This document shows positions 1 to 64,000 of a stretch of DNA of 64,000 bases, piece by piece. Under the pieces are notes generated by a model. That model saw only the letters and a list, made by a program, of their open reading frames with translations, did no database searches and had not been told where the DNA came from. The stretch is taken from the NCBI GenBank assembly GCA_012965045.1, contig DTSZ01000001.1, positions 812,024 through 876,023 of the forward strand. The letters are read 5' to 3'. Source of the DNA: Candidatus Saccharimonadota bacterium. GTDB lineage: Bacteria > Patescibacteriota > Saccharimonadia > Saccharimonadales > DTSZ01. How positions within the stretch are numbered: position 1 is the stretch's first letter; each line of letters begins with the position of its first letter. The translations under genes were made by a program, and so were the position numbers.

Positions 1-786
1 TTCGGTTAGTTGTTTCTGAATTGCAGGGCTTGCAACACAAAAAGTGAAGTTTTGATCGATACGGTTGAGGGGATTGCTGTAGTCGATAGGCTCGCCATTA
101 GCAGTAGTCCAGAGTGCACCTGCTTCGCTAGCTATTATCTGAGGACCAACGTTATCCCAAATTTTAGAAGTAGTGTTTACACGTGCACCAAGAGCGCCTT
201 CTGCAACATGCATTGGGTCTAGGGCTTCGCAGCCTGTGTTTCTCATATTTCTACAAGCCAGAACAATGTCTGCAAGCACAGAACATTGTTTTTTAGTAAG
301 TTCGGGATTATCTGGATTAGAATCAATACCGAACGAAACAAGTTGTTCAGCTAGTGTGGCATTTTTTGAAACCGCAATTGGGCTACCGTTGCACGTAGCC
401 CCTTTGTCTTTTTCTGCTAAGTACATGCGGTTCATGGCAGGCGCATAAACACCGCCAGCTATTGGTTCGTCCCGGTCCAGAAGCCCGATCATTATTCCGT
501 AATATGGCAGCCCTGCTGCAAAGTTGCTCGTTGCTTCTATTGGGTCGATCACCCACGTATATTGCGAGCTGTTATCTACTACACCAGCTTCTTCGTCGAT
601 AATATTGTGGTCAGGAAACTCTGTAGCTACCTCGGAAACAAGGAGCTTGCCGATCGCAATATCTGCATCGGTTAAAACCTGATTTGGGTCAGAATCCTTA
701 CTTCGTGCTTCTACTTTTCCAAAATAGTCTTCAGCAATTTCACCGGCTTTTAGAAGTGATTTTTCGATAAATTCACGGTACGGCAT
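1..786 (-). CDS. inositol monophosphatase (IMPase/SuhB-like) family protein, C-terminus cut by the window edge
   Basis: Absent from the ORF track because it runs off the window. My minus-strand translation from the ATG at 786 gives MPYREFIEKSLL...TWVIDPIEATSNF...KIWDNVGP. This matches the IMPase WxIDPxDGTxNF and WD motifs. Confidence 0.75.
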   Translation of the reverse strand, partial: MPYREFIEKSLLKAGEIAEDYFGKVEARSKDSDPNQVLTDADIAIGKLLVSEVATEFPDHNIIDEEAGVVDNSSQYTWVIDPIEATSNFAAGLPYYGIMIGLLDRDEPIAGGVYAPAMNRMYLAEKDKGATCNGSPIAVSKNATLAEQLVSFGIDSNPDNPELTKKQCSVLADIVLACRNMRNTGCEALDPMHVAEGALGARVNTTSKIWDNVGPQIIASEAGALWTTANGEPIDYSNPLNRIDQNFTFCVASPAIQKQLTE

Positions 787-1767
787 CTACGCTGCACCCC
801 TAATAATAAGGCTGAACATGTATATGCCATACAACACTAAGAACATGTAGCCGTTTCGATTAACAAGGGTGTGTCTTGGGTGCGCAAAAGCCATAAGGCC
901 AAACATCAATGCTGCAGCTCCGGCGGCGACGGCGACATCGATGTAGGTTTCAGTCGTAAATTGAAGGGGCATAATAACTGACGACAATCCCAGAACCCAA
1001 AACGTGTTAAACAAGTTTGACCCCACAACGTTACCGACCGCAATATCGACTTTGTCATTTCTAACAGCAGCGATGGAGGCGGCCAGTTCTGGTGCCGATG
1101 TACCAAAGGCTACGATCGTAAGGCCAATGATCCCATCAGCGATGTTAAAACTCTCGGCCAAACTAGATGCGTTTTCTACTATTAGCTGTCCACCGAAACC
1201 TAGCATTACAATGCCGACAAAGGTTTTTAAAAATGTGTTCGCTAGTGATGCTACTTCTTTGTCGTCGCTGTCGTTGGCGTGGCTGTCGACTCTGGTTTTA
1301 CCGAATGAGTAATATAAAAACAACACAAAGAACGTAATGAGCATTGCGCCGTCTATTCGGTCTAGCCCAACAAAATCACTCGAACCGATAAAGTTGTCTG
1401 CAACCAATAAAGCTAAAATACCACCCGCACCCATGCTGAATAATATTTCTCGCCAAACAGTAACCCGGTGTACAGTTAATGGCTTAATAATTGAGGCGAT
1501 ACCGAGAATAAGTAATATATTGGCAATATTTGACCCTACAACGTTACCAATGGCTAACCCTGTGGAGCCGTCGTTAGCTGCGAGTAAACTTACGATTAGC
1601 TCTGGTAGAGAAGTACCAAATGCTACCACAGTTAGGCCAACGATAAGCTCAGATACCCCAAGTTTATTCGCCAGTATCGACGCGCCGTCCACTAAGACAT
1701 CGGCGCCTTTAATAAGTAAAAAGAATCCAAAAGCCAGTAAAAATAACGCACTTAGTATTGCTAACAT
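787..1767 (-). CDS. CaCA-family Na+/Ca2+ (cation) antiporter, YrbG-like
   Basis: 326-aa polytopic membrane protein with the two alpha-repeat signatures GTSLPEL and GTSAPEL. Confidence 0.85.
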   Translation of the reverse strand: MLAILSALFLLAFGFFLLIKGADVLVDGASILANKLGVSELIVGLTVVAFGTSLPELIVSLLAANDGSTGLAIGNVVGSNIANILLILGIASIIKPLTVHRVTVWREILFSMGAGGILALLVADNFIGSSDFVGLDRIDGAMLITFFVLFLYYSFGKTRVDSHANDSDDKEVASLANTFLKTFVGIVMLGFGGQLIVENASSLAESFNIADGIIGLTIVAFGTSAPELAASIAAVRNDKVDIAVGNVVGSNLFNTFWVLGLSSVIMPLQFTTETYIDVAVAAGAAALMFGLMAFAHPRHTLVNRNGYMFLVLYGIYMFSLIIRGAA

Positions 1768-1792
1768 TGCTAGTTATTGTAATCTATTAGCG

Positions 1793-2110
1793 ATGGATTA
1801 TGTAGAAGAACAAATAAATAAACTCGGAAGTTTCGAGATCGACACAGAAATAGTGCCCGGCGCTGACAGCTATAGAGTTGATGGAAAACTCTTTGCAATT
1901 TATGTAAAAGACAAGACACCAAAGCGGCTGAGCTTACGCGGAGACACCCAGTTAGTTAAACAGCTACGAGAGCGTTACGAGTCAGTTGTTCAGCCCGCCA
2001 ATCTAGACATCAAAACCTGGAACACCTATATTTTGACCGAACAGCTGGATACAGATTTTATTACTAGCATGATTATTCATAGCTACATAAGTTCGGGCGG
2101 GGAATACTAA
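1793..2110 (+). CDS. MmcQ/YjbR-like small protein
   Basis: I trimmed track ORF 1337..2110 to the in-frame ATG at 1793, because the upstream part is antisense to the antiporter. The ~105-aa product MDYVEEQINKLG...YRVDGKLFAIY...LSLRGD resembles the YjbR fold family. Confidence 0.45.
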   Translation: MDYVEEQINKLGSFEIDTEIVPGADSYRVDGKLFAIYVKDKTPKRLSLRGDTQLVKQLRERYESVVQPANLDIKTWNTYILTEQLDTDFITSMIIHSYISSGGEY

Positions 2111-2317
2111 ACCGTTAAGTCGCCTTTAACAGATACGCGCTCATATATTTATGCACAATATTTTGCACAATGTTAATGCTTAGTTAACACATGGTATACA
2201 GCCAAGAGTGTTATATGGAGGTATACAGTTTGCGGGAGTACGCAAAGTTCCTTTCCATTAGTTGTCGAGGTGAAATTTTAAAAAACCTTTTTGGGTTTAA
2301 AGGAGGGATGCGTTTTT

Positions 2318-3382
2318 ATGAAACGTATTACACACCAACAAATACAAAAACTTGCCCAAAAAAATATTCATCCATCCGTAAGTATCTACATGCCACTGCT
2401 TGGAGATTACTACGACATTCGCGAAAGTGGTTTACGACTACTTAAGCAGGCTCGAGACAACTTAATGGACTTTGTCAGCTACGAAGAAGCTCGACAAATA
2501 TTAGCACCAGCTTATGAAGCAATGCACAATCGCAATAAGTGGGTCCACGAGGACTACGAAGGCGGCGCTGCGATGTTTATTGACGAGACAGGCGTAGAAA
2601 CCTATGCCTTCCCAGACATGGAGCGAGAGAGGGTCTACGTCGGTCACGGATTTGAAGTAGCTCCACTGTTCGAGCAGCTTGTGCAGCATGGTCGCTTCTA
2701 CACCTTAAGTATTACCTCGCGATTTGCCGAGCTATATTTAAATGACGTAAAGGGCAGTCATAAAAAAGTCCGTTTAACCAATAAGCGAGCCTTTGCCGAT
2801 AAGGGCGGGTCGCGTAATTTGTATTCAAAACGATTAGCTGGGGATACGTCGGCTTTTCCAAAGCGATATCTTTCGCAGCTAGACAAGGCAGTGCGAAAGG
2901 CAATAGAGGACAAGACTGCACCGCTCATAACTATTGGTTTACCAAAGGCCCAGTCAGCGTTTAGGTCAACTTCAAAATATGACTTGCTTATGCCAGACGG
3001 CGTTCAGGTTAACCCTGAGGCCGTGAAGCAGAGTGAAGTTGTTCAACGAGCAGCGCCAATTGCTCAACGGTTCTATGGTTACTACGAAAAGGCTGCGCAA
3101 GAAGAGTTTGCCCGTCGGCAAGCAACCGACCAGCCACATGTGGTCACTGGTATGCGACAAGTGCTCGAAGCACTCCGAGAAGGCAAGGTTCGCACACTAT
3201 TTATCGACCCCAAAAAAGCTGTGTGGGGAGAGCCACTCACAAAAGCCATTCATACAAAACGGCAAAGGGGTGATGAAAATTTAACAAATCTGGCGGTTCG
3301 AAGAGCACTCAACTCAAAGGCCGAGATATTTCATCCGTCAGTAGATAATCCAAAATTAGTGAGTGCAATACTTCGCTATTAG
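2318..3382 (+). CDS. bacterial archaeo-eukaryotic release-factor-like (baeRF/eRF1-like) protein
   Basis: ATG at 2318 sits 10 nt after AAAGGAGGG. The N-terminus MKRITHQQIQKLAQKNIHPSVSIYMPL matches the typical baeRF opening (xVSxYxPT). The C-terminus has LREGKVRTLFID, resembling the eRF1 C-domain. Confidence 0.45.
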   Translation: MKRITHQQIQKLAQKNIHPSVSIYMPLLGDYYDIRESGLRLLKQARDNLMDFVSYEEARQILAPAYEAMHNRNKWVHEDYEGGAAMFIDETGVETYAFPDMERERVYVGHGFEVAPLFEQLVQHGRFYTLSITSRFAELYLNDVKGSHKKVRLTNKRAFADKGGSRNLYSKRLAGDTSAFPKRYLSQLDKAVRKAIEDKTAPLITIGLPKAQSAFRSTSKYDLLMPDGVQVNPEAVKQSEVVQRAAPIAQRFYGYYEKAAQEEFARRQATDQPHVVTGMRQVLEALREGKVRTLFIDPKKAVWGEPLTKAIHTKRQRGDENLTNLAVRRALNSKAEIFHPSVDNPKLVSAILRY

Positions 3383-3396
3383 TCTTGTGATTAAGG

Positions 3397-3948
3397 CTAA
3401 AGGTCGTTGATCTGGTCTTGGAGTGCGCTGAGGTTGCTAAGTGCAGCCTCAGTTGCATTTAGAATCAACTGATCATCAACGCTTTTCTGTAACTCGTTGA
3501 GACTACTGATAGCAACCGTAATTGTATTAGACGAGATTGTTATGGCTTGGCTATTTAGGGTGCCAGATATCTCTGCTGAATCTAAACTTTCTCGAACATT
3601 ATCAAGCTTACGAACTGGGGCGTAGGTCAGTTCCGGGTAGTTTGTTGCTGCTAGTTGATACAGAGTGCCTAAATCGCTCGCTGTAATAGTCTTAATTGTC
3701 GCGGCTAGGTTAGTTACTGCAGGGGTCGTTTCGTAAGTTTGAATAATTTCGTGGGCTACCGTAGCCTGGTTTAAGCTTTCAAGTGCTTTTGTCATTTGCG
3801 GCTCGGTTGATTTTCCGCCAAGCAGCGCACTGGCCAACAACAACACAACACCCAAAACACCACCAACTATCGCAAACAGTATCAATATTCGCTGCTTAGA
3901 GTCTGCTTGGCGCGGTGCAGGGGTATTAAATTGTTGAAGCATATTCAT
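3397..3948 (-). CDS. membrane-anchored hypothetical protein
   Basis: 183-aa ORF with one N-terminal TM helix (ILILFAIVGGVLGVVLLLASALLGG) followed by a helical ectodomain. I recognised no family motif. Confidence 0.6.
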   Translation of the reverse strand: MNMLQQFNTPAPRQADSKQRILILFAIVGGVLGVVLLLASALLGGKSTEPQMTKALESLNQATVAHEIIQTYETTPAVTNLAATIKTITASDLGTLYQLAATNYPELTYAPVRKLDNVRESLDSAEISGTLNSQAITISSNTITVAISSLNELQKSVDDQLILNATEAALSNLSALQDQINDL

Positions 3949-4007
3949 GCACTAGAGTATAAAGCTAAAGCTTTTGTTTATGAAACATCAACTATAAAGT
4001 TGTTGGT

Positions 4008-4445
4008 ATGGAACAAAGTGAAACCTGCCCATTCGACTCAAAAGACACAATTGGCCCTGATCGAATTATTCGTGTTGGCTTAACTGTCATTAGTTTTTTA
4101 TCTGACCCAAAAATAACCGAAGCACATGTATTGGTTGTTCCGCGGCGTCATGTGGAGCCTCCGTACTCGTTTGCTAACAACGAAACGCTTGAGCGAGAGC
4201 ACGAAATTAGCCGATTACGCCGAATAATGCTGCGTACTGGTTTTGACGGTGTTGATGTTTTTCAAAAGTCTCGACCATTAGTTGCTCAAGGGCACAATGG
4301 CACAAAGGTAGATCATTATCACTGGCATGTTTTGCCAAGCCGGCGCGGAGATGAGCTATATGAAAGCCGACTGGACTGGAGCCAGAAACAACCACTCACA
4401 GAAGAAGATCTAGAGAAATGGATTCCAATTCTGCGAGATGAATAA
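4008..4445 (+). CDS. HIT-family nucleotide hydrolase/transferase
   Basis: Histidine-triad motif HYHWHVLP near the C-terminus, and VVPRRH earlier in the sequence. Confidence 0.75.
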   Translation: MEQSETCPFDSKDTIGPDRIIRVGLTVISFLSDPKITEAHVLVVPRRHVEPPYSFANNETLEREHEISRLRRIMLRTGFDGVDVFQKSRPLVAQGHNGTKVDHYHWHVLPSRRGDELYESRLDWSQKQPLTEEDLEKWIPILRDE

Positions 4446-4486
4446 ATTACTGTAGATAGCCGCTCAGGTGTAGACTAGAGATATAT

Positions 4487-6205
4487 ATGGACGCTGTTTC
4501 TGACATTAAAGCAAAGCTTGCACTCGAGGATGTTGTAGCAGACTACCTGGAGCTTAAACGTTCTGGCAGCAACTTAAAGGCCTTAAGTCCGTTTAGCCAA
4601 GAAAAAACTCCAAGTTTTATGGTGAGTCCTGCTAAACAGATTTGGCACGACTTTAGTTCGAATAAAGGTGGCGACATGTTCACGTTTATTCAAGAGGTTG
4701 AAGGCGTTGAGTTTAAAGAAGCCCTAGAGCTGTTAGCACGTAAGGCTGGTCTTAATTTAGACGACTATCAAACAAAACGTGGACCAGGGCGAGAGGTAAA
4801 AAAACAATACGAACGAGCACTAAATTTGAGTGCTCGCTTTTACCAAGAACAATTGATACATAATAAAGCAGCCCTCGATTACGTCACTAAAAAGCGTGGT
4901 TTTAATAAACAATCGATTATTGATTTTAATATTGGTTACGCACCAAACAAAACAGATGCACTGTCAAAATACCTACTGTCCAAAGATATTGATACAGAAA
5001 CTATCGTCAAAAGCGGTTTAGCTGTTGAGCGTCGGGGCCGTTTGGTGGATATGTTTAGAGGCCGGGTATTGGTTGCGTTAGCAGATAGATCTGGCAGCCC
5101 AATTGGGTTTACTGGTCGTCAGCTAATTGATGGCGATGGACCAAAGTACATTAACACCGCACAAACTATTTTGTACGACAAGAGTCGTCATGTCTTTGGC
5201 TTACATCTTGCGAAAGATGCCATACGAAAACAGGATTTAAGTGTACTTGCAGAAGGAAACCTTGATGTAGTTAGCGCTCATCAAGCTGGTTTTAAAAATG
5301 TAGTAGCAACCGCTGGAACAGCGTTAACAATCCAGCAGTTGAAGTCGCTCAAACATCTTTCAAAGAATATTGCATTGGCATTTGACGGTGACGAAGCGGG
5401 AGTACGAGCAACAATTCGGGCAATACCGCTGGCACAGGGTGAAGGAATAACTTTGTATGTGCTAAATATTCCAAAGGGCAGTGACCCAGACGACATAATT
5501 CAAAATAATCCTGCAGATTGGGAAGAAATTGTTACAAGCAAGGTGTATGCCCCAGAATGGTTACGAATTTACTATCTTGACCAATATGATTTAAAAACCG
5601 CTCAGGGTAAAAAACTGTATGCAGATGCAATGATGAATTTATTGTTATTTCTTAAAGATCCAGTTGAGCAAGAGCATTATTTGGATGTTGTAGCTAAAGA
5701 TATTAAATCCTCAAAAGCAGCAGTGGCAGAGCGGTTTTCGAACTTTTCTCGCTCACCAAAAAAGCCCAAAAAACCAATTAAAACCAGTACGGTTGCTACG
5801 CCGCCGCGCCAAGGAGTAGTGGCGAATGATCTGTTAGCGCTGAGCTTGCGATACCCAGCGGCACGGGCGGTGCTACAGCCGTTAAGCGAAGACGTGTGGC
5901 AAACAGAACCACAACGAGCTGTATTTACGGTTTTGCAAAACAGCAACAAACTGGCCGATCAACTAGAGTCAGAATTGAAGGAACACGATAATTTTGTTAA
6001 AGTACTACAGTTAATTGCTGAGCAGCGATACGATGACTGGCGAACAGCTGACGTAATAGTCGAAGCCGACCAACTTTCACTCAGCCTAAATGAACTCAAA
6101 TACAAGCAAAACAAAACAACAATAACCGAACAAATTCGCGCAGCAGAAGAGCGTGGAGACTGGGATACAGCAAAAGAATTGCTTGAACAGTGGCAAGATA
6201 GTTAA
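4487..6205 (+). CDS. dnaG: DNA primase DnaG (zinc-ribbon ligands substituted)
   Basis: EKTPSF motif, TOPRIM region ([10 protein letters not shown]...AFDGDEAG) and the classic position immediately upstream of rpoD. Confidence 0.9.
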
Positions 6206-6213
6206 GGAGTTAT

Positions 6214-7383
6214 ATGCCGGCAAAGAAGAAACCAACTACAAAGAAGTCAGATGATAAAAAGTCCAAAGCAAAAGCCAAGGCAAGTGCAACTAAAGCTAAA
6301 AAAGCTGCACTAAAAAAAGAGGATTTACTAGCCGCAAAAAAAGAACTTTTTGAGCGAGCCAAAAAAGACGGTGAAATTCACCAAAAAGAAATTTTTAACC
6401 TTATCCCCGACACCGAAGCCAATGTTGAAATTTTAGACAGCCTGTATTCGGACTTAGTCGACGGCGACATAACCATTCTAAGCGCCGACAGCGATGACGA
6501 AAGTATTGATGACATTGAAGAGCAGGCGAAAAACGATAAATACTTAGATGACATTTCTGATGACTCGGTTCGTTTGTACCTGCGTGAGATCGGTAAAATT
6601 CCATTGCTTACTGCAGAAGAAGAAGTTACCCTAGCTCGCCGAGTCCAAAAAGGCGACAAAGTTGCCAAAGACGAAATGGCCGAGGCAAACATGCGATTAG
6701 TGGTTTCAATTGCTAAACGCTATGTCGGACGTGGTTTGGATTTGCTGGATTTGATTCAAGAAGGAAACACCGGTCTACTACGGGCAGTTGAAAAGTTTGA
6801 CCCAGAAAAAGGGTTTAAATTCTCTACCTACGCCACGTGGTGGATCCGCCAAGCTATCACTCGAGCCATCGCCGACCAGGCCCGAACTATCCGAATACCA
6901 GTACACATGGTAGAAACTATCAACAAACTATTGCGTACCCACCGTCGCATGACTCAAGAACTTAACCGCGAACCAACCAACGAAGAGCTTGCCAAGGAGC
7001 TTGAAATCGAAGTCGACAAAGTTGAACACATCATGAAAATCAAGCAGGACATTAGCTCACTTGACGCTGCTGTGCGTGACGACGAAGAAGACTCAGTACT
7101 TGGTGACTTTATCGAAGACGAGGATACACCGAGCCCGACTGAAAGCGCGACTACTCAATTACTAAAAGAACACGTTAATGAAATGCTTAGCTACTTAAGC
7201 CCGCGTGAACAAAAAATCCTACGTATGCGTTTTGGCCTCGAGGATGGAAAAACCCATACACTTGAAGAGGTTGGCACAGAGTTTGGTGTTACTCGTGAAC
7301 GTATTCGTCAGATTGAAGCAAAAGCCCTCGCAAAACTACGCAAGCACCGCGACGCATCTAAAATTTCGGATTACATAAACTAA
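6214..7383 (+). CDS. rpoD: primary RNA polymerase sigma factor RpoD
   Basis: Regions 1.2-4.2 are present. Motifs include [27 protein letters not shown] and the region 4.2 sequence [20 protein letters not shown]. The N-terminal tail is lysine-rich. Confidence 0.95.
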
Positions 7384-7385
7384 CA

Positions 7386-7952
7386 ATGATATTCGGATTA
7401 TCTGGCACCAACGGCGCAGGTAAAGACACAGTTGCAGAGATTCTACGTGACAATTATGGCTACTTGTTTATTTCGGCTACTGATATTCTCCGTGATGAAG
7501 CTCGCAAAAGGGGTTTAGATGTTTCGCGGAAAAACCTTCGCGATATAAGCGCTGAATGGCGGCGTGAATTTGGTATGGGAGTATTGATTGACAGAGGACT
7601 AATTGAATACGAAAAAGTACAGAGTCAGTACGAGGGCTTTGTTATTTCGAGCTTACGCCACCCTGCCGAAGCCGATGCTATACATGCTGCAGGAGGCAAA
7701 GTTATTTGGGTAGATGCTGACCCGCAACTGCGATACCAGCGCGTGCAGTCTGCTGACCGCGGTCGGGCTAGTGAAGACAAGATAAGTTTTGAAGAATTTT
7801 TAGCTCATGAGAAAAAAGAAATGAACGTTGGCGGTGACGCGGCTACCTTGAAAACAGCTGCCGTTAAAGAGAAGTCTGATGTAACACTACTGAACGAAGA
7901 CGATGGCATAGAGGCGCTTAAAAGCAAACTTGCCTCCATGCTGGAAATGTAA
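7386..7952 (+). CDS. P-loop nucleotide/nucleoside-monophosphate kinase-like protein (CoaE/dNMP-kinase-like)
   Basis: Walker A motif GLSGTNGAGKDT at the N-terminus, with the ~190-aa size typical of small kinases. The substrate is not inferable. Confidence 0.55.
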   Translation: MIFGLSGTNGAGKDTVAEILRDNYGYLFISATDILRDEARKRGLDVSRKNLRDISAEWRREFGMGVLIDRGLIEYEKVQSQYEGFVISSLRHPAEADAIHAAGGKVIWVDADPQLRYQRVQSADRGRASEDKISFEEFLAHEKKEMNVGGDAATLKTAAVKEKSDVTLLNEDDGIEALKSKLASMLEM

Positions 7953-8031
7953 TTCAATTTAAAACTAACAACATTGTTCTATATAATATAAGTGTGAATA
8001 ATTCCATAACCAACGTGTTGCTGGTGGGTGT

Positions 8032-8493
8032 ATGAGCGAAACTGCTATTCCTAATCCAGAACAGAGCGGATCTGGAAGATCTTTTGAAGAAAATTTAGAC
8101 CTAATTCGCAGCCGTTTGATGATAGACAAAAAAGATGCCCGCTGGAGACATATCAAGGCTCATTTTAGCGGCAGCCTTGAAACTGACATTAATGATCAAG
8201 AGCAAGAATTTTTTGATGTGATGACAATGATAGGTCAGCGATGGGTTTTTGCGTCGCATAGGTATCTAAACCCAACACCGGTGCAGCACGATACTCTTGG
8301 ACTGCTATGTGGTGTGGTGAGACGGCCAAGTAATGCAGGTAGTGAAAACGAATCATGGAGCACTCAAATGATGGAATTAAAAGATGTATTTACGTATGTT
8401 CAACGCAAGCACGATGTAGAGCTCGGTGATGTAATAGCCGAGTATTTGCACGCCATTGATAGCTTCGCCACCATATTTGAAGAAAAACTATAG
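8032..8493 (+). CDS. hypothetical protein
   Basis: 153-aa ORF with an ATG start, lying between the kinase-like gene and the second sigma gene. No motif recognised. Confidence 0.5.
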   Translation: MSETAIPNPEQSGSGRSFEENLDLIRSRLMIDKKDARWRHIKAHFSGSLETDINDQEQEFFDVMTMIGQRWVFASHRYLNPTPVQHDTLGLLCGVVRRPSNAGSENESWSTQMMELKDVFTYVQRKHDVELGDVIAEYLHAIDSFATIFEEKL

Positions 8494-8558
8494 CCAGTAA
8501 TGATCACCCTCAAAGCTCATGCTTGCCTGAGCAACGGGTGGCTGCGTAGTATTAATAA

Positions 8559-9740
8559 ATGCCAGAACTGCCCCAAATAAACAGCCCAGAAGGCAGCGAA
8601 TCTTCTGAGCCGCTGGATTTCCATGAGCGGAACCTACTACTGTTCGAAACATATATACCTGCAAAGGATCTTATACAAACCATCCAGGAAGATCCTGGTA
8701 TCTATGACCAGCTTGGTGATAGCGACAGGCGCTTATTTGAGCATGGCAAGCAAGCGTATGAAGATTTAATTCATGGCAATACTGGCTTGGTAGTTTTCCA
8801 CGCAAATAGACACAAAGTCTCACTAGAAGAACGTGATGAATTAATTCAGATCGGCATGATCTCATTAATTGAAGCGGTGCAAGATTTTGATCCCGATCTT
8901 GGCTATAAATTTTCTACATTCGCAACGTCAAAAATTAGACCTGCGTTAGCACATGCAAGAAATGAAAAATTTAGTCCTTTGAGTCTCCCTAGACAGCTAC
9001 GCGCAGATATTATTGCATTGCGTGCTGCTTCTCGGGAGATAAACGATTACCACGGCAGGCAACCGACCACAGAAGAACTTAGTCTAGCGACTGGTTTTTC
9101 TGAAGATAAGATTCAAAAGCTGGAAAGAATAAAAATTGAAGTCCGAGCACTATCGCTAGATAAAAGAATGTCCGACGAAGCACGATCAAAGACGTTAGGC
9201 GAAATGGTAATTGCAAGCTCAAACGCTGAAGACGACGAGTTACAGCAACGGGTTGGCCAGCTATTAGAAGATAAATTATCTCAGCTATCAGAACGTGACC
9301 GCACCATAGTTGAATTACGACTTGGTATCAACGACAGGCCTGTGACGTCGCTGCGCAGTATCGGCGATATTGTCGGGCTAACACGACAGGGCGTGAAAAT
9401 AGTTTCAGATCGCTTCACTTTAGCAATAAGTAAGGTGCTCGAATCAGAATTTGGTCCAGTGGCAGATGTAGCAGACACTACTCGAAAGATGACGGTAAAA
9501 ATCCGCGGCAGAAAACACGAACCATTGGATGTGAGTCAAGCTGGGTTTAGTGAAAAACTTGCAGACCTATCCGACCGACAAAAAAAATTGATCTGGCTAT
9601 TTTTTGATCAAGAAACTGGTGAACAGATTCGGACTCCAGGCGAAGTGCACGAACTTCTTGGCGTAGACGAGGATAAGGCGCCATCGGCCCGGTCATTACG
9701 GACGTACCTGTATGAAATACGCAGTGAATTCAAGACATAG
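8559..9740 (+). CDS. divergent sigma-70-family protein with a degenerate region 2.3/2.4 and an extra C-terminal HTH-like segment
   Basis: Region 2 reads DELIQIGMISLIEAVQDFDPDLGYKFSTFATSKIRPAL. Region 4 reads LSERDRTIVELRLG...IGDIVGLTRQGVKIV. An additional ~100 aa contains LSDRQKKLIWLFF...TPGEVHELLGV. Confidence 0.75.
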   Translation: MPELPQINSPEGSESSEPLDFHERNLLLFETYIPAKDLIQTIQEDPGIYDQLGDSDRRLFEHGKQAYEDLIHGNTGLVVFHANRHKVSLEERDELIQIGMISLIEAVQDFDPDLGYKFSTFATSKIRPALAHARNEKFSPLSLPRQLRADIIALRAASREINDYHGRQPTTEELSLATGFSEDKIQKLERIKIEVRALSLDKRMSDEARSKTLGEMVIASSNAEDDELQQRVGQLLEDKLSQLSERDRTIVELRLGINDRPVTSLRSIGDIVGLTRQGVKIVSDRFTLAISKVLESEFGPVADVADTTRKMTVKIRGRKHEPLDVSQAGFSEKLADLSDRQKKLIWLFFDQETGEQIRTPGEVHELLGVDEDKAPSARSLRTYLYEIRSEFKT

Positions 9741-9793
9741 TCAGTTTATGCTTATGCTAGACATTGTCGAGCTGTGGGTGTTTATTTATATCA

Positions 9794-11206
9794 ATGAATA
9801 TCGAAGCTTCGCCACAACAACCTAAACAGGATAATTTTGCCGGTAAAGACCGATTTATTAGTTTTATGGCAGACGTTTTGGGCGTTGAAGAAGAATCATT
9901 GCAGGATTATTATTCTGAACCTGAGCAGGCAGTCCAAGCACTTGAAATCATCGGAAAGGCGAAGTTGGCAGCAGTAAGCACACGAGAAAGCAGCTGCGAC
10001 GTTGCGGGTGTTGTTGCCAAGCATATTGGCATTGGAAGAGAAGAAAAACTCGCATATTCTGAGTTCTATCACGGATTCGGCTATGCAAGTGCTAACTCTG
10101 CATGTGCAGCGGCGTACCAGTACAAAAAACGAGCACCGAAGTATCTAGCAAGTGTCCTACCATATTCAGATCTCAAAGATCAGTCTTTAAATTTTTCCGA
10201 TAGGCCAAAGAGGAACAACATCACCAGAAACAATGGCCATAAATTACCAGGCCCAAGCAAGTCACGCCAAAAAAGGCGAAGCACAAACACGAGTAGTGGG
10301 GAGATTCGGAATGGTGTAGCTCAGGATCTTCTTGATATTTATTTTTCAGATATTGGTAAGCATGAATTACTAACTGCCGACGAAGAAGTGCAACTAGCAA
10401 AACAAATAGAAGCAGGACGGGCAGTTAAAGAAGAAGTTAAAGACGTGACTGTTCTCACCCCGCAGCAGCATGCGACTCTCAAGCAAGCAGATATGGCTTT
10501 TGAGCGTTTCGTAGTCGCAAATCAGCGTCTTGTAATTAATATTGCTGCAAAGTTTTCTAAACGCACATCTATGGAGCTTGGTGAGCTCATTCAAGAGGGC
10601 AACCTGGGGCTGCACCGAGGTGTTGAAAAGTTTGATTGGCGACGTGGGTATAAATTCTCTACCTACGCTACATGGTGGATCCGACAAGCTATTCAACGAG
10701 CCATCGCCAGCCAAAGTAGACTAATTCGATTACCTGTCGCAGTGCATGACAAGTCCATAAAAGTAAGAGCAGCACATAACAGACTATTAACCGAAACTGG
10801 CCAAGAACCAACCGATCAAGAGCTTGCGATTGCAACTCGATTAACTCCAGAGCAAGTCGCAGCGGTTCGTAATGTTGAACCTAAAGTAAGCTCACTAGAT
10901 GCCAAAGTTAAACCAAGCAGCGATTCAGCAGAAATGTATGGCTTTAGGCCTGATGATGGCCCAACACCAGAGGAGGAAGTCGTTATTTCTCAATTAACTG
11001 CAGAGGTCCATAAAGCACTAAACACACTCGACGAACGATCGCGATATATTATCAAAGCTCGATACGGCTTAAATGGAAAGAAGAGGTCGCGCGACAGTCT
11101 TGGTGAAGAACTAGGAACTAGCAGAGAAGCAATTAAAAAAATTGAGATTAGGGCTCTAAGACGGTTGTCGCAACACGCACCAGATTTGCGAGCGTATGTG
11201 GCTTGA
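9794..11206 (+). CDS. sigma-70-family factor, primary-like (group 1/2) with a unique N-terminal domain
   Basis: Motifs [31 protein letters not shown], the region 1.2 sequence DLLDIYFSDIGKHELLTADEEV, and a region 4 HTH. The track start at 9764 is TTG; I prefer the ATG at 9794, but the start is uncertain. Confidence 0.85.
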   Translation: MNIEASPQQPKQDNFAGKDRFISFMADVLGVEEESLQDYYSEPEQAVQALEIIGKAKLAAVSTRESSCDVAGVVAKHIGIGREEKLAYSEFYHGFGYASANSACAAAYQYKKRAPKYLASVLPYSDLKDQSLNFSDRPKRNNITRNNGHKLPGPSKSRQKRRSTNTSSGEIRNGVAQDLLDIYFSDIGKHELLTADEEVQLAKQIEAGRAVKEEVKDVTVLTPQQHATLKQADMAFERFVVANQRLVINIAAKFSKRTSMELGELIQEGNLGLHRGVEKFDWRRGYKFSTYATWWIRQAIQRAIASQSRLIRLPVAVHDKSIKVRAAHNRLLTETGQEPTDQELAIATRLTPEQVAAVRNVEPKVSSLDAKVKPSSDSAEMYGFRPDDGPTPEEEVVISQLTAEVHKALNTLDERSRYIIKARYGLNGKKRSRDSLGEELGTSREAIKKIEIRALRRLSQHAPDLRAYVA

Positions 11207-11226
11207 GGAAGCTGTATACTTAAAGT

Positions 11227-13791
11227 GTGAACAAACCTAAAAAACTAGTAGTAATTGACGGTAAATCGGTTTTTTATCGGGGCTACTATGCTATGCCAAA
11301 TCTTAGTTTGGCCGACGGCACTCCAACCGGTGGTGTTTATGGGTTTGCGGTTTTGGGGCTTGAAATACTTAAAAAAATGCAGCCAGACTATGTGGTGGTT
11401 GCGTGGGACAAATCTAAAACTAACATCCGGTCGCGCTTAAAGCTGTATCCCGAATATAAGGCTAATCGAAAACCCATGCCCGACGACATGCGGGCTCAAA
11501 TTCCACTTGTCCGTAAATTACTCGACGCCTTTAGTTGGGATTTATTAGAGTGCGACGACTACGAAGCCGACGATATTATGGGGACGCTTGCCAAACAAGT
11601 GTTTGAAGAGGATGGCACCGAAACAATTATGGTTACCAGCGACCTCGACATGTTGCAATGCGTCAATGAACACACGACTGTAGCAGCTCTTAAAAAAGGT
11701 CTTAAAAATGTCGTATATTTTGATCCTAAAAATTTCCGTGAAACCTATAAAGTAACTGCTGAACAATTTATTGATATAAAGGCACTTAAAGGTGATGCCA
11801 GCGACAACATCCCAGGGGTCAGAGGCGTCGGCGAAAAAACAGCTATTAAGTTGATTGACCAATACAACTCGCTGGATGGAGTCTATGAACATATAAACGA
11901 GCAAAAAGGGGCACTAAAAACTAAGCTGGAAGCCGACAAAGACATGGCTTATTTAAGCCGAAAACTGGTAACCATCATGCTAGATGCGCCAGTTAAATTG
12001 GATCGGAAAAAGGCTGCCATCGACAACGTTAAACCGGCTGATATTAAGGCGCTATTTGATGAGTATCGTTTTAGGTCACTTATAAACCAAATACCACAAA
12101 GTTGGCAGCAAAGTGACGATGACATTGAAACGAACTCTATTAAAACAACAATGCAGTTTAAAAAAATGTACTCATTGGACGACCTCACTGACAAAAAAAC
12201 GCTCGCCATGTTTATTCATGACGACGAAGTATGGGTCAGCCCTAATAAAGATACCGTGTACCTATTTGACCCAAAACAACTGAGCAAACTAACTAGTCTA
12301 CATTCGGTGATCGGTCACGACGTAAAAGAAGTATTAAAGCTTTTTGCTCGCCATGCAGCGCCAATGCCAGATGTAGAACACGACACTCGTGTGGGTGGAT
12401 TTTTATTGAACGGCTTACTGCGCGAACAAGACTTAAGCAGTCTAATTGGCGGAGAGGTTGATCAGTCTGAGCCGACGCAAGTACTGACTGCTATTTGGCA
12501 ATTATATGAACAGCAAAACAAAGAACTACAGCAACTACCAAAAGTACAGAAAATCGCCCAGTCAATGGAGTGGCCAATAATAAAAGTACTCGCTCGCATG
12601 GAGCATGAGGGGGTTTTTCTAGACACTGAGTATTTAGAGCACATGTCTGACAAGCTTGAGGATCAAATAACTGACATTGAGCAAGAAATTTATGGACATG
12701 CCGACACAGAATTTAATGTAAATAGCCCCGGGCAGTTAGCTGACGTCTTATATGGCACTTTAAATATTCCAACTGATTTTATAAAAAAGACAAAAAGTGG
12801 GTTTTCTACTGCTGCGAGTGAACTCGATAAAATAAAAGACCTGCATCCAATTGTTGCGCTAATTTTTAAGTACCGCGAATGGACAAAACTTAAGAGCACC
12901 TATGTTGATGCGCTACCGAAGTTAATCGATCAGCATTCACGTTTGCACACAACGTATTCTTTGTCAGTCGCAGCTACAGGTCGGCTGAGTAGCCATGACC
13001 CGAACTTACAAAACATTCCCATTCGCACTGAGTTGGGTAAAACAATTCGCCATGCGTTTAAGCCGGCTACAGGGAATGTGTTCATTAATGCAGACTACTC
13101 ACAATTTGAACTACGTTTAGCCGCAGCTCTTGCCCAAGAACCAGCAATGATCGATGCGTTTAAAAAAGACACTGATATCCACCAGGCAACAGCCGCTCAA
13201 ATGTATGGCATTCCGGTAAACGAAGTGTCTAAAGAGCAGCGCTATAGTGCAAAAGCCGTTAATTTTGGAATTATGTATGGCCAGGGACCGCATGGGCTCA
13301 GTCAAGGCACGGGTATGACTATGGCCGAGGCTAAAAAATTTATAGAAAAGTATTTTGAAATACGACCTAATATCAAAAATTACATTGAACAAATAAAACA
13401 GCAGGCTAAGGACGAGGGATTTGTAGAGACATGGTATGGTCGCCGTCGACCAACGCCAGACGTACAGTCGTCTAACTTTATGGTGCGAGAGGGTGCTTAC
13501 CGCGCAGCAGTAAATATGCCAATGCAGGGTACGGCAGCCGACATTATGAAACTGGCAATGATCAATATCCAAGAGTATTTGGACCAAAAAGTGACAGATG
13601 GAACGTGGAAAATGGAAGATGCTCCAAAAATGCTGCTCCAAGTGCATGACTCAGTGTTGATTGAATGTAGAGAACAAGACGCTGAAGCCGTAGCGAAAAA
13701 AGTCCAAGAAATTATGGAAAATACAAATACCGAAATGCCCGTAACATTTAAGGTTGACTATGCGATCGGCAAGACGTGGGGCGAGATCTAA
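11227..13791 (+). CDS. polA: DNA polymerase I
   Basis: GTG start. The N-terminal 5'-nuclease domain has GVRGVGEKTA. The pol domain has RLSSHDPNLQNIP, AVNFGIMYG and QVHDSVLIE. The middle domain lacks an obvious DxE ExoI motif, so proofreading is probably inactive. Confidence 0.95.
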   Translation: MNKPKKLVVIDGKSVFYRGYYAMPNLSLADGTPTGGVYGFAVLGLEILKKMQPDYVVVAWDKSKTNIRSRLKLYPEYKANRKPMPDDMRAQIPLVRKLLDAFSWDLLECDDYEADDIMGTLAKQVFEEDGTETIMVTSDLDMLQCVNEHTTVAALKKGLKNVVYFDPKNFRETYKVTAEQFIDIKALKGDASDNIPGVRGVGEKTAIKLIDQYNSLDGVYEHINEQKGALKTKLEADKDMAYLSRKLVTIMLDAPVKLDRKKAAIDNVKPADIKALFDEYRFRSLINQIPQSWQQSDDDIETNSIKTTMQFKKMYSLDDLTDKKTLAMFIHDDEVWVSPNKDTVYLFDPKQLSKLTSLHSVIGHDVKEVLKLFARHAAPMPDVEHDTRVGGFLLNGLLREQDLSSLIGGEVDQSEPTQVLTAIWQLYEQQNKELQQLPKVQKIAQSMEWPIIKVLARMEHEGVFLDTEYLEHMSDKLEDQITDIEQEIYGHADTEFNVNSPGQLADVLYGTLNIPTDFIKKTKSGFSTAASELDKIKDLHPIVALIFKYREWTKLKSTYVDALPKLIDQHSRLHTTYSLSVAATGRLSSHDPNLQNIPIRTELGKTIRHAFKPATGNVFINADYSQFELRLAAALAQEPAMIDAFKKDTDIHQATAAQMYGIPVNEVSKEQRYSAKAVNFGIMYGQGPHGLSQGTGMTMAEAKKFIEKYFEIRPNIKNYIEQIKQQAKDEGFVETWYGRRRPTPDVQSSNFMVREGAYRAAVNMPMQGTAADIMKLAMINIQEYLDQKVTDGTWKMEDAPKMLLQVHDSVLIECREQDAEAVAKKVQEIMENTNTEMPVTFKVDYAIGKTWGEI

Positions 13792-13869
13792 AAGCCTACG
13801 GATTGCGTGACTGTACGCTGTCTTACGTTTGGTACAATTAAGTAAATATAACGGGTGGATGGAGGGTTC

Positions 13870-14565
13870 ATGGCTTTAGGAGAAAGTTTAAAGGAAGAAT
13901 TAGCAGTAAGTCTGTATGACATTGGTGTAATTAAGTTCAGTGATTTTGAATGGACTCTGAAAAGTGGCAGAAAATCGCCAGTTTACTACAACCAGCGTGG
14001 CATTGGTTCATGGTCAGGCTCTTCAAACCGTGAACGATCCTTACAGGCAAGGGATTTATTAATTGAAGGTATATCTGAAGCTATTGATGACATGGTAGAT
14101 GAGGAGGGGGGCTATGATCATCTGTATGGCCTTCCGCAATCGGCTACACAACTAACTGGAATGATAGCCGAAAGAAGAAACGATTCAGTACTTTGGGGAC
14201 GAGTTGGGAAAAAAGATTACGGAGCACATGCACAATTAGAAGGTAATTATGGCGAGGGGCAATCTGTTGTTGCGATTGATGATGTCATTACAAATGCCGA
14301 CTCAAAACTAGAAGCAGCGGAAAGCATGGATGCCGCAGGTCTTGATGTTAATGGATTTGTAGTGGTAATGGATCGACAAGAAGGTGGGCAAGAAACACTT
14401 AAGGCTGCTGGGTATACTCTAGTCAGCGTATTGAACATGGCAGAAACAGTCAGGATGTTACGAGAGAATGACCGCATAGGCAATGTTGAGTTTGAATGGA
14501 TGGCTCAATACGGCAGAACCCTCATTCAAGATGGAATTGTTGAACGTTATCCAGTTACTGCATAG
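13870..14565 (+). CDS. pyrE: orotate phosphoribosyltransferase
   Basis: LKSGRKSPVYYN and the PRPP-binding motif VVAIDDVITNADS. The start could be ATG 13870 (after GGAGG) or GTG 13855. Confidence 0.75.
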   Translation: MALGESLKEELAVSLYDIGVIKFSDFEWTLKSGRKSPVYYNQRGIGSWSGSSNRERSLQARDLLIEGISEAIDDMVDEEGGYDHLYGLPQSATQLTGMIAERRNDSVLWGRVGKKDYGAHAQLEGNYGEGQSVVAIDDVITNADSKLEAAESMDAAGLDVNGFVVVMDRQEGGQETLKAAGYTLVSVLNMAETVRMLRENDRIGNVEFEWMAQYGRTLIQDGIVERYPVTA

Positions 14566-14613
14566 TTATAAATTTAGTTAATAAAATTTAAAGTGATGGG
14601 AAAGGGGTCAGAG

Positions 14614-15378
14614 ATGTTAATAGACAAAATCGGCGAACTGGGACCAGATGAACGAATAATTATTGCGTATGACGGAATGAACTTGGAAGAAGCAGCCGAA
14701 TTGCATGCTGAGTTCAATGACGCAGGCTATCACCCAATCGCAAAGGGCAACTCACTTGTAACTCGTCCAGGTTTAGACGCGGTTATGAGTGTATTTGGCG
14801 AGATGGATTCAGGAGTAATGTTTGACCCTAAGCATCACGATACAGATAACACTATGTATAACTACATCACTGAAGATGCGAATGCGAAACCAAATCCTCC
14901 CTTGCTGCTAACACTCCATGCAGCAAACGGCATGGGGGCTCTTCAGGAAGCTGCAAGAGCTAGATCTGAGTCCGTAGGCGTTGATTCGGATATTCTAAAC
15001 TTACTCGGAATAACAGTTTTAACCTCACTAGATAATGAAGATGTTGTCAGTATATTTGGCGAAGGAGCAACTGCTGAAGCAAAATTTGTTGATTTTGCGC
15101 ACAGAGCAGAAGAAGCTGGTTTGCAAGGGCTTGTATCGTCTGGACAAGAACTTGTAGAGGGTTATCGACACGAAAGATTAAATGGACTGCTAAGAGTAAT
15201 TCCAGGTATTAAACTTCCAAAAACAGCCGATACTGCTGGTCAAAAAAGGCTTTATACACCAGATAGAGCAATTGGCGAGGGTGCGCATTTTGTAGTAATA
15301 GGACGAGCAATTACGCAGGCAGAAGAACCATTGGCTGCACTAGAGCAAGCTATGGATTTGATCGATAAAGCAGCTTAG
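14614..15378 (+). CDS. pyrF: orotidine-5'-phosphate decarboxylase
   Basis: Ordered OMPdecase motifs: FDPKHHDTDNT, LHAANG, ITVLTS, IPGIK and VVIGRAIT. I chose the ATG at 14614 after AAAGGGG; the track gives GTG 14593. Confidence 0.8.
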   Translation: MLIDKIGELGPDERIIIAYDGMNLEEAAELHAEFNDAGYHPIAKGNSLVTRPGLDAVMSVFGEMDSGVMFDPKHHDTDNTMYNYITEDANAKPNPPLLLTLHAANGMGALQEAARARSESVGVDSDILNLLGITVLTSLDNEDVVSIFGEGATAEAKFVDFAHRAEEAGLQGLVSSGQELVEGYRHERLNGLLRVIPGIKLPKTADTAGQKRLYTPDRAIGEGAHFVVIGRAITQAEEPLAALEQAMDLIDKAA

Positions 15379-15404
15379 TATTTCAAGACTGCTAAAATTA
15401 AGCC

Positions 15405-16547
15405 ATGCCAGAGCTTCCAGAAGTAGAAACAGTTAAATTAGGTCTAGAAAAGTTAGTTGTTGGTAAAAGAGTCGCTAGGGTTAGTTATAACTGGCCGAAG
15501 GGATTCCCTAATACGCCAGCTGACGTAGATCAGTTTTTGGTTGGCGCAACTATTACAGCTGTGCGCAGACGAGCAAAGGTTTTACTTATTGATCTAAACA
15601 CAGACTACTCATTAATGATCCATTTAAAAATGACCGGGCAACTTGTTTTTGTGCAACAAAAACAAGAAAGTAAAGAGGACCGAGAAGAGAGGGGTGATAG
15701 CGCAGGAAGTTCAAATACCCTCAACTCAAACTCTAATCTCACTACTCAGAACTCTGAAACGAACGAAGTTCGTTTTGGCGCCGGCCATCCAAGCGATTCA
15801 TTAATAAATAAACTTCCTGACAAATCCACACGAGTAATATTTTGCCTCCACAGCCCTTTCAGAAAAGATAGCGGACTTGGTGCAAATACGCGAAAGCAGC
15901 GAAGCGCACAAGTAGATGTGGAGACACCACTTCGACAGAGCACTGCAGATTCTGACAACGAAATTAGCCAAGAACAGTGGCAGCGTTTTGGGCTGAGCCC
16001 AAAAGTAGGGCACTGTGACTCGTGCTTATTTTTTAATGACCAGCGTAAGTTCGGCTGGGTAAAGCTATTGCCTACCGAACAAATAAAAAACGACCCCTTT
16101 ATGCAAAAGGTCGGTCCAGAGCCACTCTCCAAATCTTTCACGGCTACTGTTTTTATTCCCCGTATTCGTAAGCGTGCAAATTCGTCCATTAAAGCAGCCC
16201 TATTAGATCAAACCGTTCTGGCTGGCATTGGTAATATTTATGCCGACGAAAGTTTATTTGGGGCACAAATTCATCCTGCAGTAGTAGTAAAAAACCTGAA
16301 TGACGCTGATTTAACCCGCCTGCTTACAGAAATAAAGTCAGTACTACGGCTTGCCATAAAAAAAGGTGGTAGCTCGGATAAAAACTACGTAAACGCAGAA
16401 GGAAGAAAAGGAAGTTATATAGATTTTGCTAAGGTTTTTCGACGAGAAGGATTGCCGTGTGTTGTGTGTGGTGCTCAGATAGAAAAGTCACGAATTGCTG
16501 GACGAGGTACACACACCTGCCCAAGCTGCCAAAGCAAAACTAAATAG
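15405..16547 (+). CDS. mutM: formamidopyrimidine-DNA glycosylase (Fpg/MutM) with two internal insertions
   Basis: N-terminus MPELPEVETV and C-terminal zinc finger CVVCGAQIEKSRIAGRGTHTCPSCQ. At 380 aa it is longer than the ~270-290 aa usual for Fpg. Confidence 0.9.
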   Translation: MPELPEVETVKLGLEKLVVGKRVARVSYNWPKGFPNTPADVDQFLVGATITAVRRRAKVLLIDLNTDYSLMIHLKMTGQLVFVQQKQESKEDREERGDSAGSSNTLNSNSNLTTQNSETNEVRFGAGHPSDSLINKLPDKSTRVIFCLHSPFRKDSGLGANTRKQRSAQVDVETPLRQSTADSDNEISQEQWQRFGLSPKVGHCDSCLFFNDQRKFGWVKLLPTEQIKNDPFMQKVGPEPLSKSFTATVFIPRIRKRANSSIKAALLDQTVLAGIGNIYADESLFGAQIHPAVVVKNLNDADLTRLLTEIKSVLRLAIKKGGSSDKNYVNAEGRKGSYIDFAKVFRREGLPCVVCGAQIEKSRIAGRGTHTCPSCQSKTK

Positions 16548-16562
16548 CGTATCCTAGAGGTT

Positions 16563-17474
16563 ATGACATACTCATTTATCGGCACCAATATTCATGCAAT
16601 CCGTAGTCATATACAGGAGTTATTTAGCAAAAGTGGCTTAAGTTCGATCACTCGGCTTGATGGCGAAAACATAGCACTGGAAGAAATAAAACAGTCGTTG
16701 AATGGGCAGTCATTATTTAGCACGGGTAGCTTTGTTGTTATCAAAAATCTAAGTAAACACCCAAATTTAAAAGATAAATTAGCTGAAATAATAGCCATGG
16801 TTGGCGATGAAACTACCTGCATATTCGTAGAACAAGACATCGACAAGCGAAAGAAATTCTTTAAAGATTTAAAAAAACTTACAACCTATAAAGAAATAAA
16901 TGAACTGAATCCTACCCAAGCTGCTGAATTTGCCAAAGGCTATGCTAATCAAAAAGAGCGTGATTTATCCTCAGCTGATGCTGCGTATTTGGTTTCAAGA
17001 GTAGGCGCCGAACAGTCGCGGTTAGCAAACGAACTCGATAAACTCTTTCTATACTCAAAGACTATAGACAAAAAAACCATCGATGAGCTGACGGAGCCGA
17101 CTCTACAAGATTCGGTTTTTAATTTAACCGACGCGATATCTGCCAAAAATAGCGGTAAAGCTCTCACCATATACCAATCTCTGCGACAGCAGCAGGTTCA
17201 CCCGATGGAAATTATGGGGACGCTAAGCTGGCATTTGCATACGGTTACTCAAATTTTTTATTTAAAAAATCAGGGAAGCGCACAACAAATAGCCAGAGCT
17301 GTAGGGTTGCACCCATTTGTGGTAGAGAAAAATCTACGCTCAGTTCAATCACTTTCACACGGTCGTTTAAAAGAAATAATTAACTTTGCGATAGAAGCAG
17401 ATGAATCTTTGAAAACAAAAAGCCTCAACCCAGATGACGTGGTTGAGGCTTTGTTGATTAAACTATGTAAGTAA
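16563..17474 (+). CDS. holA: DNA polymerase III delta subunit
   Basis: 303 aa. SLFSTGSFVVIKN and LANELDKLFLY match the HolA pattern. Confidence 0.7.
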   Translation: MTYSFIGTNIHAIRSHIQELFSKSGLSSITRLDGENIALEEIKQSLNGQSLFSTGSFVVIKNLSKHPNLKDKLAEIIAMVGDETTCIFVEQDIDKRKKFFKDLKKLTTYKEINELNPTQAAEFAKGYANQKERDLSSADAAYLVSRVGAEQSRLANELDKLFLYSKTIDKKTIDELTEPTLQDSVFNLTDAISAKNSGKALTIYQSLRQQQVHPMEIMGTLSWHLHTVTQIFYLKNQGSAQQIARAVGLHPFVVEKNLRSVQSLSHGRLKEIINFAIEADESLKTKSLNPDDVVEALLIKLCK

Positions 17475-17476
17475 GT

Positions 17477-17863
17477 TTATTTACTAGTCTTTTTTGCAGC
17501 AGGTTTCTTAGCTGCTGGTTTTTTAGCAGGAGCTTTCTTTGCTGGAGCTTTTTTCGCAGCAGGCTTCTTGGCTGCTGGTTTTTTTGTTGCTGTTGGTTTA
17601 ACGCCAGCTTCTTTAATAAGCTTTGCAGCTGCTGACTTTTTACGCGCAGCATTGTTTTTGTGCAATAAATTCTTTTTAACAGCTTTATCAAGTTGAGATA
17701 CAAGCTGCGAGTGAGCTTCGCTGATTTTTTTTGTGTCTTTGTTAGCTACCGCTTCAGTAAGTGCTTTACTGCGTGCGCGTAATTCGTCTTTAAACGATCG
17801 GTTACGTGCTCGACGGGTAATTTCTTGTCGCATGCGTTTTTGCGCTGACTTAATAATTGGCAT
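17477..17863 (-). CDS. rpsT: 30S ribosomal protein S20 with a C-terminal AKKP-repeat tail
   Basis: MPIIKSAQKRMRQEITRRARNRSFK is the canonical S20 N-terminus. The 128-aa length compares with the ~86 aa usual. Confidence 0.95.
   Translation of the reverse strand: MPIIKSAQKRMRQEITRRARNRSFKDELRARSKALTEAVANKDTKKISEAHSQLVSQLDKAVKKNLLHKNNAARKKSAAAKLIKEAGVKPTATKKPAAKKPAAKKAPAKKAPAKKPAAKKPAAKKTSK
17480..17605 (-). repeat. coding tandem repeat (KKPAA/KKAPA units) forming the S20 tail
   Basis: The protein tail is TATKKPAAKKPAAKKAPAKKAPAKKPAAKKPAAKKTSK. The DNA shows reiterated gctgctggttttt / gcaggagctttctt units. Confidence 0.9.
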
Positions 17864-17909
17864 TGACTCTCTTCTCCAAACTTACATTTATAAATATCTT
17901 CAGAGCAGT

Positions 17910-17938
17910 ACTATACCGCTCATCTGTTGATAAGTAAA
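17910..17938 (-). promoter_or_regulatory. candidate sigma-70 promoter for rpsT
   Basis: On the minus strand: TTTACT (17938-17933), a 17-nt spacer, then TATAGT (17915-17910). Confidence 0.35.
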
Positions 17939-17986
17939 GGTAATAACTTGAAAAAACTATATTAAATAACATACTATACTTATATA

Positions 17987-18015
17987 TTGACAAATATGCA
18001 TAAATAAGCTAATGT
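17987..18015 (+). promoter_or_regulatory. candidate sigma-70 promoter driving the 18.08-19.5 kb genes
   Basis: TTGACA (17987-17992), a 17-nt spacer, then TAATGT (18010-18015). Confidence 0.35.
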
Positions 18016-18081
18016 TAATACATCAATCAAAAAAAGCCCGCCAAAACGGCAGGTAAAAATAAAAAACAAAAAAGGAAAAAA

Positions 18082-18177
18082 ATGGACATTCACGACGGAC
18101 AACACATTGACGTAACAGAAGAAATTATTACTCAGGCAAGTCGCTGGGCAAGTAATTTAATCTCTGATTTAAATTAA
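18082..18177 (+). CDS. possible 31-aa small ORF (MDIHDGQHIDVTEEIITQASRWASNLISDLN)
   Basis: ATG preceded by AAGGA, within a long AT-rich leader. It falls below the ORF-track size cutoff and I cannot assess homology. Confidence 0.2.
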   Translation: MDIHDGQHIDVTEEIITQASRWASNLISDLN

Positions 18178-18203
18178 TAATCGAAAAAGGATACTAACGT
18201 AAC

Positions 18204-19538
18204 ATGGACCCATCTAACCAACAGCCACAAACTCAGCAGCCAGCAAATCTGACTCCTAAGCAGCAGATTGCTGAACAAATTAAAGCTGCAGCGAACATTG
18301 TTGTTTCTACTAATAAACAACCTACTCTAGACGAAATCACCACTGTTATTGGGTTTACTCACATGCTGCAGGCAATGGGCAAACATGCTACAGGAGTTAT
18401 TAGTACCACCTTGCCAAAGGCCGTAGAGTTTTTAAACCCGAAAGCCGTAATAGAAGGCGACACAAAGCGTCTACAAGATTTTGTCGTCTCACTCCATAAA
18501 GACAAAGCTGACAAATTACGCTATAAGGTTGATGGCGACCATGTAAAAATATTTATTACGCCGTACAAAACAGTTATTTCAGAAAAAGACTTTAGTTTTA
18601 CCGCTGGCGATTACAACATAGATACTGTTGTGGCTGTTGGTGTTATGCAGCGCAATGACGTTGATGACGCTTTACTAGTGAGCCCAAGAATCCTTGGCGA
18701 CACTAAAGTTGTTACTCTGAATAAGGGTGAAGCGGTCAGTACTTTTGGTGCTGTTAATTGGAGTGAACCACAAGCTGTATCGGTTGCCGAAATGGCAATG
18801 AGTATTAGCGAATCCCTTGGCAGTGGCTTACTTAAACCAGAAAGCTCACAAGCATTACTGACAGGGTTGGTGTCTGCAACAGACCAATTTGGTAACGATT
18901 TAACTACTCCTAAAATTATGACAATGGCAGCACAATTAATGGCTGCTGGAGCTGATCAACAAGTTATTGTTAAAAATCTACAAGACGCTAATCACGTTAA
19001 AGTGGTGAGTAACGCGGCTGACCAACCTGAGCCGGTTGCCGAAAAAACAAACGAACAACCGACTAAGGCACACGCTAAGCCAGTTAAAAATGAACAAGCT
19101 CAACCTGAGCAAAAGTCAGACGCGAGTGAGCAAAAGCCAGAGCCAAAAGAAGAAAAAACAGTTAGCGAGGTTGCTCGCGAAGAACAACCTGCGTCTGAGC
19201 CAGCAAAAAAAGAACAGCCAAAAACAAACAGCGACACTAAATCAGAGCCACACGTAAACACGTCACCAGAACTCCCTACCTTAAAATCAGTACTTGAAAA
19301 TAAGGCAGTCCCAACTCAAGAACAAGCAAGCCAAAAGCCAGCTTCGGAATCCGCACATAAAACCGCTACAGATAACACAGGTGTAGACAGCGCACGTGCG
19401 GCAGTAAAGCAGGCCGAAGATGCTCGGGCTCCGAAAAATCCAGAACCTACCCAAAGCTTGAACGCGCAAAATGTTGAAAACAACAGTTCTGGCGACATCG
19501 AAATCGACCACAACGGCGATATCCTTTTACCACAGTAA
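18204..19538 (+). CDS. degenerate DHH/NrnA-like protein with a long K/E/P/Q-rich low-complexity C-terminal half
   Basis: LLTGLVSATDQFGNDLTTPKIMTMAAQLMAAGADQQ resembles the NrnA GIxTDTGxF...Gad region. The DHH catalytic residues are not evident. A DHH gene near truB is a known synteny. Confidence 0.4.
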   Translation: MDPSNQQPQTQQPANLTPKQQIAEQIKAAANIVVSTNKQPTLDEITTVIGFTHMLQAMGKHATGVISTTLPKAVEFLNPKAVIEGDTKRLQDFVVSLHKDKADKLRYKVDGDHVKIFITPYKTVISEKDFSFTAGDYNIDTVVAVGVMQRNDVDDALLVSPRILGDTKVVTLNKGEAVSTFGAVNWSEPQAVSVAEMAMSISESLGSGLLKPESSQALLTGLVSATDQFGNDLTTPKIMTMAAQLMAAGADQQVIVKNLQDANHVKVVSNAADQPEPVAEKTNEQPTKAHAKPVKNEQAQPEQKSDASEQKPEPKEEKTVSEVAREEQPASEPAKKEQPKTNSDTKSEPHVNTSPELPTLKSVLENKAVPTQEQASQKPASESAHKTATDNTGVDSARAAVKQAEDARAPKNPEPTQSLNAQNVENNSSGDIEIDHNGDILLPQ

Positions 19539-19574
19539 GAAAAGCGTTAGAAAGAGAAATACGGTTCTAAGTTT

Positions 19575-20621
19575 ATGAACGAAGCCTTTCCAGTTAGTCC
19601 AGATAACGAACTTACATATACCAGAGATGGGTTTATGGCTCCGATTGAATTTGTGAATAGCTCCGCAGATACTGATCTAGAAGTGACATTACCGGGTTTT
19701 GCAGAATTTATTAATCAACCCACACCATTGGTAGATGCAGCGATTGAGAAAATCTCTCACTCTAGATCAAGAGTTATAGAGAGATTTAAGACCAGAACTC
19801 TAGAAGATACTGAACTCGAGGACTTTGAACCTTTTAGGGTGTTTAATCGCGCCTCTAAGCTCGATCCTATTGACCCCGAAATCGCAACGGTTATTGCTTT
19901 AGCTGAAGACTTAGATTTGCGCTTCAAGGACTTTGCCAACCAGAAGTATGTGCCACGCAATTTGCGCAGAGGCTTAGAGCCGGAAAGATCTTGGAGCGGT
20001 AGCAACTGGCCGCAAAACGCGTCAATAACCGGCGAGCATTGGGCTGTATATGTGCCTAAGGGTCAAAGAGAACGAGCATGGAATAGTATGCAAGAAGTAG
20101 TTACTTCTACATTTATGAAACGGTTTCATTTTAGACCTCAACTAGATGTTCTAGATGAGAACGACGAGCCGACTCGAGTAATTTTTAAGGCATCGATCTT
20201 GCCATACGCGGCTTGGCAAGGGTTCCCGTTATATCCGGAAACAATACAGTATCAAGAGACTGGTGAAACTGAGGTTGTTGATAAAGCAAAACAAACGCAA
20301 GAGCAAATTAGACAGTCTCTTAGGACTGATTTTTTGTTTAGAGGACAACCAAAAGAGGAAGTGGAAAATTATCCACGTGTTTTGCTGACAAGTGCATTGC
20401 AGAATATTCACAATACGGAGGGCAGAGATGCCATTCTTACTGAGGATAAACATATAACAGGAGAAGACGGAAGAGTTCTACGGACTTTGCTGGGGGGCAT
20501 AAAAAAACGAAGATTAGGCTCGGGCTTATACTATAGGCAAGCTTGTGAATTTATCTTAGCAAGAAACATAGAACCGTTTACGCCGGAAGAAGTACAGGAA
20601 AGAATTAATACGTTAAAATAA
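19575..20621 (+). CDS. hypothetical protein
   Basis: 348-aa ORF with no signal peptide and no motif recognised. Confidence 0.55.
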   Translation: MNEAFPVSPDNELTYTRDGFMAPIEFVNSSADTDLEVTLPGFAEFINQPTPLVDAAIEKISHSRSRVIERFKTRTLEDTELEDFEPFRVFNRASKLDPIDPEIATVIALAEDLDLRFKDFANQKYVPRNLRRGLEPERSWSGSNWPQNASITGEHWAVYVPKGQRERAWNSMQEVVTSTFMKRFHFRPQLDVLDENDEPTRVIFKASILPYAAWQGFPLYPETIQYQETGETEVVDKAKQTQEQIRQSLRTDFLFRGQPKEEVENYPRVLLTSALQNIHNTEGRDAILTEDKHITGEDGRVLRTLLGGIKKRRLGSGLYYRQACEFILARNIEPFTPEEVQERINTLK

Positions 20622-20628
20622 TAAAATT

Positions 20629-21300
20629 ATGAACAGAATTTTATTAATAGATAAGCCAGCTGGTTGGACGAGTTTCGATGTTGTTGCTAAAGTTCGTGGA
20701 GTTTTAAAAAAACAAACAGGGCAAAAAGTAAAAGTGGGCCATAGCGGCACCCTAGACCCGTTTGCAACTGGCCTATTGGTGCTCGGTGTTGGTAGCTATA
20801 CCAAAAAACTCACCGAACTTACTGGTCTTGATAAAACCTATGAGGCTGCAGCAATTTTAGGCAAAACATCGACCACGGGCGACCCAGAAGGTGAACTAAC
20901 AGCAGTGTCTAATGTGCAGCCAAGCCAACAGGATATTCTCGATGTCTTTGATCAATTTACCGGCGATATTGAGCAAGTTCCGCCAGCGTTTTCTGCCAAA
21001 AAAGTAAACGGTAAGCGAGCATACGACCTAGCACGGGCTGGAAAAGAGGTTACGCTACAGCCGGTAGAAGTTACGGTTCATCAACTAGAGTTAGTTAGCT
21101 ATCAATACCCAGAGTTAAAATTTATAGTAAAAGTTAGCAAGGGCACCTACATTAGAACATTAGCCGAGGACATTGGCTGGGCTTTAACAACAGGAGCGTA
21201 CCTTACCCAGTTGCGCAGGACTGAGGTTGGAGAGTTCATTGTTGATGATGCATTTGATGTTTCAGATTTCTGCGAGCAACTCTCAGCAGATGCCGCATAA
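20629..21300 (+). CDS. truB: tRNA pseudouridine(55) synthase
   Basis: GHSGTLDPFATGLLVLGVG catalytic-Asp motif, and truB-rpsO-pnp synteny. Confidence 0.92.
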   Translation: MNRILLIDKPAGWTSFDVVAKVRGVLKKQTGQKVKVGHSGTLDPFATGLLVLGVGSYTKKLTELTGLDKTYEAAAILGKTSTTGDPEGELTAVSNVQPSQQDILDVFDQFTGDIEQVPPAFSAKKVNGKRAYDLARAGKEVTLQPVEVTVHQLELVSYQYPELKFIVKVSKGTYIRTLAEDIGWALTTGAYLTQLRRTEVGEFIVDDAFDVSDFCEQLSADAA

Positions 21301-21359
21301 CATGCATTTGTTGACTTTATCTGTTGCACACCTGTGGAAAGTTTGCTAAAGTACTCGAG

Positions 21360-21626
21360 ATGATTACTAAAGAGGCAAAATCCAAAGCAATTAAAAGCGT
21401 ACAACGCGGTACAAGCGATGTGGGCTCTCCAGAAGTGCAAGTTGCTGTTTTTACAGACCGTATTAAAGAGTTAACCGAACACCTTAAAACTCACAAGAAA
21501 GACAACCACTCACGTCGTGGACTCCTGCAACTAGTCGGAAAGCGCAAAAAGCAATTGAACTTTTTAAAGCAAACCAACCCAGAAAAATACCAAGAACTTG
21601 TAAAAAAGCTTGGCCTACGCGGTTAG
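21360..21626 (+). CDS. rpsO: 30S ribosomal protein S15
   Basis: Start at ATG 21360 gives MITKEAK...GSPEVQVAVFTDRIKELTEHLKTHKKDNHSRRGLL...LGLRG, the S15 signature. Confidence 0.93.
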   Translation: MITKEAKSKAIKSVQRGTSDVGSPEVQVAVFTDRIKELTEHLKTHKKDNHSRRGLLQLVGKRKKQLNFLKQTNPEKYQELVKKLGLRG

Positions 21627-21649
21627 TTAGACTCCAGAAATTGGACCAA

Positions 21650-21697
21650 AGATTCTTAAAAAACCTAGAATCTTTAATCTAGAATCTGTATTCTAGA
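21650..21697 (+). promoter_or_regulatory. two adjacent perfect stem-loops in the rpsO-pnp spacer (rpsO terminator and/or pnp leader)
   Basis: Hairpin 1 is AGATTCT (21650-56), a 10-nt loop, then AGAATCT (21667-73). Hairpin 2 is TCTAGAAT (21678-85), loop ctgt, then ATTCTAGA (21690-97). Confidence 0.5.
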
Positions 21698-21794
21698 AGA
21701 GTAAATTAAGAGATTTGCGCCAGAGAAGAGCTATTCATATTAAGAATGGTTTTACCTTGGAACAAATCTCGTAAAGATTAGAAAGAGAGTGTAT

Positions 21795-23903
21795 ATGAGC
21801 ACTATTAATCCTTTTGGTAAGAGCGTAGAGAAAGTCACTGCGCAATTTTGTGGTAAAGAAGTAACTATTGAAACCGGTCGCGTTGGCTTTCAAAGCAGCA
21901 CGGTAACCGTACGCTATGGCGACACGGTCATTATGGGTGTCGGACTTGCAAAAGAAGACCCAGACCCACACGCAAGCTATTTCCCATTAATGATTGATTA
22001 CGAAGAAAAAATGTATGCAGCGGGCAAAATTAGCGGCAGCCGCTTTATTAAGCGTGAAGGTCGCCCAAGTGACGATGCTGTACTGATTTCGCGATTGATC
22101 GATCGTCCAATCCGCCCACTGTTTCCAAAGAACTATCGCAACGAAGTTCAAGGGATGGCGCTGGTACTTAGCTTAGACCCAGAGGTCAAAGCGGATATTC
22201 CAGCCATGCTAGCCGTATCGTGTGCCCTTAAAATGACTGGCGCGCCATTTGCTGGCCCAGTTGCTGGTGTTCGTGTTGGCTTAATTAACGACGAACTTGT
22301 AGCTAACCCAACCGTCAGCCAAATGAAAGAAAGCAAGCTTGATCTGTTTGTAGCTGGCACCAAAGAAGCCATTATGATGGTTGAAGCTGGCGCGCAGATC
22401 GTTAGTGAAGAAGTCATGGTTAAGGCGCTTGAATTGGCTCACACGCATATTAAAGAAGGTGTAGCAGTACAGACGGAGCTAATTAGCAAACTAGATGTGA
22501 AAATGCATCAAATTGTCACTATTGACGACAACCAAGACTTAAAAGAGCGAATGGAAAACTTTATTTCTGACAAGCTTGACCCGCTTACGGACGAAAGCAC
22601 CTTAGCTCGCGAAGAAGCTGTACGAGCATTACGCGATCGAGTTGTTGAGCACTTTGTTCCACACGAAGGTGAACATGATGACAACGAAGATATTGAAGAA
22701 GTTAAAGAAATCTTTGCTCACTTAATGAAGCAAGTTGTACGCCAAGGTATTTTAGAGCGTGAAGAACGCCCAGACCGACGAGGTCCTGAGGACATTCGTC
22801 CACTAAGCAGTGAAGTTGGTGTGTTGCCGCGGACTCACGGTTCAAGCATATTCACTCGTGGCTTAACTCAGGCAATTAACATTACTACGCTTGCACCAAC
22901 CAGCTATGCACAAGTAGTAGACACCATGACACGTGACGAAGAAGTTAATTTCTTCCATCACTATAACTTCCCAGGCTGGAGTGTTGGTGAGATTCAGCGC
23001 CCACGCAGTACTGGTCGTCGTGAAATTGGCCATGGTCACCTTGCCGAACGAGCGTTAAGTGCAGTTATTCCAACAACCGAAGAATTCCCTTACACCATTC
23101 GAACGGTCAGCGAAATTACCAGCTCTGCAGGTTCTACTTCTATGGCTTCAGTTTGTTCTGGTTGTTTGAGCTTAATGGACGCAGGTGTACCAATTAAAGC
23201 GCCGGTAGCAGGTATTGCCATGGGCTTAGTGACTGATGGTGAAAAAGAAGTTGTTTTAAGCGACATCATGGACCAAGAAGATTTTGCTGGTGATATGGAC
23301 TTTAAAGTCGCTGGTACTGCCGACGGTATTACTGCGCTACAAATGGACATTAAAGTACAAGGTCTTTCGACTGAACTGCTTGCTCGTGCCCTTGACCAAG
23401 CGAAACGTGCTCGACTACAGATTTTAGACAGCATGTTGGCTACCTTGCCTGAATATCGCAAAGAAATGAGTGCATACGCTCCGCGAATTGAAACTATTAC
23501 CGTTCCAGAAGACAAAGTCCGCGAAATCATCGGTAAAGGCGGCGAGACTATCAACAAGATTATCGACGAAACTGGTGTTGAAATAGACATTAAAGACGGC
23601 GGAATCGTAATGGTTGCTGCTACTGACCAAGCTGCTCGTGACGCGGCTATACAAATGATTAATGACATAACTGCCGAGCCCGAAGTAGGAAAGACCTACA
23701 CCGGTAAGGTTGTAGGCATTAAAGACTTTGGTGTCTTTATGGAGTTCATGCCAGGCAAAGAAGGCATGGTGCATGTGAGTGAAATGGCTAACGAACGCGT
23801 TGAACATCCTAGCGACATTGTGAAAATGGGCGATCAAGGTCCTGTTAAAGTGATTGGTATCGATGATCAAGGGCGAGTTAAGCTAAGCATGAAGCAAGCG
23901 TAA
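21795..23903 (+). CDS. pnp: polyribonucleotide nucleotidyltransferase (PNPase)
   Basis: Two RNase PH domains, a KH domain (IREIIGKGGETINKI) and an S1 domain (GKVVGIKDFGVFMEF). I prefer the ATG at 21795 over the track GTG at 21789. Confidence 0.95.
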   Translation: MSTINPFGKSVEKVTAQFCGKEVTIETGRVGFQSSTVTVRYGDTVIMGVGLAKEDPDPHASYFPLMIDYEEKMYAAGKISGSRFIKREGRPSDDAVLISRLIDRPIRPLFPKNYRNEVQGMALVLSLDPEVKADIPAMLAVSCALKMTGAPFAGPVAGVRVGLINDELVANPTVSQMKESKLDLFVAGTKEAIMMVEAGAQIVSEEVMVKALELAHTHIKEGVAVQTELISKLDVKMHQIVTIDDNQDLKERMENFISDKLDPLTDESTLAREEAVRALRDRVVEHFVPHEGEHDDNEDIEEVKEIFAHLMKQVVRQGILEREERPDRRGPEDIRPLSSEVGVLPRTHGSSIFTRGLTQAINITTLAPTSYAQVVDTMTRDEEVNFFHHYNFPGWSVGEIQRPRSTGRREIGHGHLAERALSAVIPTTEEFPYTIRTVSEITSSAGSTSMASVCSGCLSLMDAGVPIKAPVAGIAMGLVTDGEKEVVLSDIMDQEDFAGDMDFKVAGTADGITALQMDIKVQGLSTELLARALDQAKRARLQILDSMLATLPEYRKEMSAYAPRIETITVPEDKVREIIGKGGETINKIIDETGVEIDIKDGGIVMVAATDQAARDAAIQMINDITAEPEVGKTYTGKVVGIKDFGVFMEFMPGKEGMVHVSEMANERVEHPSDIVKMGDQGPVKVIGIDDQGRVKLSMKQA

Positions 23904-23924
23904 GCTAAAATCATAGATTTTAGC
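23904..23924 (+). terminator. hairpin immediately after the pnp stop
   Basis: GCTAAAATC, loop ata, GATTTTAGC: a perfect 9-bp stem. The downstream U-tract is weak. Confidence 0.35.
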
Positions 23925-23967
23925 GGTAGTTTGTAGATCGTATTTGGCAGTTAGTATGGAACACTAA

Positions 23968-24447
23968 ATGAGTGAGATATTACGAAAGAGCGTTGGTAAG
24001 GCAATAGTAATTCATCGCCCTTCAATGAGCGCACTAATTCTGCGGTTGAACAAAGCAGAAAGAGCGCGTCGCAGTACGCCAAACGTTGAATACGATGAAT
24101 GGCACATACCTGGTGGGAGCACCGAACCAGAAGACGGTGGATCAAAGCAGCGAGCCGCTATTCGTGAAACATTTGAAGAAACAGGACAAAATATAAATGT
24201 AATTGGATCACTAGGTTCAGCAGCATGGAATGCGTTTTTCGAAGGTTCACCCGCGGATTTCAGTGCGGAATTCTTCCTTTGCCTACTAGAAGACGAAAAG
24301 TCTGAAGTACCTGAAATTATGCTAAGCAATGAAAGCAGTGAGGCTGCTTGGGTGTCAGTTGAAGAACTTGACAGATATGAGCAGCGAGGTTTAACCCCAG
24401 AAGCTAAGAAGTTCATCTTACTTGGCTTCGAAAGAATCAATGAGTAA
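23968..24447 (+). CDS. NUDIX hydrolase
   Basis: Nudix box core GGSTEPEDGGSKQRAAIRETFEETG. Confidence 0.8.
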   Translation: MSEILRKSVGKAIVIHRPSMSALILRLNKAERARRSTPNVEYDEWHIPGGSTEPEDGGSKQRAAIRETFEETGQNINVIGSLGSAAWNAFFEGSPADFSAEFFLCLLEDEKSEVPEIMLSNESSEAAWVSVEELDRYEQRGLTPEAKKFILLGFERINE

Positions 24448-25057
24448 ACAGTCACAGATTAGTCAACTAACCCAACAGATCAAATATAACGAGGTCTGCA
24501 AAAAGCTAGCAGATCAAGCTACTCAATTGGTAATGGGCGAGGGAAACCTAGATGCAGACCTTGTTTTTATTGGCGAAGCACCAGGCAAGAAGGAAGATGA
24601 GCTAGGACGGCCCTTTGTTGGGGCCAGCGGAAAGTTTTTAGACGAGATGCTCAGTAGCATTAACCTAAAACGCGAAGATGTTTACATTACAAACATCGTT
24701 AAGTATCGTCCACCAAATAACCGCGACCCGTTGCCTCAAGAAAAGCACGAATTTAGGAGGTATTTAGACCAACAACTTGCTATAATAAAGCCAAAGTTAA
24801 TTGTGACACTCGGTCGGCATTCCGGCATGGAATTCCTACCGAGTCTCAAAATCAGCAGAGACCACGGTCACGCTATGCGCGTGAGTACAGAGTCTAGACT
24901 ATTGAGTAGCGAGCTCGGCGACAAAGATGGCAAAATTAGTATCTTGCCACTTTATCACCCTGCCGCTGCACTATATAACGGATCTCAGCGCCAAACTCTG
25001 CTTGATGACTTCTCTAAAATTCCACAAATTTTAGAGCTTATTAACGAACAACAATAA
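24440..25057 (+). CDS. family-4 uracil-DNA glycosylase
   Basis: GEGNLDADLVFIGEAPGKKEDELGRPFVGASGKFL and LYHPAA motifs. The ATG at 24440 overlaps the Nudix stop. Confidence 0.85.
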   Translation: MSKQSQISQLTQQIKYNEVCKKLADQATQLVMGEGNLDADLVFIGEAPGKKEDELGRPFVGASGKFLDEMLSSINLKREDVYITNIVKYRPPNNRDPLPQEKHEFRRYLDQQLAIIKPKLIVTLGRHSGMEFLPSLKISRDHGHAMRVSTESRLLSSELGDKDGKISILPLYHPAAALYNGSQRQTLLDDFSKIPQILELINEQQ

Positions 25058-25113
25058 AGTAACAATAAAAGACCTGCCGCTGTCGAAAGCCGTGGCGGGC
25101 AAGAAGGAAAAAT

Positions 25114-27183
25114 ATGACAGAAGATAAGAAGAAAAAACACTTAGAGCGACTACGCCAACACCAGGCTCAACGCTCAACTGGTGAAGATGCAGCCCGTGGA
25201 GGCTCATCAAATAGTAAGCCGAGCGCTAAAAAACCAGCGTCTAGGAACAACAATACTAAGCAAAATGGTGGGGCAAAAAAGACTAATCGCATACAAACCA
25301 ACGGTATGGAAACACACCGGGGGCAAGCTATACGGGCGAGCCGACGTACGCATGAAATGGCAGACAAGCTAATTGAAATCCACAACGTGCAGGAAATATC
25401 ACCTGAACGCCGTGCAAACGTAAAGCCCCTCACCGATAAAGAAGTACTACGACTTACGCCACTTGGTGGCCAAGATGGTATTGGCGAAAAAAATATGCAA
25501 GTGCTTGAGTACGGCGATACAGCTGTAGTTATTGACTGCGGCATGGACTTAGGTATTGACCTGCCAGGAGTTAATTTTGGTATTCCAGACGCGAGCTACC
25601 TCGATAAAATTAAACACAAGCTCAAAGGCTACATTATCACTCATGGTCACTTAGACCACATTGGCGGCATGCCATATGTTGTACCAAAGTATCCAGCGCC
25701 AATTTACGGCAGCCACTTTACGATTGGTATGGTTAAAAAAGTTATGGGTGACCGCGAGCGAGGTGTTGAAGTAGAAAACTTTGAACCAGAGTTTGTGGAA
25801 ATGAACATGGACAACCACGAAAAACTTAAACTTGGCGATTTTTACGTTGAGTTAATTCGCATGACCCACTCAATACCAGACAGCTCTGCAGTTGTTATTG
25901 AAACTCCGCTAGGACGGGTTATTAACAGTGGTGACTTTAGGTTAGACCCAGAGCCGCTTGATCACCGCCCTAGTGATGTTGAGCGCTTAAAGGAATTCGG
26001 AAAAGACGGCAAGACGTTGCTACTTATGAGTGACAGCACCAACTCGCAAAAAGAGGGGCGCACACCAACAGAAAGCACGTTAGAACCAAGTTTTCACGAC
26101 ATAATCACCAAGGCTGAGGGCCGAGTATTCGTCGCTAGCTTTAGTTCCAACATGAACCGTATCCAGATGATTATTAACGCAGCAGTTGCTGCTGGGCGGA
26201 AAGTCGCGATCGACGGACGCAGCATGCTATCAACACTAGAACTTGCAGTAAAACTCGGGACTATTAAAGTCCCGCGCGGAACAGTTACAACCCTTAAGTC
26301 GATGCCTAATCTCCCTGACAGAGAAGTACTTGTAGTACAAACAGGCGGCCAAGGTGAGCTTAATGCCAGCTTGCAACGGATGAGTGTTGGTGAGCACCAA
26401 TACCTAAAACTAAAAGAAGGTGACACGGTTGTTATTAGTTCGACACCTATTCCTGGTAACAATGTGCGTTACGACCAAATTAGCGATGACCTAATTCGGC
26501 TTGGCGTACGTCTATATCGAGCCCCAACTCATAAAGTTGACGGCGTTGGCCCACTGCACGTGTCTGGTCACGCTAGCAGAGAAGAACAACTAGAGTTAAT
26601 CGACTACGTGAAGCCAAAATACTTTATTCCTATTTATGCCGGTCCATTGCACCGTAAGTATCATATGGAAAATGCGATTTATAATGGTGGTTTTGATTCT
26701 CGAAACACCTTTATGCTCGACGCTGGTGAAACCATGGACTTTGTGAATGGAGTTGCAAAATATGGCCCTAAAGTACCCGTTGGAACACAGCTTGTTGATA
26801 ACACCGGCTCGTTAGTACCAAGTGTTGTGGTAAAAGACCGCGTTGTACTGGCAGAAGACGGTGTAGTGACAGTTATTGTCACAGTTGACCGTAAGTCAGG
26901 TCGCTTATTGACCAGCCCAGACATTATTACCCGTGGCTTTATTTACATGCGTGACAATGCCGAGCTAATGGACGGGATTCGCAACGAACTTAAGCGGGCG
27001 GTAAATCAACGCTTTAAACGAGTTGAACTTGACCGCTTTAAGCAAGAACTTAAAGACCACATTACGCATTTCTTGTTCGAGCATACTCGCCGCAGCCCAA
27101 TGGTTATTCCAGTGGTAAATGCAATTGGCTCTAACGGCAAAAGCCAAATAAAGCCAAAACCAAAACCTGACGCAAGTCATTAA
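25114..27183 (+). CDS. rnj: ribonuclease J with a ~95-aa basic N-terminal extension
   Basis: The beta-lactamase/beta-CASP core has ITHGHLDHIGG, and VSGHASREE occurs later. Confidence 0.9.
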   Translation: MTEDKKKKHLERLRQHQAQRSTGEDAARGGSSNSKPSAKKPASRNNNTKQNGGAKKTNRIQTNGMETHRGQAIRASRRTHEMADKLIEIHNVQEISPERRANVKPLTDKEVLRLTPLGGQDGIGEKNMQVLEYGDTAVVIDCGMDLGIDLPGVNFGIPDASYLDKIKHKLKGYIITHGHLDHIGGMPYVVPKYPAPIYGSHFTIGMVKKVMGDRERGVEVENFEPEFVEMNMDNHEKLKLGDFYVELIRMTHSIPDSSAVVIETPLGRVINSGDFRLDPEPLDHRPSDVERLKEFGKDGKTLLLMSDSTNSQKEGRTPTESTLEPSFHDIITKAEGRVFVASFSSNMNRIQMIINAAVAAGRKVAIDGRSMLSTLELAVKLGTIKVPRGTVTTLKSMPNLPDREVLVVQTGGQGELNASLQRMSVGEHQYLKLKEGDTVVISSTPIPGNNVRYDQISDDLIRLGVRLYRAPTHKVDGVGPLHVSGHASREEQLELIDYVKPKYFIPIYAGPLHRKYHMENAIYNGGFDSRNTFMLDAGETMDFVNGVAKYGPKVPVGTQLVDNTGSLVPSVVVKDRVVLAEDGVVTVIVTVDRKSGRLLTSPDIITRGFIYMRDNAELMDGIRNELKRAVNQRFKRVELDRFKQELKDHITHFLFEHTRRSPMVIPVVNAIGSNGKSQIKPKPKPDASH

Positions 27184-27221
27184 GCTTTATAACAGATTAG
27201 ATTTGCCGTATAATTGCATTT

Positions 27222-29390
27222 ATGGCTAAACGAAAACGTAAAAGCAAAAAATCGAGCAAAAAAGATCGACAGAAATTAGAACTTAAACAGGGTGCAAAAA
27301 CTCAGTTTTTAGCAATATTCTATTTTATTCTTGCAATTGTAATTGCCATTGGTTGGTTTGTTGACAGCAGTGCTGCTGGCGTGGCTAACGATGGTATACG
27401 CTGGCTTATGGGTGGCGCAATATATGTATTGCCGTTTATTTTACTAATACTTGCTCGTGACCTATTCAAAAAAGACGAAGAAGAAAAGCTACCATTAACT
27501 ATTAAATTTGGCTCTTTTTTAACCGTAGTCGTAGTTGCTGGCTTATTTCATGCAGCAGTTGATAGGGATGTGTCATGGGAGCGGGCGGGAGCAGGTGAAG
27601 GTGGCGGAGTTTTCGGGCATTTAATTGACAGTTTGGTATTAGGTTTGTTCGGAGCTGGTGTCGGCATATTGGTACTAGTAGCACTACTCATTATTAGTAT
27701 AAGTATTTTATTCAACGTTACACCTAAAGACGTCCTTTCTAAATTAAAGCTTGGACGCAAAAAGAAATCTAAAGCCGCAGAATCCGAAACAAATAACCTA
27801 GACGCCAAGCGACCATTTTCGAAACCTACGCTTAATTCTAATGTGCCGCTCGTTGATTCGGCTAAAGCCGGCAAACAACGCAGCTCATTTAAAAATGCTG
27901 CTGCCAAATTAAGCAAAGAAGAAGACCACGAAGCGCTAACTGCTCGCGTGGAAGAAGATTGGAATTTCCCTGAGGTTACTCTACTAGATAACAAAGTAGA
28001 AAAAGCCGATGCCGGTGACTGGAAGGGCAACGCAGAGATCATTCAGCAAACACTTGCGGACTTTAAAATTGAAGTTGGGATGGGCGATATTAATGTTGGC
28101 CCGCGTGTAACTCAATACACTTTAAGCCCACCAAGCGGCGTTAAGCTGAACAAAATCACCGCTTTAGAGCAAAACATTGCACTTAACTTAGCGGCACAGA
28201 GTATTCGTATTGAAGCTCCAATTCCCGGCAAGCGGGCGGTTGGTGTTGAAGTGCCAAATAAAAAGTCTGCGACTGTTCGGTTGCGAGGAATTTTAGAATC
28301 AAATGCATGGCGTAACTCAAAGTCTAATCTAACTTTTGCGCTGGGTAAGGATATTTCTGGTGAGTCGGTTGTAGCCGCTCTGGACAGCATGCCGCACGTA
28401 CTGATCGCTGGTCAGACTGGGTCTGGTAAGTCCGTAATGATCAACACCTTATTGACGAGCTTACTCTATAGAAATTCCCCAGAAGACATGCAGTTAATAT
28501 TAGTTGACCCGAAGCAGGTCGAACTTAACTTGTATGCCAATATTCCGCATTTATTAACACCAGTTATTGTAGAGCCAGAAAAATGTATTAGTGCTCTAAA
28601 ATGGGCCGTCGCAGAAATGGAGCGTCGCTACAGTGAACTGGCCGAAGCCGGTAAACGAAATATTGCTGATTACAATAAAGTCAGCGAAGACAAGATGCCA
28701 TACATTGTGATTGTTATCGACGAATTAGCCGATTTAATGATGATGGCGGCGCGCGATGTAGAAAGTCTAATTGTTCGAATTGCACAAAAAGCTCGAGCAA
28801 CAGGAATCCACTTAGTGCTTGCAACACAGCGTCCAAGCGTTGATGTAATCACCGGTTTAATTAAAGCCAACATTCCAGCACGAATTGCCTTTACGGTTGC
28901 TAGTCAGGTTGATTCACGCACAATTTTGGACATGGCTGGCGCCGAAAAACTGCTTGGGAAGGGTGACATGCTCTATACAACTCCAGCGCTTGGTAAGCCG
29001 CGACGTGTGCAAGGTGTGTTCGTTGATGATCCAGAAGTAAACAAAGTTGTTGAATTCGTTAAGGGTGAACGAGAGCCAAACTACAATGACGAAGTTGTAG
29101 CTCAACCAGTTCAATTAAATGGTAAAGGTGGCGTTGTAATGGATGCCGGTGGTTTGGGTGGCGACGATGACATGTTTATGGATGCCGCTCGGGTCGTAAT
29201 TGAAGCTGGCAAAGGTTCAACCAGTTTATTGCAGCGAAGACTACGGGTTGGGTATTCACGAGCCGCAAATTTAATGGATATGCTAGAAGAACGAGGTATT
29301 GTTGGCCAGCAGGATGGTCAGCGTGCTCGGGAGGTGTTGGTTTCTTCAATAGACGATATTGTTGACAGTGACTCCAATGCTGAAATCTAA
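27222..29390 (+). CDS. ftsK: DNA translocase FtsK
   Basis: N-terminal TM helices, Walker A IAGQTGSGKSV, LVLATQRPSVDVITG, and a C-terminal gamma-like winged helix (LLQRRLRVGYSRAANLMDMLE). Confidence 0.95.
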   Translation: MAKRKRKSKKSSKKDRQKLELKQGAKTQFLAIFYFILAIVIAIGWFVDSSAAGVANDGIRWLMGGAIYVLPFILLILARDLFKKDEEEKLPLTIKFGSFLTVVVVAGLFHAAVDRDVSWERAGAGEGGGVFGHLIDSLVLGLFGAGVGILVLVALLIISISILFNVTPKDVLSKLKLGRKKKSKAAESETNNLDAKRPFSKPTLNSNVPLVDSAKAGKQRSSFKNAAAKLSKEEDHEALTARVEEDWNFPEVTLLDNKVEKADAGDWKGNAEIIQQTLADFKIEVGMGDINVGPRVTQYTLSPPSGVKLNKITALEQNIALNLAAQSIRIEAPIPGKRAVGVEVPNKKSATVRLRGILESNAWRNSKSNLTFALGKDISGESVVAALDSMPHVLIAGQTGSGKSVMINTLLTSLLYRNSPEDMQLILVDPKQVELNLYANIPHLLTPVIVEPEKCISALKWAVAEMERRYSELAEAGKRNIADYNKVSEDKMPYIVIVIDELADLMMMAARDVESLIVRIAQKARATGIHLVLATQRPSVDVITGLIKANIPARIAFTVASQVDSRTILDMAGAEKLLGKGDMLYTTPALGKPRRVQGVFVDDPEVNKVVEFVKGEREPNYNDEVVAQPVQLNGKGGVVMDAGGLGGDDDMFMDAARVVIEAGKGSTSLLQRRLRVGYSRAANLMDMLEERGIVGQQDGQRAREVLVSSIDDIVDSDSNAEI

Positions 29391-30063
29391 GCCGACACAA
29401 ACACAGCCTAAAATTCATTCTAAAATGGCTGCCCAGCTGCAAGAAGCTCGGAAAGCTAAGCGTATTCGTTTAGACCAAGCTGCCTATGAAACCAAGATAA
29501 AAAAACATGTATTGGAGTCGTTCGAGCGAGGAGAAGTTGATTTATCCAACCCGTACAGCAAAGGGCTTTTAATCGCGTACGTAAAGTATTTAGGATTAAA
29601 TACTGCCCAGCTCGAAGAGCCGAGCTCAGCAACAAGTAAAAAAACCCGTCGAAATCCACCGGCTCTAAAAGGGCAGCTCAAACAACAGCAACGGTCAAAA
29701 AAAATGTTTGTTGCTTCAACAGCGGTCAAAGTTTATTTGGCTGTCGGGTTTGTTTTGCTGTCGTTTAGCGCAGTGGCGTTGCTAGTCTATTTCTTTTTCG
29801 CAGCTCCTACGCTTACAGTTTATGATTTGCCACGCGAACTTCAGACTACCGAATCGTCGTTGGTGATAGAGGGACAGGCCGGTAGCGGTTCGGATGTTTT
29901 CATCAACTACACGCCGGTGCTCGTGACACCTGAAGGTGAGTTTAGCCAGAGAATATTTTTAAATCCTGGTGTAAATATTATACGAATAGAAGCCGAAAAC
30001 AATCTTTCGCGAACGGCTGTGGTTGAAAAAATTATAATCGCTAATTATGAGCGGTTTGATTGA
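29377..30063 (+). CDS. RodZ-like HTH plus single-TM protein
   Basis: N-terminal HTH-like segment (LQEARKAKRIRLDQAAYETKIKKHVLESFE), a mid-protein TM helix and an extracytoplasmic C-domain. The start is ambiguous (29359 TTG, 29377 ATG or 29425 ATG). Confidence 0.55.
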   Translation: MLKSKPTQTQPKIHSKMAAQLQEARKAKRIRLDQAAYETKIKKHVLESFERGEVDLSNPYSKGLLIAYVKYLGLNTAQLEEPSSATSKKTRRNPPALKGQLKQQQRSKKMFVASTAVKVYLAVGFVLLSFSAVALLVYFFFAAPTLTVYDLPRELQTTESSLVIEGQAGSGSDVFINYTPVLVTPEGEFSQRIFLNPGVNIIRIEAENNLSRTAVVEKIIIANYERFD

Positions 30064-30088
30064 CCTTACAGATATAAAGTTATAGAAT
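30060..30088 (+). promoter_or_regulatory. near-consensus sigma-70 promoter of the rpsF-ssb-rpsR operon
   Basis: TTGACC (30060-65), a 17-nt spacer, then TAGAAT (30083-88). Confidence 0.5.
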
Positions 30089-30108
30089 ATGGGCATCATT
30101 AATCTTCA

Positions 30109-30148
30109 GCGTGCATGACAAGTGCACGCGGCTTACACCAGATGTAAG
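30109..30148 (+). promoter_or_regulatory. structured 5' leader of rpsF (candidate S6:S18-binding r-protein leader)
   Basis: Hairpin 1 is GCGTGCA (30109-15), loop tgacaag, then TGCACGC (30123-29). Hairpin 2 is CTTACA (30132-37), loop ccaga, then TGTAAG (30143-48). The SD sequence GAAGGAAGGAG follows. Confidence 0.4.
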
Positions 30149-30171
30149 TCGCCGAAGGAAGGAGCCAAAAG

Positions 30172-30510
30172 GTGAATAAGTACGAATTAATCGTATTACT
30201 GCATCCTGATCTAGAAATAGATTTGGATAAACCTCTCGCAAAAGTCGAGAAAATTATTACTGGTCTTGGTGGCAAGATCGAAAAAAAGGATAATTGGGGA
30301 AAGCGCAAACTCGCATACCAGATTGCAAAACAAGACTTTGCTATCTACGTATATTTTGAGTTTGATATTGATGGTACGAAAATTGCCAAGCTTGATTCTA
30401 CCTTAAACATTACCGATGAAGTTATTCGACATCTTGTAACTAAATATGTTGAACCACCAGCTAAAGACGAAGAAAAAGACGACGAAAAAAACAAAAAAGA
30501 GGAGAAGTAA
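30172..30510 (+). CDS. rpsF: 30S ribosomal protein S6
   Basis: GTG start after AAGGAG. MNKYELIVLLHPDLE is the S6 opening, and the C-terminal tail is acidic/lysine-rich. Confidence 0.92.
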   Translation: MNKYELIVLLHPDLEIDLDKPLAKVEKIITGLGGKIEKKDNWGKRKLAYQIAKQDFAIYVYFEFDIDGTKIAKLDSTLNITDEVIRHLVTKYVEPPAKDEEKDDEKNKKEEK

Positions 30511-30984
30511 ATGGCAAAAAGCATCAACCAAGTCGTACTTATGGGTAACCTTACACGTGACCCAGAATTACGCACAACCAGCGGCGGACAATCCGTTTGC
30601 GCTTTTAGCTTAGCCTTAAATCGAAGCTGGACAGGATCAAACGGCCAACAGCAAGAGTCTGTTGATTTTGTTGACATTGTTGCTTGGGGAAAGCTAGGCG
30701 AGCTCGTAAACCAATACATGAGCAAAGGACGACGCTGTTTAATAACCGGACGTTTAAGTTCTAGTAGCTGGGAAGCTCAAGATGGCAGCAAACGAAGCAA
30801 ACTCGAAGTAACTGCAACTGATGTAACATTTCTAGATGGTGGTTCTGGTTCGTCTGACCAAGGCGGCTCACAGCCAAGCCAATCTAGCTCAGCAGCACCC
30901 GCTAAGCCGAAAAAGAACGACGATGTTGTTGTAGAAGACGTCGACGAACAAAAGCCAGTCGACCTATCTGACATACCCTTTTAA
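30511..30984 (+). CDS. ssb: single-stranded DNA-binding protein
   Basis: OB-fold N-terminus NQVVLMGNLTRDPELR, a Gly/Ser-rich linker and the canonical C-terminal DIPF. Confidence 0.95.
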   Translation: MAKSINQVVLMGNLTRDPELRTTSGGQSVCAFSLALNRSWTGSNGQQQESVDFVDIVAWGKLGELVNQYMSKGRRCLITGRLSSSSWEAQDGSKRSKLEVTATDVTFLDGGSGSSDQGGSQPSQSSSAAPAKPKKNDDVVVEDVDEQKPVDLSDIPF

Positions 30985-31130
30985 GCATAGCTTAAAACAA
31001 TTTACAATTATCATTTAACAATTCACATTAAATTTTCATTGAACAATTATCGAATCTATTTTAAAACGAAAATTGTTAAATTAATGAAAATTGAAAACTG
31101 TAAAATGTGAAATTTCCTGAAAGGAACTCC

Positions 31131-31331
31131 ATGGCAAAAAAGCACTTAAAGAAGAATGAAATCGAACACTTTGACTACAAAGATTTTAAGACTCTCCAAA
31201 GATTCGTAAACCCGTATGGTCAAATCGACGCTCGCAAAAAAACTGGACTCAGTGAAAAGCAGCAAAAAGCTCTGACCAAGGCTATTAAACGAGCTCGACA
31301 CATCGCACTATTACCATTCGTTGCAAACTAG
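31131..31331 (+). CDS. rpsR: 30S ribosomal protein S18
   Basis: Start at ATG 31131 gives MAKKHLKK...FDYKDFKTLQRFVNPYGQI...KQQKALTKAIKRARHIALLPF. Confidence 0.93.
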   Translation: MAKKHLKKNEIEHFDYKDFKTLQRFVNPYGQIDARKKTGLSEKQQKALTKAIKRARHIALLPFVAN

Positions 31332-31340
31332 GGGCACTGT

Positions 31341-31898
31341 ATGTTGTCTATTACAGATCTTAAAAAGGGAACACTGATCACGATCGACAATCAGCCGTTT
31401 AAAGTGGTCGAGTACGCCCAAAAACAAATGGGTCGAGGCGGTTCTATTGTTAACACTAAGCTTAAGAATCTTATTTCTGGAGCAACCGTAAATAAGACTT
31501 TTCACGGTAACGATAAAATAGAGTCCGCTGATGTCAGTAGTCAAAAAGTTCAATTTTTGTACGCCGACACGGCATTGCACTTTATGGACGGCGAAACATA
31601 TGAGCAATTTGAAATTGATCCAGATCTTATTGGCGATCAAGCTCAACTCCTTAAAGAAGGTATGGATGTTACAGCACAATTATTTGAAGGTAATGTGATA
31701 AACGTCGAACTCCCTACAAAAATTAAACTTGAAGTTGTTGAAGCACCAGAGGTCGTCAAAGGCGACACTCAGTCAACCGTGCAAAAAAAGGTAAAGCTTG
31801 AGACCGGCGCAGAAATAATGGCGCCCATATTCGTTAAAACAGGTGATGTTTTAGTGGTAGACTCACGGGACAGTAGCTATGTCGAGCGCGCCAAGTAA
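31341..31898 (+). CDS. efp: elongation factor P (Arg32-type loop)
   Basis: MLSITDLKKGTLITIDNQPFKVVEYAQKQMGRGGSIVNTKLKNL, with a three-domain length of 185 aa. Confidence 0.93.
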   Translation: MLSITDLKKGTLITIDNQPFKVVEYAQKQMGRGGSIVNTKLKNLISGATVNKTFHGNDKIESADVSSQKVQFLYADTALHFMDGETYEQFEIDPDLIGDQAQLLKEGMDVTAQLFEGNVINVELPTKIKLEVVEAPEVVKGDTQSTVQKKVKLETGAEIMAPIFVKTGDVLVVDSRDSSYVERAK

Positions 31899-32448
31899 TA
31901 AATTCCAAGAGTTTATTGCCAACCACACAACCACGCCCGACCGACCGTTCAACAGGTATGAGGAGGCCGAGCAGTGGCTTGAAAACCCATACCTTTCGAG
32001 CGAAACTCGCTTTAATCAACTCGTTAGAAGCGGCGTAAACGCTTTTGGGAGTAATGATGACAGGCTAACTGATACTGCTCGTTCGCGATTGTGGGAGGCT
32101 GTAACTTTGTACAACCATAAGCTCCAAGATATTGAAAACCCACACCTGCAATTTCGTGCAGCCAATGCTATGTTTGTTCTTGCGAAAATAGAATACAGTT
32201 TTGGTATGCCAGACAAGTCATCAGGTTTACTTGATGACGCTCAACAAGAATTGGCATGGTTGCCAGAATCCGAAACATTTGACAATCTAAGTCCTACACT
32301 TCAGGAGCAATTTCGACAGCAAGCCGAAAAAAGGCTAGGGTTGATACATAAATACCAAAAGCGCATAGAGCGCCACACGACATTAATAGGTAGAGCAGGG
32401 GATATTCTAGATAATGCGCTTAGACATAGCCTTAACGAAGTTGCCTGA
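31879..32448 (+). CDS. hypothetical protein
   Basis: 189-aa ORF overlapping the efp stop and the tlyA start. No motif recognised. Confidence 0.5.
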   Translation: MSSAPSNKFQEFIANHTTTPDRPFNRYEEAEQWLENPYLSSETRFNQLVRSGVNAFGSNDDRLTDTARSRLWEAVTLYNHKLQDIENPHLQFRAANAMFVLAKIEYSFGMPDKSSGLLDDAQQELAWLPESETFDNLSPTLQEQFRQQAEKRLGLIHKYQKRIERHTTLIGRAGDILDNALRHSLNEVA

Positions 32449-33187
32449 AATAAATAGCCGTTCGCAAGCTAACAGCCTTATTCGAATGGGAAAAGTTACA
32501 GTTGATGGCCGGACAGCTACTAAACCAGGGCAAACTGTCGACGAAACCAGTAACATAGACGTAGATATTAAAGAAAAATACGTATCGCGAGCAGGTAATA
32601 AGCTGGCGTCGGTTGCTACTATCTTAAAGCTCGACTTTAACGATAAAACCGTGCTCGACGTTGGTTCGTCTACTGGTGGCTTTACCGACTTTGCGCTGCA
32701 ACATGGTGCTAAAAAAGTTATTGCTATTGATGTTGGTACCGAACAGCTTCACCCAAGCCTTCGCGCCGATCAGCGAATTGAGCTGCATGAAAAAACGGAT
32801 ATTAGAAACGTTTTTTTGCGAAAAACCGTTTCAGAAAACAGAAAACAGAAAACAGAGGACAATAAGAATAGGATTTATTTAAAAAAGTCACCAGATATTG
32901 TGGTGATTGACGTAAGTTTTATTAGTTTACGAGAAATCCTACCGTCTATAGCTAATCTTTTATCTGCCAAATCACAAATAGTAGCCATGTTAAAGCCGCA
33001 ATTTGAAGCTGGTGATAATAAAAAACATAAAGGCGTGATAAAAAATAGCGCCATGCGAAGAGCGATACTAAAAGACTTTGAGCAATGGGCAAAACAACGA
33101 TTTGTAATTCAAGCAAAGCAAGATTCTGATGTTTTGGGTAGAAAAGGAAATCAAGAACGGTTCTATTTACTTAAAGCAGCTAAGTAA
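32414..33187 (+). CDS. tlyA: TlyA-family rRNA (cytidine-2'-O)-methyltransferase
   Basis: S4 domain (MRLDIAL...SRSQANSLIRMGKVTVDG) and SAM motif VLDVGSSTGGFTDFALQHGAKKVIAIDVG. A short K/N/E-rich insertion is present. Confidence 0.88.
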   Translation: MRLDIALTKLPEINSRSQANSLIRMGKVTVDGRTATKPGQTVDETSNIDVDIKEKYVSRAGNKLASVATILKLDFNDKTVLDVGSSTGGFTDFALQHGAKKVIAIDVGTEQLHPSLRADQRIELHEKTDIRNVFLRKTVSENRKQKTEDNKNRIYLKKSPDIVVIDVSFISLREILPSIANLLSAKSQIVAMLKPQFEAGDNKKHKGVIKNSAMRRAILKDFEQWAKQRFVIQAKQDSDVLGRKGNQERFYLLKAAK

Positions 33188-33227
33188 TAAAATTGACGTA
33201 AGCGTAATTAAATGCTAAGGTAAATTT

Positions 33228-33443
33228 ATGTCTACAAAAGAACAAAAACGAGTTTTAAAAAACCCTGCTGTTGAAACAGTTTACATTACAGATGAAGACA
33301 ATCAGCCTTTAGGAATCGAACATTCTTTTCTGAATCAAGACGATAAAGAGCGACTTGAACGATTTTTAAAAGGCGCCAGTGACGTTGTGTCAGTTGTTGT
33401 CGATGCACCAGACGGATCTAGCGTAGAAGTAATCCAAGATTAG
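33228..33443 (+). CDS. hypothetical small protein
   Basis: 71-aa ORF, convergent with ychF. No motif recognised. Confidence 0.4.
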   Translation: MSTKEQKRVLKNPAVETVYITDEDNQPLGIEHSFLNQDDKERLERFLKGASDVVSVVVDAPDGSSVEVIQD

Positions 33444-33446
33444 ATC

Positions 33447-34526
33447 TTAAACGTTAAATTTAAATTCCACGACGTCGTCAGGCTTCATTACGTAGGTTTT
33501 GCCTTCGGTTCGAACTTTGCCTGCTTCGCGGGCCTTATGCCACGACTGGGCAGTTAACAGGTCGTCGTAGTTAACGACATCAGCGGCAATAAAGCCACGT
33601 TCAAAGTCTCCGTGAATCACACCTGCCGCTTGCGGAGCAGTGTAGCCTTGTTTTATTGTCCAGGCCTTTGACTCTTTTTCGCCAGCTGTTAGATAGGTTT
33701 GCAGCCCAAGTGTTTCGAACCCAACTCGGCTTAGTCGAGCCAAACCAGATTCTCGCAGCCCATATTCTGCCATAAAAATTGCCGCATCATCACCGTTTAA
33801 TTCGCTAATTTCGGCTTCAACTTTAGCGCTCACAAATACTACGTTGTCGGTTGGCGCCATAGCTTTTAGTTTTTCTTGTTCAGCTTCATCGATTATGCCG
33901 CCCTCGTCTTGGTTGAAAACATAAATAAATGGTTTAGCGGTCAGCAGGTTTAGGTGCTTTACCAGCTGTAAATCTTGATCCGAATTAATTGCTAATTCAC
34001 CACGGTTTAGCGAGTGAATTAGTGCTTCTACTACAGGCATAGACTTTTTTGCTTCTGGGTCAGACTTAGCAAGCCGAGCAAGCTTGGGCTGATGATTTTC
34101 GAGTGTCTGAAGATCCGCCAATATAAGTTCGGCATTAATGATGTCTATGTCGTCTTGGGGGCTAATGCGATTATCAACATGAAGAACGTCGTCGTCCTTA
34201 AACACACGCACAACCTGAGCAATCGCATCTGTTTCACGGATGTGGCTCAAAAAAGCATTTCCCATACCTTCACCTTCGTGAGCACCTTTTACAATGCCGG
34301 CTATGTCTACAAATTTTACGGTAGCAGGAACCGTCTTTTGCGAGTTAAACAATTCAGTTAATTTTTCGAGCCGCTGGTCGGGTACAGGCACAATGCCTTC
34401 ATTCGGTTCAATAGTTGCAAACGGGTAGTTTGCCGCTAGTACATTGTTTTTCGTCAATGCATTAAACAGTGTCGATTTTCCGACATTCGGCAGACCAACG
34501 ATTCCTATAGATAAAGACATAGTCAC
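33447..34526 (-). CDS. ychF: redox-regulated ATPase YchF (Obg-like)
   Basis: GIVGLPNVGKSTLFNALT G1 motif and the C-terminal TGS-like end VVEFKFNV. Confidence 0.95.
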   Translation of the reverse strand: MTMSLSIGIVGLPNVGKSTLFNALTKNNVLAANYPFATIEPNEGIVPVPDQRLEKLTELFNSQKTVPATVKFVDIAGIVKGAHEGEGMGNAFLSHIRETDAIAQVVRVFKDDDVLHVDNRISPQDDIDIINAELILADLQTLENHQPKLARLAKSDPEAKKSMPVVEALIHSLNRGELAINSDQDLQLVKHLNLLTAKPFIYVFNQDEGGIIDEAEQEKLKAMAPTDNVVFVSAKVEAEISELNGDDAAIFMAEYGLRESGLARLSRVGFETLGLQTYLTAGEKESKAWTIKQGYTAPQAAGVIHGDFERGFIAADVVNYDDLLTAQSWHKAREAGKVRTEGKTYVMKPDDVVEFKFNV

Positions 34527-34614
34527 TAGTATAGGGCGGCAGGGCGAATGTTAAAAGTGCGAAAGGGGTCGTTCGCTTTGCTATACTTGCCTTAAGGTTA
34601 GGTCCTTACAAACT

Positions 34615-35634
34615 ATGATAAACAAAAACGAATTTTTTGAGCTAGTAAATCGCTACCCGTCGCCCCATAACGGCCAACCAATGCGCTTAAAGACATTGGA
34701 TAATAATACGTATGAAGTTTATTTTCAGAAAGAGCGCGGGCTGCAATCTACGGGAGTGTCATTAATTTTTAGTTTTGTAACCGTTGGCTTATTTTTTGAG
34801 TATCTTCATCAAAGCGGTCGAGCCCTTGGTCATTCTGTCCAAGCCGAAGTTAATCTGCCGGAGATCAGTAAACTAAAAGGTACAGGGCTAATAAGATGCG
34901 GCCTAGTCAAAATAGACTGGAATACTAGCTCACCGGACAAACAATACAAGCAAGCTTTGCTTTTTAGGCAGACTTCCAGAAAAAAGTACCATGCACCACT
35001 GTCAAAAGAAGCAATCATTGGCATTGAGAGTTGCATTCCGACAAATATGAGCTTAATTCAATTAGACAAAAAACAGGCCCACGATGCGATTTGGCTTAAT
35101 CAAAGAGCTGTATTCGATGACATGTTTAACGAACCGGTGCGCAAAGAGCTAGATCATTGGTTGCGTTATTCAAAAAAGAAGATAATACAGACTAAAGATG
35201 GGCTTGCGTATGACTGCATGGAATTAAACGGCACTCTAATGAAATTCATCACAAATCACCCATCCTTTTTACGGATGCCAATATTGAAAACGTTAATAAA
35301 ACAGTACTATCTACGCACCATGAAAGACAATAGTTGTGTTTTCTATATTATGGCTCCCTTCAAGACGGCTCAAGACTCGTTCGGTGTTGGTAGTGCAATT
35401 ATGAAAATTTGGCTAAAAATTGCCGAGAACGGCGACTATCTACATCCGTTTGGAACAATCATAAGTAATAAAAAAGCCCATCAAGACTTTTTGAACTTAG
35501 TCGGTAAGCACAACGAGTCAAAAGAAGAGTCCTACTTGGTATTCATTTTTAGAGCAGGTCAATCTAAAAAACCGGCTCAAAGTTTGCGGAAACCCTGGCA
35601 GGAGCATCTAGTAATTAACGGAGAAACAAAATGA
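34615..35634 (+). CDS. Acg-family nitroreductase-like (tandem nitroreductase fold) protein
   Basis: YPSPHNGQPMRL matches APSxHNxQPWRW, LLFRQTSRKKYH matches LLRRTDRxxF, and the C-terminus has FIFRAGQS. The 339-aa length matches Acg-type proteins. Confidence 0.55.
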   Translation: MINKNEFFELVNRYPSPHNGQPMRLKTLDNNTYEVYFQKERGLQSTGVSLIFSFVTVGLFFEYLHQSGRALGHSVQAEVNLPEISKLKGTGLIRCGLVKIDWNTSSPDKQYKQALLFRQTSRKKYHAPLSKEAIIGIESCIPTNMSLIQLDKKQAHDAIWLNQRAVFDDMFNEPVRKELDHWLRYSKKKIIQTKDGLAYDCMELNGTLMKFITNHPSFLRMPILKTLIKQYYLRTMKDNSCVFYIMAPFKTAQDSFGVGSAIMKIWLKIAENGDYLHPFGTIISNKKAHQDFLNLVGKHNESKEESYLVFIFRAGQSKKPAQSLRKPWQEHLVINGETK

Positions 35635-37169
35635 AGTACATTTACATCTTTATGGTCACCATTTTAGATAAACTAATTTGGTATGTAGACGTTGGTCCAT
35701 CAGTTCACAGAATTTTCCTTGCGCCGCAAGTTGGTAATTTTAGGGTTTTTCTAGGGAGGATTAGGGCAGTTCGTTTATGTTTATACGCATGGCGCCGTGT
35801 ACCTGCGTATAAAAATTTTATTGAGAGCCAACGCCCTTTTAAAGGCCCAACAATAAATTTTAAAGGCGCCCAACTCAATGATTTGCCAGAAATGGATAAA
35901 GATTCATACATTAAGCAATATAATCTTCTAGACAAGCTTGTTGATAGAAACCTACCGGCTGAAGGAGTTATGTTTGATGAATCATCCGGCAGTAGCGGTA
36001 AACCAACAAGCTGGGTTCGTGGCCCAAAAGAGCGTCGTTTTGTACAAAGAATCATGCAAGTTTCATTCCAGCATGTAATGGTAGATAGACAGCCGATTAT
36101 TTTGAACACATTTTCTATGGGAGCCTGGGCTACTGGAATAAACACAACCATAAATTTGGTTGGCGTCAGTCGAGTTAAGTCACTTGGTCCGGATGTTGTT
36201 AAAGTTATCGATACGCTTCTAGAGTTAGGGCCGGAGTTTGAATATGTTATTTGTGGGTATCCGCCTTTTTTAAAGCTTATTACCGAAACTAAAGAAATTG
36301 ATTGGTCGAAATATAAAATTACTGCAATTTTTGGTGGTGAAGGCATTAGCGAAGCGATGCGTGACACGTTGCTTGAATATTATACGGAGGTGATCGGATC
36401 ATATGGTGCTTCTGACTTAGAAATAAACATTGCTCACGAATCCGAATTCACGATTGCGCTAAGACGCGCCTTGCAAGAAGATGATTCTTTAAAGAAAGCT
36501 CTTATAACTCAAAATCGGGGTATTTTACCGATGATTTTTCAATACAATCCGTACGATTATGTGATTGAAACAAACAAAAACGGCGAGCTAGTTGTAACTA
36601 TTTGTCGTTTAGAAAATATTAGTCCGCGCATTAGGTACAACATACACGACCTTGGACATGTCGTTCATTTTTATGAGCTTAAAAAAATCTTACGCAGTGC
36701 AGGGCGTCAAGATATCTTAGATAAAGCAGAGTTTGATTTTGGTGTTATGTTCCACTACGGGCGGAGTGATCTTTCCGTTGATTACAATGGTGCTGTGGTG
36801 GGGCCTGAAGAAGTAAAACAGATAATTAACGCTCATGCATTTGCTTCAAAAATTAAAGGATTTCGCTTAATAAGCTACGAAGATAAAACATCTTCTAAGC
36901 ACCTAATGATTGCGGTTGAGTTAGAGGAGGGTACAAAGCTCAAAAAAACTGATCAAAAACAATTACTCGACGAAATTATCACCCAGCTTAAAATTATGAA
37001 TCTAGACTTTAAGTCTGCTTATTCTACAGCCGCCAATAAACCAGAGTTAAAAGCCTACGAATACGAAACAGGAATTTTTGATGTTGAACATCAAAAACTT
37101 AAAAATGACTACGTTTGGAACATTGACTACAAGCGAGCAGTTAAGGAGAAAATTTTGCTCGAAAGCTAG
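35631..37169 (+). CDS. adenylate-forming ligase, PaaK / coenzyme F390-synthetase-like (ANL superfamily)
   Basis: ATGA overlap with the upstream stop. Motifs are WRRVPAYKNFIES, the P-loop-like FDESSGSSGKPTSW, and GYPPFL. Confidence 0.6.
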   Translation: MKYIYIFMVTILDKLIWYVDVGPSVHRIFLAPQVGNFRVFLGRIRAVRLCLYAWRRVPAYKNFIESQRPFKGPTINFKGAQLNDLPEMDKDSYIKQYNLLDKLVDRNLPAEGVMFDESSGSSGKPTSWVRGPKERRFVQRIMQVSFQHVMVDRQPIILNTFSMGAWATGINTTINLVGVSRVKSLGPDVVKVIDTLLELGPEFEYVICGYPPFLKLITETKEIDWSKYKITAIFGGEGISEAMRDTLLEYYTEVIGSYGASDLEINIAHESEFTIALRRALQEDDSLKKALITQNRGILPMIFQYNPYDYVIETNKNGELVVTICRLENISPRIRYNIHDLGHVVHFYELKKILRSAGRQDILDKAEFDFGVMFHYGRSDLSVDYNGAVVGPEEVKQIINAHAFASKIKGFRLISYEDKTSSKHLMIAVELEEGTKLKKTDQKQLLDEIITQLKIMNLDFKSAYSTAANKPELKAYEYETGIFDVEHQKLKNDYVWNIDYKRAVKEKILLES

Positions 37170-37199
37170 GCAGAGAAGTAAAGAAGCCAAAAGGGAGGT

Positions 37200-37410
37200 G
37201 GAGGTGTGTTTGTTTAGAGTTGTGGCGACTTCAATGAACTTCGCAAAAGACCTTTTACGACGCACCCAGTATACCAACTCCAACACAAACTCTTTACTAT
37301 ATCCTCGACCAGTATCCGGCTGCGGCATTTCAAAGGAGAGGAAATACGGTATAGCTAACTCTTCGCTATCCCTATAGATAAACTCGTGACCTTTGATTAT
37401 AGATGATACG
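37200..37410 (-). pseudogene. possible GNAT-acetyltransferase remnant (no usable start, N-terminus missing)
   Basis: The minus-strand frame reads ...IIKGHEFIYRDSEELAIPYFLSFEMPQPDTGRGYSKEFVLELVYWVRRKRSFAKFIEVATTLNK. This resembles GNAT motif A. It is bounded upstream by a TGA and runs into the ligase 3' end. Confidence 0.2.
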
Positions 37411-37456
37411 AAACAGATTCATAGTTATTTTTATTACTTGAAGGTAATATGGATTA

Positions 37457-37849
37457 ATGGATAACACAAAACAACTTTGTTCCTTTTGCAAAGAAAATAA
37501 CCTACTTAGAGTTAATGTGCTATACGAAGATGATCTGTGGTACATAACGGACATGGAACAGGGAAGTATTAATAATGCCGCACTGGCTATAACAAAGCGA
37601 CATATCTCTACTCCTTTTGAACTAAATAAAGGAGAGTGGGTGGCTTTGCAGGAAATCATAAACAAAATGAAATCCTTTGTTGACGACAAAGAGATTCCAG
37701 ATGGCTATAACATTGGCTGGAATGTTAATAAAACTGGTGGACAAAATGTAGCACATGCGCACTTGCATCTATTAGCTCGATACAAAGACGAACCGCTTGC
37801 TGGTAAAGGAATCCGTCACATATTTAAACAGCCTGAAAACAAGCGATAA
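37457..37849 (+). CDS. HIT-family protein (second copy in the window)
   Basis: N-terminal CSFCKENN and the histidine triad HAHLHLLARY. Confidence 0.75.
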   Translation: MDNTKQLCSFCKENNLLRVNVLYEDDLWYITDMEQGSINNAALAITKRHISTPFELNKGEWVALQEIINKMKSFVDDKEIPDGYNIGWNVNKTGGQNVAHAHLHLLARYKDEPLAGKGIRHIFKQPENKR

Positions 37850-38003
37850 AAATAATTAGTCAAAATTAGTGAATTTAAAAAAATTACATAGAGTTTCGCT
37901 AAAAATACTAAAGTCGACAAAAAGTAAATATTATGCTAATGTATATATAATATTATTAAACTAAAAACCATAAAAATAATAATTTGCATTCTAGCTAGCC
38001 ATT

Positions 38004-39632
38004 ATGTCAGAAAGTACTCACAACCCTACAAATGTCGAAACCTCTCTGAAGGACGTGAGTGACTATTTTAGCCAGGTGTCTAATAGCGTAATCACAGGGA
38101 GCGACAAATTTCCAGATGGCTACGATGGCATCGCGTCTGAATTACGTGGTATAAGAAAAAGACTTCAAGAAGATACAGAAGCAAATGGGCATGATATAGC
38201 TGCTTATTACTCTGTATTCAAGCAAGAGAAAAATCTGATGAACACTGTGTTTGGTAAAGAACCCAAATCTACTGATTTCGAAAGATTTTTGGGCTACTTC
38301 TCTGATGACAAAATTGCGACTGCACTTACAGCCGAAGATGCACAAGGAGCACTTCACCAAGATTTGCTTAGTACCTTAGACCAAGCACGCAGAGATAGTC
38401 AAAGATATGCTGCTGGTAAAATAATTTCGATTCTTCAAATTCAGCATGGCAAGGATCAGGCGGCTGATCTCATTACCGACCCAGGAACAGAGAGAAGCGA
38501 ATTCGACTGTGCAGTACGGGAAATGCTGGTACATAAGACAACTATAGAAGCTATGATGCACAAGGATATTACTTATGAGGTTGGTGTTTCTTGGGGTGAA
38601 CGGCAAAGGGTTGTTCAGACCTGGTTTGAGAATATAGTAGTGTCAGCATACTCTATGGAGCCAGAAGAAGCACAAAAGTATGCTTTTACCGTTTCCAGAC
38701 GTGGTTATGCGGAGAATATTGCGCAGTTTATTTCACATATGGACCATTTCGGCCCTAAGAGTGTTAAAGCACTGACTACAGAAACTGGTATCTACAGCTT
38801 AGAAAATTACACAGTAGAACAATTAGAGCGCATGGTGCGGTTGTCTGATGACCCTCATGCACTGGCCGAGGAATTGAGTAATCACGATGTAACTGTATAT
38901 ATGGCGAACGCTCTTGGTGATCACAATGGTGTGCTCGGAGATGGCCCGGGATTATTTGATTCAAATGGGCGTACGCTGTTTTTTGAAATTAGTTCTCCAA
39001 CAGACATATACCGCCATATGCTACGGTTAGAAAAAGTTGGCATACAGCCTTCAACATTTGTATTAGCCGCTCACGGTGCCGAGGGACAGTTAAGTATTAG
39101 CGACAGAAGTAGTCCTGAAAGACGTCGAAGATTCATTGCAACCATTTCAGGTAAACAAATGGTCGATGCTTTCAACGCAGATCACCACGAATCTGGAGAT
39201 TTTGGTATAGCTATTCGCGATTCAAAGTCTTTAGGTAGATTAACAGAAGAATTTATGCAGCCAAGTCGTGCAATAGATGATCCAGAAGAAGCTCAAGGCA
39301 AAAAGAGAATAATAATTAAAGCTTGTAGGGCAGCTACTAGCACAGACTCGTACAACAAAGCTAAAGATGGTACAAAAGTAAGTTTAGGTGAAGATTCTAT
39401 TGTATCCGTAATTGCTAGGCAGATATGTGAGCTTGGGGGCGATAATGTTGAAGTGTATGGAGCAGATACATCTATTCAAATGAGAAAGAATGAATCAGGT
39501 AGCGGAGTTGAATACACCGCTTTGTCTAAAGAGAGAATACGAGAACATACTGACGTCGTCAGGGCCCAAGTCCAGGATGGTGCTACGTCGTATGACAGCA
39601 TTGATGAGATTCTGCTCACTAAAAAGATTTAG
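38004..39632 (+). CDS. hypothetical 542-aa cytoplasmic protein; the C-terminal half has a caspase/CHAT-like His...Cys arrangement
   Basis: Preceded by a 150-nt very AT-rich spacer. A strand-HG (STFVLAAHGAEGQL) is followed ~85 aa later by a strand-C (KRIIIKACRAATS). Confidence 0.6.
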   Translation: MSESTHNPTNVETSLKDVSDYFSQVSNSVITGSDKFPDGYDGIASELRGIRKRLQEDTEANGHDIAAYYSVFKQEKNLMNTVFGKEPKSTDFERFLGYFSDDKIATALTAEDAQGALHQDLLSTLDQARRDSQRYAAGKIISILQIQHGKDQAADLITDPGTERSEFDCAVREMLVHKTTIEAMMHKDITYEVGVSWGERQRVVQTWFENIVVSAYSMEPEEAQKYAFTVSRRGYAENIAQFISHMDHFGPKSVKALTTETGIYSLENYTVEQLERMVRLSDDPHALAEELSNHDVTVYMANALGDHNGVLGDGPGLFDSNGRTLFFEISSPTDIYRHMLRLEKVGIQPSTFVLAAHGAEGQLSISDRSSPERRRRFIATISGKQMVDAFNADHHESGDFGIAIRDSKSLGRLTEEFMQPSRAIDDPEEAQGKKRIIIKACRAATSTDSYNKAKDGTKVSLGEDSIVSVIARQICELGGDNVEVYGADTSIQMRKNESGSGVEYTALSKERIREHTDVVRAQVQDGATSYDSIDEILLTKKI

Positions 39633-39757
39633 TCTTTAACTAATCCTGTGACTTTGGTTATATTTTGATGATATTCATTGGATGGTTAATCCGACAATAG
39701 ATCCTGCGCGACATATTTACTAGAACTTAACGAAGTAAGTTACTATAATATTCAAAC

Positions 39758-40495
39758 ATGTCAACTGCAGATTCCGATACTATTTTACAGAGCGTTGTTA
39801 ATCATTTAGCGATTATTCCAGACGGAAACCGTAGATGGGCGAAATCCCAGGGTATTTTTGGTACTCTAAAAATGTACGACCAAGGGGCTGACCGCGCAGC
39901 CGAGGTTATTCGAGCAGCGTTTGAGCACGGCGTTACTACTGTCAGTTTTTGGGGAAGTTCAGCAGCCAACCTTACTAAACGCAACGGCAAAGAAGTGGAG
40001 GTGTTGGAGCGAATTTATAGTGTTTTTTCACAAAAACTTATAAACGAAGAAGACGTTCATAAACACGAAGTTCGGGTTGAAATAATCGGTAAATGGAAAA
40101 ACTTACTCGGTGAAGCAACAATAGCAAATCTACAAAAGGTAGTTGATGATACAAAGCAGTACAACAAGCGGCGATTAGTTCTATTGATTGGCTATGACGG
40201 CGTTGATGAACGCAGCGCAGCTGTTGAATCGATACTCCAAACCCGTGAAGACACCGACATTGACGGCAACACACTTCTACGCCAGCATTCTTGGACAGGA
40301 CACATACCAGATGTCGATCTTATAATTCGCACCGGAGCTTGGGAAGACCCACATAACAGCGTGGGCTTTTTGAGTCTATTAACAGATAACACGCAATATG
40401 CTTTTCCTCAGGTGTTGTGGCCCGACTTTAAAGTCGAAAAACTACAAGAAGTCTTAGACGACTTTAACGAACGTGAACGCCGCTTAGGCAAGTAA
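39758..40495 (+). CDS. uppS: isoprenyl transferase (undecaprenyl-diphosphate synthase)
   Basis: HLAIIPDGNRRWAK, plus the later motifs IRTGAWE and FLSLL. Confidence 0.92.
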   Translation: MSTADSDTILQSVVNHLAIIPDGNRRWAKSQGIFGTLKMYDQGADRAAEVIRAAFEHGVTTVSFWGSSAANLTKRNGKEVEVLERIYSVFSQKLINEEDVHKHEVRVEIIGKWKNLLGEATIANLQKVVDDTKQYNKRRLVLLIGYDGVDERSAAVESILQTREDTDIDGNTLLRQHSWTGHIPDVDLIIRTGAWEDPHNSVGFLSLLTDNTQYAFPQVLWPDFKVEKLQEVLDDFNERERRLGK

Positions 40496-40501
40496 AAAAA
40501 C

Positions 40502-42166
40502 CTATTCAGATCTGCGAGAGTAATATTCTGGTGACACAGTAGCTGGCCGCCAGTCGTTTTCTGTAGGCATACTTGTTCGTGCACTTAGAGCCTCGCTGAC
40601 TATTTCTCGGTGTTCATGTGCTGTTGTAACGGGATAGGCGAGTGCTAAATTATACGTTGAGTCTGTGTAAACTCTCGGTATATTCAGAACTTGTAGGTTA
40701 TTTGAGTGTTGGGGGCTATTCGTTTGTGTAGTTTGTATAATATGCGCAATATCTGTTTCAGATTCATTTTCGGATTGTTCTGCTGGTGTAAATTCTGCAG
40801 CAGCAGTCCGTAGATCAAGAGACACAAACCTAATATCTCCGGATTCATTAAAAGTTTGTACTGCAATATACTCCACATTTTCGTCAGTTAATGAGGTGAG
40901 TGGTGTCTCTCGCGCAGGATCTTTAAGTTTAATGATAGGGTTTTGAATAATTATTATTCCTGAATTTGAGTCTAAGTCATCCAGAGATTGATCATTCTGG
41001 TGTGATTCGGTCAGCTCAGTATCTGGCTGTACAATCAGTGCACCCTGTAAAAATAAAATACCATTATCGGATCGGATTGAATCTACAACATTATCAGTTA
41101 CATCGTGGCCTGATACCATAGAAGGGATAGCGCCACTTGCTTGGATGGCGTCTCTTAGCTTAGATTCATAATAGGTATATGCTTTTTCACCATACCACTG
41201 CTCTGGCCCCTGTTCTTGCCTTTGAGCCTCTGTTGTATCACGAATAAAGGTAGGGAAGTTTGGTATAAGCATTTGCACTCTCTGACTCATAAGCTCTAAC
41301 TTATAGTGAAAAGGCGACCCGTGGTGAGGGTCGTTGTCTTGCGGAAGCCCATACTTAATTAAAAATTCAAGAGACTTGGCTCTATCTTCAGCTACATTAA
41401 TCATTGCGTACGGAGAAGCAAACTCTTGGGTGGGGCTAACCATGAAATATTCGGGAGAGAGGACAGCGTAGCTTTTATTTCTGTAAGCGCTGAAACCCAA
41501 ATAATCCACTGTATTCATATTCGCAAAGTCCGCATCCGCCCAAAAATCACTCTCATTTGATTCATGGTCTACGCATAAGACATCATCAAGTGCGTGACTG
41601 AGTTCATGGTCAATAGCTTCAGTTTCTTCGTCCAATATTAAGGATATAGAGTGTACCTCTCCAAGGTAGTAGCCACCGACTGAGCCATCTATTGATTTAA
41701 CTATTCTGATTGTGTCTACCATGCGCGGTAAAATTGATTGAGGGTATTTACTAAGTGATTTCACTAAGCCACTTATAAACCATCTATATCTATAGTTGTC
41801 TCTACCGGAAGCCTCTCCGGAGAAATCACTATCTTCAAAGTATTCTTCTTGGTAAGAACCTTGGTTATTAGTTTGGTCCGCAATAGAAAATTGCACATCA
41901 TAATATTCTGTCAGATCAATTAATAAGTCAGGCAGGTCTTCCAGACCCCCATGGACATACTCTGCCCATAAGTCGTTCATAAATTCAGTATGATTGTCTG
42001 AAATAGCTTCTGGTTCAATGTCGGGTGAAAGTGAGTCGCAGTCAGCAGCAGATACTGCAGTACTGTGCTGAGTTTCTTCTTGAGCGGACGCTGCCGTAGC
42101 GCCCAGCATTAATGCAGCGCTCAGGCCAGTAGCGATTATTTTCTCTTTAGTTTTTTGTTCAAACAT
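40502..42166 (-). CDS. secreted HExxH zinc metalloprotease (possibly M34/ATLF-like)
   Basis: Signal peptide MFEQKTKEKIIATGLSAALMLGATAASAQE. The motif IDHELSHALDD is followed by candidate third-ligand Glu sites (TQEFASPYA, NVAEDRA). Confidence 0.6.
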   Translation of the reverse strand: MFEQKTKEKIIATGLSAALMLGATAASAQEETQHSTAVSAADCDSLSPDIEPEAISDNHTEFMNDLWAEYVHGGLEDLPDLLIDLTEYYDVQFSIADQTNNQGSYQEEYFEDSDFSGEASGRDNYRYRWFISGLVKSLSKYPQSILPRMVDTIRIVKSIDGSVGGYYLGEVHSISLILDEETEAIDHELSHALDDVLCVDHESNESDFWADADFANMNTVDYLGFSAYRNKSYAVLSPEYFMVSPTQEFASPYAMINVAEDRAKSLEFLIKYGLPQDNDPHHGSPFHYKLELMSQRVQMLIPNFPTFIRDTTEAQRQEQGPEQWYGEKAYTYYESKLRDAIQASGAIPSMVSGHDVTDNVVDSIRSDNGILFLQGALIVQPDTELTESHQNDQSLDDLDSNSGIIIIQNPIIKLKDPARETPLTSLTDENVEYIAVQTFNESGDIRFVSLDLRTAAAEFTPAEQSENESETDIAHIIQTTQTNSPQHSNNLQVLNIPRVYTDSTYNLALAYPVTTAHEHREIVSEALSARTSMPTENDWRPATVSPEYYSRRSE

Positions 42167-42226
42167 TGATACTCTCTAACAATAAACAAATTATACAACA
42201 TTATTAATAATACGAAAAATCTTACC

Positions 42227-42254
42227 TTGAAAAATTACAAAAAAAGTGTATAAT
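42227..42254 (+). promoter_or_regulatory. extended -10 promoter for the 42317 gene
   Basis: TTGAAA (42227-32), a 16-nt spacer ending in TG, then TATAAT (42249-54). Confidence 0.5.
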
Positions 42255-42316
42255 ATTTATGTAACTGAGTATTTGCTGAGGGTCATTACTCAATAATTAA
42301 TTATGTAAGGAATTAT

Positions 42317-42946
42317 ATGACCAAATTTGCTGAAAAATTAACCGCAGTAACAACCGCAGCCGCTTTAGCTGGAAGCCCAGTAATGGTTGGCGAAGCTTTT
42401 GCGGAAAACATTTGCGAACAGACAACTGATGGCAGCACACTCATAGTAGGCGGTAGAGGAGACGCAACTGCCGTTGGAGAGCTCGAAAGCTATTTAAATG
42501 ATGCTGGTAATACTGTTATGGCTCTTACCCTAAATGGACCTGAAGTTGCAAACAATCCAGATAATTATCAATACCCAGCTCAAGCCGAAATGTTCGATAA
42601 CCAAGGTAATGGTGTATCAAAAATTTATATTGTTGGTGGTGAGATGGCGGTTAGCGCAGCAAGCGTGGAAGAATTCATAGAAAGAGTAGATGATGCCGAG
42701 GATTCTTGCGATACTCCAAGCGTAGAACGCCTTGCTGGACCAAGCAGTGACGCCACAAAACGAGAAGTCACTCGAGAAATATCACAATTACACTACCAAG
42801 AAGCCAGTGGCGCAAATGATGGCTACCCTGAATCAGATGCAACACCTACACCTAGTCCAACACCAGAAGAATCGACTTCTACAGAATCAGACTCATCATC
42901 TGGCTATTATAATCGACACGAGCCAAGCGAACGCGTTTCAGAATAA
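42317..42946 (+). CDS. secreted protein with a CWB2-like (cell-wall-binding repeat 2) segment and an S/T/P-rich tail
   Basis: Signal peptide ...TAAALAGSPVMVGEAFA. KIYIVGGEMAVSAASVEEFI...VERLAGPSSDAT resembles the CWB2 pattern vyivGG..avs...RlaGxdRyxT. Confidence 0.55.
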   Translation: MTKFAEKLTAVTTAAALAGSPVMVGEAFAENICEQTTDGSTLIVGGRGDATAVGELESYLNDAGNTVMALTLNGPEVANNPDNYQYPAQAEMFDNQGNGVSKIYIVGGEMAVSAASVEEFIERVDDAEDSCDTPSVERLAGPSSDATKREVTREISQLHYQEASGANDGYPESDATPTPSPTPEESTSTESDSSSGYYNRHEPSERVSE

Positions 42947-43136
42947 AAAATTCGTCAATTCCGCGAACGTTAGTTTTTGATCACATTGCTTTTGGTGTTA
43001 TGTAGAGACCATTTATTGCTGGGCCCTATGATAGTACTTTTAAATAAAAAGTGAGCTCAATCATAACCCAGATTATCTAAATTGAAACTATGCTCATGCT
43101 TGATGTATAGTAGCCTATATACATTGGTGAGGGTGC

Positions 43137-43790
43137 ATGGCTGATAAAAAAAGAAAAAACAAATTACATAGTCTAGCGGTTCGATTGAGGAAGCGAGTAT
43201 CTAAAAAACGCTCTGCTTTGTTTTGGGTGTCATTGGTTAGTGTACTAATTATTTGTGCATCCGTAATTTCACAGTTAGGAAATTCAGGCCTTCAGGATCC
43301 TAGTGCAGTCATAGTCGAAGAAGAAGAACTTATTCCATCTCATGTATTACTAAACGCTTCGTATGATCTTGAAGAGCAGCAGGGACCAGAAGCCGCTTTA
43401 ATTGCGCTCGAAGAGGATGTTTTAGGCTCCGACGCAAAATTCGACGAAAATGATGTTTTCCTATACAAGCGTATTGGTAATTTACGGTATAAATTGGACG
43501 ACGACGACGGGGCCTACCAAGCCTCTTTGCTCTCTTTAGAAAACGATCCAGCGAACGCCCGAGTCGATCTTGTTTTGCAGCACGCAAGCTATGCGTATTC
43601 GTCAGAACGCTATTTAGAGGCTCTAGAAATGTATCAGTTGGTGCTAACTAAGCTTGATGAATATAAAGAAATTTATGCTGATTCTGACTTCAGCGAGGCA
43701 GAAGTGCAAGAGATCATAGAGCAAAACAAACAATTAGCCGAGCATCAGATATCTGTGGTAGAAGAAAGATTGGCTAATGATGAAAACTAG
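43137..43790 (+). CDS. single-TM protein with a TPR-like ectodomain (paralog 1 of 3)
   Basis: Basic N-terminus, TM helix ALFWVSLVSVLIICASVI, and the TPR-like SERYLEALEMYQLVL. Confidence 0.6.
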   Translation: MADKKRKNKLHSLAVRLRKRVSKKRSALFWVSLVSVLIICASVISQLGNSGLQDPSAVIVEEEELIPSHVLLNASYDLEEQQGPEAALIALEEDVLGSDAKFDENDVFLYKRIGNLRYKLDDDDGAYQASLLSLENDPANARVDLVLQHASYAYSSERYLEALEMYQLVLTKLDEYKEIYADSDFSEAEVQEIIEQNKQLAEHQISVVEERLANDEN

Positions 43791-44358
43791 CATGAATTTT
43801 ATTGAAAGTCTTAATAAATTTTTCTTTAATAATTATAAATATCTTGTAACAGCTGCACTAGTTGTGGTCGCTGGATATTGTATGAGTTATGTAGTTGTGT
43901 CAAATAGCGAAAACTCAAAAACTACTACACCGGCAATAAAACCAGCAGAGACTATCTTGGTTGGGGCTACTGCTGCCGAGCGAAATGGTTCGAACCAATC
44001 GGCAATTGACTACATAAATGAACAGATAAGCTCATGCGATTGTGTTATAGAGAACGAGTCATTACTCTACCTAAAGCGCGCAGAATATGAATCTTCACTT
44101 GGCAATTACCAAGCAGCCACTGATTCTTACTCACAGGCATTAGCGTTTTACGAAGAATACCCAGACCCTAGGATTGTTTATGAGTATGCACAGGCAGCTG
44201 CCAACTCCGGCAATAGTGAATTAGCCCTTCAGCAGTTCACCTTCTTACAGTCGCTACTAGACTCGGAGCATATTCAGTCATACCAAATCACTCAGACTGA
44301 AGTAGATAAAATTGCAGAAGATACAGAGCAGTTTTTAGCAGAGAATTCCAATGACTAA
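43777..44358 (+). CDS. single-TM protein with a TPR-like ectodomain (paralog 2 of 3)
   Basis: TM helix YLVTAALVVVAGYCMSYVVV and the TPR-like GNYQAATDSYSQALAFYEE. It overlaps its upstream neighbour by 14 nt. Confidence 0.6.
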   Translation: MMKTSMNFIESLNKFFFNNYKYLVTAALVVVAGYCMSYVVVSNSENSKTTTPAIKPAETILVGATAAERNGSNQSAIDYINEQISSCDCVIENESLLYLKRAEYESSLGNYQAATDSYSQALAFYEEYPDPRIVYEYAQAAANSGNSELALQQFTFLQSLLDSEHIQSYQITQTEVDKIAEDTEQFLAENSND

Positions 44359-44914
44359 AGTTAGTGACTCCTCAAAAACCCCAAACGTAGCTAAAGTTAG
44401 TATTGCATTAGTCGTGCTTGTACTACTTGGAATTATGCTAGTGCTTTTAGGATTTCTTTTTCCTAATGCTGGTTCTGATGAATCTAAAGCTCTTGTTTCT
44501 CAAGAATCTGACGCTGCATTAGCAAGTGCTGTTATATCAGCAAACGAAGCTGCAGAGCTTGGGAGCCTGGATATCGCTTTGCAAATTATGCAAGATTATG
44601 AAGATTCTCAAACAGGCATAGATAAAGACTATGCAAGTCTCGCTAAAGCTCGGTTGCTAATAGATTATGCAGAGTACAAAGAAGCCCAGGTGGTTCTTGA
44701 AAGTCTAATATTGAATGATAATGACTTCTTGGCATATGAATCTTTAGAACTTTTAGCATACTCTTACGAACTACAAGAGAATTACGAACAGGCTCTAACC
44801 TATTACGGATACGCTCTTGAAATTACAGCCAGGCACGAAGAGAGTTTTAAGCAAGAAAAGCAATTTATCACTAATAAATTAGATGAGTTAACTTACTATA
44901 TCGAAACACGCTAG
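44351..44914 (+). CDS. single-TM protein with a TPR-like ectodomain (paralog 3 of 3)
   Basis: TM helix VSIALVVLVLLGIMLVLLGFLF and the TPR-like ENYEQALTYYGYALEI. It overlaps its upstream neighbour by 8 nt. Confidence 0.6.
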   Translation: MTKVSDSSKTPNVAKVSIALVVLVLLGIMLVLLGFLFPNAGSDESKALVSQESDAALASAVISANEAAELGSLDIALQIMQDYEDSQTGIDKDYASLAKARLLIDYAEYKEAQVVLESLILNDNDFLAYESLELLAYSYELQENYEQALTYYGYALEITARHEESFKQEKQFITNKLDELTYYIETR

Positions 44915-44936
44915 CCAACCGCATAAAGGCTGGTAT

Positions 44937-44966
44937 TTGACACAATATTAAAAAAAGTGTATTGTA
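44937..44966 (+). promoter_or_regulatory. candidate promoter for the 45034 gene, sharing an AAAAAAAGTGTAT core with the 42317 promoter
   Basis: TTGACA (44937-42), an 18-nt spacer, then TATTGT (44961-66). Confidence 0.4.
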
Positions 44967-45033
44967 GTGTCAAGCAGAGGGTATACAACAGTATATAAAT
45001 GCATGTATAATTATATGTATAAGGAGTTCTATA

Positions 45034-45684
45034 ATGCCTTCTAAAGAAATTCTAGCCTCAACACTTGCAGCGACAGCGATATTAATGCCTCATGCTGCTA
45101 TAGCTACTGCTCAAGAAAATGAATCTCCAGAATATTATAATAGGTCTGATCGAAGTCATCAGTCCGGGACTGCTTGCTTTGAACAAGGTATGGGACAAGT
45201 AGCAATAATTTCTCGAGACGCTACATACGACAGCCAAGGTAATATTATAAATCCTCGTGACACAGAGGCCACTGAGCGCCTCACAGAACACTACAAGCAA
45301 CGATTTGGTGAACATGCAGTAAGTGTTTATTATTTCGATGAAAATGGCGCGCCAGAACAGACAGGCGGAACTGAACCTGGCAGCGAAACAGGAACCACTC
45401 ATGATTATGCAAGTTTTTATCCGACACTAATGGAAATGCAAGCTGATGATGCTGAATTTGATATTACTTCCATTGCAGTCGTTGGTGGCTCAAATGCGAT
45501 TCATACTGACCTTGTCCGCATCGCAGAGCAACGCATTGACGATCCTGAAAACCCTTGCGATAACGTGCATACTCGAAGGCGATTCGCAGGAGAAACGAGA
45601 ACGACTACCTCTTTGGTGGTTGACGAACATATTGCTGGTCAGAACGACGGTACTGTAATTAACTACGATCAACGACGAGGATAA
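45034..45684 (+). CDS. secreted CWB2-like protein, paralog of the 42317 product
   Basis: Signal peptide ...AILMPHAAIATAQE. IAVVGGSNAIHTDLVRIAEQRIDDPENPCDNVHTRRRFAGETRTTT aligns with IYIVGGEMAVSAASVEEFIERVDDAEDSCDTPSVERLAGPSSDAT. Confidence 0.55.
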   Translation: MPSKEILASTLAATAILMPHAAIATAQENESPEYYNRSDRSHQSGTACFEQGMGQVAIISRDATYDSQGNIINPRDTEATERLTEHYKQRFGEHAVSVYYFDENGAPEQTGGTEPGSETGTTHDYASFYPTLMEMQADDAEFDITSIAVVGGSNAIHTDLVRIAEQRIDDPENPCDNVHTRRRFAGETRTTTSLVVDEHIAGQNDGTVINYDQRRG

Positions 45685-45689
45685 TAGTC

Positions 45690-46847
45690 ATGTCCGAGGT
45701 GCCAAAAATCCAGGCTTTAGATCAAAGTCCTGAACTGTCGCGTCGTGAATTTTTAAAAGCGGCATTATGGGGCGGAGCTGCAGTCTCAATTGGTAGTACA
45801 TTTCTTTCTAGCGAAGTAGCCAACGCTGAGCAGAGTGCTAGTCCGGAAAACCAAGAAGCCTATGTACCTGTAAATCGAATCGGGGGAGCTGATCGTTTTG
45901 AAACTGCTCAGATGATAATAAATTCTGAGTACCCTGAAAATCACACTGTTCAGCGGATCGCAGTTGTTACTGGGGGTAAGTTCGCTGACGCAATGACAGT
46001 TGCTCCACTTGGGTATGCGGTTGTGCCAGTGCTAGGGACTGTACCTGAGGCTGACAAGTCGCAATATGCCTGGCATCAGCCTTCTGATTCACTGGCGTTA
46101 GATTCAATTATGAGAATTGCGACTTTACAAGAGGAAACTGGTAAAAGACCAGAGGTGTATATTGTTGGAGGTTCGGCTGTTGTCGATCAGGCATATGAGG
46201 ATTATTTAAGTCAAAATGGGTTCTATGTAGAACGTATAGCAGGCGCTACTAGAATTGATACTGCCCATGAGGCTGCTACGCATGTTCCTGGGCAAGGTAA
46301 TCTTGTGGTTGTTGATGCTAGTAATGATAATGAATCAGAAGTGATGGTCGCTGCCTCTTTAGCAGCAAATCTTGGCTATGAAATCGAATATATTGAAAAC
46401 TCGACATTAACACAGCAACAAAAAGAAAAATTTCAACCTTGGGCTCAAAACTGGAGAGTTATAACTATTGGGGATCGAGCAGGGGATTGCTTCCATAGCC
46501 AAACGGGCATCGAGCCCCAGATGAGTTTATCGAGTTCTAGCCCGGCTGCTATGTCAGTAGAGGCTGCTCGGTATTTGCTCACCGCTGCAGGGTCGCCAGA
46601 GCGTATACGTGCCGGCATTGCAACCAGCAGGACATTTGCTGATTCGTTGGTGGCAATTCGTAAAGGCAGCATTCAGTTTTTAGCCGAACCAGGTCAGACG
46701 AATCAGCAAATTGTTGATTTTCTGCACGAGCTGCAATCAGGGCAGATTCAAGCAAATACTCGCCTAAGTTCTATAAATATATATGGCGGTCCAGCAGCCG
46801 TTTCAGCTGACCTTGAGACCCAGCTAAAAACCGTACCAGCAGCATAA
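45690..46847 (+). CDS. Tat-signal protein with three CWB2 cell-wall-binding repeats
   Basis: Twin-arginine motif SRREFLKAALWGGAAVSIG. CWB2 signatures are NRIGGADRFETAQMI...VTGGKFADAMTVAPLG, YIVGGSAVV...RIAGATRIDTAHEAA, and a third degenerate repeat. Confidence 0.8.
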   Translation: MSEVPKIQALDQSPELSRREFLKAALWGGAAVSIGSTFLSSEVANAEQSASPENQEAYVPVNRIGGADRFETAQMIINSEYPENHTVQRIAVVTGGKFADAMTVAPLGYAVVPVLGTVPEADKSQYAWHQPSDSLALDSIMRIATLQEETGKRPEVYIVGGSAVVDQAYEDYLSQNGFYVERIAGATRIDTAHEAATHVPGQGNLVVVDASNDNESEVMVAASLAANLGYEIEYIENSTLTQQQKEKFQPWAQNWRVITIGDRAGDCFHSQTGIEPQMSLSSSSPAAMSVEAARYLLTAAGSPERIRAGIATSRTFADSLVAIRKGSIQFLAEPGQTNQQIVDFLHELQSGQIQANTRLSSINIYGGPAAVSADLETQLKTVPAA

Positions 46848-46900
46848 GCTTATTTATTGACTTAACAGATAGACTGCACTACTCTTAATGCATAAGCATT

Positions 46901-49900
46901 ATGTGGTTGAAAAAAATAGATAGTAGAAAAAAAGTTCATATGGTGGGCATTGGTCTCATCAGTCTTTTCTTGACTCTTTTTTTGCACAGTAATTTATACG
47001 CACAAACAGTTGGCAGTAGGATCATACCAAATAATGAACTTACTTATAATGGCAGTCAGGTAAATACAGATCCTAATATTTTTATTGAAGCTGCAGATGC
47101 AGGAGCCGGAAGTGGCCTACATGCACCGACGGTACGACTTAAGTTGTTGTTTCCAGCTGATGACCCTAATCCAAATAAGCAAGTAGATTTGTTTGATATT
47201 GCCTGTAATCGAAACACTAATGGGGGGACAACTTCATTTGATAACGCTAACAACGGTTCGGGTGTTAGATGGGATGCAGATGGCCACTGTATCGCAACCG
47301 ATACGGTCGTTAAGTTTTTTGGCACTAACGCACAAGAGACAATTGTGGGGCAGCCGTTTTTGCAGCTTGGTTACAATAAGGCAGGCAACCCAGCTTACCC
47401 AGTAGATAGAGATTTAAAAAACCCTATTTTTAGCAATAACTGGGCAACCATTGATATAAATTTAAATGATTTACCGGCAGAAGCTGAGCCATCGAATTAT
47501 CATGGCATGCATGTAGTAGTGTTAGAAGTCACGCTTGAAGATGCTGTTGATTCAGGTTCAGGCCCTTTTTCTGTTAATGCCTTTAAAGCGCAGATTAGCT
47601 CTGGTACTAATGGTTATATATCGTATCGCTCACCTGGCGTGCGCTCTGTATGTACGTTTAATCAGCTCGGCGAAAAAGACTGTTCTGAGGCCCAGGCCTC
47701 AAGTGCTTATAATAGTGGTAGCGGTGTAGCTGGTGGCGACAATAACTCCTACTCATTTCAAGAGCGAGGTAATAACGATTTTGACCAAGATTTTTATTTT
47801 GAATTTGCTGTGCCCTGCATACAACCAAAGGACAATAACGATCAACCGCTCAACTTTTTCTTAAAGTGGTTTGATGCTGACTGGGGCGGTATTGAGACCG
47901 ACACTATTTCTTGGGAGTTGCATGAAGTTGACCGTGATGGCAATTCCGTAAGATTAATTACGTCGCAAGCAGATAGCCAACTAGGTGGTAATGCAGTTTA
48001 CGGAGAAGCTGAAATACCAGGACAACCAGACGGTACAAAGATGGTTTGGATTTGGCGAAATGTAAACCGCACTAATGGCGTTCGGCTCTGGGTGCCATTT
48101 GATTCAGTGTCATATAACAATAGCTTCCGTGAAGACTTGCACAACTGGTATGCGAACTCTAACGGCATAGATTATGACCCTGATAATTCATGTGCTGGTA
48201 TAGACCCGCAGGGGAATGACCTTAAAGTTCAAGGTATGAAAGTAATTGGTGAAAACAGTAATATTACTACACCACCAAATGGGTCAGAGGTTCAAACTGC
48301 CTCGATTGATATGCAAGGCATGACAAGCTCACCGAACCCTACTACTGCTCAACCGTACGAATTTAATGACATTAGCTATGACGAGGAGCAAGTTTTCACT
48401 CCACAAGTCCCTAGCGGGTATAGATTGCTGGGCTACACATTATGTGAAAATCCAGATGGTACGCCGAAGTTGTATGGTTTGAGCGGTCCAGGAATACCCT
48501 CGCCTGAGCAACCTTGCGATCATTCAACCCTGGATGTAACGCCTATGCCAGGTGGTACGATGACGCTCCCAACTATTGCCGAACCTCAAACTGCCAGTAC
48601 CACTTTCTACGTTGACTTATGGTTCCACTATGCTTCAAATGATAACTACATCACCTTCCATAAGGTGAATGCCGACGATTGTACGACGCTTGCATCTAGC
48701 GATCCGCCAAGCTCTGCAACAATTCGCCGCACTTCACCTTCTCGTCCAACCGAGAACTCCAGTGCTATCACGGGGACATTTATAGCTGGTTCTACTAATA
48801 ATGTTTCGATTTTAAATACAACATATGCCGGATGGACGTATGAAGGAGCGAGAGCTCAAACTACTAGTGCGTGTTCAACGAATGGTATAGCCAACGTTAA
48901 TAACCGTAACGTTTCGTTTAATGCGAATGATAATAATGTCACAAAACATGTTTTCTTTTATTTTTCTAAGGATGATGAACTCGGATTTCCTGAGCACAAA
49001 ATTTATGGAGCTAATTTAATTAGCATGCCAAATGCACTGCGCGACAACCAAACCTTTAGGGCTGATGTCGATGCGTATATTTGGCCAGATGCTACAACTA
49101 GAACTAACCAAAGTGGAGTCAGTAAGTATCTATGGGTTAGCGGTATATACGGAAATGATTCAGGGGACACCTTAAACCTCGACTCAAGCCCTAAAGCTAA
49201 TGTTAATTCTATTACCTCATTAAATCTCGAGGCTGAATTGAATTGTCCAGGTTCTTCATGTAAAAAACGCGTACCTTTGGCATATGTACCTCAATCTGAT
49301 AATTTGGGCATACCAAACACTAATGGAACAAAAGGAAAGGATCGAAGCACTACTCCTAATGGAAACCACTGGCTTACAATTAAACAAGAACAGACTAATG
49401 ATTCACGCATAGCAGTTAGCGTTGATAGTAATCAAGTTATTTCTTGTGGTACGTATGGTAAGCAAGCCTATAACCCAAATTGTGGTGGAATATTTTCTAA
49501 TAATTCTACCGCTGATATTGGTGGTCATACCGGCAATAACATAGAAAATGTTGAAATTTCTAACATTCGTGTTCGGGCGGTTGGCGTAGATTCTGATGCT
49601 AAAAACACCTTGCTACAAGGCAAGGTAGATAGCGCTGCTCTCCAACTTTGGGACAGAAACAGGTATACGGAAGCTGGCGAGCTGCCAAGCGGCAGCCAGG
49701 GTCCAGACCCAATATTACCGCGCTGGGATAACGTCAGGAATCCAAACACAGACGACACAGGTTTTAACCAAACTACTATTCCGAATAGAATCGAATTTCC
49801 TAACAGTTCGGGCAGTCCGTCCAATTTTTCTTTCGACCCGCAGAATGTGAGTGAATCGCAAGCAGATGGCCGAAAGCAACAAATCCGCGACGTAACGCTT

Positions 49901-51895
49901 CTGTCATTACTGCAAGATGGTCAAGATACCGACAGTAATCCTCCGTACACCAACCCAAGTGAACCTGTCACGTATACATCGACTGTAGACTCTCTGGATA
50001 GAGCAGAATTAGTGTGGGATGAATATATTGATTGGACTCAGGTTGACGACAAAGGCCATTGGAGCACAACAAGAGCTCAGAATATAGTGACGGGTATCGA
50101 TCGCGGCCCGAGCACAAGAGAAACTCTTTATTGGGATTCGTATACAGTGGGCACACCTGTGCCAAATCATACTCACTACAATACCTGCGATGAGTCTGGC
50201 AGCACCGATCCTGATGATGAAGATTATAATCCTGACTACCAAACGTGTTACAGCTACAACAACCACGATCACGTACGAGAGACATGCGACAACACTTCTT
50301 ATGACACAGCGCCTACCTATATAAAGAACACAAAAACATATACCCCAAGAAATTTGGAAACTCGGTATGGCTGGTTGAATACAAGTAAAACCCTCAGTTC
50401 ACTAAACGGAACAAATACTAATAGTTATTTTGGGGGGGACCCAACAACCAACCCGACGTGGGCAAATACAGGCAATACAGCGTATTGGCAGGATACAAGT
50501 ATTACTCCTATGGACAATTCAGGCTCTACAAATAAACCACCACACACACAGCGCTGGGAGTATAACACTACCGATAAAGCTTATTCAAAGCGCTATATTT
50601 ACTCAGGATCTACTACGCCAAACTTCAATAGCTCGTATACAACAAATAGTTCAGAAGTTTGTATTTATGATAACGGAAGCATAAATAACGATAATAATTC
50701 AAGGTCTTATACTTGGTATCCTTCTGCAAGTAATCTGTATGAATCGTCTGCAACTCCAAGCGGCCATGTGTACGGAGTGTATGGCTCTGGCGCTGCTGGC
50801 AACGGTGGTCTAACTGGCAACGGTGATGGTAGGGTTGATAATACTGTTGATACTGGCTGGCAGTGGGTATCTAATCCGCAACGAGTCCGGTACGAAACTA
50901 GCTATACTGACCACTACAGAAGGCTCGGAGAAAGACTAAGCGCATTAGAGGGCGGCATACCTGGAGCCGTAACTGACAACTTGTTATATGGGTTGCAGCC
51001 AAATTCTAACCTGCCAACTGCAGCATCGATTCTACCTGCTCGCGGACGTTCAACTATATTTAACGCCACAATCGGGACTGCTAATGCTGACGTATTTTCA
51101 GCCGGGAGGTTAGACAGTTACTTTAACTCGAGCACCTTTGGTTCTGCATTTATATTCACAAGTTCAAACGGCATTACAAATATCAATGGTCCAACAGGAA
51201 CTAATTGCGCGGCTTCCACTACATTTTGTAACTACATTATTAATCCCGATGAAGATGCTGCCGGGAATTATCTGAATGGCAATATAGAAGCAGTTTTCAC
51301 GAACTATGACCAGCTGGTTGATAATTCAGTAGGTACAATTAGCGGCACGGGAAGCACTAATATTCGAGATAAAATCTATCATCATACAGGAGACCTAACG
51401 CTTACTGACAAAACCGTAACAGGCGGTGCTGGATTAATAATTGTCGAGGGAGATTTGCGAATAAGGTCAACTAACGGAACTGGTAACGGACTGGTATATG
51501 GCCCAAGCGGCTCAAATAGAGAAACCCTACCATCTCTGGGTATTATTGTCCGAGGACGAGTTATTATTGAAGACAGTGTGCGCCGGGTAGACGCAAACAT
51601 ATTCACAGCAGGCTGCTTTATAATTGACAGCAGGATAGCTGATGCTAACGCTGGATGCACTAACTTCTTTGGGTCGACAGACACTACAACAAATGACATG
51701 CCCTTTAGGCTGAATGGTCTCGTAGTCGCTCGACGTTTTGCATTGCTACGACAACCCAGTGGGGCAAGGCTGAGTGCAAATTCTAATGCAGAGTTTTTCA
51801 ACTACGATGGGCGCGTAGTGGTTAATACTCCTCCTGGCTTTTCTCGGATATTTAGTGAGGCGGCTGACTGGAATGAAGCTACACCGAGGAATTAA
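46901..51895 (+). CDS. 1664-aa secreted/surface giant protein (putative adhesin) directly upstream of pilN
   Basis: Signal-like N-terminus (VGIGLISLFLTLFLHSNLYAQ), N/T/S/G/D-rich composition and closely spaced Cys pairs. The C-terminal ~250 aa has a beta-helix-like periodicity (GGAGLIIVEGDLRI...GIIVRGRVIIEDSV...LNGLVVARRF). Confidence 0.8.
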   Translation: MWLKKIDSRKKVHMVGIGLISLFLTLFLHSNLYAQTVGSRIIPNNELTYNGSQVNTDPNIFIEAADAGAGSGLHAPTVRLKLLFPADDPNPNKQVDLFDIACNRNTNGGTTSFDNANNGSGVRWDADGHCIATDTVVKFFGTNAQETIVGQPFLQLGYNKAGNPAYPVDRDLKNPIFSNNWATIDINLNDLPAEAEPSNYHGMHVVVLEVTLEDAVDSGSGPFSVNAFKAQISSGTNGYISYRSPGVRSVCTFNQLGEKDCSEAQASSAYNSGSGVAGGDNNSYSFQERGNNDFDQDFYFEFAVPCIQPKDNNDQPLNFFLKWFDADWGGIETDTISWELHEVDRDGNSVRLITSQADSQLGGNAVYGEAEIPGQPDGTKMVWIWRNVNRTNGVRLWVPFDSVSYNNSFREDLHNWYANSNGIDYDPDNSCAGIDPQGNDLKVQGMKVIGENSNITTPPNGSEVQTASIDMQGMTSSPNPTTAQPYEFNDISYDEEQVFTPQVPSGYRLLGYTLCENPDGTPKLYGLSGPGIPSPEQPCDHSTLDVTPMPGGTMTLPTIAEPQTASTTFYVDLWFHYASNDNYITFHKVNADDCTTLASSDPPSSATIRRTSPSRPTENSSAITGTFIAGSTNNVSILNTTYAGWTYEGARAQTTSACSTNGIANVNNRNVSFNANDNNVTKHVFFYFSKDDELGFPEHKIYGANLISMPNALRDNQTFRADVDAYIWPDATTRTNQSGVSKYLWVSGIYGNDSGDTLNLDSSPKANVNSITSLNLEAELNCPGSSCKKRVPLAYVPQSDNLGIPNTNGTKGKDRSTTPNGNHWLTIKQEQTNDSRIAVSVDSNQVISCGTYGKQAYNPNCGGIFSNNSTADIGGHTGNNIENVEISNIRVRAVGVDSDAKNTLLQGKVDSAALQLWDRNRYTEAGELPSGSQGPDPILPRWDNVRNPNTDDTGFNQTTIPNRIEFPNSSGSPSNFSFDPQNVSESQADGRKQQIRDVTLLSLLQDGQDTDSNPPYTNPSEPVTYTSTVDSLDRAELVWDEYIDWTQVDDKGHWSTTRAQNIVTGIDRGPSTRETLYWDSYTVGTPVPNHTHYNTCDESGSTDPDDEDYNPDYQTCYSYNNHDHVRETCDNTSYDTAPTYIKNTKTYTPRNLETRYGWLNTSKTLSSLNGTNTNSYFGGDPTTNPTWANTGNTAYWQDTSITPMDNSGSTNKPPHTQRWEYNTTDKAYSKRYIYSGSTTPNFNSSYTTNSSEVCIYDNGSINNDNNSRSYTWYPSASNLYESSATPSGHVYGVYGSGAAGNGGLTGNGDGRVDNTVDTGWQWVSNPQRVRYETSYTDHYRRLGERLSALEGGIPGAVTDNLLYGLQPNSNLPTAASILPARGRSTIFNATIGTANADVFSAGRLDSYFNSSTFGSAFIFTSSNGITNINGPTGTNCAASTTFCNYIINPDEDAAGNYLNGNIEAVFTNYDQLVDNSVGTISGTGSTNIRDKIYHHTGDLTLTDKTVTGGAGLIIVEGDLRIRSTNGTGNGLVYGPSGSNRETLPSLGIIVRGRVIIEDSVRRVDANIFTAGCFIIDSRIADANAGCTNFFGSTDTTTNDMPFRLNGLVVARRFALLRQPSGARLSANSNAEFFNYDGRVVVNTPPGFSRIFSEAADWNEATPRN

Positions 51896-51943
51896 AATTA
51901 TCATAGGAATACAGGTCGAATACTGATAACATAAGCATAAGCA

Positions 51944-52612
51944 ATGAATATCAAAATAAACTTACTTCCAGATATTATTTTACAGCAGCGACGAGAGGCG
52001 TTTGTTAAGAAGGTTATTGACTTTGTTTTTATTGGTTTTATGGGGCTACTCGTACTTGTCTGGCTGATATTGCAACTGCTAGTTGCATCCAGTAACAGTT
52101 CTGTGACCTCAATAACAGAAGAAAAGCAGCAGTTATCCGAAGAAGTAAACTCAGATGCGAATATTGCAATAAGAAATGAAGCTGCAAAAATTCAAAATGC
52201 GCTAGATTCTTTGATTGCACTGTATGAAACACAGAGCAAGCCAGCCGAGCTACTCCGAAAGCTTGCTGCAGTGGTTCCCGAAGATGTGATTATAAGTGAG
52301 CTTTCGCAAAGTGATGAAGGATTAATTAGTGTTACAGGCACGTCTACAAGTAATGAGTTTATCGCACAATTTATAGCAGGGTTATTAAATACAGAAAAAG
52401 AATTTTTAGACACTGAAGAAAATACAGAAGGATATTTTACAGGTACGGCACTTTCTCAAACTGTGCTCGGAGACGAAGGAGTGTATTCATATAATATAAC
52501 AACCGAATTTGTTCCAAGTTTCGTAGTTTTTGATGACATCACAGAAGGCGAAAACCCTACAGGTGAAGAATTGTTCGAAGATATCGAGAACGATCAGGAG
52601 GGGGCTCAGTAA
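51944..52612 (+). CDS. pilN: type IV pilus assembly protein PilN
   Basis: MNIKINLLPDIILQQRRE followed by a TM helix, the classic PilN N-terminus. Confidence 0.75.
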   Translation: MNIKINLLPDIILQQRREAFVKKVIDFVFIGFMGLLVLVWLILQLLVASSNSSVTSITEEKQQLSEEVNSDANIAIRNEAAKIQNALDSLIALYETQSKPAELLRKLAAVVPEDVIISELSQSDEGLISVTGTSTSNEFIAQFIAGLLNTEKEFLDTEENTEGYFTGTALSQTVLGDEGVYSYNITTEFVPSFVVFDDITEGENPTGEELFEDIENDQEGAQ

Positions 52613-53262
52613 TGTCAAACGTTAAAATGAGTAAAACGATCAGTAATAAAATAGGCTATTATTTATTAGCTGGATTAGCTGCGCTTTTTGCTTCATGGTA
52701 CTTACTTTACGCTAAACAATTAAGCACATTAAGCGAAAATAGTGCTGAAAAAGCATTCATGCAGCAAGAGATTACCGAACTCAATAATTTAGCAACAGCT
52801 ACACAAGAGCTAGAGGCGAACCTACAGTCAATCTCTGAAGAAGCTGACAGGGCACTGGCGCTACTTCCTGTTGGCGTAGACGAAGATCGACTACTTTCGT
52901 TAATGTCGTTTTTTGAAACACAAAGTGGAGTTATTATGACAAGCTTTACTCCTGTTGGTGTATCTAGTTTGCTCGAAGGTGATGAGGAGTCCGATGAACC
53001 TTTTTCAACATATTCCGTAAGCATAGGGATAACTGGAACCTATGAAGAACTACTATCATTTTTTGATCTACTAAGTAATAGCGCCCGATTTATTAGCGTT
53101 GATAAACTTTCAGTACTCGGAGGTGGCACTGAAGAAAACCCGCGCTTATCTGTAGATATTGCTATCGAAGCTTATTTCCAGACTGACCCAGCAAATTCAG
53201 CTACTGACGATGAGTTTTTAGGTGACGACGGCGTAGTAGATGAGGAGGTAATAGATGGCTAA
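52612..53262 (+). CDS. pilO: type IV pilus assembly protein PilO-like
   Basis: TM helix, a coiled coil, then ALALLPVGVDEDRLLSLMSFFETQSGVIMTSFTPV. It is start-stop coupled to pilN. Confidence 0.6.
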   Translation: MSNVKMSKTISNKIGYYLLAGLAALFASWYLLYAKQLSTLSENSAEKAFMQQEITELNNLATATQELEANLQSISEEADRALALLPVGVDEDRLLSLMSFFETQSGVIMTSFTPVGVSSLLEGDEESDEPFSTYSVSIGITGTYEELLSFFDLLSNSARFISVDKLSVLGGGTEENPRLSVDIAIEAYFQTDPANSATDDEFLGDDGVVDEEVIDG

Positions 53263-53587
53263 AACTACAAAACATCAAACAGCTTCTAAGCCTACGAAAG
53301 TTCCCAAAGTTGTAAAAAGTGAGTCTCCTAAGTCAAAGCCAGAGTTGTCACCTCATGTAAATAGGAAACAAATAAATGAAATTATTTTACTCGGGCTAGT
53401 GCTAATCCTTGTGGCGGTAGTGGTGTACTTAACTATGATTAAAAAGCCTGTGGAAGTCCTTCCTGAAGAATCAGTAATTCCGACGGAGTTCGAGGAGCAG
53501 AGTCTTAATGAAATCAAAAAAAGAGACAGCAACTACCCATCCGTCAACACCGAAGACTTAGGTAAGCCTAATCCTTTCAGTAATTAA
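53255..53587 (+). CDS. small single-TM pilus-operon protein (PilP-like?)
   Basis: 110 aa with a TM helix. The C-terminal GKPNPFS recalls the PilP xDPF motif, and the gene sits after pilO. Confidence 0.3.
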   Translation: MAKTTKHQTASKPTKVPKVVKSESPKSKPELSPHVNRKQINEIILLGLVLILVAVVVYLTMIKKPVEVLPEESVIPTEFEEQSLNEIKKRDSNYPSVNTEDLGKPNPFSN

Positions 53588-53589
53588 CT

Positions 53590-54807
53590 ATGGCTGCTAA
53601 CGACTATACCTATAAAGCAATAGACTCGACTGGCGAAAATATAGTCGCGACTATTCGAGCAACTAATGTTGAAGAAGCATCAAAAATGCTAATCGCTAAA
53701 AATCTTTATCCTTACAGCGTAGAGCCGTATCGAGGAAATAAATTTAATACACAATTCCTACAAGATAAACTCAAGAAAATAAGCGCAAATGACAGGGTGA
53801 TTTTCACTCGACAACTTGCAACGCTAATTAAAGCTGGGCTCCCAATTGCTTCTGCAATGAGGCTGCTAATTGATCAGATGGAAAACGTCAAAATGCAAGA
53901 CATTGTCCGTGAATTATCTATATCAATTGAGGCAGGCAATTCTTTGGCGGAAGGACTTCAAAAGTACCCAGATGTATTTAGTAAAGTTTATGTAAACGTT
54001 GTATCAGCTGGTGAGGTATCAGGAAATCTCGACGACACACTTTCTAAGCTTGCCACTCAAGAAGAAAAGAACGCTACTATCAATAGGAAGATTAAAGGAG
54101 CACTAACGTATCCGATTGTGGTGCTTGTTGTTGTTTTGCTTGTGTCAGGGTTAATGATCACAGTCGTTCTACCAGAGGTAGGTAAAATATACACTGAGTT
54201 GAATCGTCCAATTCCAGCGCAGACCAATATGCTGCTCGGGCTGGCAAGCTTTTTGACTAAATTTTGGTTCCTTATTCTATTTGGATTGGCTGGAATGTTT
54301 TTGGGAGTCCGCTCCCTGGCGCAAACTGATAAAGGAAGAAGGACGATTGACCGCTTTAAATTAAATATTCCTGGTTTCAAAACCCTCATCCGCAAGGTAT
54401 ACATGACTCGGTTTACTAGCACTCTGAGCTCATTAATTAACAGCGGTGTCCCCATGCTGCAGTCGTTAGAGATTACAGCAAATTCAATAAATAACATTCA
54501 TCTTGAGGAGTCAATCCGCCTGATCGCTCAGCGCGTTAAATCTGGCGCCACGCTTTCTAAGCCGATAGAAGAGGATGAAAACTTCCTGCCGTTAGTGGGT
54601 AAAATGATAAGTGTCGGTGAAGAAACTGGCAGCATTGGTGATAGTTTAGCTAAAGTTACCGGCTACTATGAAGAAGAGGTTGATCAGGCCATTGACAACT
54701 TATCGAGCCTAATTGAACCGGCAACAATGATTCTTTTAGGTGGAATGATCGCTTTCCTGGTTGCTGCTGTACTACTACCTATATACGGCCTTGTAAACGG
54801 AGGGTAG
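53590..54807 (+). CDS. pilC: type IV pilus platform protein PilC (GspF family)
   Basis: 405 aa with a duplicated T2SSF domain and three TM segments. The N-terminus is YKAIDSTGENIVATIRATNVEEA. Confidence 0.9.
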   Translation: MAANDYTYKAIDSTGENIVATIRATNVEEASKMLIAKNLYPYSVEPYRGNKFNTQFLQDKLKKISANDRVIFTRQLATLIKAGLPIASAMRLLIDQMENVKMQDIVRELSISIEAGNSLAEGLQKYPDVFSKVYVNVVSAGEVSGNLDDTLSKLATQEEKNATINRKIKGALTYPIVVLVVVLLVSGLMITVVLPEVGKIYTELNRPIPAQTNMLLGLASFLTKFWFLILFGLAGMFLGVRSLAQTDKGRRTIDRFKLNIPGFKTLIRKVYMTRFTSTLSSLINSGVPMLQSLEITANSINNIHLEESIRLIAQRVKSGATLSKPIEEDENFLPLVGKMISVGEETGSIGDSLAKVTGYYEEEVDQAIDNLSSLIEPATMILLGGMIAFLVAAVLLPIYGLVNGG

Positions 54808-54836
54808 TTGACAGTAGTTTTGAATAAGCTTATGAT
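54808..54836 (+). promoter_or_regulatory. strong sigma-70 promoter for the major pilin gene
   Basis: TTGACA (54808-13), a 17-nt spacer, then TATGAT (54831-36). The SD sequence TAAGGAG lies before the ATG at 54888. Confidence 0.55.
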
Positions 54837-54887
54837 TAGAAATATAGTATAGCTATTGAAAAATAAATTAAGTATAAGGAGTGGGCA

Positions 54888-55322
54888 ATGCTCAAAAAAT
54901 TAAACAAAGACAGTAAAGGATTCACCTTGATTGAGATAGTCATTGTACTTGCAATTGGTGCGTTGATTATTCTAGTTGTTATCCAAGCAGTCGGGGCCGC
55001 TCGTCGATCGCAACGCGACAGCGCTCGTAAAAGTGAAGCCGGCCGAATCGCTGCGATAATGGAGCAGTATGCTGCTAATAATAATGGACTATATCCAGCC
55101 AACACTGGTGCTAACGGTGTTGATGCAGCGCTTGATGATTATGATGCGACACTAGGTACTAAGTATACATTTACGACAGGTAGTAACCCTGCAACGCAGT
55201 GTCCTGCAACAGTAACTTCGAATACATTCGTAATGCTTTATCAACGGGGCGCTGGTGGACGATCATATGGTCTACGCGCTTGCCTTGAATCAGGCACTGA
55301 TCGAACAAACTACGGCCAGTAA
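54888..55322 (+). CDS. pilA: type IV major pilin
   Basis: Prepilin leader MLKKLNKDSKG / FTLIEIVIVLAIGALIILVVI. The 144-aa gene has its own promoter and a strong terminator. Confidence 0.88.
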   Translation: MLKKLNKDSKGFTLIEIVIVLAIGALIILVVIQAVGAARRSQRDSARKSEAGRIAAIMEQYAANNNGLYPANTGANGVDAALDDYDATLGTKYTFTTGSNPATQCPATVTSNTFVMLYQRGAGGRSYGLRACLESGTDRTNYGQ

Positions 55323-55349
55323 GCCTTCGTTAGATCAGTAAAAAATCAT

Positions 55350-55380
55350 AAAAAACCTCGCTTTTACAGCGAGGTTTTTT
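55350..55380. terminator. rho-independent (bidirectional) terminator after pilA
   Basis: AAAAAACCTCGC, loop ttttaca, GCGAGGTTTTTT: perfect 12-nt complementary arms with A/T tracts on both sides. Confidence 0.85.
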
Positions 55381-55424
55381 AAAAACTACAATACCGTAGT
55401 TTAAGTGCTATAATTTAATTAATA

Positions 55425-56099
55425 ATGAAGCTTATGTTAAAAGAAAAACAAGCAGGTTTTACATTAATAGAAATTTCTATTGTTCTAGCGCTTACAGCGT
55501 TTTTGGGCTATGTTTTAGCAGGATCGTTTAAAAGTAATAATCGAATCGAAACATTCAACACTAGTATCCAAGAATTAGCATCTTATATCAGAGAGACTCA
55601 GTCTAAAAGTTATGCCGTTGAACGACCATCAACTGGAGAAACGGCAAGAGGCAGTTTTCTTAATTTCGAACCTACGAATAATGTTGCACGAAGAAGCTTG
55701 TTGTATGGATTTAGTCTAGAAAGGAACAGTCAGAATCAAAGAGCTGGAATTGTAGGTCGAGAAATAACACCAGACGTCTTTGATTTTACAACAAAAGAAT
55801 TAGACCTGAGGTCGGTAGTATATGATGTGAGTGGCTCAATGGACGACAGTAGCGGATCATTAATTAGGGATAAATCAACATCCGGATTGACGGGCCTTGC
55901 TAGCCTTTCACCTAATGGCCAAGGCTATTTGCTGCACGGGACGACTGTTAGCGATCCATCTAACTATCACTCTGGAAGTATTAAGGTTTTTATCTGTGAA
56001 CTTAGCAACCGCTCAAATAAGTTAACTGCAAGAGTGACAATAAATACCATTAGCGGTATTATTGAAACAGAAGTCGGTGGAAATTTAGTAGCATGCTAA
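55425..56099 (+). CDS. minor pilin / pseudopilin
   Basis: Prepilin motif KQAG / FTLIEISIVLALTAFLGYVL. Confidence 0.8.
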   Translation: MKLMLKEKQAGFTLIEISIVLALTAFLGYVLAGSFKSNNRIETFNTSIQELASYIRETQSKSYAVERPSTGETARGSFLNFEPTNNVARRSLLYGFSLERNSQNQRAGIVGREITPDVFDFTTKELDLRSVVYDVSGSMDDSSGSLIRDKSTSGLTGLASLSPNGQGYLLHGTTVSDPSNYHSGSIKVFICELSNRSNKLTARVTINTISGIIETEVGGNLVAC

Positions 56100-56695
56100 T
56101 AAAAATAACTAATCTAAAGAACTCTGAGTCAGGTTTAACACTGGTAGAATTAGTTATTTCCCTGGCCCTGTTGCTAGCTGCAGTTATTGCAAGCTCACGA
56201 CTTATGAACGCGGCTGCGCGTAGCTCTGCCGAAGCGGGACGTCGCACTCAAGCAACATTTCTAGCCGAGAGAGAATTTGAACTAATAAAGAACATCCGAG
56301 ATGGGAATATTACCGCAGGCAGAAATGCGTGGCAAGGCCTGGACTTAACGGATCTCGGTTCAGCCACAAAGGAATGTGTTAATTTCTACATGGATGGCAA
56401 TAATAATCCAAATAGTCCACAATTTACTAAAGTTAATTTAGGCCCTGATGTTACACAACAGTATGATAATAATGATCGACTTTCGAGTTCTGAATCAGGG
56501 GATTCTTACGCAACTTTCAGTAGAAAAGCAACGATGTGCGAAGACATCAACAACACGCCAGGCTCTACGCTCAATGGCAGGTATGACAACAACATACGTC
56601 GCATAACAATCACCGTTGAATGGCAGGAAAGCAACGGCCCCACTAGATCAGTAGAGATTGCAAATTCATTAACAAATTGGAGTCAGGGGCTGTGA
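56093..56695 (+). CDS. minor pilin (PilV-like)
   Basis: Prepilin motif SESG / LTLVELVISLALLLAAVIA. Confidence 0.75.
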   Translation: MLIKITNLKNSESGLTLVELVISLALLLAAVIASSRLMNAAARSSAEAGRRTQATFLAEREFELIKNIRDGNITAGRNAWQGLDLTDLGSATKECVNFYMDGNNNPNSPQFTKVNLGPDVTQQYDNNDRLSSSESGDSYATFSRKATMCEDINNTPGSTLNGRYDNNIRRITITVEWQESNGPTRSVEIANSLTNWSQGL

Positions 56696-57285
56696 AGTTA
56701 ATCGACGACATAAGAGGTTTCACACTGACTGAGGTCACCATAGCAATGGCCATCTTGTCGGTTGCCATTACCGGGGCAGCGGCAACTTTCATCACTCTAT
56801 CCCGACTACATCAAAAGACGATAGCTATCCAAGAAATACAGCAAGAGTCACGATTTGTAGTTGAATCTATTGAGCGGGACATAGCAAACAGTTCGAACGT
56901 ATATACCCGCGAAATGACATTAGGAGTGCCTGACGACGGGGATCCTTCGAATGATATGCTCGTAATTGAAAGTGGAATAATTGATAGACAAGAAATCCGC
57001 TATACGATCGAAACAGATGCTGGTAGACGTCGGCCATATAGGCAGCTATGTACAACAGTTACTAACGGTGCAGGTTTATGCACCGGTCAAGCAAAAGCCC
57101 CAATGACTAGTTCTGATATATTTTTAGTTAGTGGTCAATTTACGAAATATACCTCTGCTCAAACTGGCACCGGAGCAGGACTTGTCGCACTTTCTATGAC
57201 ATTTGAAAAAAATTCGAATCTAACGCGTGAAGACCCTTATTTTTCAGCATATCAAGTAAACTCCGCAGTATCGGTGATGGATTAG
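56692..57285 (+). CDS. minor pilin (PilW-like)
   Basis: GTG at 56692 in a GTGA overlap with the upstream stop. Prepilin motif DDIRG / FTLTEVTIAMAILSVAITGA. Confidence 0.7.
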   Translation: MKLIDDIRGFTLTEVTIAMAILSVAITGAAATFITLSRLHQKTIAIQEIQQESRFVVESIERDIANSSNVYTREMTLGVPDDGDPSNDMLVIESGIIDRQEIRYTIETDAGRRRPYRQLCTTVTNGAGLCTGQAKAPMTSSDIFLVSGQFTKYTSAQTGTGAGLVALSMTFEKNSNLTREDPYFSAYQVNSAVSVMD

Positions 57286-57288
57286 AGC

Positions 57289-59511
57289 ATGAAAATAAGA
57301 CTAGTAGCATATGACCAAAAAGGATTCGCAGCACTGTTCGCATTGCTATCGTTCAGTCTTTTATTAGTCACTATCAGTGTCTCGGCTAGTAGGCTAGCAA
57401 CATCCGAAATCAGAAACGCATCTAGTAATGATTTGTCTTCTAGAGCCTCCGCTGCCGCTGATGCAGGGATAGAAGAAGCGTTTCGGAGATTAGAAGAAAA
57501 TCCCCACGAAGAAGACCTGAGCGACCTATTTCCAGAGCAAGCAGGCTCAGTCCGTGGAGATAGGGCTGTCTTAGTTCGAGAGGACCAGCCTTCGGTTAAT
57601 CTTCAGGTTGTCAGAGATACTGGGGTTAGTAGTCCAGGGGATCTTGAATATTGGGAACAGCGGAAAGTATATAACGCATCTTTTAATACAAGCGGGATAC
57701 AGCAAAAAGATGAGACAATTCAAATCGATTTATCTGATTTGGGGCAGATAGGCCCAGACGGTAGACTGTGCAGCCAAGATAATGTTGCATGTGACGGCAC
57801 TACGCCCCTCCACCCATCTGTAGATGGCATAACGTATTGTGTTTTAAATTTAACCTCGATCGACACACCGGAATTTGAATGGACTATATCTGACTATGCT
57901 GTAAATAATCCAGCGAACATACGCACCAATAAATACTTAGTCAATTACAATGGCGGTATTGATAATATTACCTCAACTGGAGGTGTTTCACAGGTAGCTG
58001 GCCCCCCTAATGAACGCTGCTTTAGATTTACTATCCCAAATCGCACTGGACGCCGATATATATTACGAATCAAGCCTATTTATGACACATTAAATCCGAT
58101 AGCCCGTTCAAACAATCAGCAAGAACTACGAGTGAGCTATAACGTAAAGCTAAACCATACCGTATCCGGTGGACAGGTTGTTATTAAGGATAACTCCGTA
58201 ATAGTAGATGTAACAGGTGTAGCAGCGGGCGGAGAAATTGCAGTTAGGAAAATTGCTAAAAAAGATCGAAACGGCCGACTCCTCGGTTTATTCGACTATG
58301 TTCTTTATTCTGGCGATCCAGGATTCCCTCTATGTAAAGCCGGAGTGTTGTTTGATCCTAATAATGACGGAAACCCAGACGATCTTACCTACAACTTACC
58401 GATATGTAGTGGATCTGCTGCAGGAAACCAGACGCCAGGCTGTACTGATCCGCTGGCTCTTAACTACAATCCAGATGCAACTCAAGATAATGGTGGCTGT
58501 CAGTATCCAGTTGCGGGATGTACGGACCGGTCTGCGTTTAATTATAACCAACAAGCGACAATTGATGACGGTAGCTGTCAATACAGCGACAACAATCCTG
58601 TTGCCCCACCATATCAGCCTCATTTTAAAATTGAATCCAATCAATTTAGAGACAGCAGTGGTCGTTCAGGGGCCGCGATAAGCGATAGAACTGCTGATAA
58701 CGGCGTGGCAAGTGCTATAACGCGTACTCGCAGCACATTCAACTACACATACACAGGAAGCACTACATACCAGCAGTTCATGATAGCAGCCCGACCCAAT
58801 AGCTCAGACTCAGTTATAGTTGGCTTCTATCTCAATAATCAATTAACTGGCATTTTTAACGTAAATGACGCCCTAAATTATCGAGCGTATTCAATAGATG
58901 TAGATGTCGAGCAAGGAGACGTCATCTCAATTGTCTACGAGAGGGATAACACTAGCGGCAACAGTGAATTATATTTAGACTATGCAGGATTAAACAACCC
59001 AGTGGCGCCGCCACCACCACCGCCGCCACCACCACCGCCACCGTCGCGAGAGCGAAGTTCGGAGAATATTTCGTTCCAAAAAAATGTCGTTTTCGAGGAA
59101 TTAAGTTCGGGATGCGGGAGGTTTTCTCGGTATCTTGATGGTGATCCATCTAGCGTCAATGACGGGTACCGCGACACGGTATTCTATCCTCCAGGCACTA
59201 GAGACTGTCCGCTTAGTGTCGTAGTTGATTTGGGCAGAGACTATAGCTTAAGCGAAATAAGAGTTGAGTGGGGGCGTTACGGCTGCCAGCATTATCAAGA
59301 TTGCAGCATGGGGGGCAGCTATATTGACACACACAATGTAGGCGGTGTAGATTCGGCCCGCAGGTTCGGTCAAACTATCTTCGGTGGTTGGAGTCCAGGT
59401 GGTACGTCTACAACCTGGAGGGGATCGGTAGATTCCGTACGATACTTGAGGTTGTATGCGAGTACTTCCTTCGATTGGATTGGTGTCTATGAAATAGAGG
59501 CTTATGAATAA
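57289..59511 (+). CDS. PilX-like large pilus-associated protein with Cys-bracketed NYN repeats, a Pro12 linker and a C-terminal discoidin (F5/8 type C)-like domain
   Basis: The N-terminus QKG/FAALFALLSFSLLLVTISV is pilin-like without Glu5. It has a 2x GCTDxxAxNYNxxATxDxGxCQY repeat and APPPPPPPPPPPPS. The C-terminus has SVNDGYRDTVFYPP...VVDLGRDYSLSEIRVEW...YLRLYAS...GVYEIEAYE. Confidence 0.75.
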   Translation: MKIRLVAYDQKGFAALFALLSFSLLLVTISVSASRLATSEIRNASSNDLSSRASAAADAGIEEAFRRLEENPHEEDLSDLFPEQAGSVRGDRAVLVREDQPSVNLQVVRDTGVSSPGDLEYWEQRKVYNASFNTSGIQQKDETIQIDLSDLGQIGPDGRLCSQDNVACDGTTPLHPSVDGITYCVLNLTSIDTPEFEWTISDYAVNNPANIRTNKYLVNYNGGIDNITSTGGVSQVAGPPNERCFRFTIPNRTGRRYILRIKPIYDTLNPIARSNNQQELRVSYNVKLNHTVSGGQVVIKDNSVIVDVTGVAAGGEIAVRKIAKKDRNGRLLGLFDYVLYSGDPGFPLCKAGVLFDPNNDGNPDDLTYNLPICSGSAAGNQTPGCTDPLALNYNPDATQDNGGCQYPVAGCTDRSAFNYNQQATIDDGSCQYSDNNPVAPPYQPHFKIESNQFRDSSGRSGAAISDRTADNGVASAITRTRSTFNYTYTGSTTYQQFMIAARPNSSDSVIVGFYLNNQLTGIFNVNDALNYRAYSIDVDVEQGDVISIVYERDNTSGNSELYLDYAGLNNPVAPPPPPPPPPPPPSRERSSENISFQKNVVFEELSSGCGRFSRYLDGDPSSVNDGYRDTVFYPPGTRDCPLSVVVDLGRDYSLSEIRVEWGRYGCQHYQDCSMGGSYIDTHNVGGVDSARRFGQTIFGGWSPGGTSTTWRGSVDSVRYLRLYASTSFDWIGVYEIEAYE
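58441..58584 (+). repeat. two tandem 24-aa Cys-bracketed repeats (CTDPLALNYNPDATQDNGGCQY / CTDRSAFNYNQQATIDDGSCQY)
   Basis: Read directly from the translation of the 57289 gene. Confidence 0.85.
59008..59043 (+). repeat. 12 consecutive proline codons (CCG/CCA)
   Basis: ccgccaccaccaccgccgccaccaccaccgccaccg. Confidence 0.95.
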
Positions 59512-60337
59512 TAAACTTTTAGTAAAACTATTTACAGTGATTGTCATTGTAGTTGTGGCTAGTGTGTATGTTAATTTCGATACAAATCCCGAAGGGGCAC
59601 GTATTGATGGTTTCATGATTAGCCAAGATGTGGCAGAAAATGACCTTAGAATCACAGAACTAGAAAAAGAGATTTACGACGCTACTAACCAAACCAGTAT
59701 CGAATTTAACATTGAAGACCGATACAAGCGAAATTTAGTAATTAGTAAATACGCCCTTGAGTATTCGCTTAATGTGACAGAGCAGGAGGTTAATCGGACA
59801 TTTACAACAGACGTTCCGCAAACTGAACCTATCCCCGGCATTCAGGAACAGCCAGAATTTTTCACCCCAGCAGATATCTTAACTACTGAGGATCTAAAAC
59901 TTTTACACATAAAACAACTGCAACTTCAAAAAGTCGTCGATCATATTAACAAATCTAATCAGCTACAACCTTTAATTGACGAAAACTTACAACGGGCAAA
60001 AGCAGCATTAGATGAACTTTCATCAGGCACCCCGGTTCTGACTGTTTTTAAAGAATACGCACCTCATGAAATTGTGCTCAATGATGATTCTGAAGAAACA
60101 ATTGAGCCCACTCCCATAGACCTACTTCCTAATATTGATCAAAAATTAATCAATCAGTATGCTCCAGGCGATCTTGTAAATATTATTATTCGCGAAGAAA
60201 CCGTACCTACTATTTATATCCGTGACTCAAGGGATGAAGACAATGTGTATGTTTTGAAATTCTTAAGCCCTTCAGCATATTCCTGGATTCAAAGCCAGGT
60301 CGAAAAAGCCGACATTGTTATGGGAGTAAGTCCTTAG
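59504..60337 (+). CDS. membrane-anchored hypothetical protein within the pilus operon
   Basis: ATGAATAA overlap with the upstream stop. N-terminal TM helix LFTVIVIVVVASVYV. No motif recognised. Confidence 0.55.
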   Translation: MNNKLLVKLFTVIVIVVVASVYVNFDTNPEGARIDGFMISQDVAENDLRITELEKEIYDATNQTSIEFNIEDRYKRNLVISKYALEYSLNVTEQEVNRTFTTDVPQTEPIPGIQEQPEFFTPADILTTEDLKLLHIKQLQLQKVVDHINKSNQLQPLIDENLQRAKAALDELSSGTPVLTVFKEYAPHEIVLNDDSEETIEPTPIDLLPNIDQKLINQYAPGDLVNIIIREETVPTIYIRDSRDEDNVYVLKFLSPSAYSWIQSQVEKADIVMGVSP

Positions 60338-60378
60338 ATTTATTGTTTATTAACAGGTAATGATATAAGCTATTAAGC

Positions 60379-61410
60379 ATGAGCATATTAGATAAAAACG
60401 TAAAATATTTCGGTCTTGATATTGGTCAATCATCTGTTCGATTGGTTGAATTAGATAAAGGCCAAACTAAACCAGTTTTAAAGCACTATGGGCTTATTCC
60501 GACTGACACAGGGCTAGAAAGTGATGCAGAAAGTATCGCCGAGGATCTAGGGGCGAAAATAAAACAGCTGATAGGTCAATCAAAGAGCAGTGCTAAATTT
60601 GCCGTCGTTGGTTTAAGTGCTCTAAATTCATTCAGCAACCTGATCGTAACTCCAAAACTTGCAAAGAAAGACCTAGAAGGCGCTATTCGCTTGCAAGCTG
60701 ATCAATATATACCGATGGAATACAGTAAAGTTAAGGTTGACTGGGACTTAGTAGGTGAAACTAAAGATGGACAGTCGGAAGTATTTTTAGCTGCAGCACC
60801 TAAGACTATGGTTAATAAAGTGCTTCGCATAACTCAAGCAGCAGGACTTGAGCTTTTAGCAATAGAAGTTAATGCTGTAGCAATGGCTCGTAGTCTTAGC
60901 GATGAGAACGATAATTCGGTTGCCATATTAAATATTGATGATAACTTTTCAGAAATAATTATTGCTCGTAATGCTAAACCGTATCTAACTAGAAGCTTAG
61001 ACGTTGGAAACGAAACCTTAATTCGTACTGCCATTCAAAACTTAAATATTGATGATGCGCAAGCAAGGGAATTCGTGTATAAGTTCGGACTCACAACCAC
61101 TAAGCTGGAAGGTCAAGTATACAAAGCACTTAAAGGATCTATTGATAGTTTGGTTGGAGAAATAAAAAAATCAGTAGAATTTTATCAGAGCCAACATTCT
61201 GATGAGGGCATAGAAAAGCTTATACTCGCAGGAGGGGCTGCATCAATACCTGAACTTCCAGTTTATTTAGCCAACGCACTTAATACGTCCGTTGAGATTG
61301 CTAATCCTTGGAGTAGTATAAGTTATCCTGCATCAATGCAAGACAACCTAATGCAATACGCAACGCAATTTACAGTTGCTGCAGGCCTAGCACTACGTAT
61401 GTATAAATAA
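60379..61410 (+). CDS. pilM: type IV pilus assembly protein PilM (actin-like ATPase fold)
   Basis: YFGLDIGQSSVRLVEL N-terminus and LILAGGAASIPEL near the C-terminus. Confidence 0.85.
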   Translation: MSILDKNVKYFGLDIGQSSVRLVELDKGQTKPVLKHYGLIPTDTGLESDAESIAEDLGAKIKQLIGQSKSSAKFAVVGLSALNSFSNLIVTPKLAKKDLEGAIRLQADQYIPMEYSKVKVDWDLVGETKDGQSEVFLAAAPKTMVNKVLRITQAAGLELLAIEVNAVAMARSLSDENDNSVAILNIDDNFSEIIIARNAKPYLTRSLDVGNETLIRTAIQNLNIDDAQAREFVYKFGLTTTKLEGQVYKALKGSIDSLVGEIKKSVEFYQSQHSDEGIEKLILAGGAASIPELPVYLANALNTSVEIANPWSSISYPASMQDNLMQYATQFTVAAGLALRMYK

Positions 61411-61428
61411 GGTTTACTAGGTAGCCTT

Positions 61429-63228
61429 ATGATTTTGACGAACGAAGCTCAACAGAAGCTAGAAAAACTCATCATTGATGCGGGATTTCTGAGCAAGGAA
61501 GAGGTTGACCAACTTAAAGTAGATTCTGCAAAGACAAAAAAATCTATTCTCACCCTAATAAACGAACGTAATTTAGTCACAGAAGAAAGCTTAACGAAGC
61601 TTACAGCGCAAGCTAACGGCCTACAGTATGCGAATCTAACTGCCTTTAGGCCTCAACCGGATATCTTGGAAAAAATACCTCGAGAAATTGCTGAGAGCTA
61701 TCAAGCAGTACCGATCGGAATGATGAAAGGTCATTTAGCGGTGGGAATGATAGATCCTTCAAATATTCAAGCGATCGACTTTCTGAGTCGAAAAATTAAT
61801 AGCTCTATTACGCCGGTCTTGGTGTCAGGCTCAAGTATCCAAGCGGTTCTAAAACAATATAAAACCGATGTGGCTCAAGAAGTAACTGACGTTATGAGCT
61901 CGGTAACAGATGTTATAGAAAAAGAAGCACAAAAAGAGGCTGCAAAACAGTCGGCCTCAAAGAAGGACTCAACATTAAACAATATTGTTCAGGATGCACC
62001 GATAACTCGTGCTTTAAAGACCATAATGGAGTATGCCTTTAAGCAAGGTGCATCAGATGTTCACTTTGAACCGCGACCTGAAGGATTTCGTGTTCGCTTT
62101 CGTATCGACGGTATATTACAAGAAGTTATGACCATGCCGAAAGCTATTGAACCAGCGATTGTTTCCCGAGTAAAAATTTTATCCAGATTAAAGATTGACG
62201 AGCACCGTATACCGCAAGATGGTGAATTCCGCATGACTATTGATGGAACTGATGTCGACCACCGTGTGTCTGTATCTCCGGTGATCTATGGTGAACAAAT
62301 CGTGATTCGTCTGCTTGTTAAAGATTCGGGGCTACTTACTCTCGATAAACTTGGTTTTAAAGGCGACGCGTTGAGGACTTTAGAGCGTGGTATTAAAAAA
62401 CCTAACGGCATGGTGCTTTCTACTGGCCCAACGGGTTCCGGTAAGTCAACTACGCTGTATACACTCATTACCTTCATTAAAGACATTGCCATAAATATCG
62501 TTACGCTTGAAGACCCAGTGGAGTACAAAATGGATGGCATTAACCAGATCCAGGTTAATAGTGAAGTAGGTTTAACGTTTTCGAGTGGATTACGTTCAAT
62601 TCTTCGTCAAGACCCCGATGTAGTTATGGTTGGTGAGATCCGAGATGGCGAGACCGCTTCACTTGCCGTCCAAGCTGCCCTTACGGGCCACCTTGTGCTT
62701 TCGACACTGCACACCAACTCAGCGCCAGGTGTTTTACCTCGACTGCTCGACATGGAAGTTGAACCATTCCTGATTGCTTCAACTGTTAATACTGTTATCG
62801 GGCAGCGCCTCGTCCGCCGCTTGTGCGAGACCTGCAAAGAAGAGGTCCAGTCAACTGACGCTCAAGCCGAAGCTATTCAGGACACTTTGAGTAACGTACT
62901 AGCAAAGTCAGAGTCCGGTAAAGCCAAGGTGGCAGAACGCACTGGTCTGGATAATTTGCCATTACTTACCGATAAAGCTTATACTTTATTTAAACCTGTA
63001 GGCTGCGAAGAGTGTAGCGATGGCTACAAAGGACGCATGGGAATATATGAGGTGTTCGAAGTCGACGATAATATAGAAAAAATTATCTCCAAAGACACTA
63101 CAACATCTCAAATTACCAAGATCGCTGTCGAGCAAGGCATGATAACCATGAAGCAAGACGGCTACCTTAAAGCATTAACAGGCATAACAACTGTCGACGA
63201 GGTTGCGCGAGTGGCCTCAGCAACATAG
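61429..63228 (+). CDS. pilB: type IV pilus extension ATPase PilB (GspE family)
   Basis: N-terminal GspII-like domain, Walker A GPTGSGKSTTLYT, the Asp box/Walker B MVGEIRDGETA, and a tetracysteine-region remnant CETC...GCEEC. Confidence 0.92.
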   Translation: MILTNEAQQKLEKLIIDAGFLSKEEVDQLKVDSAKTKKSILTLINERNLVTEESLTKLTAQANGLQYANLTAFRPQPDILEKIPREIAESYQAVPIGMMKGHLAVGMIDPSNIQAIDFLSRKINSSITPVLVSGSSIQAVLKQYKTDVAQEVTDVMSSVTDVIEKEAQKEAAKQSASKKDSTLNNIVQDAPITRALKTIMEYAFKQGASDVHFEPRPEGFRVRFRIDGILQEVMTMPKAIEPAIVSRVKILSRLKIDEHRIPQDGEFRMTIDGTDVDHRVSVSPVIYGEQIVIRLLVKDSGLLTLDKLGFKGDALRTLERGIKKPNGMVLSTGPTGSGKSTTLYTLITFIKDIAINIVTLEDPVEYKMDGINQIQVNSEVGLTFSSGLRSILRQDPDVVMVGEIRDGETASLAVQAALTGHLVLSTLHTNSAPGVLPRLLDMEVEPFLIASTVNTVIGQRLVRRLCETCKEEVQSTDAQAEAIQDTLSNVLAKSESGKAKVAERTGLDNLPLLTDKAYTLFKPVGCEECSDGYKGRMGIYEVFEVDDNIEKIISKDTTTSQITKIAVEQGMITMKQDGYLKALTGITTVDEVARVASAT

Positions 63229-63241
63229 GGTGGAGAAAAAT

Positions 63242-64000
63242 ATGGCTACGACACAACAAGTACGGATCGAAACACTGTTAGAAACAGTATTAAAAAAAGA
63301 TGCTTCAGACCTTCATATTCAGTTAGCTTCTAAGCCTATGCTTCGTATTGATGGCCAACTTGTGCCAGTTGAAAACTCTACCGAATTAACAGAAGAACAA
63401 GTTGAGTCACTTATTTTCTCAGTTCTAGACGACGACCAAAAAAAGATCTTACTCAAAGATAAAGAAATTGATTTCTCTTTTGCATTTGGTGATTTGGGGC
63501 GGTTCCGCGCCAACGCCTTTCATGAACGTGGCAATTTAGCGCTTGCACTTCGACTTATTCCTAATGAAATTCGAACCATTACTGATCTTGGACTACCTAA
63601 AGTAGTCAGCGCGTTTACGGAATATGGCAGAGGCCTCGTGTTGGTGACTGGACCAACTGGCTCCGGTAAGTCAACAACATTGGCGGCCATGATCGACAAG
63701 ATAAATGAAGAAAAAGCAACTCACATCATAACTATCGAAGACCCAATTGAGTATATTCATAAAAGTAAGAAGGCCTTGATTGTTCAGCGCGAACTTCATT
63801 ATGACACTGTTTCTTTCGGCGAGGCGCTGCGTTCATCATTGCGGCAAGACCCTGACGTAATCCTCGTTGGCGAGATGCGAGACCTAGACACAATCTCTAC
63901 TGCAATTACACTGGCAGAAACCGGACACTTGGTTTTTGCCACGCTCCACACCAACTCTGCAGCCCAAACAGTGGATCGCCTTGTTGATGTGTTCCCACCT
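63242..64000 (+). CDS. pilT: twitching-motility retraction ATPase PilT, 3' end cut by the window
   Basis: My translation from ATG 63242 gives MATTQQVRIETLLETVLKKDASDLHIQLASKPMLRIDGQL...GPTGSGKSTTLAAMIDKIN...VGEMRDLDTISTAITLAETGHLVFATLHTNSA. Confidence 0.9.
   Translation, partial: MATTQQVRIETLLETVLKKDASDLHIQLASKPMLRIDGQLVPVENSTELTEEQVESLIFSVLDDDQKKILLKDKEIDFSFAFGDLGRFRANAFHERGNLALALRLIPNEIRTITDLGLPKVVSAFTEYGRGLVLVTGPTGSGKSTTLAAMIDKINEEKATHIITIEDPIEYIHKSKKALIVQRELHYDTVSFGEALRSSLRQDPDVILVGEMRDLDTISTAITLAETGHLVFATLHTNSAAQTVDRLVDVFPP

Follow-up and report, generated by a model that had tools for sequence, protein, structure and literature searches.

A rare sigma-70-family protein of Saccharibacteria with group-3-like replacements in region 2.3/2.4 and an extra C-terminal sigma4-like domain

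Group 3 sigma factors are defined by the possession of sigma2, sigma3 and sigma4 without region 1.1, and by distinct DNA-contact residues and -10/-35 elements (Paget 2015, PMC4598750). In the open complex of one such factor, P. aeruginosa sigma28, the residues corresponding to W433 and W434 of sigma70 are absent (I79/R80), yet -11A still flips out and stacks against the counterpart of Y430; group 3 members share a basic residue in place of W434, and this residue makes a contact with -12 (PMC12784957). The window analysed here, a stretch of 64,000 nucleotides, carries a gene that we call sigX. A preliminary description had taken it for a sigma-70 paralog lacking the promoter-melting aromatic residues and had suspected that its product may not open DNA unaided. 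Pfam, NCBIfam and alignment evidence agree with the paralog assignment. The suspicion about melting is unsupported because the set used for comparison, group 1/2 sigmas only, was too narrow: group 3 sigmas do without these residues, and in the sigma28 complex -11A is flipped all the same (PMC12784957). In our reading sigX is probably a functional alternative sigma factor that evolves fast, is lineage-restricted and occurs in a few Saccharibacteria.

Table 1. Features of the sigX locus, with positions in the window
Feature	Position	Strand	Basis and remarks
rpoD, primary sigma factor	6214..7383	+	NCBIfam TIGR02393 RpoD_Cterm, 365.8 bits (cut-off 354)
sigma70-type promoter-like site TTTAAA-18-TATAAT upstream of orf153	7958..7987	+	Consensus match 10/12, weak
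orf153, small upstream gene, possibly co-transcribed with sigX	8032..8493	+	Homolog beside P0121
sigX, 393-aa divergent sigma-70-family gene (sigma2, sigma3, sigma4, extra C-terminal HTH)	8559..9740	+	ORF; Pfam r2/r3/r4
sigma2 (aa 21-137), with N-terminal helix (aa 21-44) and conserved block FDPDLGYKFST	8619..8969	+	AF2; invariant residues
Region 2.3/2.4 segment FATSKIRPAL	8919..8948	+	Aligned to sigma70 Y430-I439 (MAFFT, phmmer)
sigma3 (aa 145-197)	8991..9149	+	Pfam Sigma70_r3 over aa 153-212; AF2 helices 145-165, 171-178, 182-197
Canonical sigma4 (aa 223-295)	9225..9443	+	Sigma70_r4, 22.4 bits; LSERD block kept, recognition helix TRQGVKIVSDRF poorly conserved
Extra sigma4-like HTH, C-terminal (aa 335-393)	9561..9737	+	Sigma70_r4_2 matches of relatives; AF2 domain model
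sigY, canonical group-1/2-like sigma directly downstream of sigX, its syntenic partner	9764..11206	+	Pfam; alignment

By sequence, sigX would count as a member of the sigma-70 superfamily, with a sigma2 domain that includes the region 2.2 helix and a sigma4 HTH (Table 1). Pfam Sigma70_r2 matches at 38.9 bits (cut-off 24) over profile positions 2-58 of 71, ending at the FATSKIRPAL segment, and Sigma70_r3 at 29.4 bits; the Sigma70_r4 score is slightly below the cut-off of 24.1, with a full alignment to solved SigA region 4. Pfam found no region 1.1 (r1_1) on sigX, nor region 1.2 (Sigma70_r1_2), which is present on both neighbours. The AF2 model (mean pLDDT 80.6; 93-98 over aa 21-130 and 80 over aa 131-140) agrees with this group 3 layout of r2, r3 and r4 without r1_1, and places the N-terminal helix onto sigma2. 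SigA chains are the best Foldseek matches of the model (E 5e-12) and SigA is the best PDB match by sequence (E 2e-25). Among the NCBIfam models, only the superfamily-level TIGR02937 exceeds its cut-off (67.9 against 42.9 bits), and no group-level cut-off is reached, be it of group 1/2 (TIGR02997, 121.9 against 384.5; TIGR02393, 101.4 against 354; TIGR02394, 92.5 against 378.7) or of group 3 (SigBFG, 90.6 against 234.35; FliA_WhiG, 90.4 against 189.6). The relatives of sigX described below likewise stay under the RpoD, SigA and RpoS cut-offs, and RpoH models fall short where listed (67.5 against 323.1 for P0121). By model cut-offs sigX therefore belongs to none of the known group 3 subgroups (FliA/WhiG, RpoH, SigB, sporulation sigmas).

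The segment on which the preliminary description had dwelt, F-A-T-S-K-I-R-P-A-L, represents codons 121-130 of the reading frame that starts with the ATG at 8559, and lies inside DPDLGYKFSTFATSKIRPALAHARNEKFSP. MAFFT sets it column for column on the canonical motif that both neighbouring sigmas share with E. coli RpoD and RpoS, and phmmer on the same motif in solved SigA chains, so that Y430 to Phe, W433 to Ser, W434 to Lys and Q437 to Pro are real replacements at homologous positions. The proposed homology to region 2.3/2.4 and the loss of both tryptophans and Gln437 next to two canonical neighbours were thus read correctly. In 342 of the sigma-family proteins that were retrieved as closest to sigX, position 434 is Trp in 335, position 433 is Trp in 309 and position 437 is Gln in 329, and Pro at 437 occurs only in sigX and its two relatives; the replacements are no chance fluctuation among the nearest relatives of the protein. 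The description of the melting aromatics as missing holds for the two tryptophans. It does not hold for the remainder, as Y430 is replaced by Phe, itself aromatic, and equivalents of F419, Y425 and F427 are present in the block FDPDLGYKFST. The R436 equivalent is retained as well. Further changed residues in regions 2.2 and 3.0 include E407 to Ile, N409 to Met and H455 to Gln. Invariant across the sigX family and 34 canonical sigmas are Q97, G99, L103, F118, T120 and A122 (sigX numbering); the invariant positions of region 2.2 include the equivalents of Q406, G408 and L412.

The group 1/2 motif Y430/W433/W434/Q437 is hence absent from FATSKIRPAL, and replacements of the same kind are found in E. 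coli FliA (YAVQRIRGAM) and RpoH (FAVHWIKAEI). In metagenomic sigmas whose best NCBIfam match is the SigB/F/G model, of which L114 passes the cut-off and the others are fragments just below it, the segment reads FSTFATPTILGEI, FTTFAVPTITGEI and FSTFAAASIIGEL; FliA/WhiG-type metagenomic fragments read FSTYAYIRIRGAV. With Phe or Tyr at Y430, a small residue at W433, Lys at W434 in sigX itself and no Gln at 437, region 2.3/2.4 of the family appears to follow the group 3 and not the group 1/2 pattern, and the DNA-contact residues of sigX differ from those of group 1/2 and resemble those of group 3. As the absence of both tryptophans is the normal state of alternative (group 3) sigmas, it is neither a sign of a defect nor in itself a discovery. 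None of the group 3 sequences that we examined has Pro in place of Q437, a position that lies within the region 2.4 helix. Taken together, sigX is best read as a sigma with altered -10, -12 and -35 determinants.

The unusual feature of sigX is its extra C-terminal sigma4-like HTH, which is conserved in all three lineages in which the family was found. Its sigma4-like nature is deduced from the relatives and from the model because its own copy in sigX gave no Pfam match and the C-terminal extension gave no significant BLASTP match to RpoD. The homologous segment of P0121 matches Pfam Sigma70_r4_2 with 29.0 bits and that of P0123 with 20.9 bits (cut-off 25.7). Modelled alone, the domain reaches a pLDDT of 84.4 and a pTM of 0.73, and nearly all of its top Foldseek matches are sigma region 4, none of them statistically significant (E 0.4-3). 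The C-terminal HTH block FDQETGEQIRTPGEVHELLG ranks among the most conserved of the family, and 5 of 14 recognition-helix residues are invariant across the three lineages, compared with 1 of 18 in the canonical region 4.2. Short, non-exhaustive full-text searches found nothing on tandem region 4 domains, and literature searches found nothing on alternative sigmas of Saccharibacteria.

We searched 1.84 billion representatives exhaustively with HMMER and obtained two full-length relatives, P0121 (E 1e-56, 36% identity, segment FATSKVKPSV) and P0123 (E 4e-29, 33% identity, segment YAYSVITPRV), so that the family comprises three 50%-identity clusters only. Word-indexed searches with the sigX protein and with the three-member profile yielded no further members and missed P0121 too, and all that came back from a subsequent profile scan were ordinary group 3 sigmas, which served as comparators. 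A scan of metagenome contigs for the DNA pattern GY[KE]FSTFATSK matched nothing, the window's own sequence included, in a collection that does not hold these samples. Ser at W433 and Pro at Q437 are invariant across the three lineages, and neither relative restores the canonical aromatics at W433/W434, as orthologs of a strain-specific pseudogene would have been expected to do. The block FDPxLGYxFSTFATSK is conserved between sigX (P0001) and P0121. In the P0123 lineage the Y425 equivalent is lost and region 2.3 (DTAFTTYAYSV) resembles that of E. coli FliA (GTAFTTYAVQR). All three lineages have intact ORFs of 377-400 aa with identical domain order, and conservation tracks the domain boundaries (0.23-0.50 in domains, 0.08-0.28 in linkers); these statistics are thin because only three lineages are known. 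sigma2 and sigma3 are conserved to the same degree as the HTH domains. Signs of purifying selection are seen in two near-identical sigX alleles separated by 10 synonymous and 3 non-synonymous substitutions (dN/dS about 0.10, from these 13 only), and an identical sigX sequence occurs on 12 contigs from several metagenomes. sigX is thus real and conserved, if very rare.

Synteny extends to the lineage of P0123 (L092), where the matching locus reads dnaG-rpoD-kinase...sigX-sigY-polA. Across this divergence RpoD is 76% and PolA 51% identical, and sigX, at 32%, has diverged more than any other gene of the locus. In closer Saccharibacteria sigX is missing, and different genes of the sigma or WhiB type occupy this position; GC content is uniform over the locus. 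A genome-contig scan with the sigY pattern WWIRQAIQ was dominated by Actinomycetota sigmas and recovered no Saccharibacteria loci. PADLOC gave a weak generic sigma match to MzaA, which we rejected, there being no defence-system context. The promoter-like site upstream of orf153 is the best consensus match between 3900 and 14000, where such sites are no more numerous than in shuffled sequence. The intergenic regions upstream of orf153/sigX share no motif among the three lineages and contain only sigma70-like AT-rich hexamers; no promoter motif for sigX emerged from the upstream regions of the three lineages.

As an alternative sigma, sigX would bind core RNA polymerase via the conserved region 2.2 helix. 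The flipped -11-equivalent base could be captured in the retained pocket, made up of the equivalents of F419, Y425, K426, F427, S428 and T429 together with Phe121, and the upstream edge of the bubble may be held by Lys/Arg contacts that replace the tryptophan wedge, as in sigma28. We expect such a holoenzyme to be capable of unaided melting and to read a -10/-12 element other than TATAAT. Of the three options that the preliminary description had offered, a decoy, an activator-dependent factor and a sigma with an unusual -10 element, the evidence favours the last. Given the lack of conservation in the canonical 4.2 helix, it is probably the extra HTH, with its conserved recognition helix, that does most of the upstream promoter recognition; the two sigma4-like domains would then divide the work between them.

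We consider it unlikely that sigX instead depends on a partner, that is, that it binds core and promoter and a second protein completes melting or -10 recognition. The partner might be the product of orf153, in a two-subunit sigma such as SigO-RsoA of B. subtilis, or a separate activator. The missing Trp wedge and Q437 and the undetected region 1.2 are in line with such a dependence, and orf153 lies 66 bp upstream of sigX on the same strand and is 32% identical (pairwise E 1e-10) to a 138-aa gene directly upstream of P0121. However, orf153 has no Pfam match, and nothing sigma-like matched it even at E values of up to 10, so that it does not look like a co-encoded small partner of the SigO-RsoA type that supplies a missing sigma2-like function. 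Moreover, an unrelated gene of 315 aa takes its place in L092, so that sigX and orf153 are not paired throughout the family. Melting without a partner is also what group 3 sigmas with equivalent replacements achieve (PMC12784957).

The two HTH domains in tandem, the C-terminal one strongly conserved, and the several region 2.2 residues that are off consensus could also point to a sigma-derived DNA-binding regulator, a repressor or activator that acts via its sigma4-type HTHs and has no role in initiation. We regard this as distinctly unlikely: the model confidence for sigma2 is very high, this domain retains the Q406, G408 and L412 equivalents and the -11 pocket residues, and the equal conservation of sigma2/sigma3 and the HTHs is unexpected if only DNA binding by the HTHs mattered. 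A decoy that occupies core without initiating and damps transcription, for example in host-free or stress states, would account for the replaced melting, -12, extended -10 and -35 contact residues and for a canonical 4.2 recognition helix that is not conserved among relatives. Yet FDPxLGYxFSTFATSK in P0001 and P0121 and the C-terminal HTH recognition helix in all three lineages, where a decoy should have drifted, are among the best conserved blocks, and the replacement pattern is that of active group 3 sigmas, which makes this option quite improbable. That sigX is a duplicate in decay, or a pseudogene of this strain derived from one of the neighbouring sigmas, as its divergence and its absence from closer relatives might suggest, is hardly credible given the intact relatives, synteny, dN/dS, domain-bounded conservation and identical copies on 12 contigs, which largely refute it, and at 27% identity to the neighbouring RpoD gene sigX is no recent duplicate.

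sigX defines a very small orphan sigma family whose best matches are in group 1/2 and whose melting region is group-3-like. If functional, the arrangement of two sigma4 domains would extend the known modes of upstream promoter reading by sigma factors. It is tempting, although speculative and on balance doubtful, to see in sigX the founder of a class of sigmas that carry two sigma4-type domains, of which the degenerate internal one serves only as an anchor to the beta-flap of RNAP and the conserved, ECF-like C-terminal one reads the upstream promoter element or a second, more distal one, with a group-3-like sigma2, bearing Pro at the -12-reading position, that melts an unusual -10; the sigX family would then be one of several accessory sigma- or WhiB-type regulators exchanged at an rpoD-polA hot-spot of Saccharibacteria, possibly tied to episymbiosis on Actinobacteria. 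Since Saccharibacteria have tiny genomes and few regulators, the variable accessory sigma/WhiB-type cassette in the rpoD-polA interval could be a sign that control of the host-associated lifestyle is lineage-specific.

How does sigX compare with the known sigma groups? SigB/SigF/SigG (TIGR02980) share with it the sigma2-sigma3-sigma4 layout without region 1.1, Phe at Y430, the lack of Trp 433/434 and Gln 437 (FSTFATPTILGEI against FSTFATSKIRPAL) and a small gene directly upstream (rsbW, spoIIAB; orf153 for sigX). They differ in reading P-T-I-x-G where sigX reads S-K-I-R-P, the sigX family reaches only 90.6-95.7 bits where the cut-off is 234, the upstream gene of sigX is no HATPase_c anti-sigma kinase, and sigX has the extra sigma4-like domain. 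FliA/WhiG sigma28 (TIGR02479) has in common with sigX the basic residue at W434 and the R436 equivalent, and the region 2.3 of FliA is nearly identical to that of the P0123 lineage (TAFTTYA). In contrast, FliA has Gly where sigX has Pro at 437 and lacks the extra C-terminal domain, no flagellar genes lie near sigX, and the family stays at 60.7-90.4 bits, below the cut-off of 189.6. Group 1/2 sigmas (RpoD/SigA, cyanobacterial RpoD-type TIGR02997, RpoS) are the best overall sequence and fold matches and share the full-length sigma3 and linker, whereas sigX is without regions 1.1 and 1.2, without Y430, W433, W434, Q437, T440, R441, H455 and the region 4.2 RERIRQ motif, and far under the TIGR02997 cut-off of 384.5. 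As the family is by score somewhat nearer to group 1/2 (TIGR02997, 107-130 bits) than to SigBFG (91-96 bits) and reaches no group-level cut-off, its group 3 character is a likeness of architecture and motif and not demonstrated ancestry. ECF (group 4) sigmas such as ECF41 and ECF42 bear C-terminal extensions, which are regulatory domains of the SnoaL or TPR type. sigX resembles them in having an extra C-terminal domain, which in its family matches the ECF-type Sigma70_r4_2, and differs in possessing sigma3, a group-1/3-type sigma2 and, as its extension, a second sigma4-like HTH.

The segment FATSKIRPAL (window 8919-8948), reported in the preliminary description as a region 2.3/2.4 without its promoter-melting aromatic residues, corresponds to codons 121-130 of sigX, a sigma-70-family gene. 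It shares columns with the canonical motif of both neighbouring sigmas and of E. coli RpoD and RpoS (MAFFT) and is placed in the same way against solved SigA chains (phmmer), which confirmed the replacements Y430 to F, W433 to S, W434 to K and Q437 to P (E. coli sigma70 numbering) at homologous positions. The loss of aromatics holds for both tryptophans; the equivalents of F419, Y425 and F427 are kept, position 430 is Phe, and Lys and Arg stand at 434 and the equivalent of 436. Departures not described before are T440 to A, R441 to H, SPLSLPRQ in place of RTIRIPVH in region 3.0 and TRQGVKIVS in place of TRERIRQIE in region 4.2. Region 1.1 is absent from sigX, region 1.2 was not detected, and ~110 residues follow the canonical sigma4 end. 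Pfam recognises Sigma70_r2 and r3, with r4 just under threshold, and the r2 match ends at profile position 58 of 71, exactly at the segment.

Features of the sigX locus, domains of the sigX model (AF2) and content of the rpoD-polA interval at other Saccharibacteria loci
Feature	Position	Strand	Remark
dnaG	4487..6205	+
rpoD	6214..7383	+	389 aa
nucleotide-kinase-like gene	7386..7952	+	small
TTTAAA-18-TATAAT	7958-7987		sigma70-like hexamer pair, 5' of orf153
orf153	8032..8493	+	153-aa ORF without annotation
sigX	8559..9740	+	393-aa ORF
sigY	9764/9794..11206	+	third sigma of locus
polA	11227..13791	+
sigma2 and N-terminal helix	aa 21-137		pLDDT 93-98 up to aa 130
sigma3	aa 145-197
sigma4	aa 223-300		long helix at end
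linker			disordered, between sigma4 and extra domain
extra helical domain	aa 330-390
L095			676-aa sigma
L096			285-aa hypothetical, WhiB-domain protein
L097			kinases only
L098			partial gene, >591 aa
L099			137-aa hypothetical

The exact sigX protein is encoded by 12 contigs of several metagenomes and by a Candidatus Saccharibacteria contig of 929,678 bp. Four loci compared with the window (L001-L004) showed no nucleotide difference in sigX; they derive from JGI samples with 'Mariner' and 'Lau' in their record names, an ENA assembly and a Logan assembly built from SRA data, and their 100% identity suggests either wide sampling of a single clonal population or a common source. A word-indexed search of 5.8 billion proteins yielded no relative above 33% identity, all matches being canonical YAxWWIRQ sigmas. 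Just two full-length relatives, both aligned over the C-terminal extension as well, emerged from exhaustive HMMER analysis of 1.84 billion representatives: P0121 (377 aa, E 1e-56, 36% identity, motif FATSKVKPSV) and P0123 (400 aa, E 4e-29, 33% identity, motif YAYSVITPRV). Both keep the replacements of W433 and Q437, so that Ser and Pro are invariant at these positions in all three lineages; Lys434 and Phe430 are each present in two of the three.

A 69.9-kb contig (GCA_964570275.1) carries an allele 99% identical to P0123 in the order dnaG-rpoD-kinase-(polyprenyl synthase)-hyp315-sigX-sigY-polA and is therefore syntenic with the window. Identity between the two is 76% for RpoD, 51% for PolA, 46% for DnaG, 43% for sigY, 41% for the kinase and 32% for sigX, at GC contents of 42.5% (window) and 55.5%. 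The two alleles of the P0123 lineage differ by 3 non-synonymous and 10 synonymous changes (dN/dS ~0.10), pairwise identity in the family is higher in domains (0.23-0.50) than in linkers (0.08-0.28), and GC content is level throughout the sigX locus. Relatives, synteny, dN/dS, domain-wise conservation and flat GC together rule out a pseudogene or strain-specific lesion, and sigX is old, under constraint and fast-evolving.

TIGR02937, a superfamily model, was the only NCBIfam model above threshold for sigX, and all three family members failed the group-level models TIGR02997 (107-130 bits, cut-off 384.5), SigBFG (91-96 bits, cut-off 234) and FliA_WhiG (61-90 bits, cut-off 190). Among solved structures the best sequence match was SigA (E 2e-25), with SigF and FliA far weaker (E 1e-9 to 1e-8); Foldseek matched the AF2 model (mean pLDDT 80.6) to SigA over ~290 columns. 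Group 3 sigmas possess sigma2, sigma3 and sigma4 with -10/-35 determinants unlike those of groups 1 and 2 (PMC4598750). In its domains and contact residues sigX fits this operational description, and it belongs to no known subgroup.

All three lineages conserve the extra C-terminal domain, with FDQETGEQIRTPGEVHELLG among the best-conserved blocks. It matches Sigma70_r4_2 in P0121 (29.0 bits) and falls below the cut-off of 25.7 in P0123 (20.9 bits). Modelled alone it forms a four-helix HTH (pLDDT 84.4, pTM 0.73) whose PDB neighbours are nearly all sigma region 4, at target-normalised TM-scores of at most 0.67 and with E-values short of significance, given the small size of the domain. Five of 14 residues of its recognition helix are invariant (R378, S379, T382, I387, R388), as against 1 of 18 in the canonical 4.2 helix. 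The AF2 layout, the r4_2 matches and the conserved extra HTH argue that sigX is a sigma2-sigma3-sigma4-sigma4' factor, a tandem arrangement not found in a non-exhaustive search of full-text literature.

Comparison of window 7386-11206 with seven other loci (L092, of the P0123 lineage, and L095-L100) showed that the rpoD-polA interval is a variable hot-spot, which by lineage holds 0-2 additional sigma genes of 470-714 aa, proteins with a WhiB domain or unrelated hypothetical genes. sigX is missing from L095-L099, whose RpoD is closer (82-89% identity). Given this other content, sigX is one of several accessory regulators at the hot-spot, either often lost or exchanged. The more distant L100 (RpoD 78%) encodes a 714-aa sigma and a 445-aa protein (13956-15293; JGI 3300053671, Ga0533587_0000001) with sigma regions 1.2 and 2 (FSTMAAWWIRQ) and a C-terminal WhiB (Fe-S) domain in place of sigma4. 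This fusion is odd, since sigma4 of SigA is what WhiB proteins usually bind, and its novelty may exceed that of sigX. HATPase_c_2 and DUF4325 proteins, possibly a partner-switching pair, follow polA in L100.

With 49-52% identity over ~300 aa, Actinomycetota sigmas (Nitriliruptorales MAGs) resemble sigY more than does its syntenic Saccharibacterium counterpart (43%). This is a hint of exchange with the host phylum and a lead only, as the WWIRQAIQ pattern used in the scan introduced a bias. Upstream of dnaG, beyond an opposite-strand 183-aa ORF, lies a bacterial eRF1-like (baeRF) gene (2291-3382), present at the same position in six of seven related Saccharibacteria loci, in two copies in L098, and not seen in L092. 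Pfam yielded nothing with E up to 0.001 for large ORFs at 46901-51895, 38004-39632, 40502-42166 and 18204-19538, one of them 1664 aa. Sigma70-like hexamer pairs were no more numerous than in shuffled sequence.

We consider it unlikely that sigX needs a partner or activator. The link to orf153 favours this reading, but partially: a homolog (L091:158-574; 32% identity, E 1e-10) lies directly upstream of P0121 and shares the motif IGQRW...Y[LI]NPTP, which places the gene next to sigX in two of three lineages, and an unrelated 315-aa gene takes its place in L092. orf153 had no Pfam or PADLOC match, and nothing supports a sigma2-like complementing role; it may be a lineage-specific partner, co-factor or anti-sigma. 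A sigma-derived DNA-binding regulator is less probable still, as sigma2 and sigma3 are highly conserved, and a core-binding decoy is improbable in view of the conserved DNA-facing blocks. A decaying duplicate is essentially refuted.

Among 342 retrieved sigmas with a locatable motif, the nearest sequence relatives of sigX, W434 is present in 335, W433 in 309 and Q437 in 329, and Pro437 is restricted to the three family members. The exhaustive search also returned other sigma-like proteins with a non-canonical region 2.3, namely P0122 (3581 aa, four sigma-like stretches, HAFYIIRRMI) and P0141 (350 aa, otherwise a canonical sigma, YATHKIRRAM). The sigX motif is very unusual among its nearest relatives and not unusual across the sigma-70 family. 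At the same columns E. coli FliA reads YAVQRIRGAM and RpoH FAVHWIKAEI, and a profile-guided scan identified metagenomic sigmas with FSTFATPTILGEI, FTTFAVPTITGEI and FSTFAAASIIGEL, for which SigB/F/G was the best NCBIfam model in all three tested (L114, 256.9 bits, cut-off 234.35; the others, fragments, 198-225 bits), as well as FliA/WhiG-type sigmas with FSTYAYIRIRGAV. Alternative sigmas ordinarily lack the Trp dyad. What is rare is the sigX family, an orphan with three clusters among all proteins searched.

The mechanism we favour, with somewhat better than even confidence, is that sigX is a working alternative sigma with a group-3-style melting surface. The aromatic at position 430 would stack with the -11 pocket retained, Lys/Arg at the duplex edge would replace the Trp wedge, and a -10/-12 element other than TATAAT would be read, upstream recognition having probably moved to the extra sigma4-like domain. 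For the open complex of P. aeruginosa sigma28, a 2026 paper describes I79/R80 in place of W433/W434 and a -11A that nonetheless flips out and stacks on the counterpart of Y430; the position of W434 carries a basic residue that is conserved in group 3 and contacts -12G, and R82, which corresponds to R436, matters for transcription (PMC12784957). This structure and the motifs of FliA, RpoH and the metagenomic group 3 sigmas indicate that group 3 sigmas normally do without the dyad and open promoters unaided. The suggestion that sigX may not open DNA unaided was therefore too strong, because it compared sigX with group 1 alone. Region 2.3 of FliA (GTAFTTYAVQR) is nearly the same as that of P0123 (DTAFTTYAYSV).

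What the first reader, a model, noticed from the sequence alone, without database searches (positions are those of the whole stretch)
34615..37849. Acg-type nitroreductase-like gene coupled to a PaaK/F390-synthetase-like ligase, with a HIT protein nearby
The 339-aa tandem-nitroreductase-fold protein (PSPHNGQPMRL, FRQTSRKKYH) ends inside the ATG of a 512-aa adenylate-forming enzyme (SSGSSGKPTSW); the ATGA overlap implies co-translation. A HIT-family nucleotide hydrolase/transferase follows 290 nt downstream. HIT enzymes act on acyl- and aminoacyl-adenylates and phosphoramidates. Neither Acg-family proteins nor this ligase subfamily have an established function. The combination (adenylation, flavin redox, adenylate hydrolysis) is not a pathway I recognise and looks out of place in a minimal genome. 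It may make, detoxify or modify a small molecule or peptide at the host interface.
Basis: partly seen in the sequence, partly recalled or inferred. Interest (0 to 1): 0.55.

Follow-up and report, generated by a model that had tools for sequence, protein, structure and literature searches.

The report
Coupled flavoprotein–adenylating ligase gene pair
Two overlapping genes in this Saccharibacteria genome encode an uncharacterised flavin enzyme and an ATP-using acid-activating enzyme that travel together (and are sometimes fused) across several bacterial phyla, so they almost certainly work as one unit on an unknown substrate; the nearby HIT gene is unrelated.

Summary
A 339-aa gene (34615-35634) and a 512-aa gene (35631-37169) overlap by ATGA, and a HIT gene follows 287 nt later.

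The first protein is a single-chain tandem-nitroreductase flavoprotein. Its only full-length structural match is MsAcg 2YMV, and its FMN-site motifs are invariant. The second is a divergent PaaK-type adenylate-forming ligase with every adenylation motif intact. Both score far below the curated Acg and PaaK cut-offs.

The pair is a conserved two-gene module:
- It is adjacent in 53 of 55 genome loci (Saccharimonadia and Actinomycetota) and also in Bacteroidota and Verrucomicrobiales contigs.
- The genes lie within -8 to +10 nt of each other in 56 of 57 junctions.
- The order is reversed in another actinobacterial clade, and the two are fused in seven proteins.
- Their distances co-vary (r = 0.94).

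No third gene is conserved. HIT is never adjacent elsewhere, and composition matches the flanks.

The best reading is ATP-dependent carboxylate activation coupled to FMN-dependent oxidation. This parallels the ThiF-FDO oxazolone synthetases (OxzB, TyzBC, TrzS) but uses a different activating enzyme. The substrate is unknown, with weak hints towards lipids.

I found no paper describing this pairing. I rate it a new variant of a known kind, of moderate interest.

The parts
34527..34614 (.). 88-bp intergenic region between the divergently transcribed ychF gene (33447-34526, minus strand) and the flavoprotein gene. It is the presumed promoter and 5' UTR, and it contains a hairpin followed by a T-run at 34559-34576.
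   Evidence: ORF map, sequence, hairpin from the pattern scan. No Rfam match. Its function is inferred only.
34615..35634 (+). Gene 1: a 339-aa single-chain tandem-nitroreductase-fold flavoprotein. It is Acg-like, belongs to the FDO subgroup of the nitroreductase superfamily, and has one composite FMN site.
   Evidence: NCBIfam Acg family NF047509 at E 2.4e-19, 70 bits, full length but below the 199-bit cut-off. AF2 pLDDT 92. Foldseek 2YMV E 5e-13, TM 0.70. Residues invariant across all clades are P15, H18, N19, Q21, R118, T120, R122, Y125, R313, G315 and R325, which match the classical FMN-site motifs.
35631..35634 (+). ATGA overlap: the ligase start codon shares bases with the flavoprotein TGA stop codon (translational coupling).
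   Evidence: Sequence. The same -4 overlap occurs in 27 of 57 loci and a -8 overlap in 13. Of the 57 junctions, 56 lie between -8 and +10 nt.
35631..37169 (+). Gene 2: a 512-aa divergent PaaK-type (ANL class I) adenylate-forming ligase.
   Evidence: NCBIfam PaaK at E 3.2e-7, 29 bits, against a cut-off of 700. AF2 pLDDT 85. Foldseek matches PaaK2 2Y4O, PaaK1 2Y27 and BT_0428 4R1L at E about 1e-18, and also NatL2, AjiA1 and ClxA. Invariant motifs are the P-loop D116-R130, YGASD 258-262, R335/D340/G342, GRxD 377-380 and K491.
37170..37456 (.). 287-nt spacer between the ligase and the HIT gene. No terminator-like site on the + strand and no known RNA family.
37457..37849 (+). HIT-family (HinT-like) gene. 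It is a neighbour in this genome only and is NOT part of the conserved module.
   Evidence: Pfam HIT 44.3 bits against a cut-off of 21.5. The histidine triad HAHLHLL is in the translation. HIT is absent beside the pair in all other loci.

Best explanation
Genes 34615-35634 and 35631-37169 form a self-contained, translationally coupled two-enzyme module. The ligase uses ATP to activate the carboxylate of a small-molecule substrate as an acyl-adenylate. It then hands the acyl group either to CoA or to another, possibly intramolecular, nucleophile. The Acg-like FMN protein is a member of the flavin-dependent-oxidase (FDO) branch of the nitroreductase superfamily. It oxidises the same substrate or the ligase product, most likely by desaturation. 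The logic matches the ThiF-FDO oxazolone synthetases (OxzB, TyzB+TyzC, TrzS), but a PaaK-type ANL enzyme replaces the ThiF-type cyclase and no acyltransferase gene is attached. Shown: the folds, the intact FMN and adenylation motifs, and the coupling (adjacency, overlap, fusion, co-evolution). Inferred: that both enzymes act on one substrate, the type of chemistry, and the substrate class, which is unknown. Weak context hints favour a fatty-acyl or other lipid-like acid. The HIT gene is an unrelated housekeeping neighbour.
For: Coupling. The pair is adjacent in 53 of 55 loci from Saccharimonadia and Actinomycetota. It is also adjacent in a deep Patescibacteria-like contig, a Bacteroidota MAG, a Verrucomicrobiales contig and two unnamed contigs. 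The order is ligase then partner in Jatrophihabitans, an Actinomycetota MAG and an Acidimicrobiales MAG. Seven ligase-partner fusion proteins exist, and the fused domain in P0309 (and in a further, N-terminally truncated fusion, P0378) scores 129-149 bits on the Acg model. Junctions lie between -8 and +10 nt in 56 of 57 loci. The mirror-tree correlation is r = 0.94, with 0 of 2000 permutations reaching it. Starting from the partner protein, 43 of the 120 listed homologues share a contig length with a listed ligase homologue. No third gene is conserved.

Competence. The FMN-site motifs and all adenylation motifs are invariant across clades. The models are confident and match MsAcg and PaaK folds.

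Precedent. FDOs (TyzC, OxzB, TrzS) are FMN-dependent, O2-dependent desaturases that are adjacent to or fused with an ATP-dependent carboxylate-adenylating ThiF enzyme (PMC10404671, PMC12856293). PaaK-type ligases can act without CoA in heterocycle assembly (NatL2 PMC7204872; ClxA PMC9400959).

Lipid hints. One family member is fused to a LuxD-like acyl transferase. Some relatives lie next to an MMPL/RND transporter, a CDP-alcohol phosphatidyltransferase with lgt nearby, or alpha/beta hydrolases.
Against: There is no biochemical evidence for any member. The partner resembles the Acg/Rv3131 branch (FDO-B, function unknown; MsAcg has been discussed as having an occluded flavin site, from my own knowledge) more than the characterised FDO-A branch. 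On NCBIfam it scores 70 bits for Acg against 16 bits for Rv1355c. No N-acyltransferase, carrier protein or transporter is consistently linked, so the substrate cannot be read from context. Three ligase relatives (L050, L061, L067) lack the partner. The lipid hints come from single loci, while the Micrococcales and Saccharimonadia flanks are housekeeping or variable. Mirror-tree correlation partly reflects shared species history.
Confidence: 0.5

Rival explanations
1. Oxazolone-type synthetase in the strict sense. The ligase adenylates an N-acyl amino acid made elsewhere, cyclisation gives an oxazolone, and the FDO desaturates it. The product would be a tyrazolone- or tryptazolone-like lipid.
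For: Every characterised FDO (TyzC, OxzB, TrzS) does exactly this together with an ATP-dependent adenylating partner. Fusions of the activating enzyme with an FDO occur here too.
Against: No OxzA/TyzA/TrzA-type N-acyltransferase lies next to the pair in about 70 loci, whereas the papers describe it as the typical neighbour. The partner is nearer to FDO-B than to FDO-A. The activating enzyme is of a different superfamily.
Confidence: 0.15
2. Fatty-acid activation and desaturation or oxidation. The ligase makes acyl-AMP or acyl-CoA from a free fatty acid, possibly scavenged from the host, and the flavoprotein desaturates the acyl chain.
For: The lipid-related fusions and neighbours listed above. 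Grigg et al. propose that FDO-B enzymes desaturate lipid species.
Against: Each hint comes from a single locus, and most contexts are housekeeping. PaaK-type enzymes characteristically take aryl or small acids. No acyl-chain-length determinants were tested.
Confidence: 0.2
3. Cofactor modification of the F390 type. The ligase AMPylates a flavin or deazaflavin held by the nitroreductase-fold protein, acting as a redox-stress switch.
For: Source annotations call the ligase 'CoF (F390) synthetase'. After MsAcg, the next structural matches of the partner are the F420/FMN-binding FbiB C-terminal domain and BluB.
Against: The name is an annotation carried over from the source records, and no curated model supports it. 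As far as I know, Saccharibacteria are not known to make F420, and I did not test this. The invariant carboxylate-adenylation motifs fit ordinary ANL chemistry.
Confidence: 0.05
4. One reading: the ligase, the flavoprotein and HIT form one pathway, with HIT hydrolysing or proofreading the adenylate.
For: HIT lies 287 nt downstream on the same strand, with no predicted terminator in between.
Against: HIT is absent from the neighbourhood of the pair in every other locus. The one HIT seen within 5 kb of a fusion gene (L057) sits in a phoH-ybeY housekeeping cluster on the other strand. In S. epibionticum the HIT gene lies elsewhere and is non-essential.
Confidence: 0.03
5. Classical phenylacetate or aryl-acid catabolism (a true PaaK), with an accessory nitroreductase.
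For: The PaaK fold is the best structural match. JGI names the protein phenylacetate-CoA ligase.
Against: The protein scores 29 bits against the 700-bit equivalog cut-off. No paa genes appear in any neighbourhood. Identity to the PaaK structures is 14-17%.
Confidence: 0.03
6. The Acg-like protein is a non-catalytic flavin-storage or flavin-sensing protein that regulates the ligase or is regulated by it.
For: MsAcg, the closest structure, has been proposed to sequester FMN (my own knowledge of the 2YMV paper). Fusion and coupling would also fit a regulatory subunit.
Against: The characterised FDOs are true oxidases. The putative active-site residues are strictly conserved across phyla.
Confidence: 0.07

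Closest known systems
ThiF-FDO oxazolone synthetases (OxzB of Pseudoalteromonas rubra; TyzB+TyzC and TrzS/Rv1355c of M. tuberculosis)
   Same: A roughly 340-aa tandem-nitroreductase FDO is adjacent to or fused with an ATP-dependent enzyme that adenylates a carboxylate. Both adjacent and fused architectures exist. MsAcg 2YMV is the nearest solved structure for the FDO part in both cases.
   Different: The activating enzyme here is a PaaK-type ANL ligase, not a ThiF/E1-like protein. There is no linked N-acyltransferase. The partner scores higher on the Acg (FDO-B) model than on the Rv1355c (FDO-A) model. The product is unknown.
Acg / Rv3131 / Rv3127 family (FDO-B; structure MsAcg 2YMV)
   Same: A single-chain tandem nitroreductase fold with a full-length HMM and structural match, and the PSxHNxQP and RxTxR FMN motifs.
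   Different: 70 bits against the 199-bit cut-off and 14% identity to 2YMV. The mycobacterial genes are stand-alone members of the DosR regulon, not coupled to a ligase.
Phenylacetate-CoA ligase PaaK (2Y27, 2Y4O, 4R1L)
   Same: The fold and all adenylation motifs.
   Different: 14-17% identity and far below the equivalog cut-offs. It has an N-terminal extension of about 65 aa, no paa operon, and unknown dependence on CoA.
CoA-independent PaaK-type ligases NatL2, AjiA1 and ClxA (benzoxazole pathways)
   Same: The same structural family at E about 1e-15. They are precedents for a PaaK-type adenylate being captured by a non-CoA nucleophile on the way to a heterocycle (PMC7204872, PMC9400959).
   Different: Those enzymes sit in biosynthetic clusters with amidohydrolases and have no nitroreductase-fold partner. 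Sequence identity is about 14%.
Other ATP-coupled nitroreductase-fold dehydrogenases: azoline oxidases of TOMM systems (McbC/SagB type) and cyclodipeptide oxidase AlbAB
   Same: A nitroreductase-fold FMN enzyme performs a C-C or ring dehydrogenation on a substrate prepared by a separate enzyme (AlbAB: PMC11055893; TOMM systems: my own knowledge).
   Different: Those are dimeric or filamentous nitroreductases, not the single-chain tandem type, and they act on peptides or diketopiperazines. No precursor peptide or cyclodipeptide synthase is linked here.
HIT / HinT nucleotide hydrolases
   Same: The 130-aa neighbour has the HIT domain and the histidine triad.
   Different: It is not linked to the pair in any other genome.

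Membership tests
Acg family FMN-binding oxidoreductase (NCBIfam NF047509) | Whole-protein HMM score at or above the curated cut-off of 199 bits | tested here: not met
   70 bits, E 2.4e-19, full-length alignment 15-331. The actinobacterial partners score 113-126 bits.
Acg family / FDO subgroup of the nitroreductase superfamily | Single polypeptide of about 340 aa with two fused nitroreductase half-domains | tested here: met
   AF2 pLDDT 92. 2YMV is the only full-length Foldseek match (TM 0.70, E 5e-13). Ordinary nitroreductases cover only half of the protein.
Acg family / FDO subgroup | One composite FMN site (RxS/TxR phosphate motif, PSxxNxQP segment, C-terminal basic residues) | tested here: met
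   P15, H18, N19, Q21, R118, T120, R122, Y125, R313, G315 and R325 are invariant in 13 partners from all clades. The motif aligns with RRTDR of 2YMV. This is sequence-level evidence only; flavin binding itself was not tested.
FDO-A (oxazolone-type FDOs) | Adjacent to or fused with a ThiF-like cyclase, with an N-acyltransferase nearby | tested here: not met
   The partner is a PaaK-type ligase, and neither ThiF nor an acyltransferase is conserved in the neighbourhoods.
Acg / DosR-regulon nitroreductases | Induction by hypoxia or NO through DosR | not testable with these tools
   No expression data are available. One distant locus has a GerE-type two-component system next to the pair, which is anecdotal.
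Phenylacetate-CoA ligase PaaK (TIGR02155 / NF041878) | Equivalog HMM score above the cut-off | tested here: not met
   29.3 bits against 700, and no TIGR02155 hit for the window protein.
PaaK-like clade of ANL adenylate-forming enzymes | PaaK fold with an intact P-loop, YGxTE-like motif, hinge GRxD and C-terminal catalytic Lys | tested here: met
   Foldseek E about 1e-18 to 2Y4O, 2Y27 and 4R1L. The motifs are invariant in 16 diverse members.
PaaK (functional) | Located in a paa phenylacetate-catabolism gene context | tested here: not met
   No paa genes appear in any neighbourhood examined.
Coenzyme F390 synthetase | AMPylation or GMPylation of F420, in an F420-producing organism | not tested
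   Only a name carried over from the source records ('CoF synthetase'). There is no curated model hit. The F420 genes of this genome were not examined.
HIT family (Pfam PF01230) | Domain score above the gathering threshold and an HxHxHxx triad | tested here: met
   44.3 bits against 21.5. HAHLHLL is in the translation.
   No HIT match in 55 loci at E 1e-2.
Known anti-phage defence systems (PADLOC) | Match of either protein to a defence-system model | tested here: not met
   No hit at E 0.1 for either protein.

The most novel reading that the evidence does not exclude
The PaaK-type ligase and the Acg-like FDO together form a previously unrecognised, phylogenetically widespread class of two-component (sometimes fused) ATP- and flavin-dependent synthetase. 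It would make an unsaturated or heterocyclic acyl metabolite. The version in Saccharimonadia is closest to that of Actinomycetota, the phylum of their known hosts. It was exchanged anciently between the two lineages and acts on a host-derived lipid or acyl-amino acid at the episymbiont-host interface. This would also give the first functional handle on the enigmatic Acg/Rv3131 (FDO-B) branch.
Probability: 0.2. Interest if true: 0.75.

Novelty: new variant of a known kind. Interest (0 to 1): 0.5.

Why it matters
Saccharibacteria have very small genomes, so an enzyme pair kept at 60-72% identity across the class is likely to matter for their biology. Its nearest relatives are in Actinomycetota, the phylum that supplies their known hosts.

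The Acg/Rv3131 branch of the nitroreductase superfamily includes dormancy-regulon proteins of M. tuberculosis with no known reaction. A ligase-coupled, and in some organisms fused, relative gives a concrete biochemical hypothesis: the flavoprotein acts on an adenylate-activated acid. It also offers tractable test organisms in Arthrobacter and Leucobacter.

Finally, it extends the "ATP-dependent activation plus FDO oxidation" logic of the oxazolone synthetases to a second, unrelated class of activating enzyme.

Tried and rejected
- Pfam gave no hit for either protein.
- A single-sequence PDB search gave nothing. Profile searches gave only 2YMV (E 3.7e-6, N-terminal half) and 4R1L (E 0.013).
- PADLOC gave no hits for the pair.
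- Rfam gave no matches across 33000-40000.
- The promoter and terminator scan gave nothing convincing.
- A search for a third conserved gene, by ORF clustering of 55 loci and a pooled Pfam scan of 98 actinobacterial neighbours, found only housekeeping genes.
- A conserved precursor-peptide gene (the RiPP idea) was rejected. The 71-aa ORF at 33228-33443 has no counterpart in other loci.
- Apparent 800-1000-aa "fusion" ORFs in GC-rich actinobacterial loci were rejected. They are just the ligase frame staying open upstream, and the partner lies in another frame. Real fusions were found only among metagenomic proteins.
- The 336-aa ORF upstream of the betaproteobacterial ligase (L050) is not a partner.
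- Literature searches for the pairing and for Saccharibacteria-specific reports found nothing.
- The annotation tables of S. epibionticum list no PaaK/ANL-fold protein or tandem nitroreductase. This suggests, weakly, that the pair is absent from that oral lineage.
Full report
**Observation.** They are 34615-35634 (+, 339 aa), 35631-37169 (+, 512 aa) and 37457-37849 (+, 130 aa). The quoted peptide strings are present. The first two genes overlap by ATGA. The HIT gene begins 287 nt after the ligase stop. The window comes from a Candidatus Saccharibacteria genome: both proteins have 100% identical database entries on a 929,678-bp contig. The pair's composition is unremarkable. Its GC is 0.38-0.40 and its GC3 0.34-0.41, against 0.38-0.47 and 0.33-0.40 for neighbouring genes.

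**What the proteins are.** Pfam recognises neither protein. NCBIfam gives a full-length but sub-threshold match of the first to the Acg family (70 bits, cut-off 199). It gives a weak match of the second to PaaK (29 bits, cut-off 700). AlphaFold2 models built on about 100 homologues are confident, with pLDDT 92 and 85.
Ordinary dimeric nitroreductases, FbiB-C and BluB match half of it. It is therefore a single-chain tandem nitroreductase.
- The second model matches PaaK1/2 and BT_0428 best. Next come 2-hydroxyisobutyryl-CoA ligase and the CoA-independent PaaK-type ligases NatL2, AjiA1 and ClxA.

An alignment of partner proteins from every clade keeps PSxHNxQP, RxTxRxxY, R313-x-G315 and R325 invariant. 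These are the elements that build the FMN site in classical nitroreductases (established knowledge), and the RxTxR motif aligns with RRTDR of MsAcg. An alignment of 16 diverse ligases keeps the P-loop DESxGSxGxPxxWxR, YGA(S/T)D, RYNxHDxG, GRxD and a C-terminal lysine (K491) invariant. Both proteins therefore look catalytically competent.

**The pair is a conserved unit.** A scan of one genome per species with the ligase returned 55 loci. Tblastn finds the partner directly upstream in 53 of them. One exception is a truncated contig, and the other is a 35%-identical betaproteobacterial relative. About half of these loci are Saccharimonadia (ligase 60-72% identical, partner 48-58%). The other half are Actinomycetota: Arthrobacter, Leucobacter, Leifsonia, Agromyces, Promicromonospora, Pseudonocardia and others (ligase about 45%, partner 26-30%).

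Further look-ups show the same order in several other places:
- a deep-branching Patescibacteria-like contig that also shares the window's rpsF-ssb-rpsR-efp-tlyA neighbourhood;
- a Bacteroidota MAG;
- a Verrucomicrobiales contig, where the partner is split into two ORFs;
- two unnamed contigs.

A separate, mainly actinobacterial clade has the reverse order, ligase then partner. That clade contains seven proteins of 806-869 aa in which the two are fused. The fused C-terminal domain of P0309, and of a further N-terminally truncated fusion (P0378), scores 129-149 bits on the Acg model.

Three further measures agree:
- The stop and start codons lie between -8 and +10 nt in 56 of 57 junctions, with a 4-nt overlap in 27 and an 8-nt overlap in 13.
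- Pairwise distances of the two proteins correlate at r = 0.94, and 0 of 2000 Mantel permutations reach that value. Part of this correlation reflects shared species history.
- Starting from the partner instead, 43 of its 120 listed homologues share a longest-contig length with a listed ligase homologue.

Three ligase relatives lack a partner: a betaproteobacterium, a Limnocylindria MAG and a Pyrinomonadaceae MAG.

**What is not part of it.** No third gene is conserved. ORF clustering over 55 loci finds nothing shared beyond close relatives. A pooled Pfam scan of 98 actinobacterial flanking genes returns housekeeping functions such as sucCD, pcrA/uvrD, pgm and mscL. HIT is never found beside the pair, even at E 1e-2. 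In the genetically studied oral Saccharibacterium Southlakia epibionticum, the HIT gene lies between a tRNA-Ser gene and rlmH and is scored non-essential. That genome's annotation tables list no PaaK-fold protein or tandem nitroreductase. This is weak evidence, because the stored files may be truncated. PADLOC and Rfam give nothing for the region. The module is thus neither a biosynthetic cluster in the usual sense, nor a defence island, nor a recent insertion.

**How it most likely works.** The closest characterised relatives of the partner are the flavin-dependent oxidases (FDOs) defined by Grigg et al. (PMC10404671). TyzC, OxzB and TrzS bind FMN and desaturate N-acyl amino acids or their cyclised oxazolones using O2. 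Each is adjacent to or fused with a ThiF-type enzyme that adenylates the substrate carboxylate (PMC12856293). The module described here repeats that architecture, as an FDO plus an ATP-dependent carboxylate-adenylating enzyme that can be adjacent or fused. The activating enzyme, however, comes from a different superfamily.

Two sets of precedents make this chemistry plausible. PaaK-type enzymes that use a non-CoA nucleophile on the way to a heterocycle are known: NatL2 (PMC7204872) and ClxA (PMC9400959). Nitroreductase-fold enzymes that dehydrogenate C-C bonds are also well documented: AlbAB (PMC11055893).

I therefore propose that the ligase forms an acyl-adenylate and the flavoprotein oxidises the same molecule. 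The substrate cannot be read from context. There is no linked N-acyltransferase, which argues against a strict oxazolone pathway. Scattered hints point to lipid-like acids:
- a family member fused to a LuxD-like acyl transferase;
- an MMPL/RND transporter beside one relative;
- a CDP-alcohol phosphatidyltransferase, with lgt nearby, beside another;
- alpha/beta hydrolases beside two more.

By HMM the partner is closer to the Acg/Rv3131 branch (FDO-B), whose reaction is unknown, than to Rv1355c/TrzS. The analogy is therefore one of logic, not of orthology.

**Phylogeny.** In a neighbour-joining tree of ligases with 100 bootstraps, the Saccharimonadia are monophyletic (100%). They are sister to the actinobacterial partner-then-ligase clade (94%), and the two together have 100% support. 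The Bacteroidota, Verrucomicrobiales and unnamed lineages fall outside, and the ligase-then-partner and fusion clade is separate (100%). Cultivated Saccharibacteria grow on Actinobacteria (abstract of PMC10633639). The pattern is therefore compatible with an old transfer between the two partner lineages. The direction is unresolved and the sampling is thin.

**Comparison and novelty.** Neither protein passes the curated membership tests for Acg or PaaK, although both pass the fold and motif tests. The system works like a ThiF-FDO synthetase but is not a member of that family. Full-text searches found no paper describing a PaaK-type ligase coupled to an Acg-like FDO, or these genes in Saccharibacteria. 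I classify it as a new variant of a known kind.

**Verdict.** Interest is moderate (0.5). This is a widespread, testable, uncharacterised enzyme pair that could give the first biochemical handle on the Acg branch, but it has no demonstrated chemistry yet.

Noticed in passing
window 38004-39632 (+) and 40502-42166 (-): Two large ORFs (542 and 554 aa) have no Pfam, NCBIfam or PADLOC match. The 554-aa protein begins with a signal-peptide-like segment (MFEQKTKEKIIATGLSAALMLGATAASAQE), so it may be a secreted or surface protein of the episymbiont.
   Followed up: partly
window 30172-33187 compared with L063 414-3321: The rpsF-ssb-rpsR-efp-tlyA/ftsJ block lies next to the pair both in this window and in a contig whose ligase is only 48-49% identical. 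In L063 the block is inverted relative to the pair. It is absent from the 6-kb flanks of the other Saccharimonadia loci.
   Followed up: partly
window 34559-34576 (+): A GC-rich hairpin followed by a T-run (GCGAAAGGGGTCGTTCGC TTTGCTATAC) lies about 40 nt upstream of the flavoprotein start, in the 88-bp divergent intergenic region. It has no Rfam match, and it could be a 5'-UTR element or chance.
   Followed up: no
L025 and L052 (both Arthrobacter sp. OVS8, CP116670.1): The chromosome carries two copies of the pair. The copy near position 1 (L052) matches only in several broken tblastn segments for both genes, which suggests a decaying paralogue. L020, L048 and L051 also show a ligase split into two segments.
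   Followed up: no
L002 (labelled uncultured Rickettsiales) and L015 (labelled Candidatus Buchananbacteria): These contigs carry pairs 64-69% identical to the Saccharibacteria ligase and fall among Saccharimonadia sequences. They are probably mis-binned or mislabelled MAG contigs.
   Followed up: no
L050 7417-8991 and L064 7580-8188: A betaproteobacterial ligase relative without a partner is followed directly by an MMPL/RND-type transporter gene. The Bacteroidota pair is followed 14 nt later by a CDP-alcohol phosphatidyltransferase, with lgt nearby. These are possible pointers to a lipid substrate.
   Followed up: partly
P0335, P0348, P0351 (971-988 aa) and about 15 proteins of 590-720 aa: Many ligase-family members carry N-terminal extensions of about 130-220 aa or about 500 aa that match no Pfam or NCBIfam model. 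P0342 (1174 aa) carries a LuxD-like acyl transferase domain.
   Followed up: partly
L057 2803-3159 (-): A HIT gene lies about 5 kb from a ligase-FDO fusion gene, but on the opposite strand and inside a phoH-ybeY-type housekeeping cluster. I judged this a coincidence.
   Followed up: yes
window 31879-32448 (+): A 189-aa ORF overlaps the 3' end of efp by 20 nt and the start of tlyA by 35 nt. It was not examined with any family library.
   Followed up: no

Follow-up and report, generated by a model that had tools for sequence, protein, structure and literature searches.

A cluster of type IV pilus genes with no secretin and a non-canonical gene order raises two questions, namely what kind of machine it encodes and whether its arrangement is genuine. 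Analysis of the window (the whole stretch of DNA, 64,000 nucleotides long) leads with high confidence to a complete locus for a retractile type IVa pilus (T4aP) in an uncultured Saccharimonadia bacterium (Saccharibacteria/TM7, Patescibacteria), equivalent to the T4P-1/T4P1 locus that cultured Saccharibacteria carry. The system itself is not new, having been studied in those relatives; what is distinctive here is the order of the genes, which is specific to one clade, and an enlarged tip pilin, probably of lectin-like character. The nearest relatives of its PilB (52–60% identity) are almost all Saccharimonadia MAGs, which supports the placement of the host in Saccharimonadia and fits the type of organism suggested in the preliminary description. 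All 13 ORFs reported there were confirmed at their coordinates in the window, all on one strand (+). The gene identities and motifs given here are shown directly for this locus, as are its synteny and terminator structure. The features are as follows.

43777–44914, + strand: two TM+TPR proteins, 193 and 187 aa, upstream of the pilus cluster (Pfam TPR matches).
46901–51895, + strand: Sec-signal protein, 1664 aa, also upstream of the cluster, candidate pilus-associated surface protein (C-terminal domain syntenic with pilus operons).
51944–52612, + strand: pilN, 222 aa (Pfam PilN, E 2.3e-7).
52612–53262, + strand: pilO, 216 aa (Pfam PilO, E 1.6e-10; weak GspM/T2SSM_b matches).
53255–53587, + strand: small bitopic protein, 110 aa (phmmer and alignment with the post-pilO family).
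53590–54807, + strand: pilC, platform protein, 405 aa (Pfam T2SSF, E 3.5e-59, two repeats).
54808–54836, + strand: sigma-70-type promoter-like site, TTGACA-17-TATGAT (11/12 matches, the best in the region).
54888–55322, + strand: pilA, major pilin, 144 aa (Pfam N_methyl, E 4e-8; class III signal KG↓FTLIEIV).
55349–55381, unstranded: intrinsic terminator after pilA (perfect 14-bp stem, 5-nt loop, A6 upstream, T6 downstream).
55425–56099, + strand: minor prepilin, 224 aa, AG↓FTLIEIS (Pfam N_methyl, 2e-5; weak GspH/ComGD-like N-terminus by NCBIfam).
56093–56695, + strand: minor prepilin, 200 aa, SG↓LTLVELV (N_methyl; weak PilV/GspI-like matches).
56677–57285, + strand: minor prepilin, 202 aa, RG↓FTLTEVT (N_methyl; weak GspI/GspJ/ComGF-like matches).
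57289–59511, + strand: PilX1-like large putative tip pilin, 740 aa (homology to the core of L004/L008/L013 counterparts and to P0001).
59504–60337, + strand: predicted membrane-anchored, strongly diverged PrsA/PpiD/SurA-like protein, 277 aa (profile–profile comparison).
60379–61410, + strand: pilM, actin-like cytoplasmic ring protein, 343 aa (Pfam PilM_2, 4.4e-43).
61429–63228, + strand: pilB, extension ATPase, 599 aa (Pfam T2SSE, 4.6e-128; MshEN, 1.5e-15).
63242–64000, + strand: pilT, retraction ATPase, first 253 of 357 codons, cut at the window end.
L001:12893–13699, outside the window, 5 nt after the pilT stop: pilD, 268 aa (A24_N_bact and Peptidase_A24).

PilN starts with MNIKINLLPD, which contains the canonical PilM-binding INLLP motif and is followed by one TM helix; the pilN stop is overlapped by the pilO start. 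The 110-aa product of the next gene had been described as PilP-like, an assignment that is rejected here, as no Pfam match to a PilP signature was found in it and the protein belongs to a conserved family of small membrane proteins encoded 3′ of pilO in virtually every Saccharimonadia T4P locus. It consists of a Lys/Pro-rich N-terminal tail, one TM helix, and an ectodomain of ~48 aa with a GKPNPFSN end. It is matched by phmmer to the post-pilO ORFs of loci L004, L008, and L013 (3.9e-8 to 3.4e-5) and aligns with roughly 75 ORFs of 75–90 aa located between pilO and pilB in related loci. The positional equivalent in S. epibionticum, SEML1_0107 (75 aa), is class-I essential.

The major pilin is 45–55% identical to the first pilin of the same three loci, and its gene is preceded by an AAGGAG ribosome-binding site at 54876–54881. 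The consensus promoter previously ascribed to pilA is present as a promoter-like site that tops the 13-kb region, although it is near-consensus and not perfect. Among related loci, 14.5% have such a site with at least 10/12 matches in front of their first pilin gene, compared with 2.1% of random windows. The perfect bidirectional terminator held up fully (ΔG −22.1 kcal/mol, z −6.1), and 52 of 58 related loci have a hairpin of −10 kcal/mol or stronger, with a T-run, behind their first pilin gene. With a near-consensus promoter of its own and this strong terminator, pilA would yield far more major pilin than minor pilin.

PilA (54888–55322) and the three minor pilins already recognized as prepilin-type (55425–56099, 56093–56695, and 56677–57285) are all N_methyl prepilins with the signature G↓(F/L)-T-L-x-E. 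The protein that follows, initially termed PilX-like, retains that identity in its PilX1-like core (aa 1–370) and may be described more precisely as a tip pilin whose C-terminus bears additional modules, possibly of lectin type. Its signal, KG↓FAALF, lacks Glu5. The core is followed by two 23-aa Cys repeats (aa 384–430, nt 58438–58578), a β domain (~aa 440–570), a Pro12 linker (nt 59008–59043), and a C-terminal segment of 146 aa (nt 59071–59508) with weak F5/8 type C matches (F5_F8_type_C_2, E 0.027, and F5_F8_type_C, E 0.049, both below cutoffs). The counterparts in L004, L008, and L013 comprise the core only (397–433 aa), and the sole full-length homologue, P0001, has 536 aa and is 47% identical. 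Repeats in T9SS cargo proteins of Bacteroidota share 50–66% identity with the Cys repeats. The AF2 model of the whole protein is poor (mean pLDDT 35).

The adjacent 277-aa protein, originally noted simply as a membrane protein, is predicted to be a membrane-anchored, distant and diverged PrsA/SurA-like foldase paralogue. A Pfam search of the protein itself gave no direct match, and its comparison with a profile of proteins combining SurA_N_3 and rotamase domains yielded E 1.9e-5 in hmmsearch and a probability of 89.7% (E 1.8e-6) in hhalign. Proteins with these two domains, confirmed by Pfam, fill the slot of this gene in the three loci named above.

Directly upstream of pilN, the 1664-aa secreted protein constitutes a new lead as a candidate pilus-associated surface protein, its C-terminal domain (aa 1370–1664) being found almost always directly before pilus operons. 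This domain includes a β-solenoid (~aa 1480–1660), with AF2 pLDDT of ~90 over the last roughly 185 aa, and the best PDB match of the solenoid is the Thermus pilin ComZ, a weak one (E 0.03, TM 0.27). In the 80 loci seeded with PilB, the domain occurs in a large ORF whose end immediately precedes pilM or pilN, and 144 of 150 representatives carry it at their extreme C-terminus. The family of the two TPR proteins likewise precedes the large β-solenoid protein in related loci, for example in L082 (profile matches 9e-23 and 1e-13). There is an even chance, in our estimate, that all three are simply conserved neighbors, surface proteins of a generic kind that are functionally unrelated to the pilus. 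Synteny is high among Saccharibacteria genomes in general, the resemblance to ComZ is weak, and the signal of the large protein is of the Sec and not of the prepilin type; moreover, since ychF sits upstream of pilM in S. epibionticum in place of a counterpart of this gene, the module is dispensable for T4P-1 there. Against this, the adjacency to the first pil gene, whether pilM or pilN, outlasts internal reshuffling, and in loci seeded with the domain itself it precedes pilM in 6/6 informative cases, which are distant ones with PilB only 36–41% identical. The combination of a variable N-terminus and a conserved C-terminal domain also mirrors PilY1-type pilus adhesins.

As to how the pilus would work, assembly, retraction, twitching or host adhesion, the location of the tip, and lectin activity are deduced for this locus from its sequence and from the established roles of these protein families. 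PilD would cleave and N-methylate PilA and the three minor prepilins, PilC would form the membrane platform, and PilN, PilO, and the small post-PilO protein would form an alignment complex, with the PilM ring tethered to the membrane via the INLLP motif of PilN. Polymerization would be driven by PilB and retraction by PilT. The three minor pilins and the Glu5-less PilX1-like protein would prime assembly and end up at the tip, where the extra modules (Cys repeats, β domain, poly-Pro linker, and possible discoidin-like domain) would bind host or surface glycans. In cultured Saccharibacteria, twitching has been linked to T4P-1 loci, and these are essential (PMC11623550, PMC10633639). That such a pilus would be real and yet serve mainly DNA uptake (nucleotide scavenging or competence), and not motility or host attachment, seems rather unlikely. 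CPR bacteria, which lack nucleotide synthesis, do combine T4P with ComEC (PMC6744442, PMC10633639), and the best structural match of the neighboring solenoid, though weak, is a DNA-binding competence pilin, ComZ, but in S. epibionticum the T4P genes are essential whereas comEC is dispensable. In TM7x, it is the T4P-1 type locus, the one with pilT, that is tied to twitching, and the tip pilin described here carries lectin-like modules (sub-threshold Pfam matches), not DNA-binding ones.

Pfam and NCBIfam profiles assign PilN, PilO, PilC, PilA, the three prepilins, PilM, PilB, and PilT to T4aP and not to Com or T2SS families. PilB contains the MshEN N-domain, the Walker A motif GPTGSGKST, and a CxxC...CxxC zinc (tetracysteine) motif, and its best NCBIfam model is type IV-A PilB (573 bits, compared with 528 for GspE and 253 for ComGA), the scores of both PilB and PilC being below the strict equivalog cutoffs. 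PilM passes the cutoff of TIGR01175 (176 bits versus 133). The presence of PilT, noted earlier, is substantiated by the full protein from L001, which passes TIGR01420 (480 bits versus 319), and by the AIRNLIRE-type motif, present as SAVRNIIRE; Walker/catalytic residues of its C-terminal third lie outside the window and are not lost in L001. The statement that pilD is missing is correct for the window itself, but the gene, with the motif GGGDVK read directly, is found just beyond its end, directly 3′ of pilT. A search for a Secretin domain in all large ORFs of the window and in the 8 kb past its end found none, in agreement with the reported lack of pilQ. This is no surprise, because secretin-less T4P are established throughout the CPR, Saccharibacteria included (PMC6744442, PMC11623550, PMC10633639), and a secretin would be unnecessary in an envelope without an outer membrane. 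A type II secretion or Com-type pseudopilus system in place of a true retractile T4aP is very improbable. PilC, with 330–342 bits in the GspF and PilC models, does score marginally higher against GspF (341.6 bits), PilO also matches GspM, and PilA and the minor pilins match ComG and Gsp pseudopilin N-termini, whereas the PilB preference, the bona fide PilT, and the presence of PilM_2, PilN, and PilO speak for T4aP, GspC, GspD, and GspL were not found by profile search, and homologous loci in TM7x make visible, motile pili (PMC11623550).

The location of pilM ~8 kb from pilN and pilO, pointed out in the preliminary description as non-canonical, departs from pilMNOPQ and also from the order usual in Saccharimonadia, pilM-N-O-x-B-T-C-A-D-minor pilins, present in 77 of 80 related loci. 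Only L004, L008, and L013 share the order N-O-x-C-A-minor pilins-X-(foldase)-M-B-T-D. The genes are thus permuted inside the locus in a manner specific to one clade, while both flanks stay fixed: the large secreted protein lies to the left and a xer-like recombinase to the right. The clade with this order also has the PrsA-like foldase gene inside the locus. The probability of an assembly or binning artefact, which a metagenome contig and an order differing from 77 relatives could suggest as a chimera, is negligible, as three independent assemblies of the organism (JGI 3300001678, Logan SRR7792507, and JGI 3300001392) show exactly the same arrangement, the order recurs in the three unrelated MAGs, the genes overlap or abut at every junction, and the GC content is uniform.

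Comparison with the canonical diderm T4aP of Pseudomonas aeruginosa and Myxococcus xanthus (pilMNOPQ, pilBCD, fimU-pilVWXY1E) reveals the same motor, platform, and alignment proteins, the same INLLP contact of PilN with PilM, a four-member minor pilin set with the last member lacking Glu5 like GspK and PilX, and a separately transcribed pilA. In contrast, there is no PilQ secretin, PilP lipoprotein, PilF/Tgl pilotin, or PilY1 homologue by sequence here, and pilM is unlinked from pilNO. The 1664-aa protein alone resembles PilY1 of Pseudomonas in being large, encoded at a pilus locus, and built from a variable N-terminal part for binding and a conserved C-terminal domain, and among PDB entries its β-solenoid fold is most similar to ComZ of Thermus thermophilus (6qvi). 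However, neither shares sequence similarity with it, the C-domain of PilY1 is a β-propeller and not a solenoid, and ComZ, as a genuine pilin, has a class III signal in place of the Sec signal seen here.

Monoderm T4aP, as in Clostridium perfringens and Streptococcus sanguinis, use PilB, PilC, PilD, PilM, PilN, PilO, and PilT without PilQ or PilP, and their modular large pilins carry lectin-type domains (Melville & Craig 2013, as cited in PMC6744442). The locus shares this motor and alignment set and a modular large pilin, but the sequence relatives of its genes are Patescibacteria-specific. To our knowledge, the small post-PilO protein and the upstream β-solenoid module are not described features of monoderm T4aP.

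The closest correspondence is with the 13-gene T4P-1/T4P1 loci of cultivated Saccharibacteria, Nanosynbacter lyticus (TM7x_00415–00475) and Southlakia epibionticum (SEML1_0104–0116), the same class of organism. The gene set matches gene for gene, including PilM, PilN, PilO, the small post-PilO protein, PilB, PilT, PilC, PilA, PilD, three minor pilins, and a large PilX1 with a β-rich C-terminal module and no canonical PilD signal, and these loci also lack a secretin. The locus described here differs in its permuted order, in the additional PrsA-like gene inside it, in the large β-solenoid protein and TPR genes upstream, where S. epibionticum has ychF, and in a PilX1 that is ~340 aa longer than in the nearest relatives.

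ORF calling places thirteen open reading frames head to tail on the plus strand, from position 51944 to the end of the window, separated by gaps of at most 48 nt or overlapping throughout the cluster, save around pilA. HMM annotation of each gene, proposed as a check in the preliminary description, has now been run, and the identities assigned there to pilN, pilO, pilC, pilA, the prepilins, pilM, pilB and pilT are borne out, with Pfam and NCBIfam agreeing on a type IVa pilus.

Profile matches of the pilus proteins encoded on the plus strand between 51944 and the window end.
PilN: profile match, E = 2e-7
PilO: profile match, E = 1.6e-10
PilC: T2SSF, E = 3.5e-59
Four prepilins: N_methyl
PilM: PilM_2, E = 4e-43; NCBIfam, 176 bits (cutoff, 133)
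PilB: T2SSE, E = 4.6e-128, and MshEN; TIGR02538 (type IV-A PilB)
PilT: first 253 codons in the window; full-length protein, 480 bits against the TIGR01420 cutoff of 319

The best NCBIfam model for PilB is TIGR02538, with a score of 573 bits that lies under the equivalog cutoff of 676, followed by GspE (528 bits) and ComGA (253 bits). Since PilM and PilT pass their cutoffs and PilB scores best with the type IV-A model, the genes are not reassigned to a Com or T2SS system, the outcome that would have overturned the original assignment. A Com (ComG) or T2SS identity was rejected in view of this ranking of the PilB scores, the presence of PilT, and the lack of GspC, GspD and GspL. Motifs read from the translations include the PilM-binding motif at the N terminus of PilN (MNIKINLLPD), SAVRNIIRE in PilT, and a CxxC...CxxC zinc site in PilB, and the class III signal G|[FL]TL[IVT]E is found in PilA and in the three ORFs that follow it. 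Judged from sequence, the predicted PilB, PilT, PilC, PilM/PilN/PilO, PilD and class III pilins are those that define a type IVa pilus. A PilB scan of species-representative genomes yielded 80 loci with 51-60% identity, nearly all of them from Saccharimonadia/Saccharibacteria MAGs.

The same contig is found in three independent assemblies, and its longer copy (L001) extends past the window end. There, pilT reaches its full length of 357 aa and pilD starts 5 nt further on, encoding a 268-aa protein with A24_N_bact and Peptidase_A24 domains (L001:12893-13699). Thus, pilD is indeed outside the window, as first described, yet it directly adjoins pilT. It is followed by a xerC/D-like tyrosine recombinase on the opposite strand (L001:13716-14624, minus strand), just past the window end, and then by bacA, ndk and other genes. 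In contrast to diderm type IVa pili, neither the PilQ secretin nor the PilP lipoprotein was found in the window or in the 8 kb downstream: no Secretin domain is present in the large ORFs of the window or in the downstream segment, and no PilP profile match was obtained in either. The reported absence of pilQ holds also for these 8 kb past the window end. PilQ is missing CPR-wide, and CPR bacteria carry co-localised PilB, PilT, PilC, PilM, PilN, PilO and PilD with no PilQ (PMC6744442). The suggested search for a second pilus locus covered the remaining 52 kb of the window, where housekeeping genes are found, and revealed neither such a locus nor an extra prepilin. A repeat search of the window for silent pilin cassettes turned up only the PilB/PilT paralogy, and scanning it for tRNAs and Rfam families gave no match. 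Elsewhere in the window, a stretch of 5 kb beside dnaG contains three genes of the sigma-70 family (6214-7383, 8559-9740 and 9764-11206), one with all regions 1.2-4, one with only regions 2-3, and one a longer, 480-aa form. A 363-aa protein (2291-3382) matches several baeRF (bacterial archaeo-eukaryotic release factor) families, with the best E value of 9e-16.

The expression signals around pilA, initially described as a consensus promoter and a perfect terminator, are confirmed for the latter, whereas the promoter is near-consensus. The terminator (55349-55381) has a perfectly paired 14-bp stem with A6 on one side and T6 on the other (dG -22 kcal/mol, z -6.1), and the promoter-like site, TTGACA-17-TATGAT (54808-54836), which matches the consensus at 11 of 12 positions, is the top one in the region. 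As a class, promoter-like sites are not enriched in this region (31 observed vs 27.6 expected). In the related loci, strong promoter-like sites are approximately sevenfold enriched upstream of the first pilin gene, as estimated by a rough test, and a comparable hairpin with a T-run is located 3' of that gene in 52 of 58 loci. Given these two features, a major pilin gene that is boosted separately and insulated is considered a conserved design. An extended -10-like element, TGcTATAAT (55406-55414), is found 11 nt ahead of the start codon (ATG, 55425) of the first minor pilin gene. The intervening stretch has no Shine-Dalgarno sequence, and the element may provide a near-leaderless restart past the pilA terminator.

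A distinctive property of the locus is its gene order. According to tblastn synteny and ORF maps, the usual order is [TM-TPR]-[large secreted protein]-pilM-N-O-small-B-T-C-A-D-three minor pilins-pilX1-xer(-), present in 77 of the 80 related loci as far as their contigs reach. The window order, [large protein]-pilN-O-small-C-A-three minor pilins-pilX1-[PrsA-like]-pilM-B-T-D-xer(-), is otherwise found only in three related MAG loci (L004, L008 and L013), and the reported separation of pilM from pilN and pilO by ~8 kb is therefore real and shared with these three only. PilC is 52-53% identical to its counterparts in the same three loci and at most 44% identical to those in all others, and this sequence similarity supports placing the four loci in a putative clade. 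Since both flanks are conserved, the change in order represents an internal permutation. The INLLP motif of PilN is intact; thus, the contact between PilM and PilN is presumably kept despite the distance between their genes. The xer-like recombinase was considered as the cause of the rearrangement and rejected, because it is kept at the same right flank in loci with the usual order as well as in the permuted ones (50 related loci matched, at about 50-55% identity) and is consequently not rearrangement-specific. The pilus machine tolerates complete reshuffling of its gene order, including the uncoupling of pilM from pilNO.

PilP is characterized by a lipoprotein signal and a C-terminal β-sandwich (HR) domain that binds the N0 domain of the secretin. 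The 110-aa ORF that follows pilO, previously called pilP-like, has no lipobox, no match to the PilP Pfam model, and an ectodomain of just ~48 aa; it shares with PilP only its position after pilO, and a PilP identity was rejected on the profile evidence. Homologues of this ORF are located 3' of pilO in the three close relatives, and it aligns with a 75-90-aa transmembrane protein whose gene separates pilO from pilB in virtually all loci, and with which it shares a C-terminal motif of the G-x-x-N-P-F type. In a distant Patescibacteria pilus locus (L086), the post-PilO protein (13594-14850) comprises 418 aa and ends with GRGNPFSSL, the C-terminal GNPF motif being kept. In the same locus, an ORF between pilB and pilT (L086:16674-17075) reads, by inspection of its sequence, like a response-regulator receiver domain. 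The post-PilO protein recurs with the pilus machine class-wide, and SEML1_0107 (75 aa), which occupies the same position in Southlakia epibionticum, is class-I essential (PMC10633639).

The 277-aa ORF, formerly described only as a membrane protein, has no direct Pfam match, and its relation to foldases is seen at the profile level only, with a SurA_N_3 plus PPIC-rotamase profile (hmmsearch, 1.9e-5; hhalign, 89.7% at 16% identity). Its slot in L004, L008 and L013 is filled by a membrane-anchored protein with SurA_N_3 and PPIC-rotamase domains, and a regular copy is located 4 kb 3' of pilD in the genome to which the window belongs. The 277-aa ORF is predicted by these comparisons to be a distant PrsA-like foldase paralogue embedded in the locus, and a foldase of this type recurs with the machine in this clade.

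The 740-aa protein can be compared with PilX1 of Nanosynbacter lyticus TM7x, the largest pilin, which has no predicted PilD signal and includes a lectin-like β domain (PMC11623550). It starts with the signal KG|FAALF, in which Glu5 is missing, as in GspK and PilX, and its core of 370 aa is homologous to the last pilin (397-433 aa) of the related loci. Residues 384-430 (58438-58578) form two 23-aa Cys repeats, GCTDPxAxNYNxxAxxDDGSCxY, which have no Pfam model and are 50-66% identical to repeats present in many copies each in hundreds of Bacteroidota T9SS (PF18962) cargo proteins; exchange of modules in a marine habitat and a clue to the host are candidate readings of this similarity. The β domain is common only to P0001, the sole full-length homologue (536 aa), and is followed by a Pro12 linker and the final 146 aa, for which matches to F5/8 type C were sub-threshold (E = 0.027 and 0.049). 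The AF2 model calculated with the single homologue had a mean pLDDT of 35 and was left out of the fold search, and PDB sequence searches with the two halves of the protein returned only noise. From this arrangement, the predicted tip pilin is read as a modular scaffold that gains putative lectin-like domains.

Directly upstream of pilN, outside the coordinates first given for the cluster, a large protein is encoded that may be relevant to the missing envelope or adhesion components.

Features upstream of the pilus genes.
33447-34526, minus strand: ychF, 17 kb upstream of the pilus genes
43777-44914: TM+TPR genes
45690-46847: 385-aa protein with a TAT-like signal and CWB2 cell-wall-binding repeats (E = 6.6e-19)
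46901-51895: 1664-aa protein with a Sec signal and no Pfam domain

The C-terminal ~290 aa of the 1664-aa protein recur across the 80 loci in a large ORF ending just before pilM or pilN, and the TM-TPR and large-protein genes often occur there as tandem pairs. In an AF2 model built with 26 relatives, the last ~185 aa form a β-rich solenoid (pLDDT ~90). A word-indexed homologue search with this domain gave no matches for the single sequence and one for the profile, and an exhaustive search recovered 181 representative relatives. The domain forms the extreme C terminus in 144 of the 150 listed, and the N termini are variable, with PD40, fn3, PKD, Ig or sugar-binding modules. In an independent test on seven metagenome loci seeded with the domain in a narrow alignment, pilM follows ~120 nt past it in all six with downstream sequence, and their PilB is 36-41% identical to that of the window. 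The best structural match in the PDB, to the Thermus competence pilin ComZ, is weak (E 0.03, TM 0.27), the others being generic β-solenoids, and the solenoid profile retrieved nothing above noise in a sequence search of the PDB. In S. epibionticum, ychF abuts pilM on its upstream side in place of a module of this type (PMC10633639), which counts against a core role for the module. Between ychF and position 46847, several large ORFs (339, 512, 542 and 554 aa) have no Pfam match and no homologue in the 80 loci; the 385-aa protein would fit a wall of the Gram-positive type or an S-layer.

The chances that the 1664-aa protein is functionally linked to the pilus range, in our estimate, from well short of even to about even. 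At the lower end of that range stands the tentative proposal that, with its TM+TPR partner, it would be an undescribed Patescibacteria pilus accessory, with the solenoid docking either on the tip complex of minor pilins or, at the wall, on the assembly of PilN, PilO and the small protein, and the variable N terminus setting host or surface specificity. If true, the protein would function analogously to PilY1 or ComZ, or it would span the wall as a guide in place of the missing secretin. The C terminus of PilY1 is a β-propeller, and ComZ-type proteins combine a pilin fold and a class III signal; the 1664-aa protein has instead a Sec signal and a β-solenoid, and only the locus context and architecture are alike. 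The β-solenoid family, found almost always ahead of the pilus operon, is a testable, as yet unproven, candidate for a missing envelope or adhesion component.

Comparison with the loci of cultivated Saccharibacteria, also proposed at the outset, shows that the gene content matches that of both TM7x and S. epibionticum. Locus one of TM7x (TM7x_00415-00475; PMC11623550) and T4P1 of S. epibionticum (SEML1_0104-0116; PMC10633639) each comprise 13 genes, are essential, and are tied to twitching. The match to this T4P-1 system is gene for gene, including M, N, O, the small protein, B, T, C, A, D, the three minor pilins and PilX1 (PMC11623550, PMC10633639), and a secretin-less retractile pilus is therefore already known in the lineage. 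Type IV pili are the best-supported organelle of host contact and motility in Saccharibacteria and other CPR episymbionts, and are essential in cultured strains. The locus does not alter the present view of CPR pili that lack a secretin; it contributes an example from the environment, apparently sampled from a hydrothermal plume. It is the Saccharibacteria T4P-1 system, distinctive in its enlarged tip pilin, its embedded foldase paralogue, and a clade-specific order by which the window, L004, L008 and L013 deviate from the pilM-N-O-x-B-T-C-A-D-minor pilins arrangement of T4P-1.
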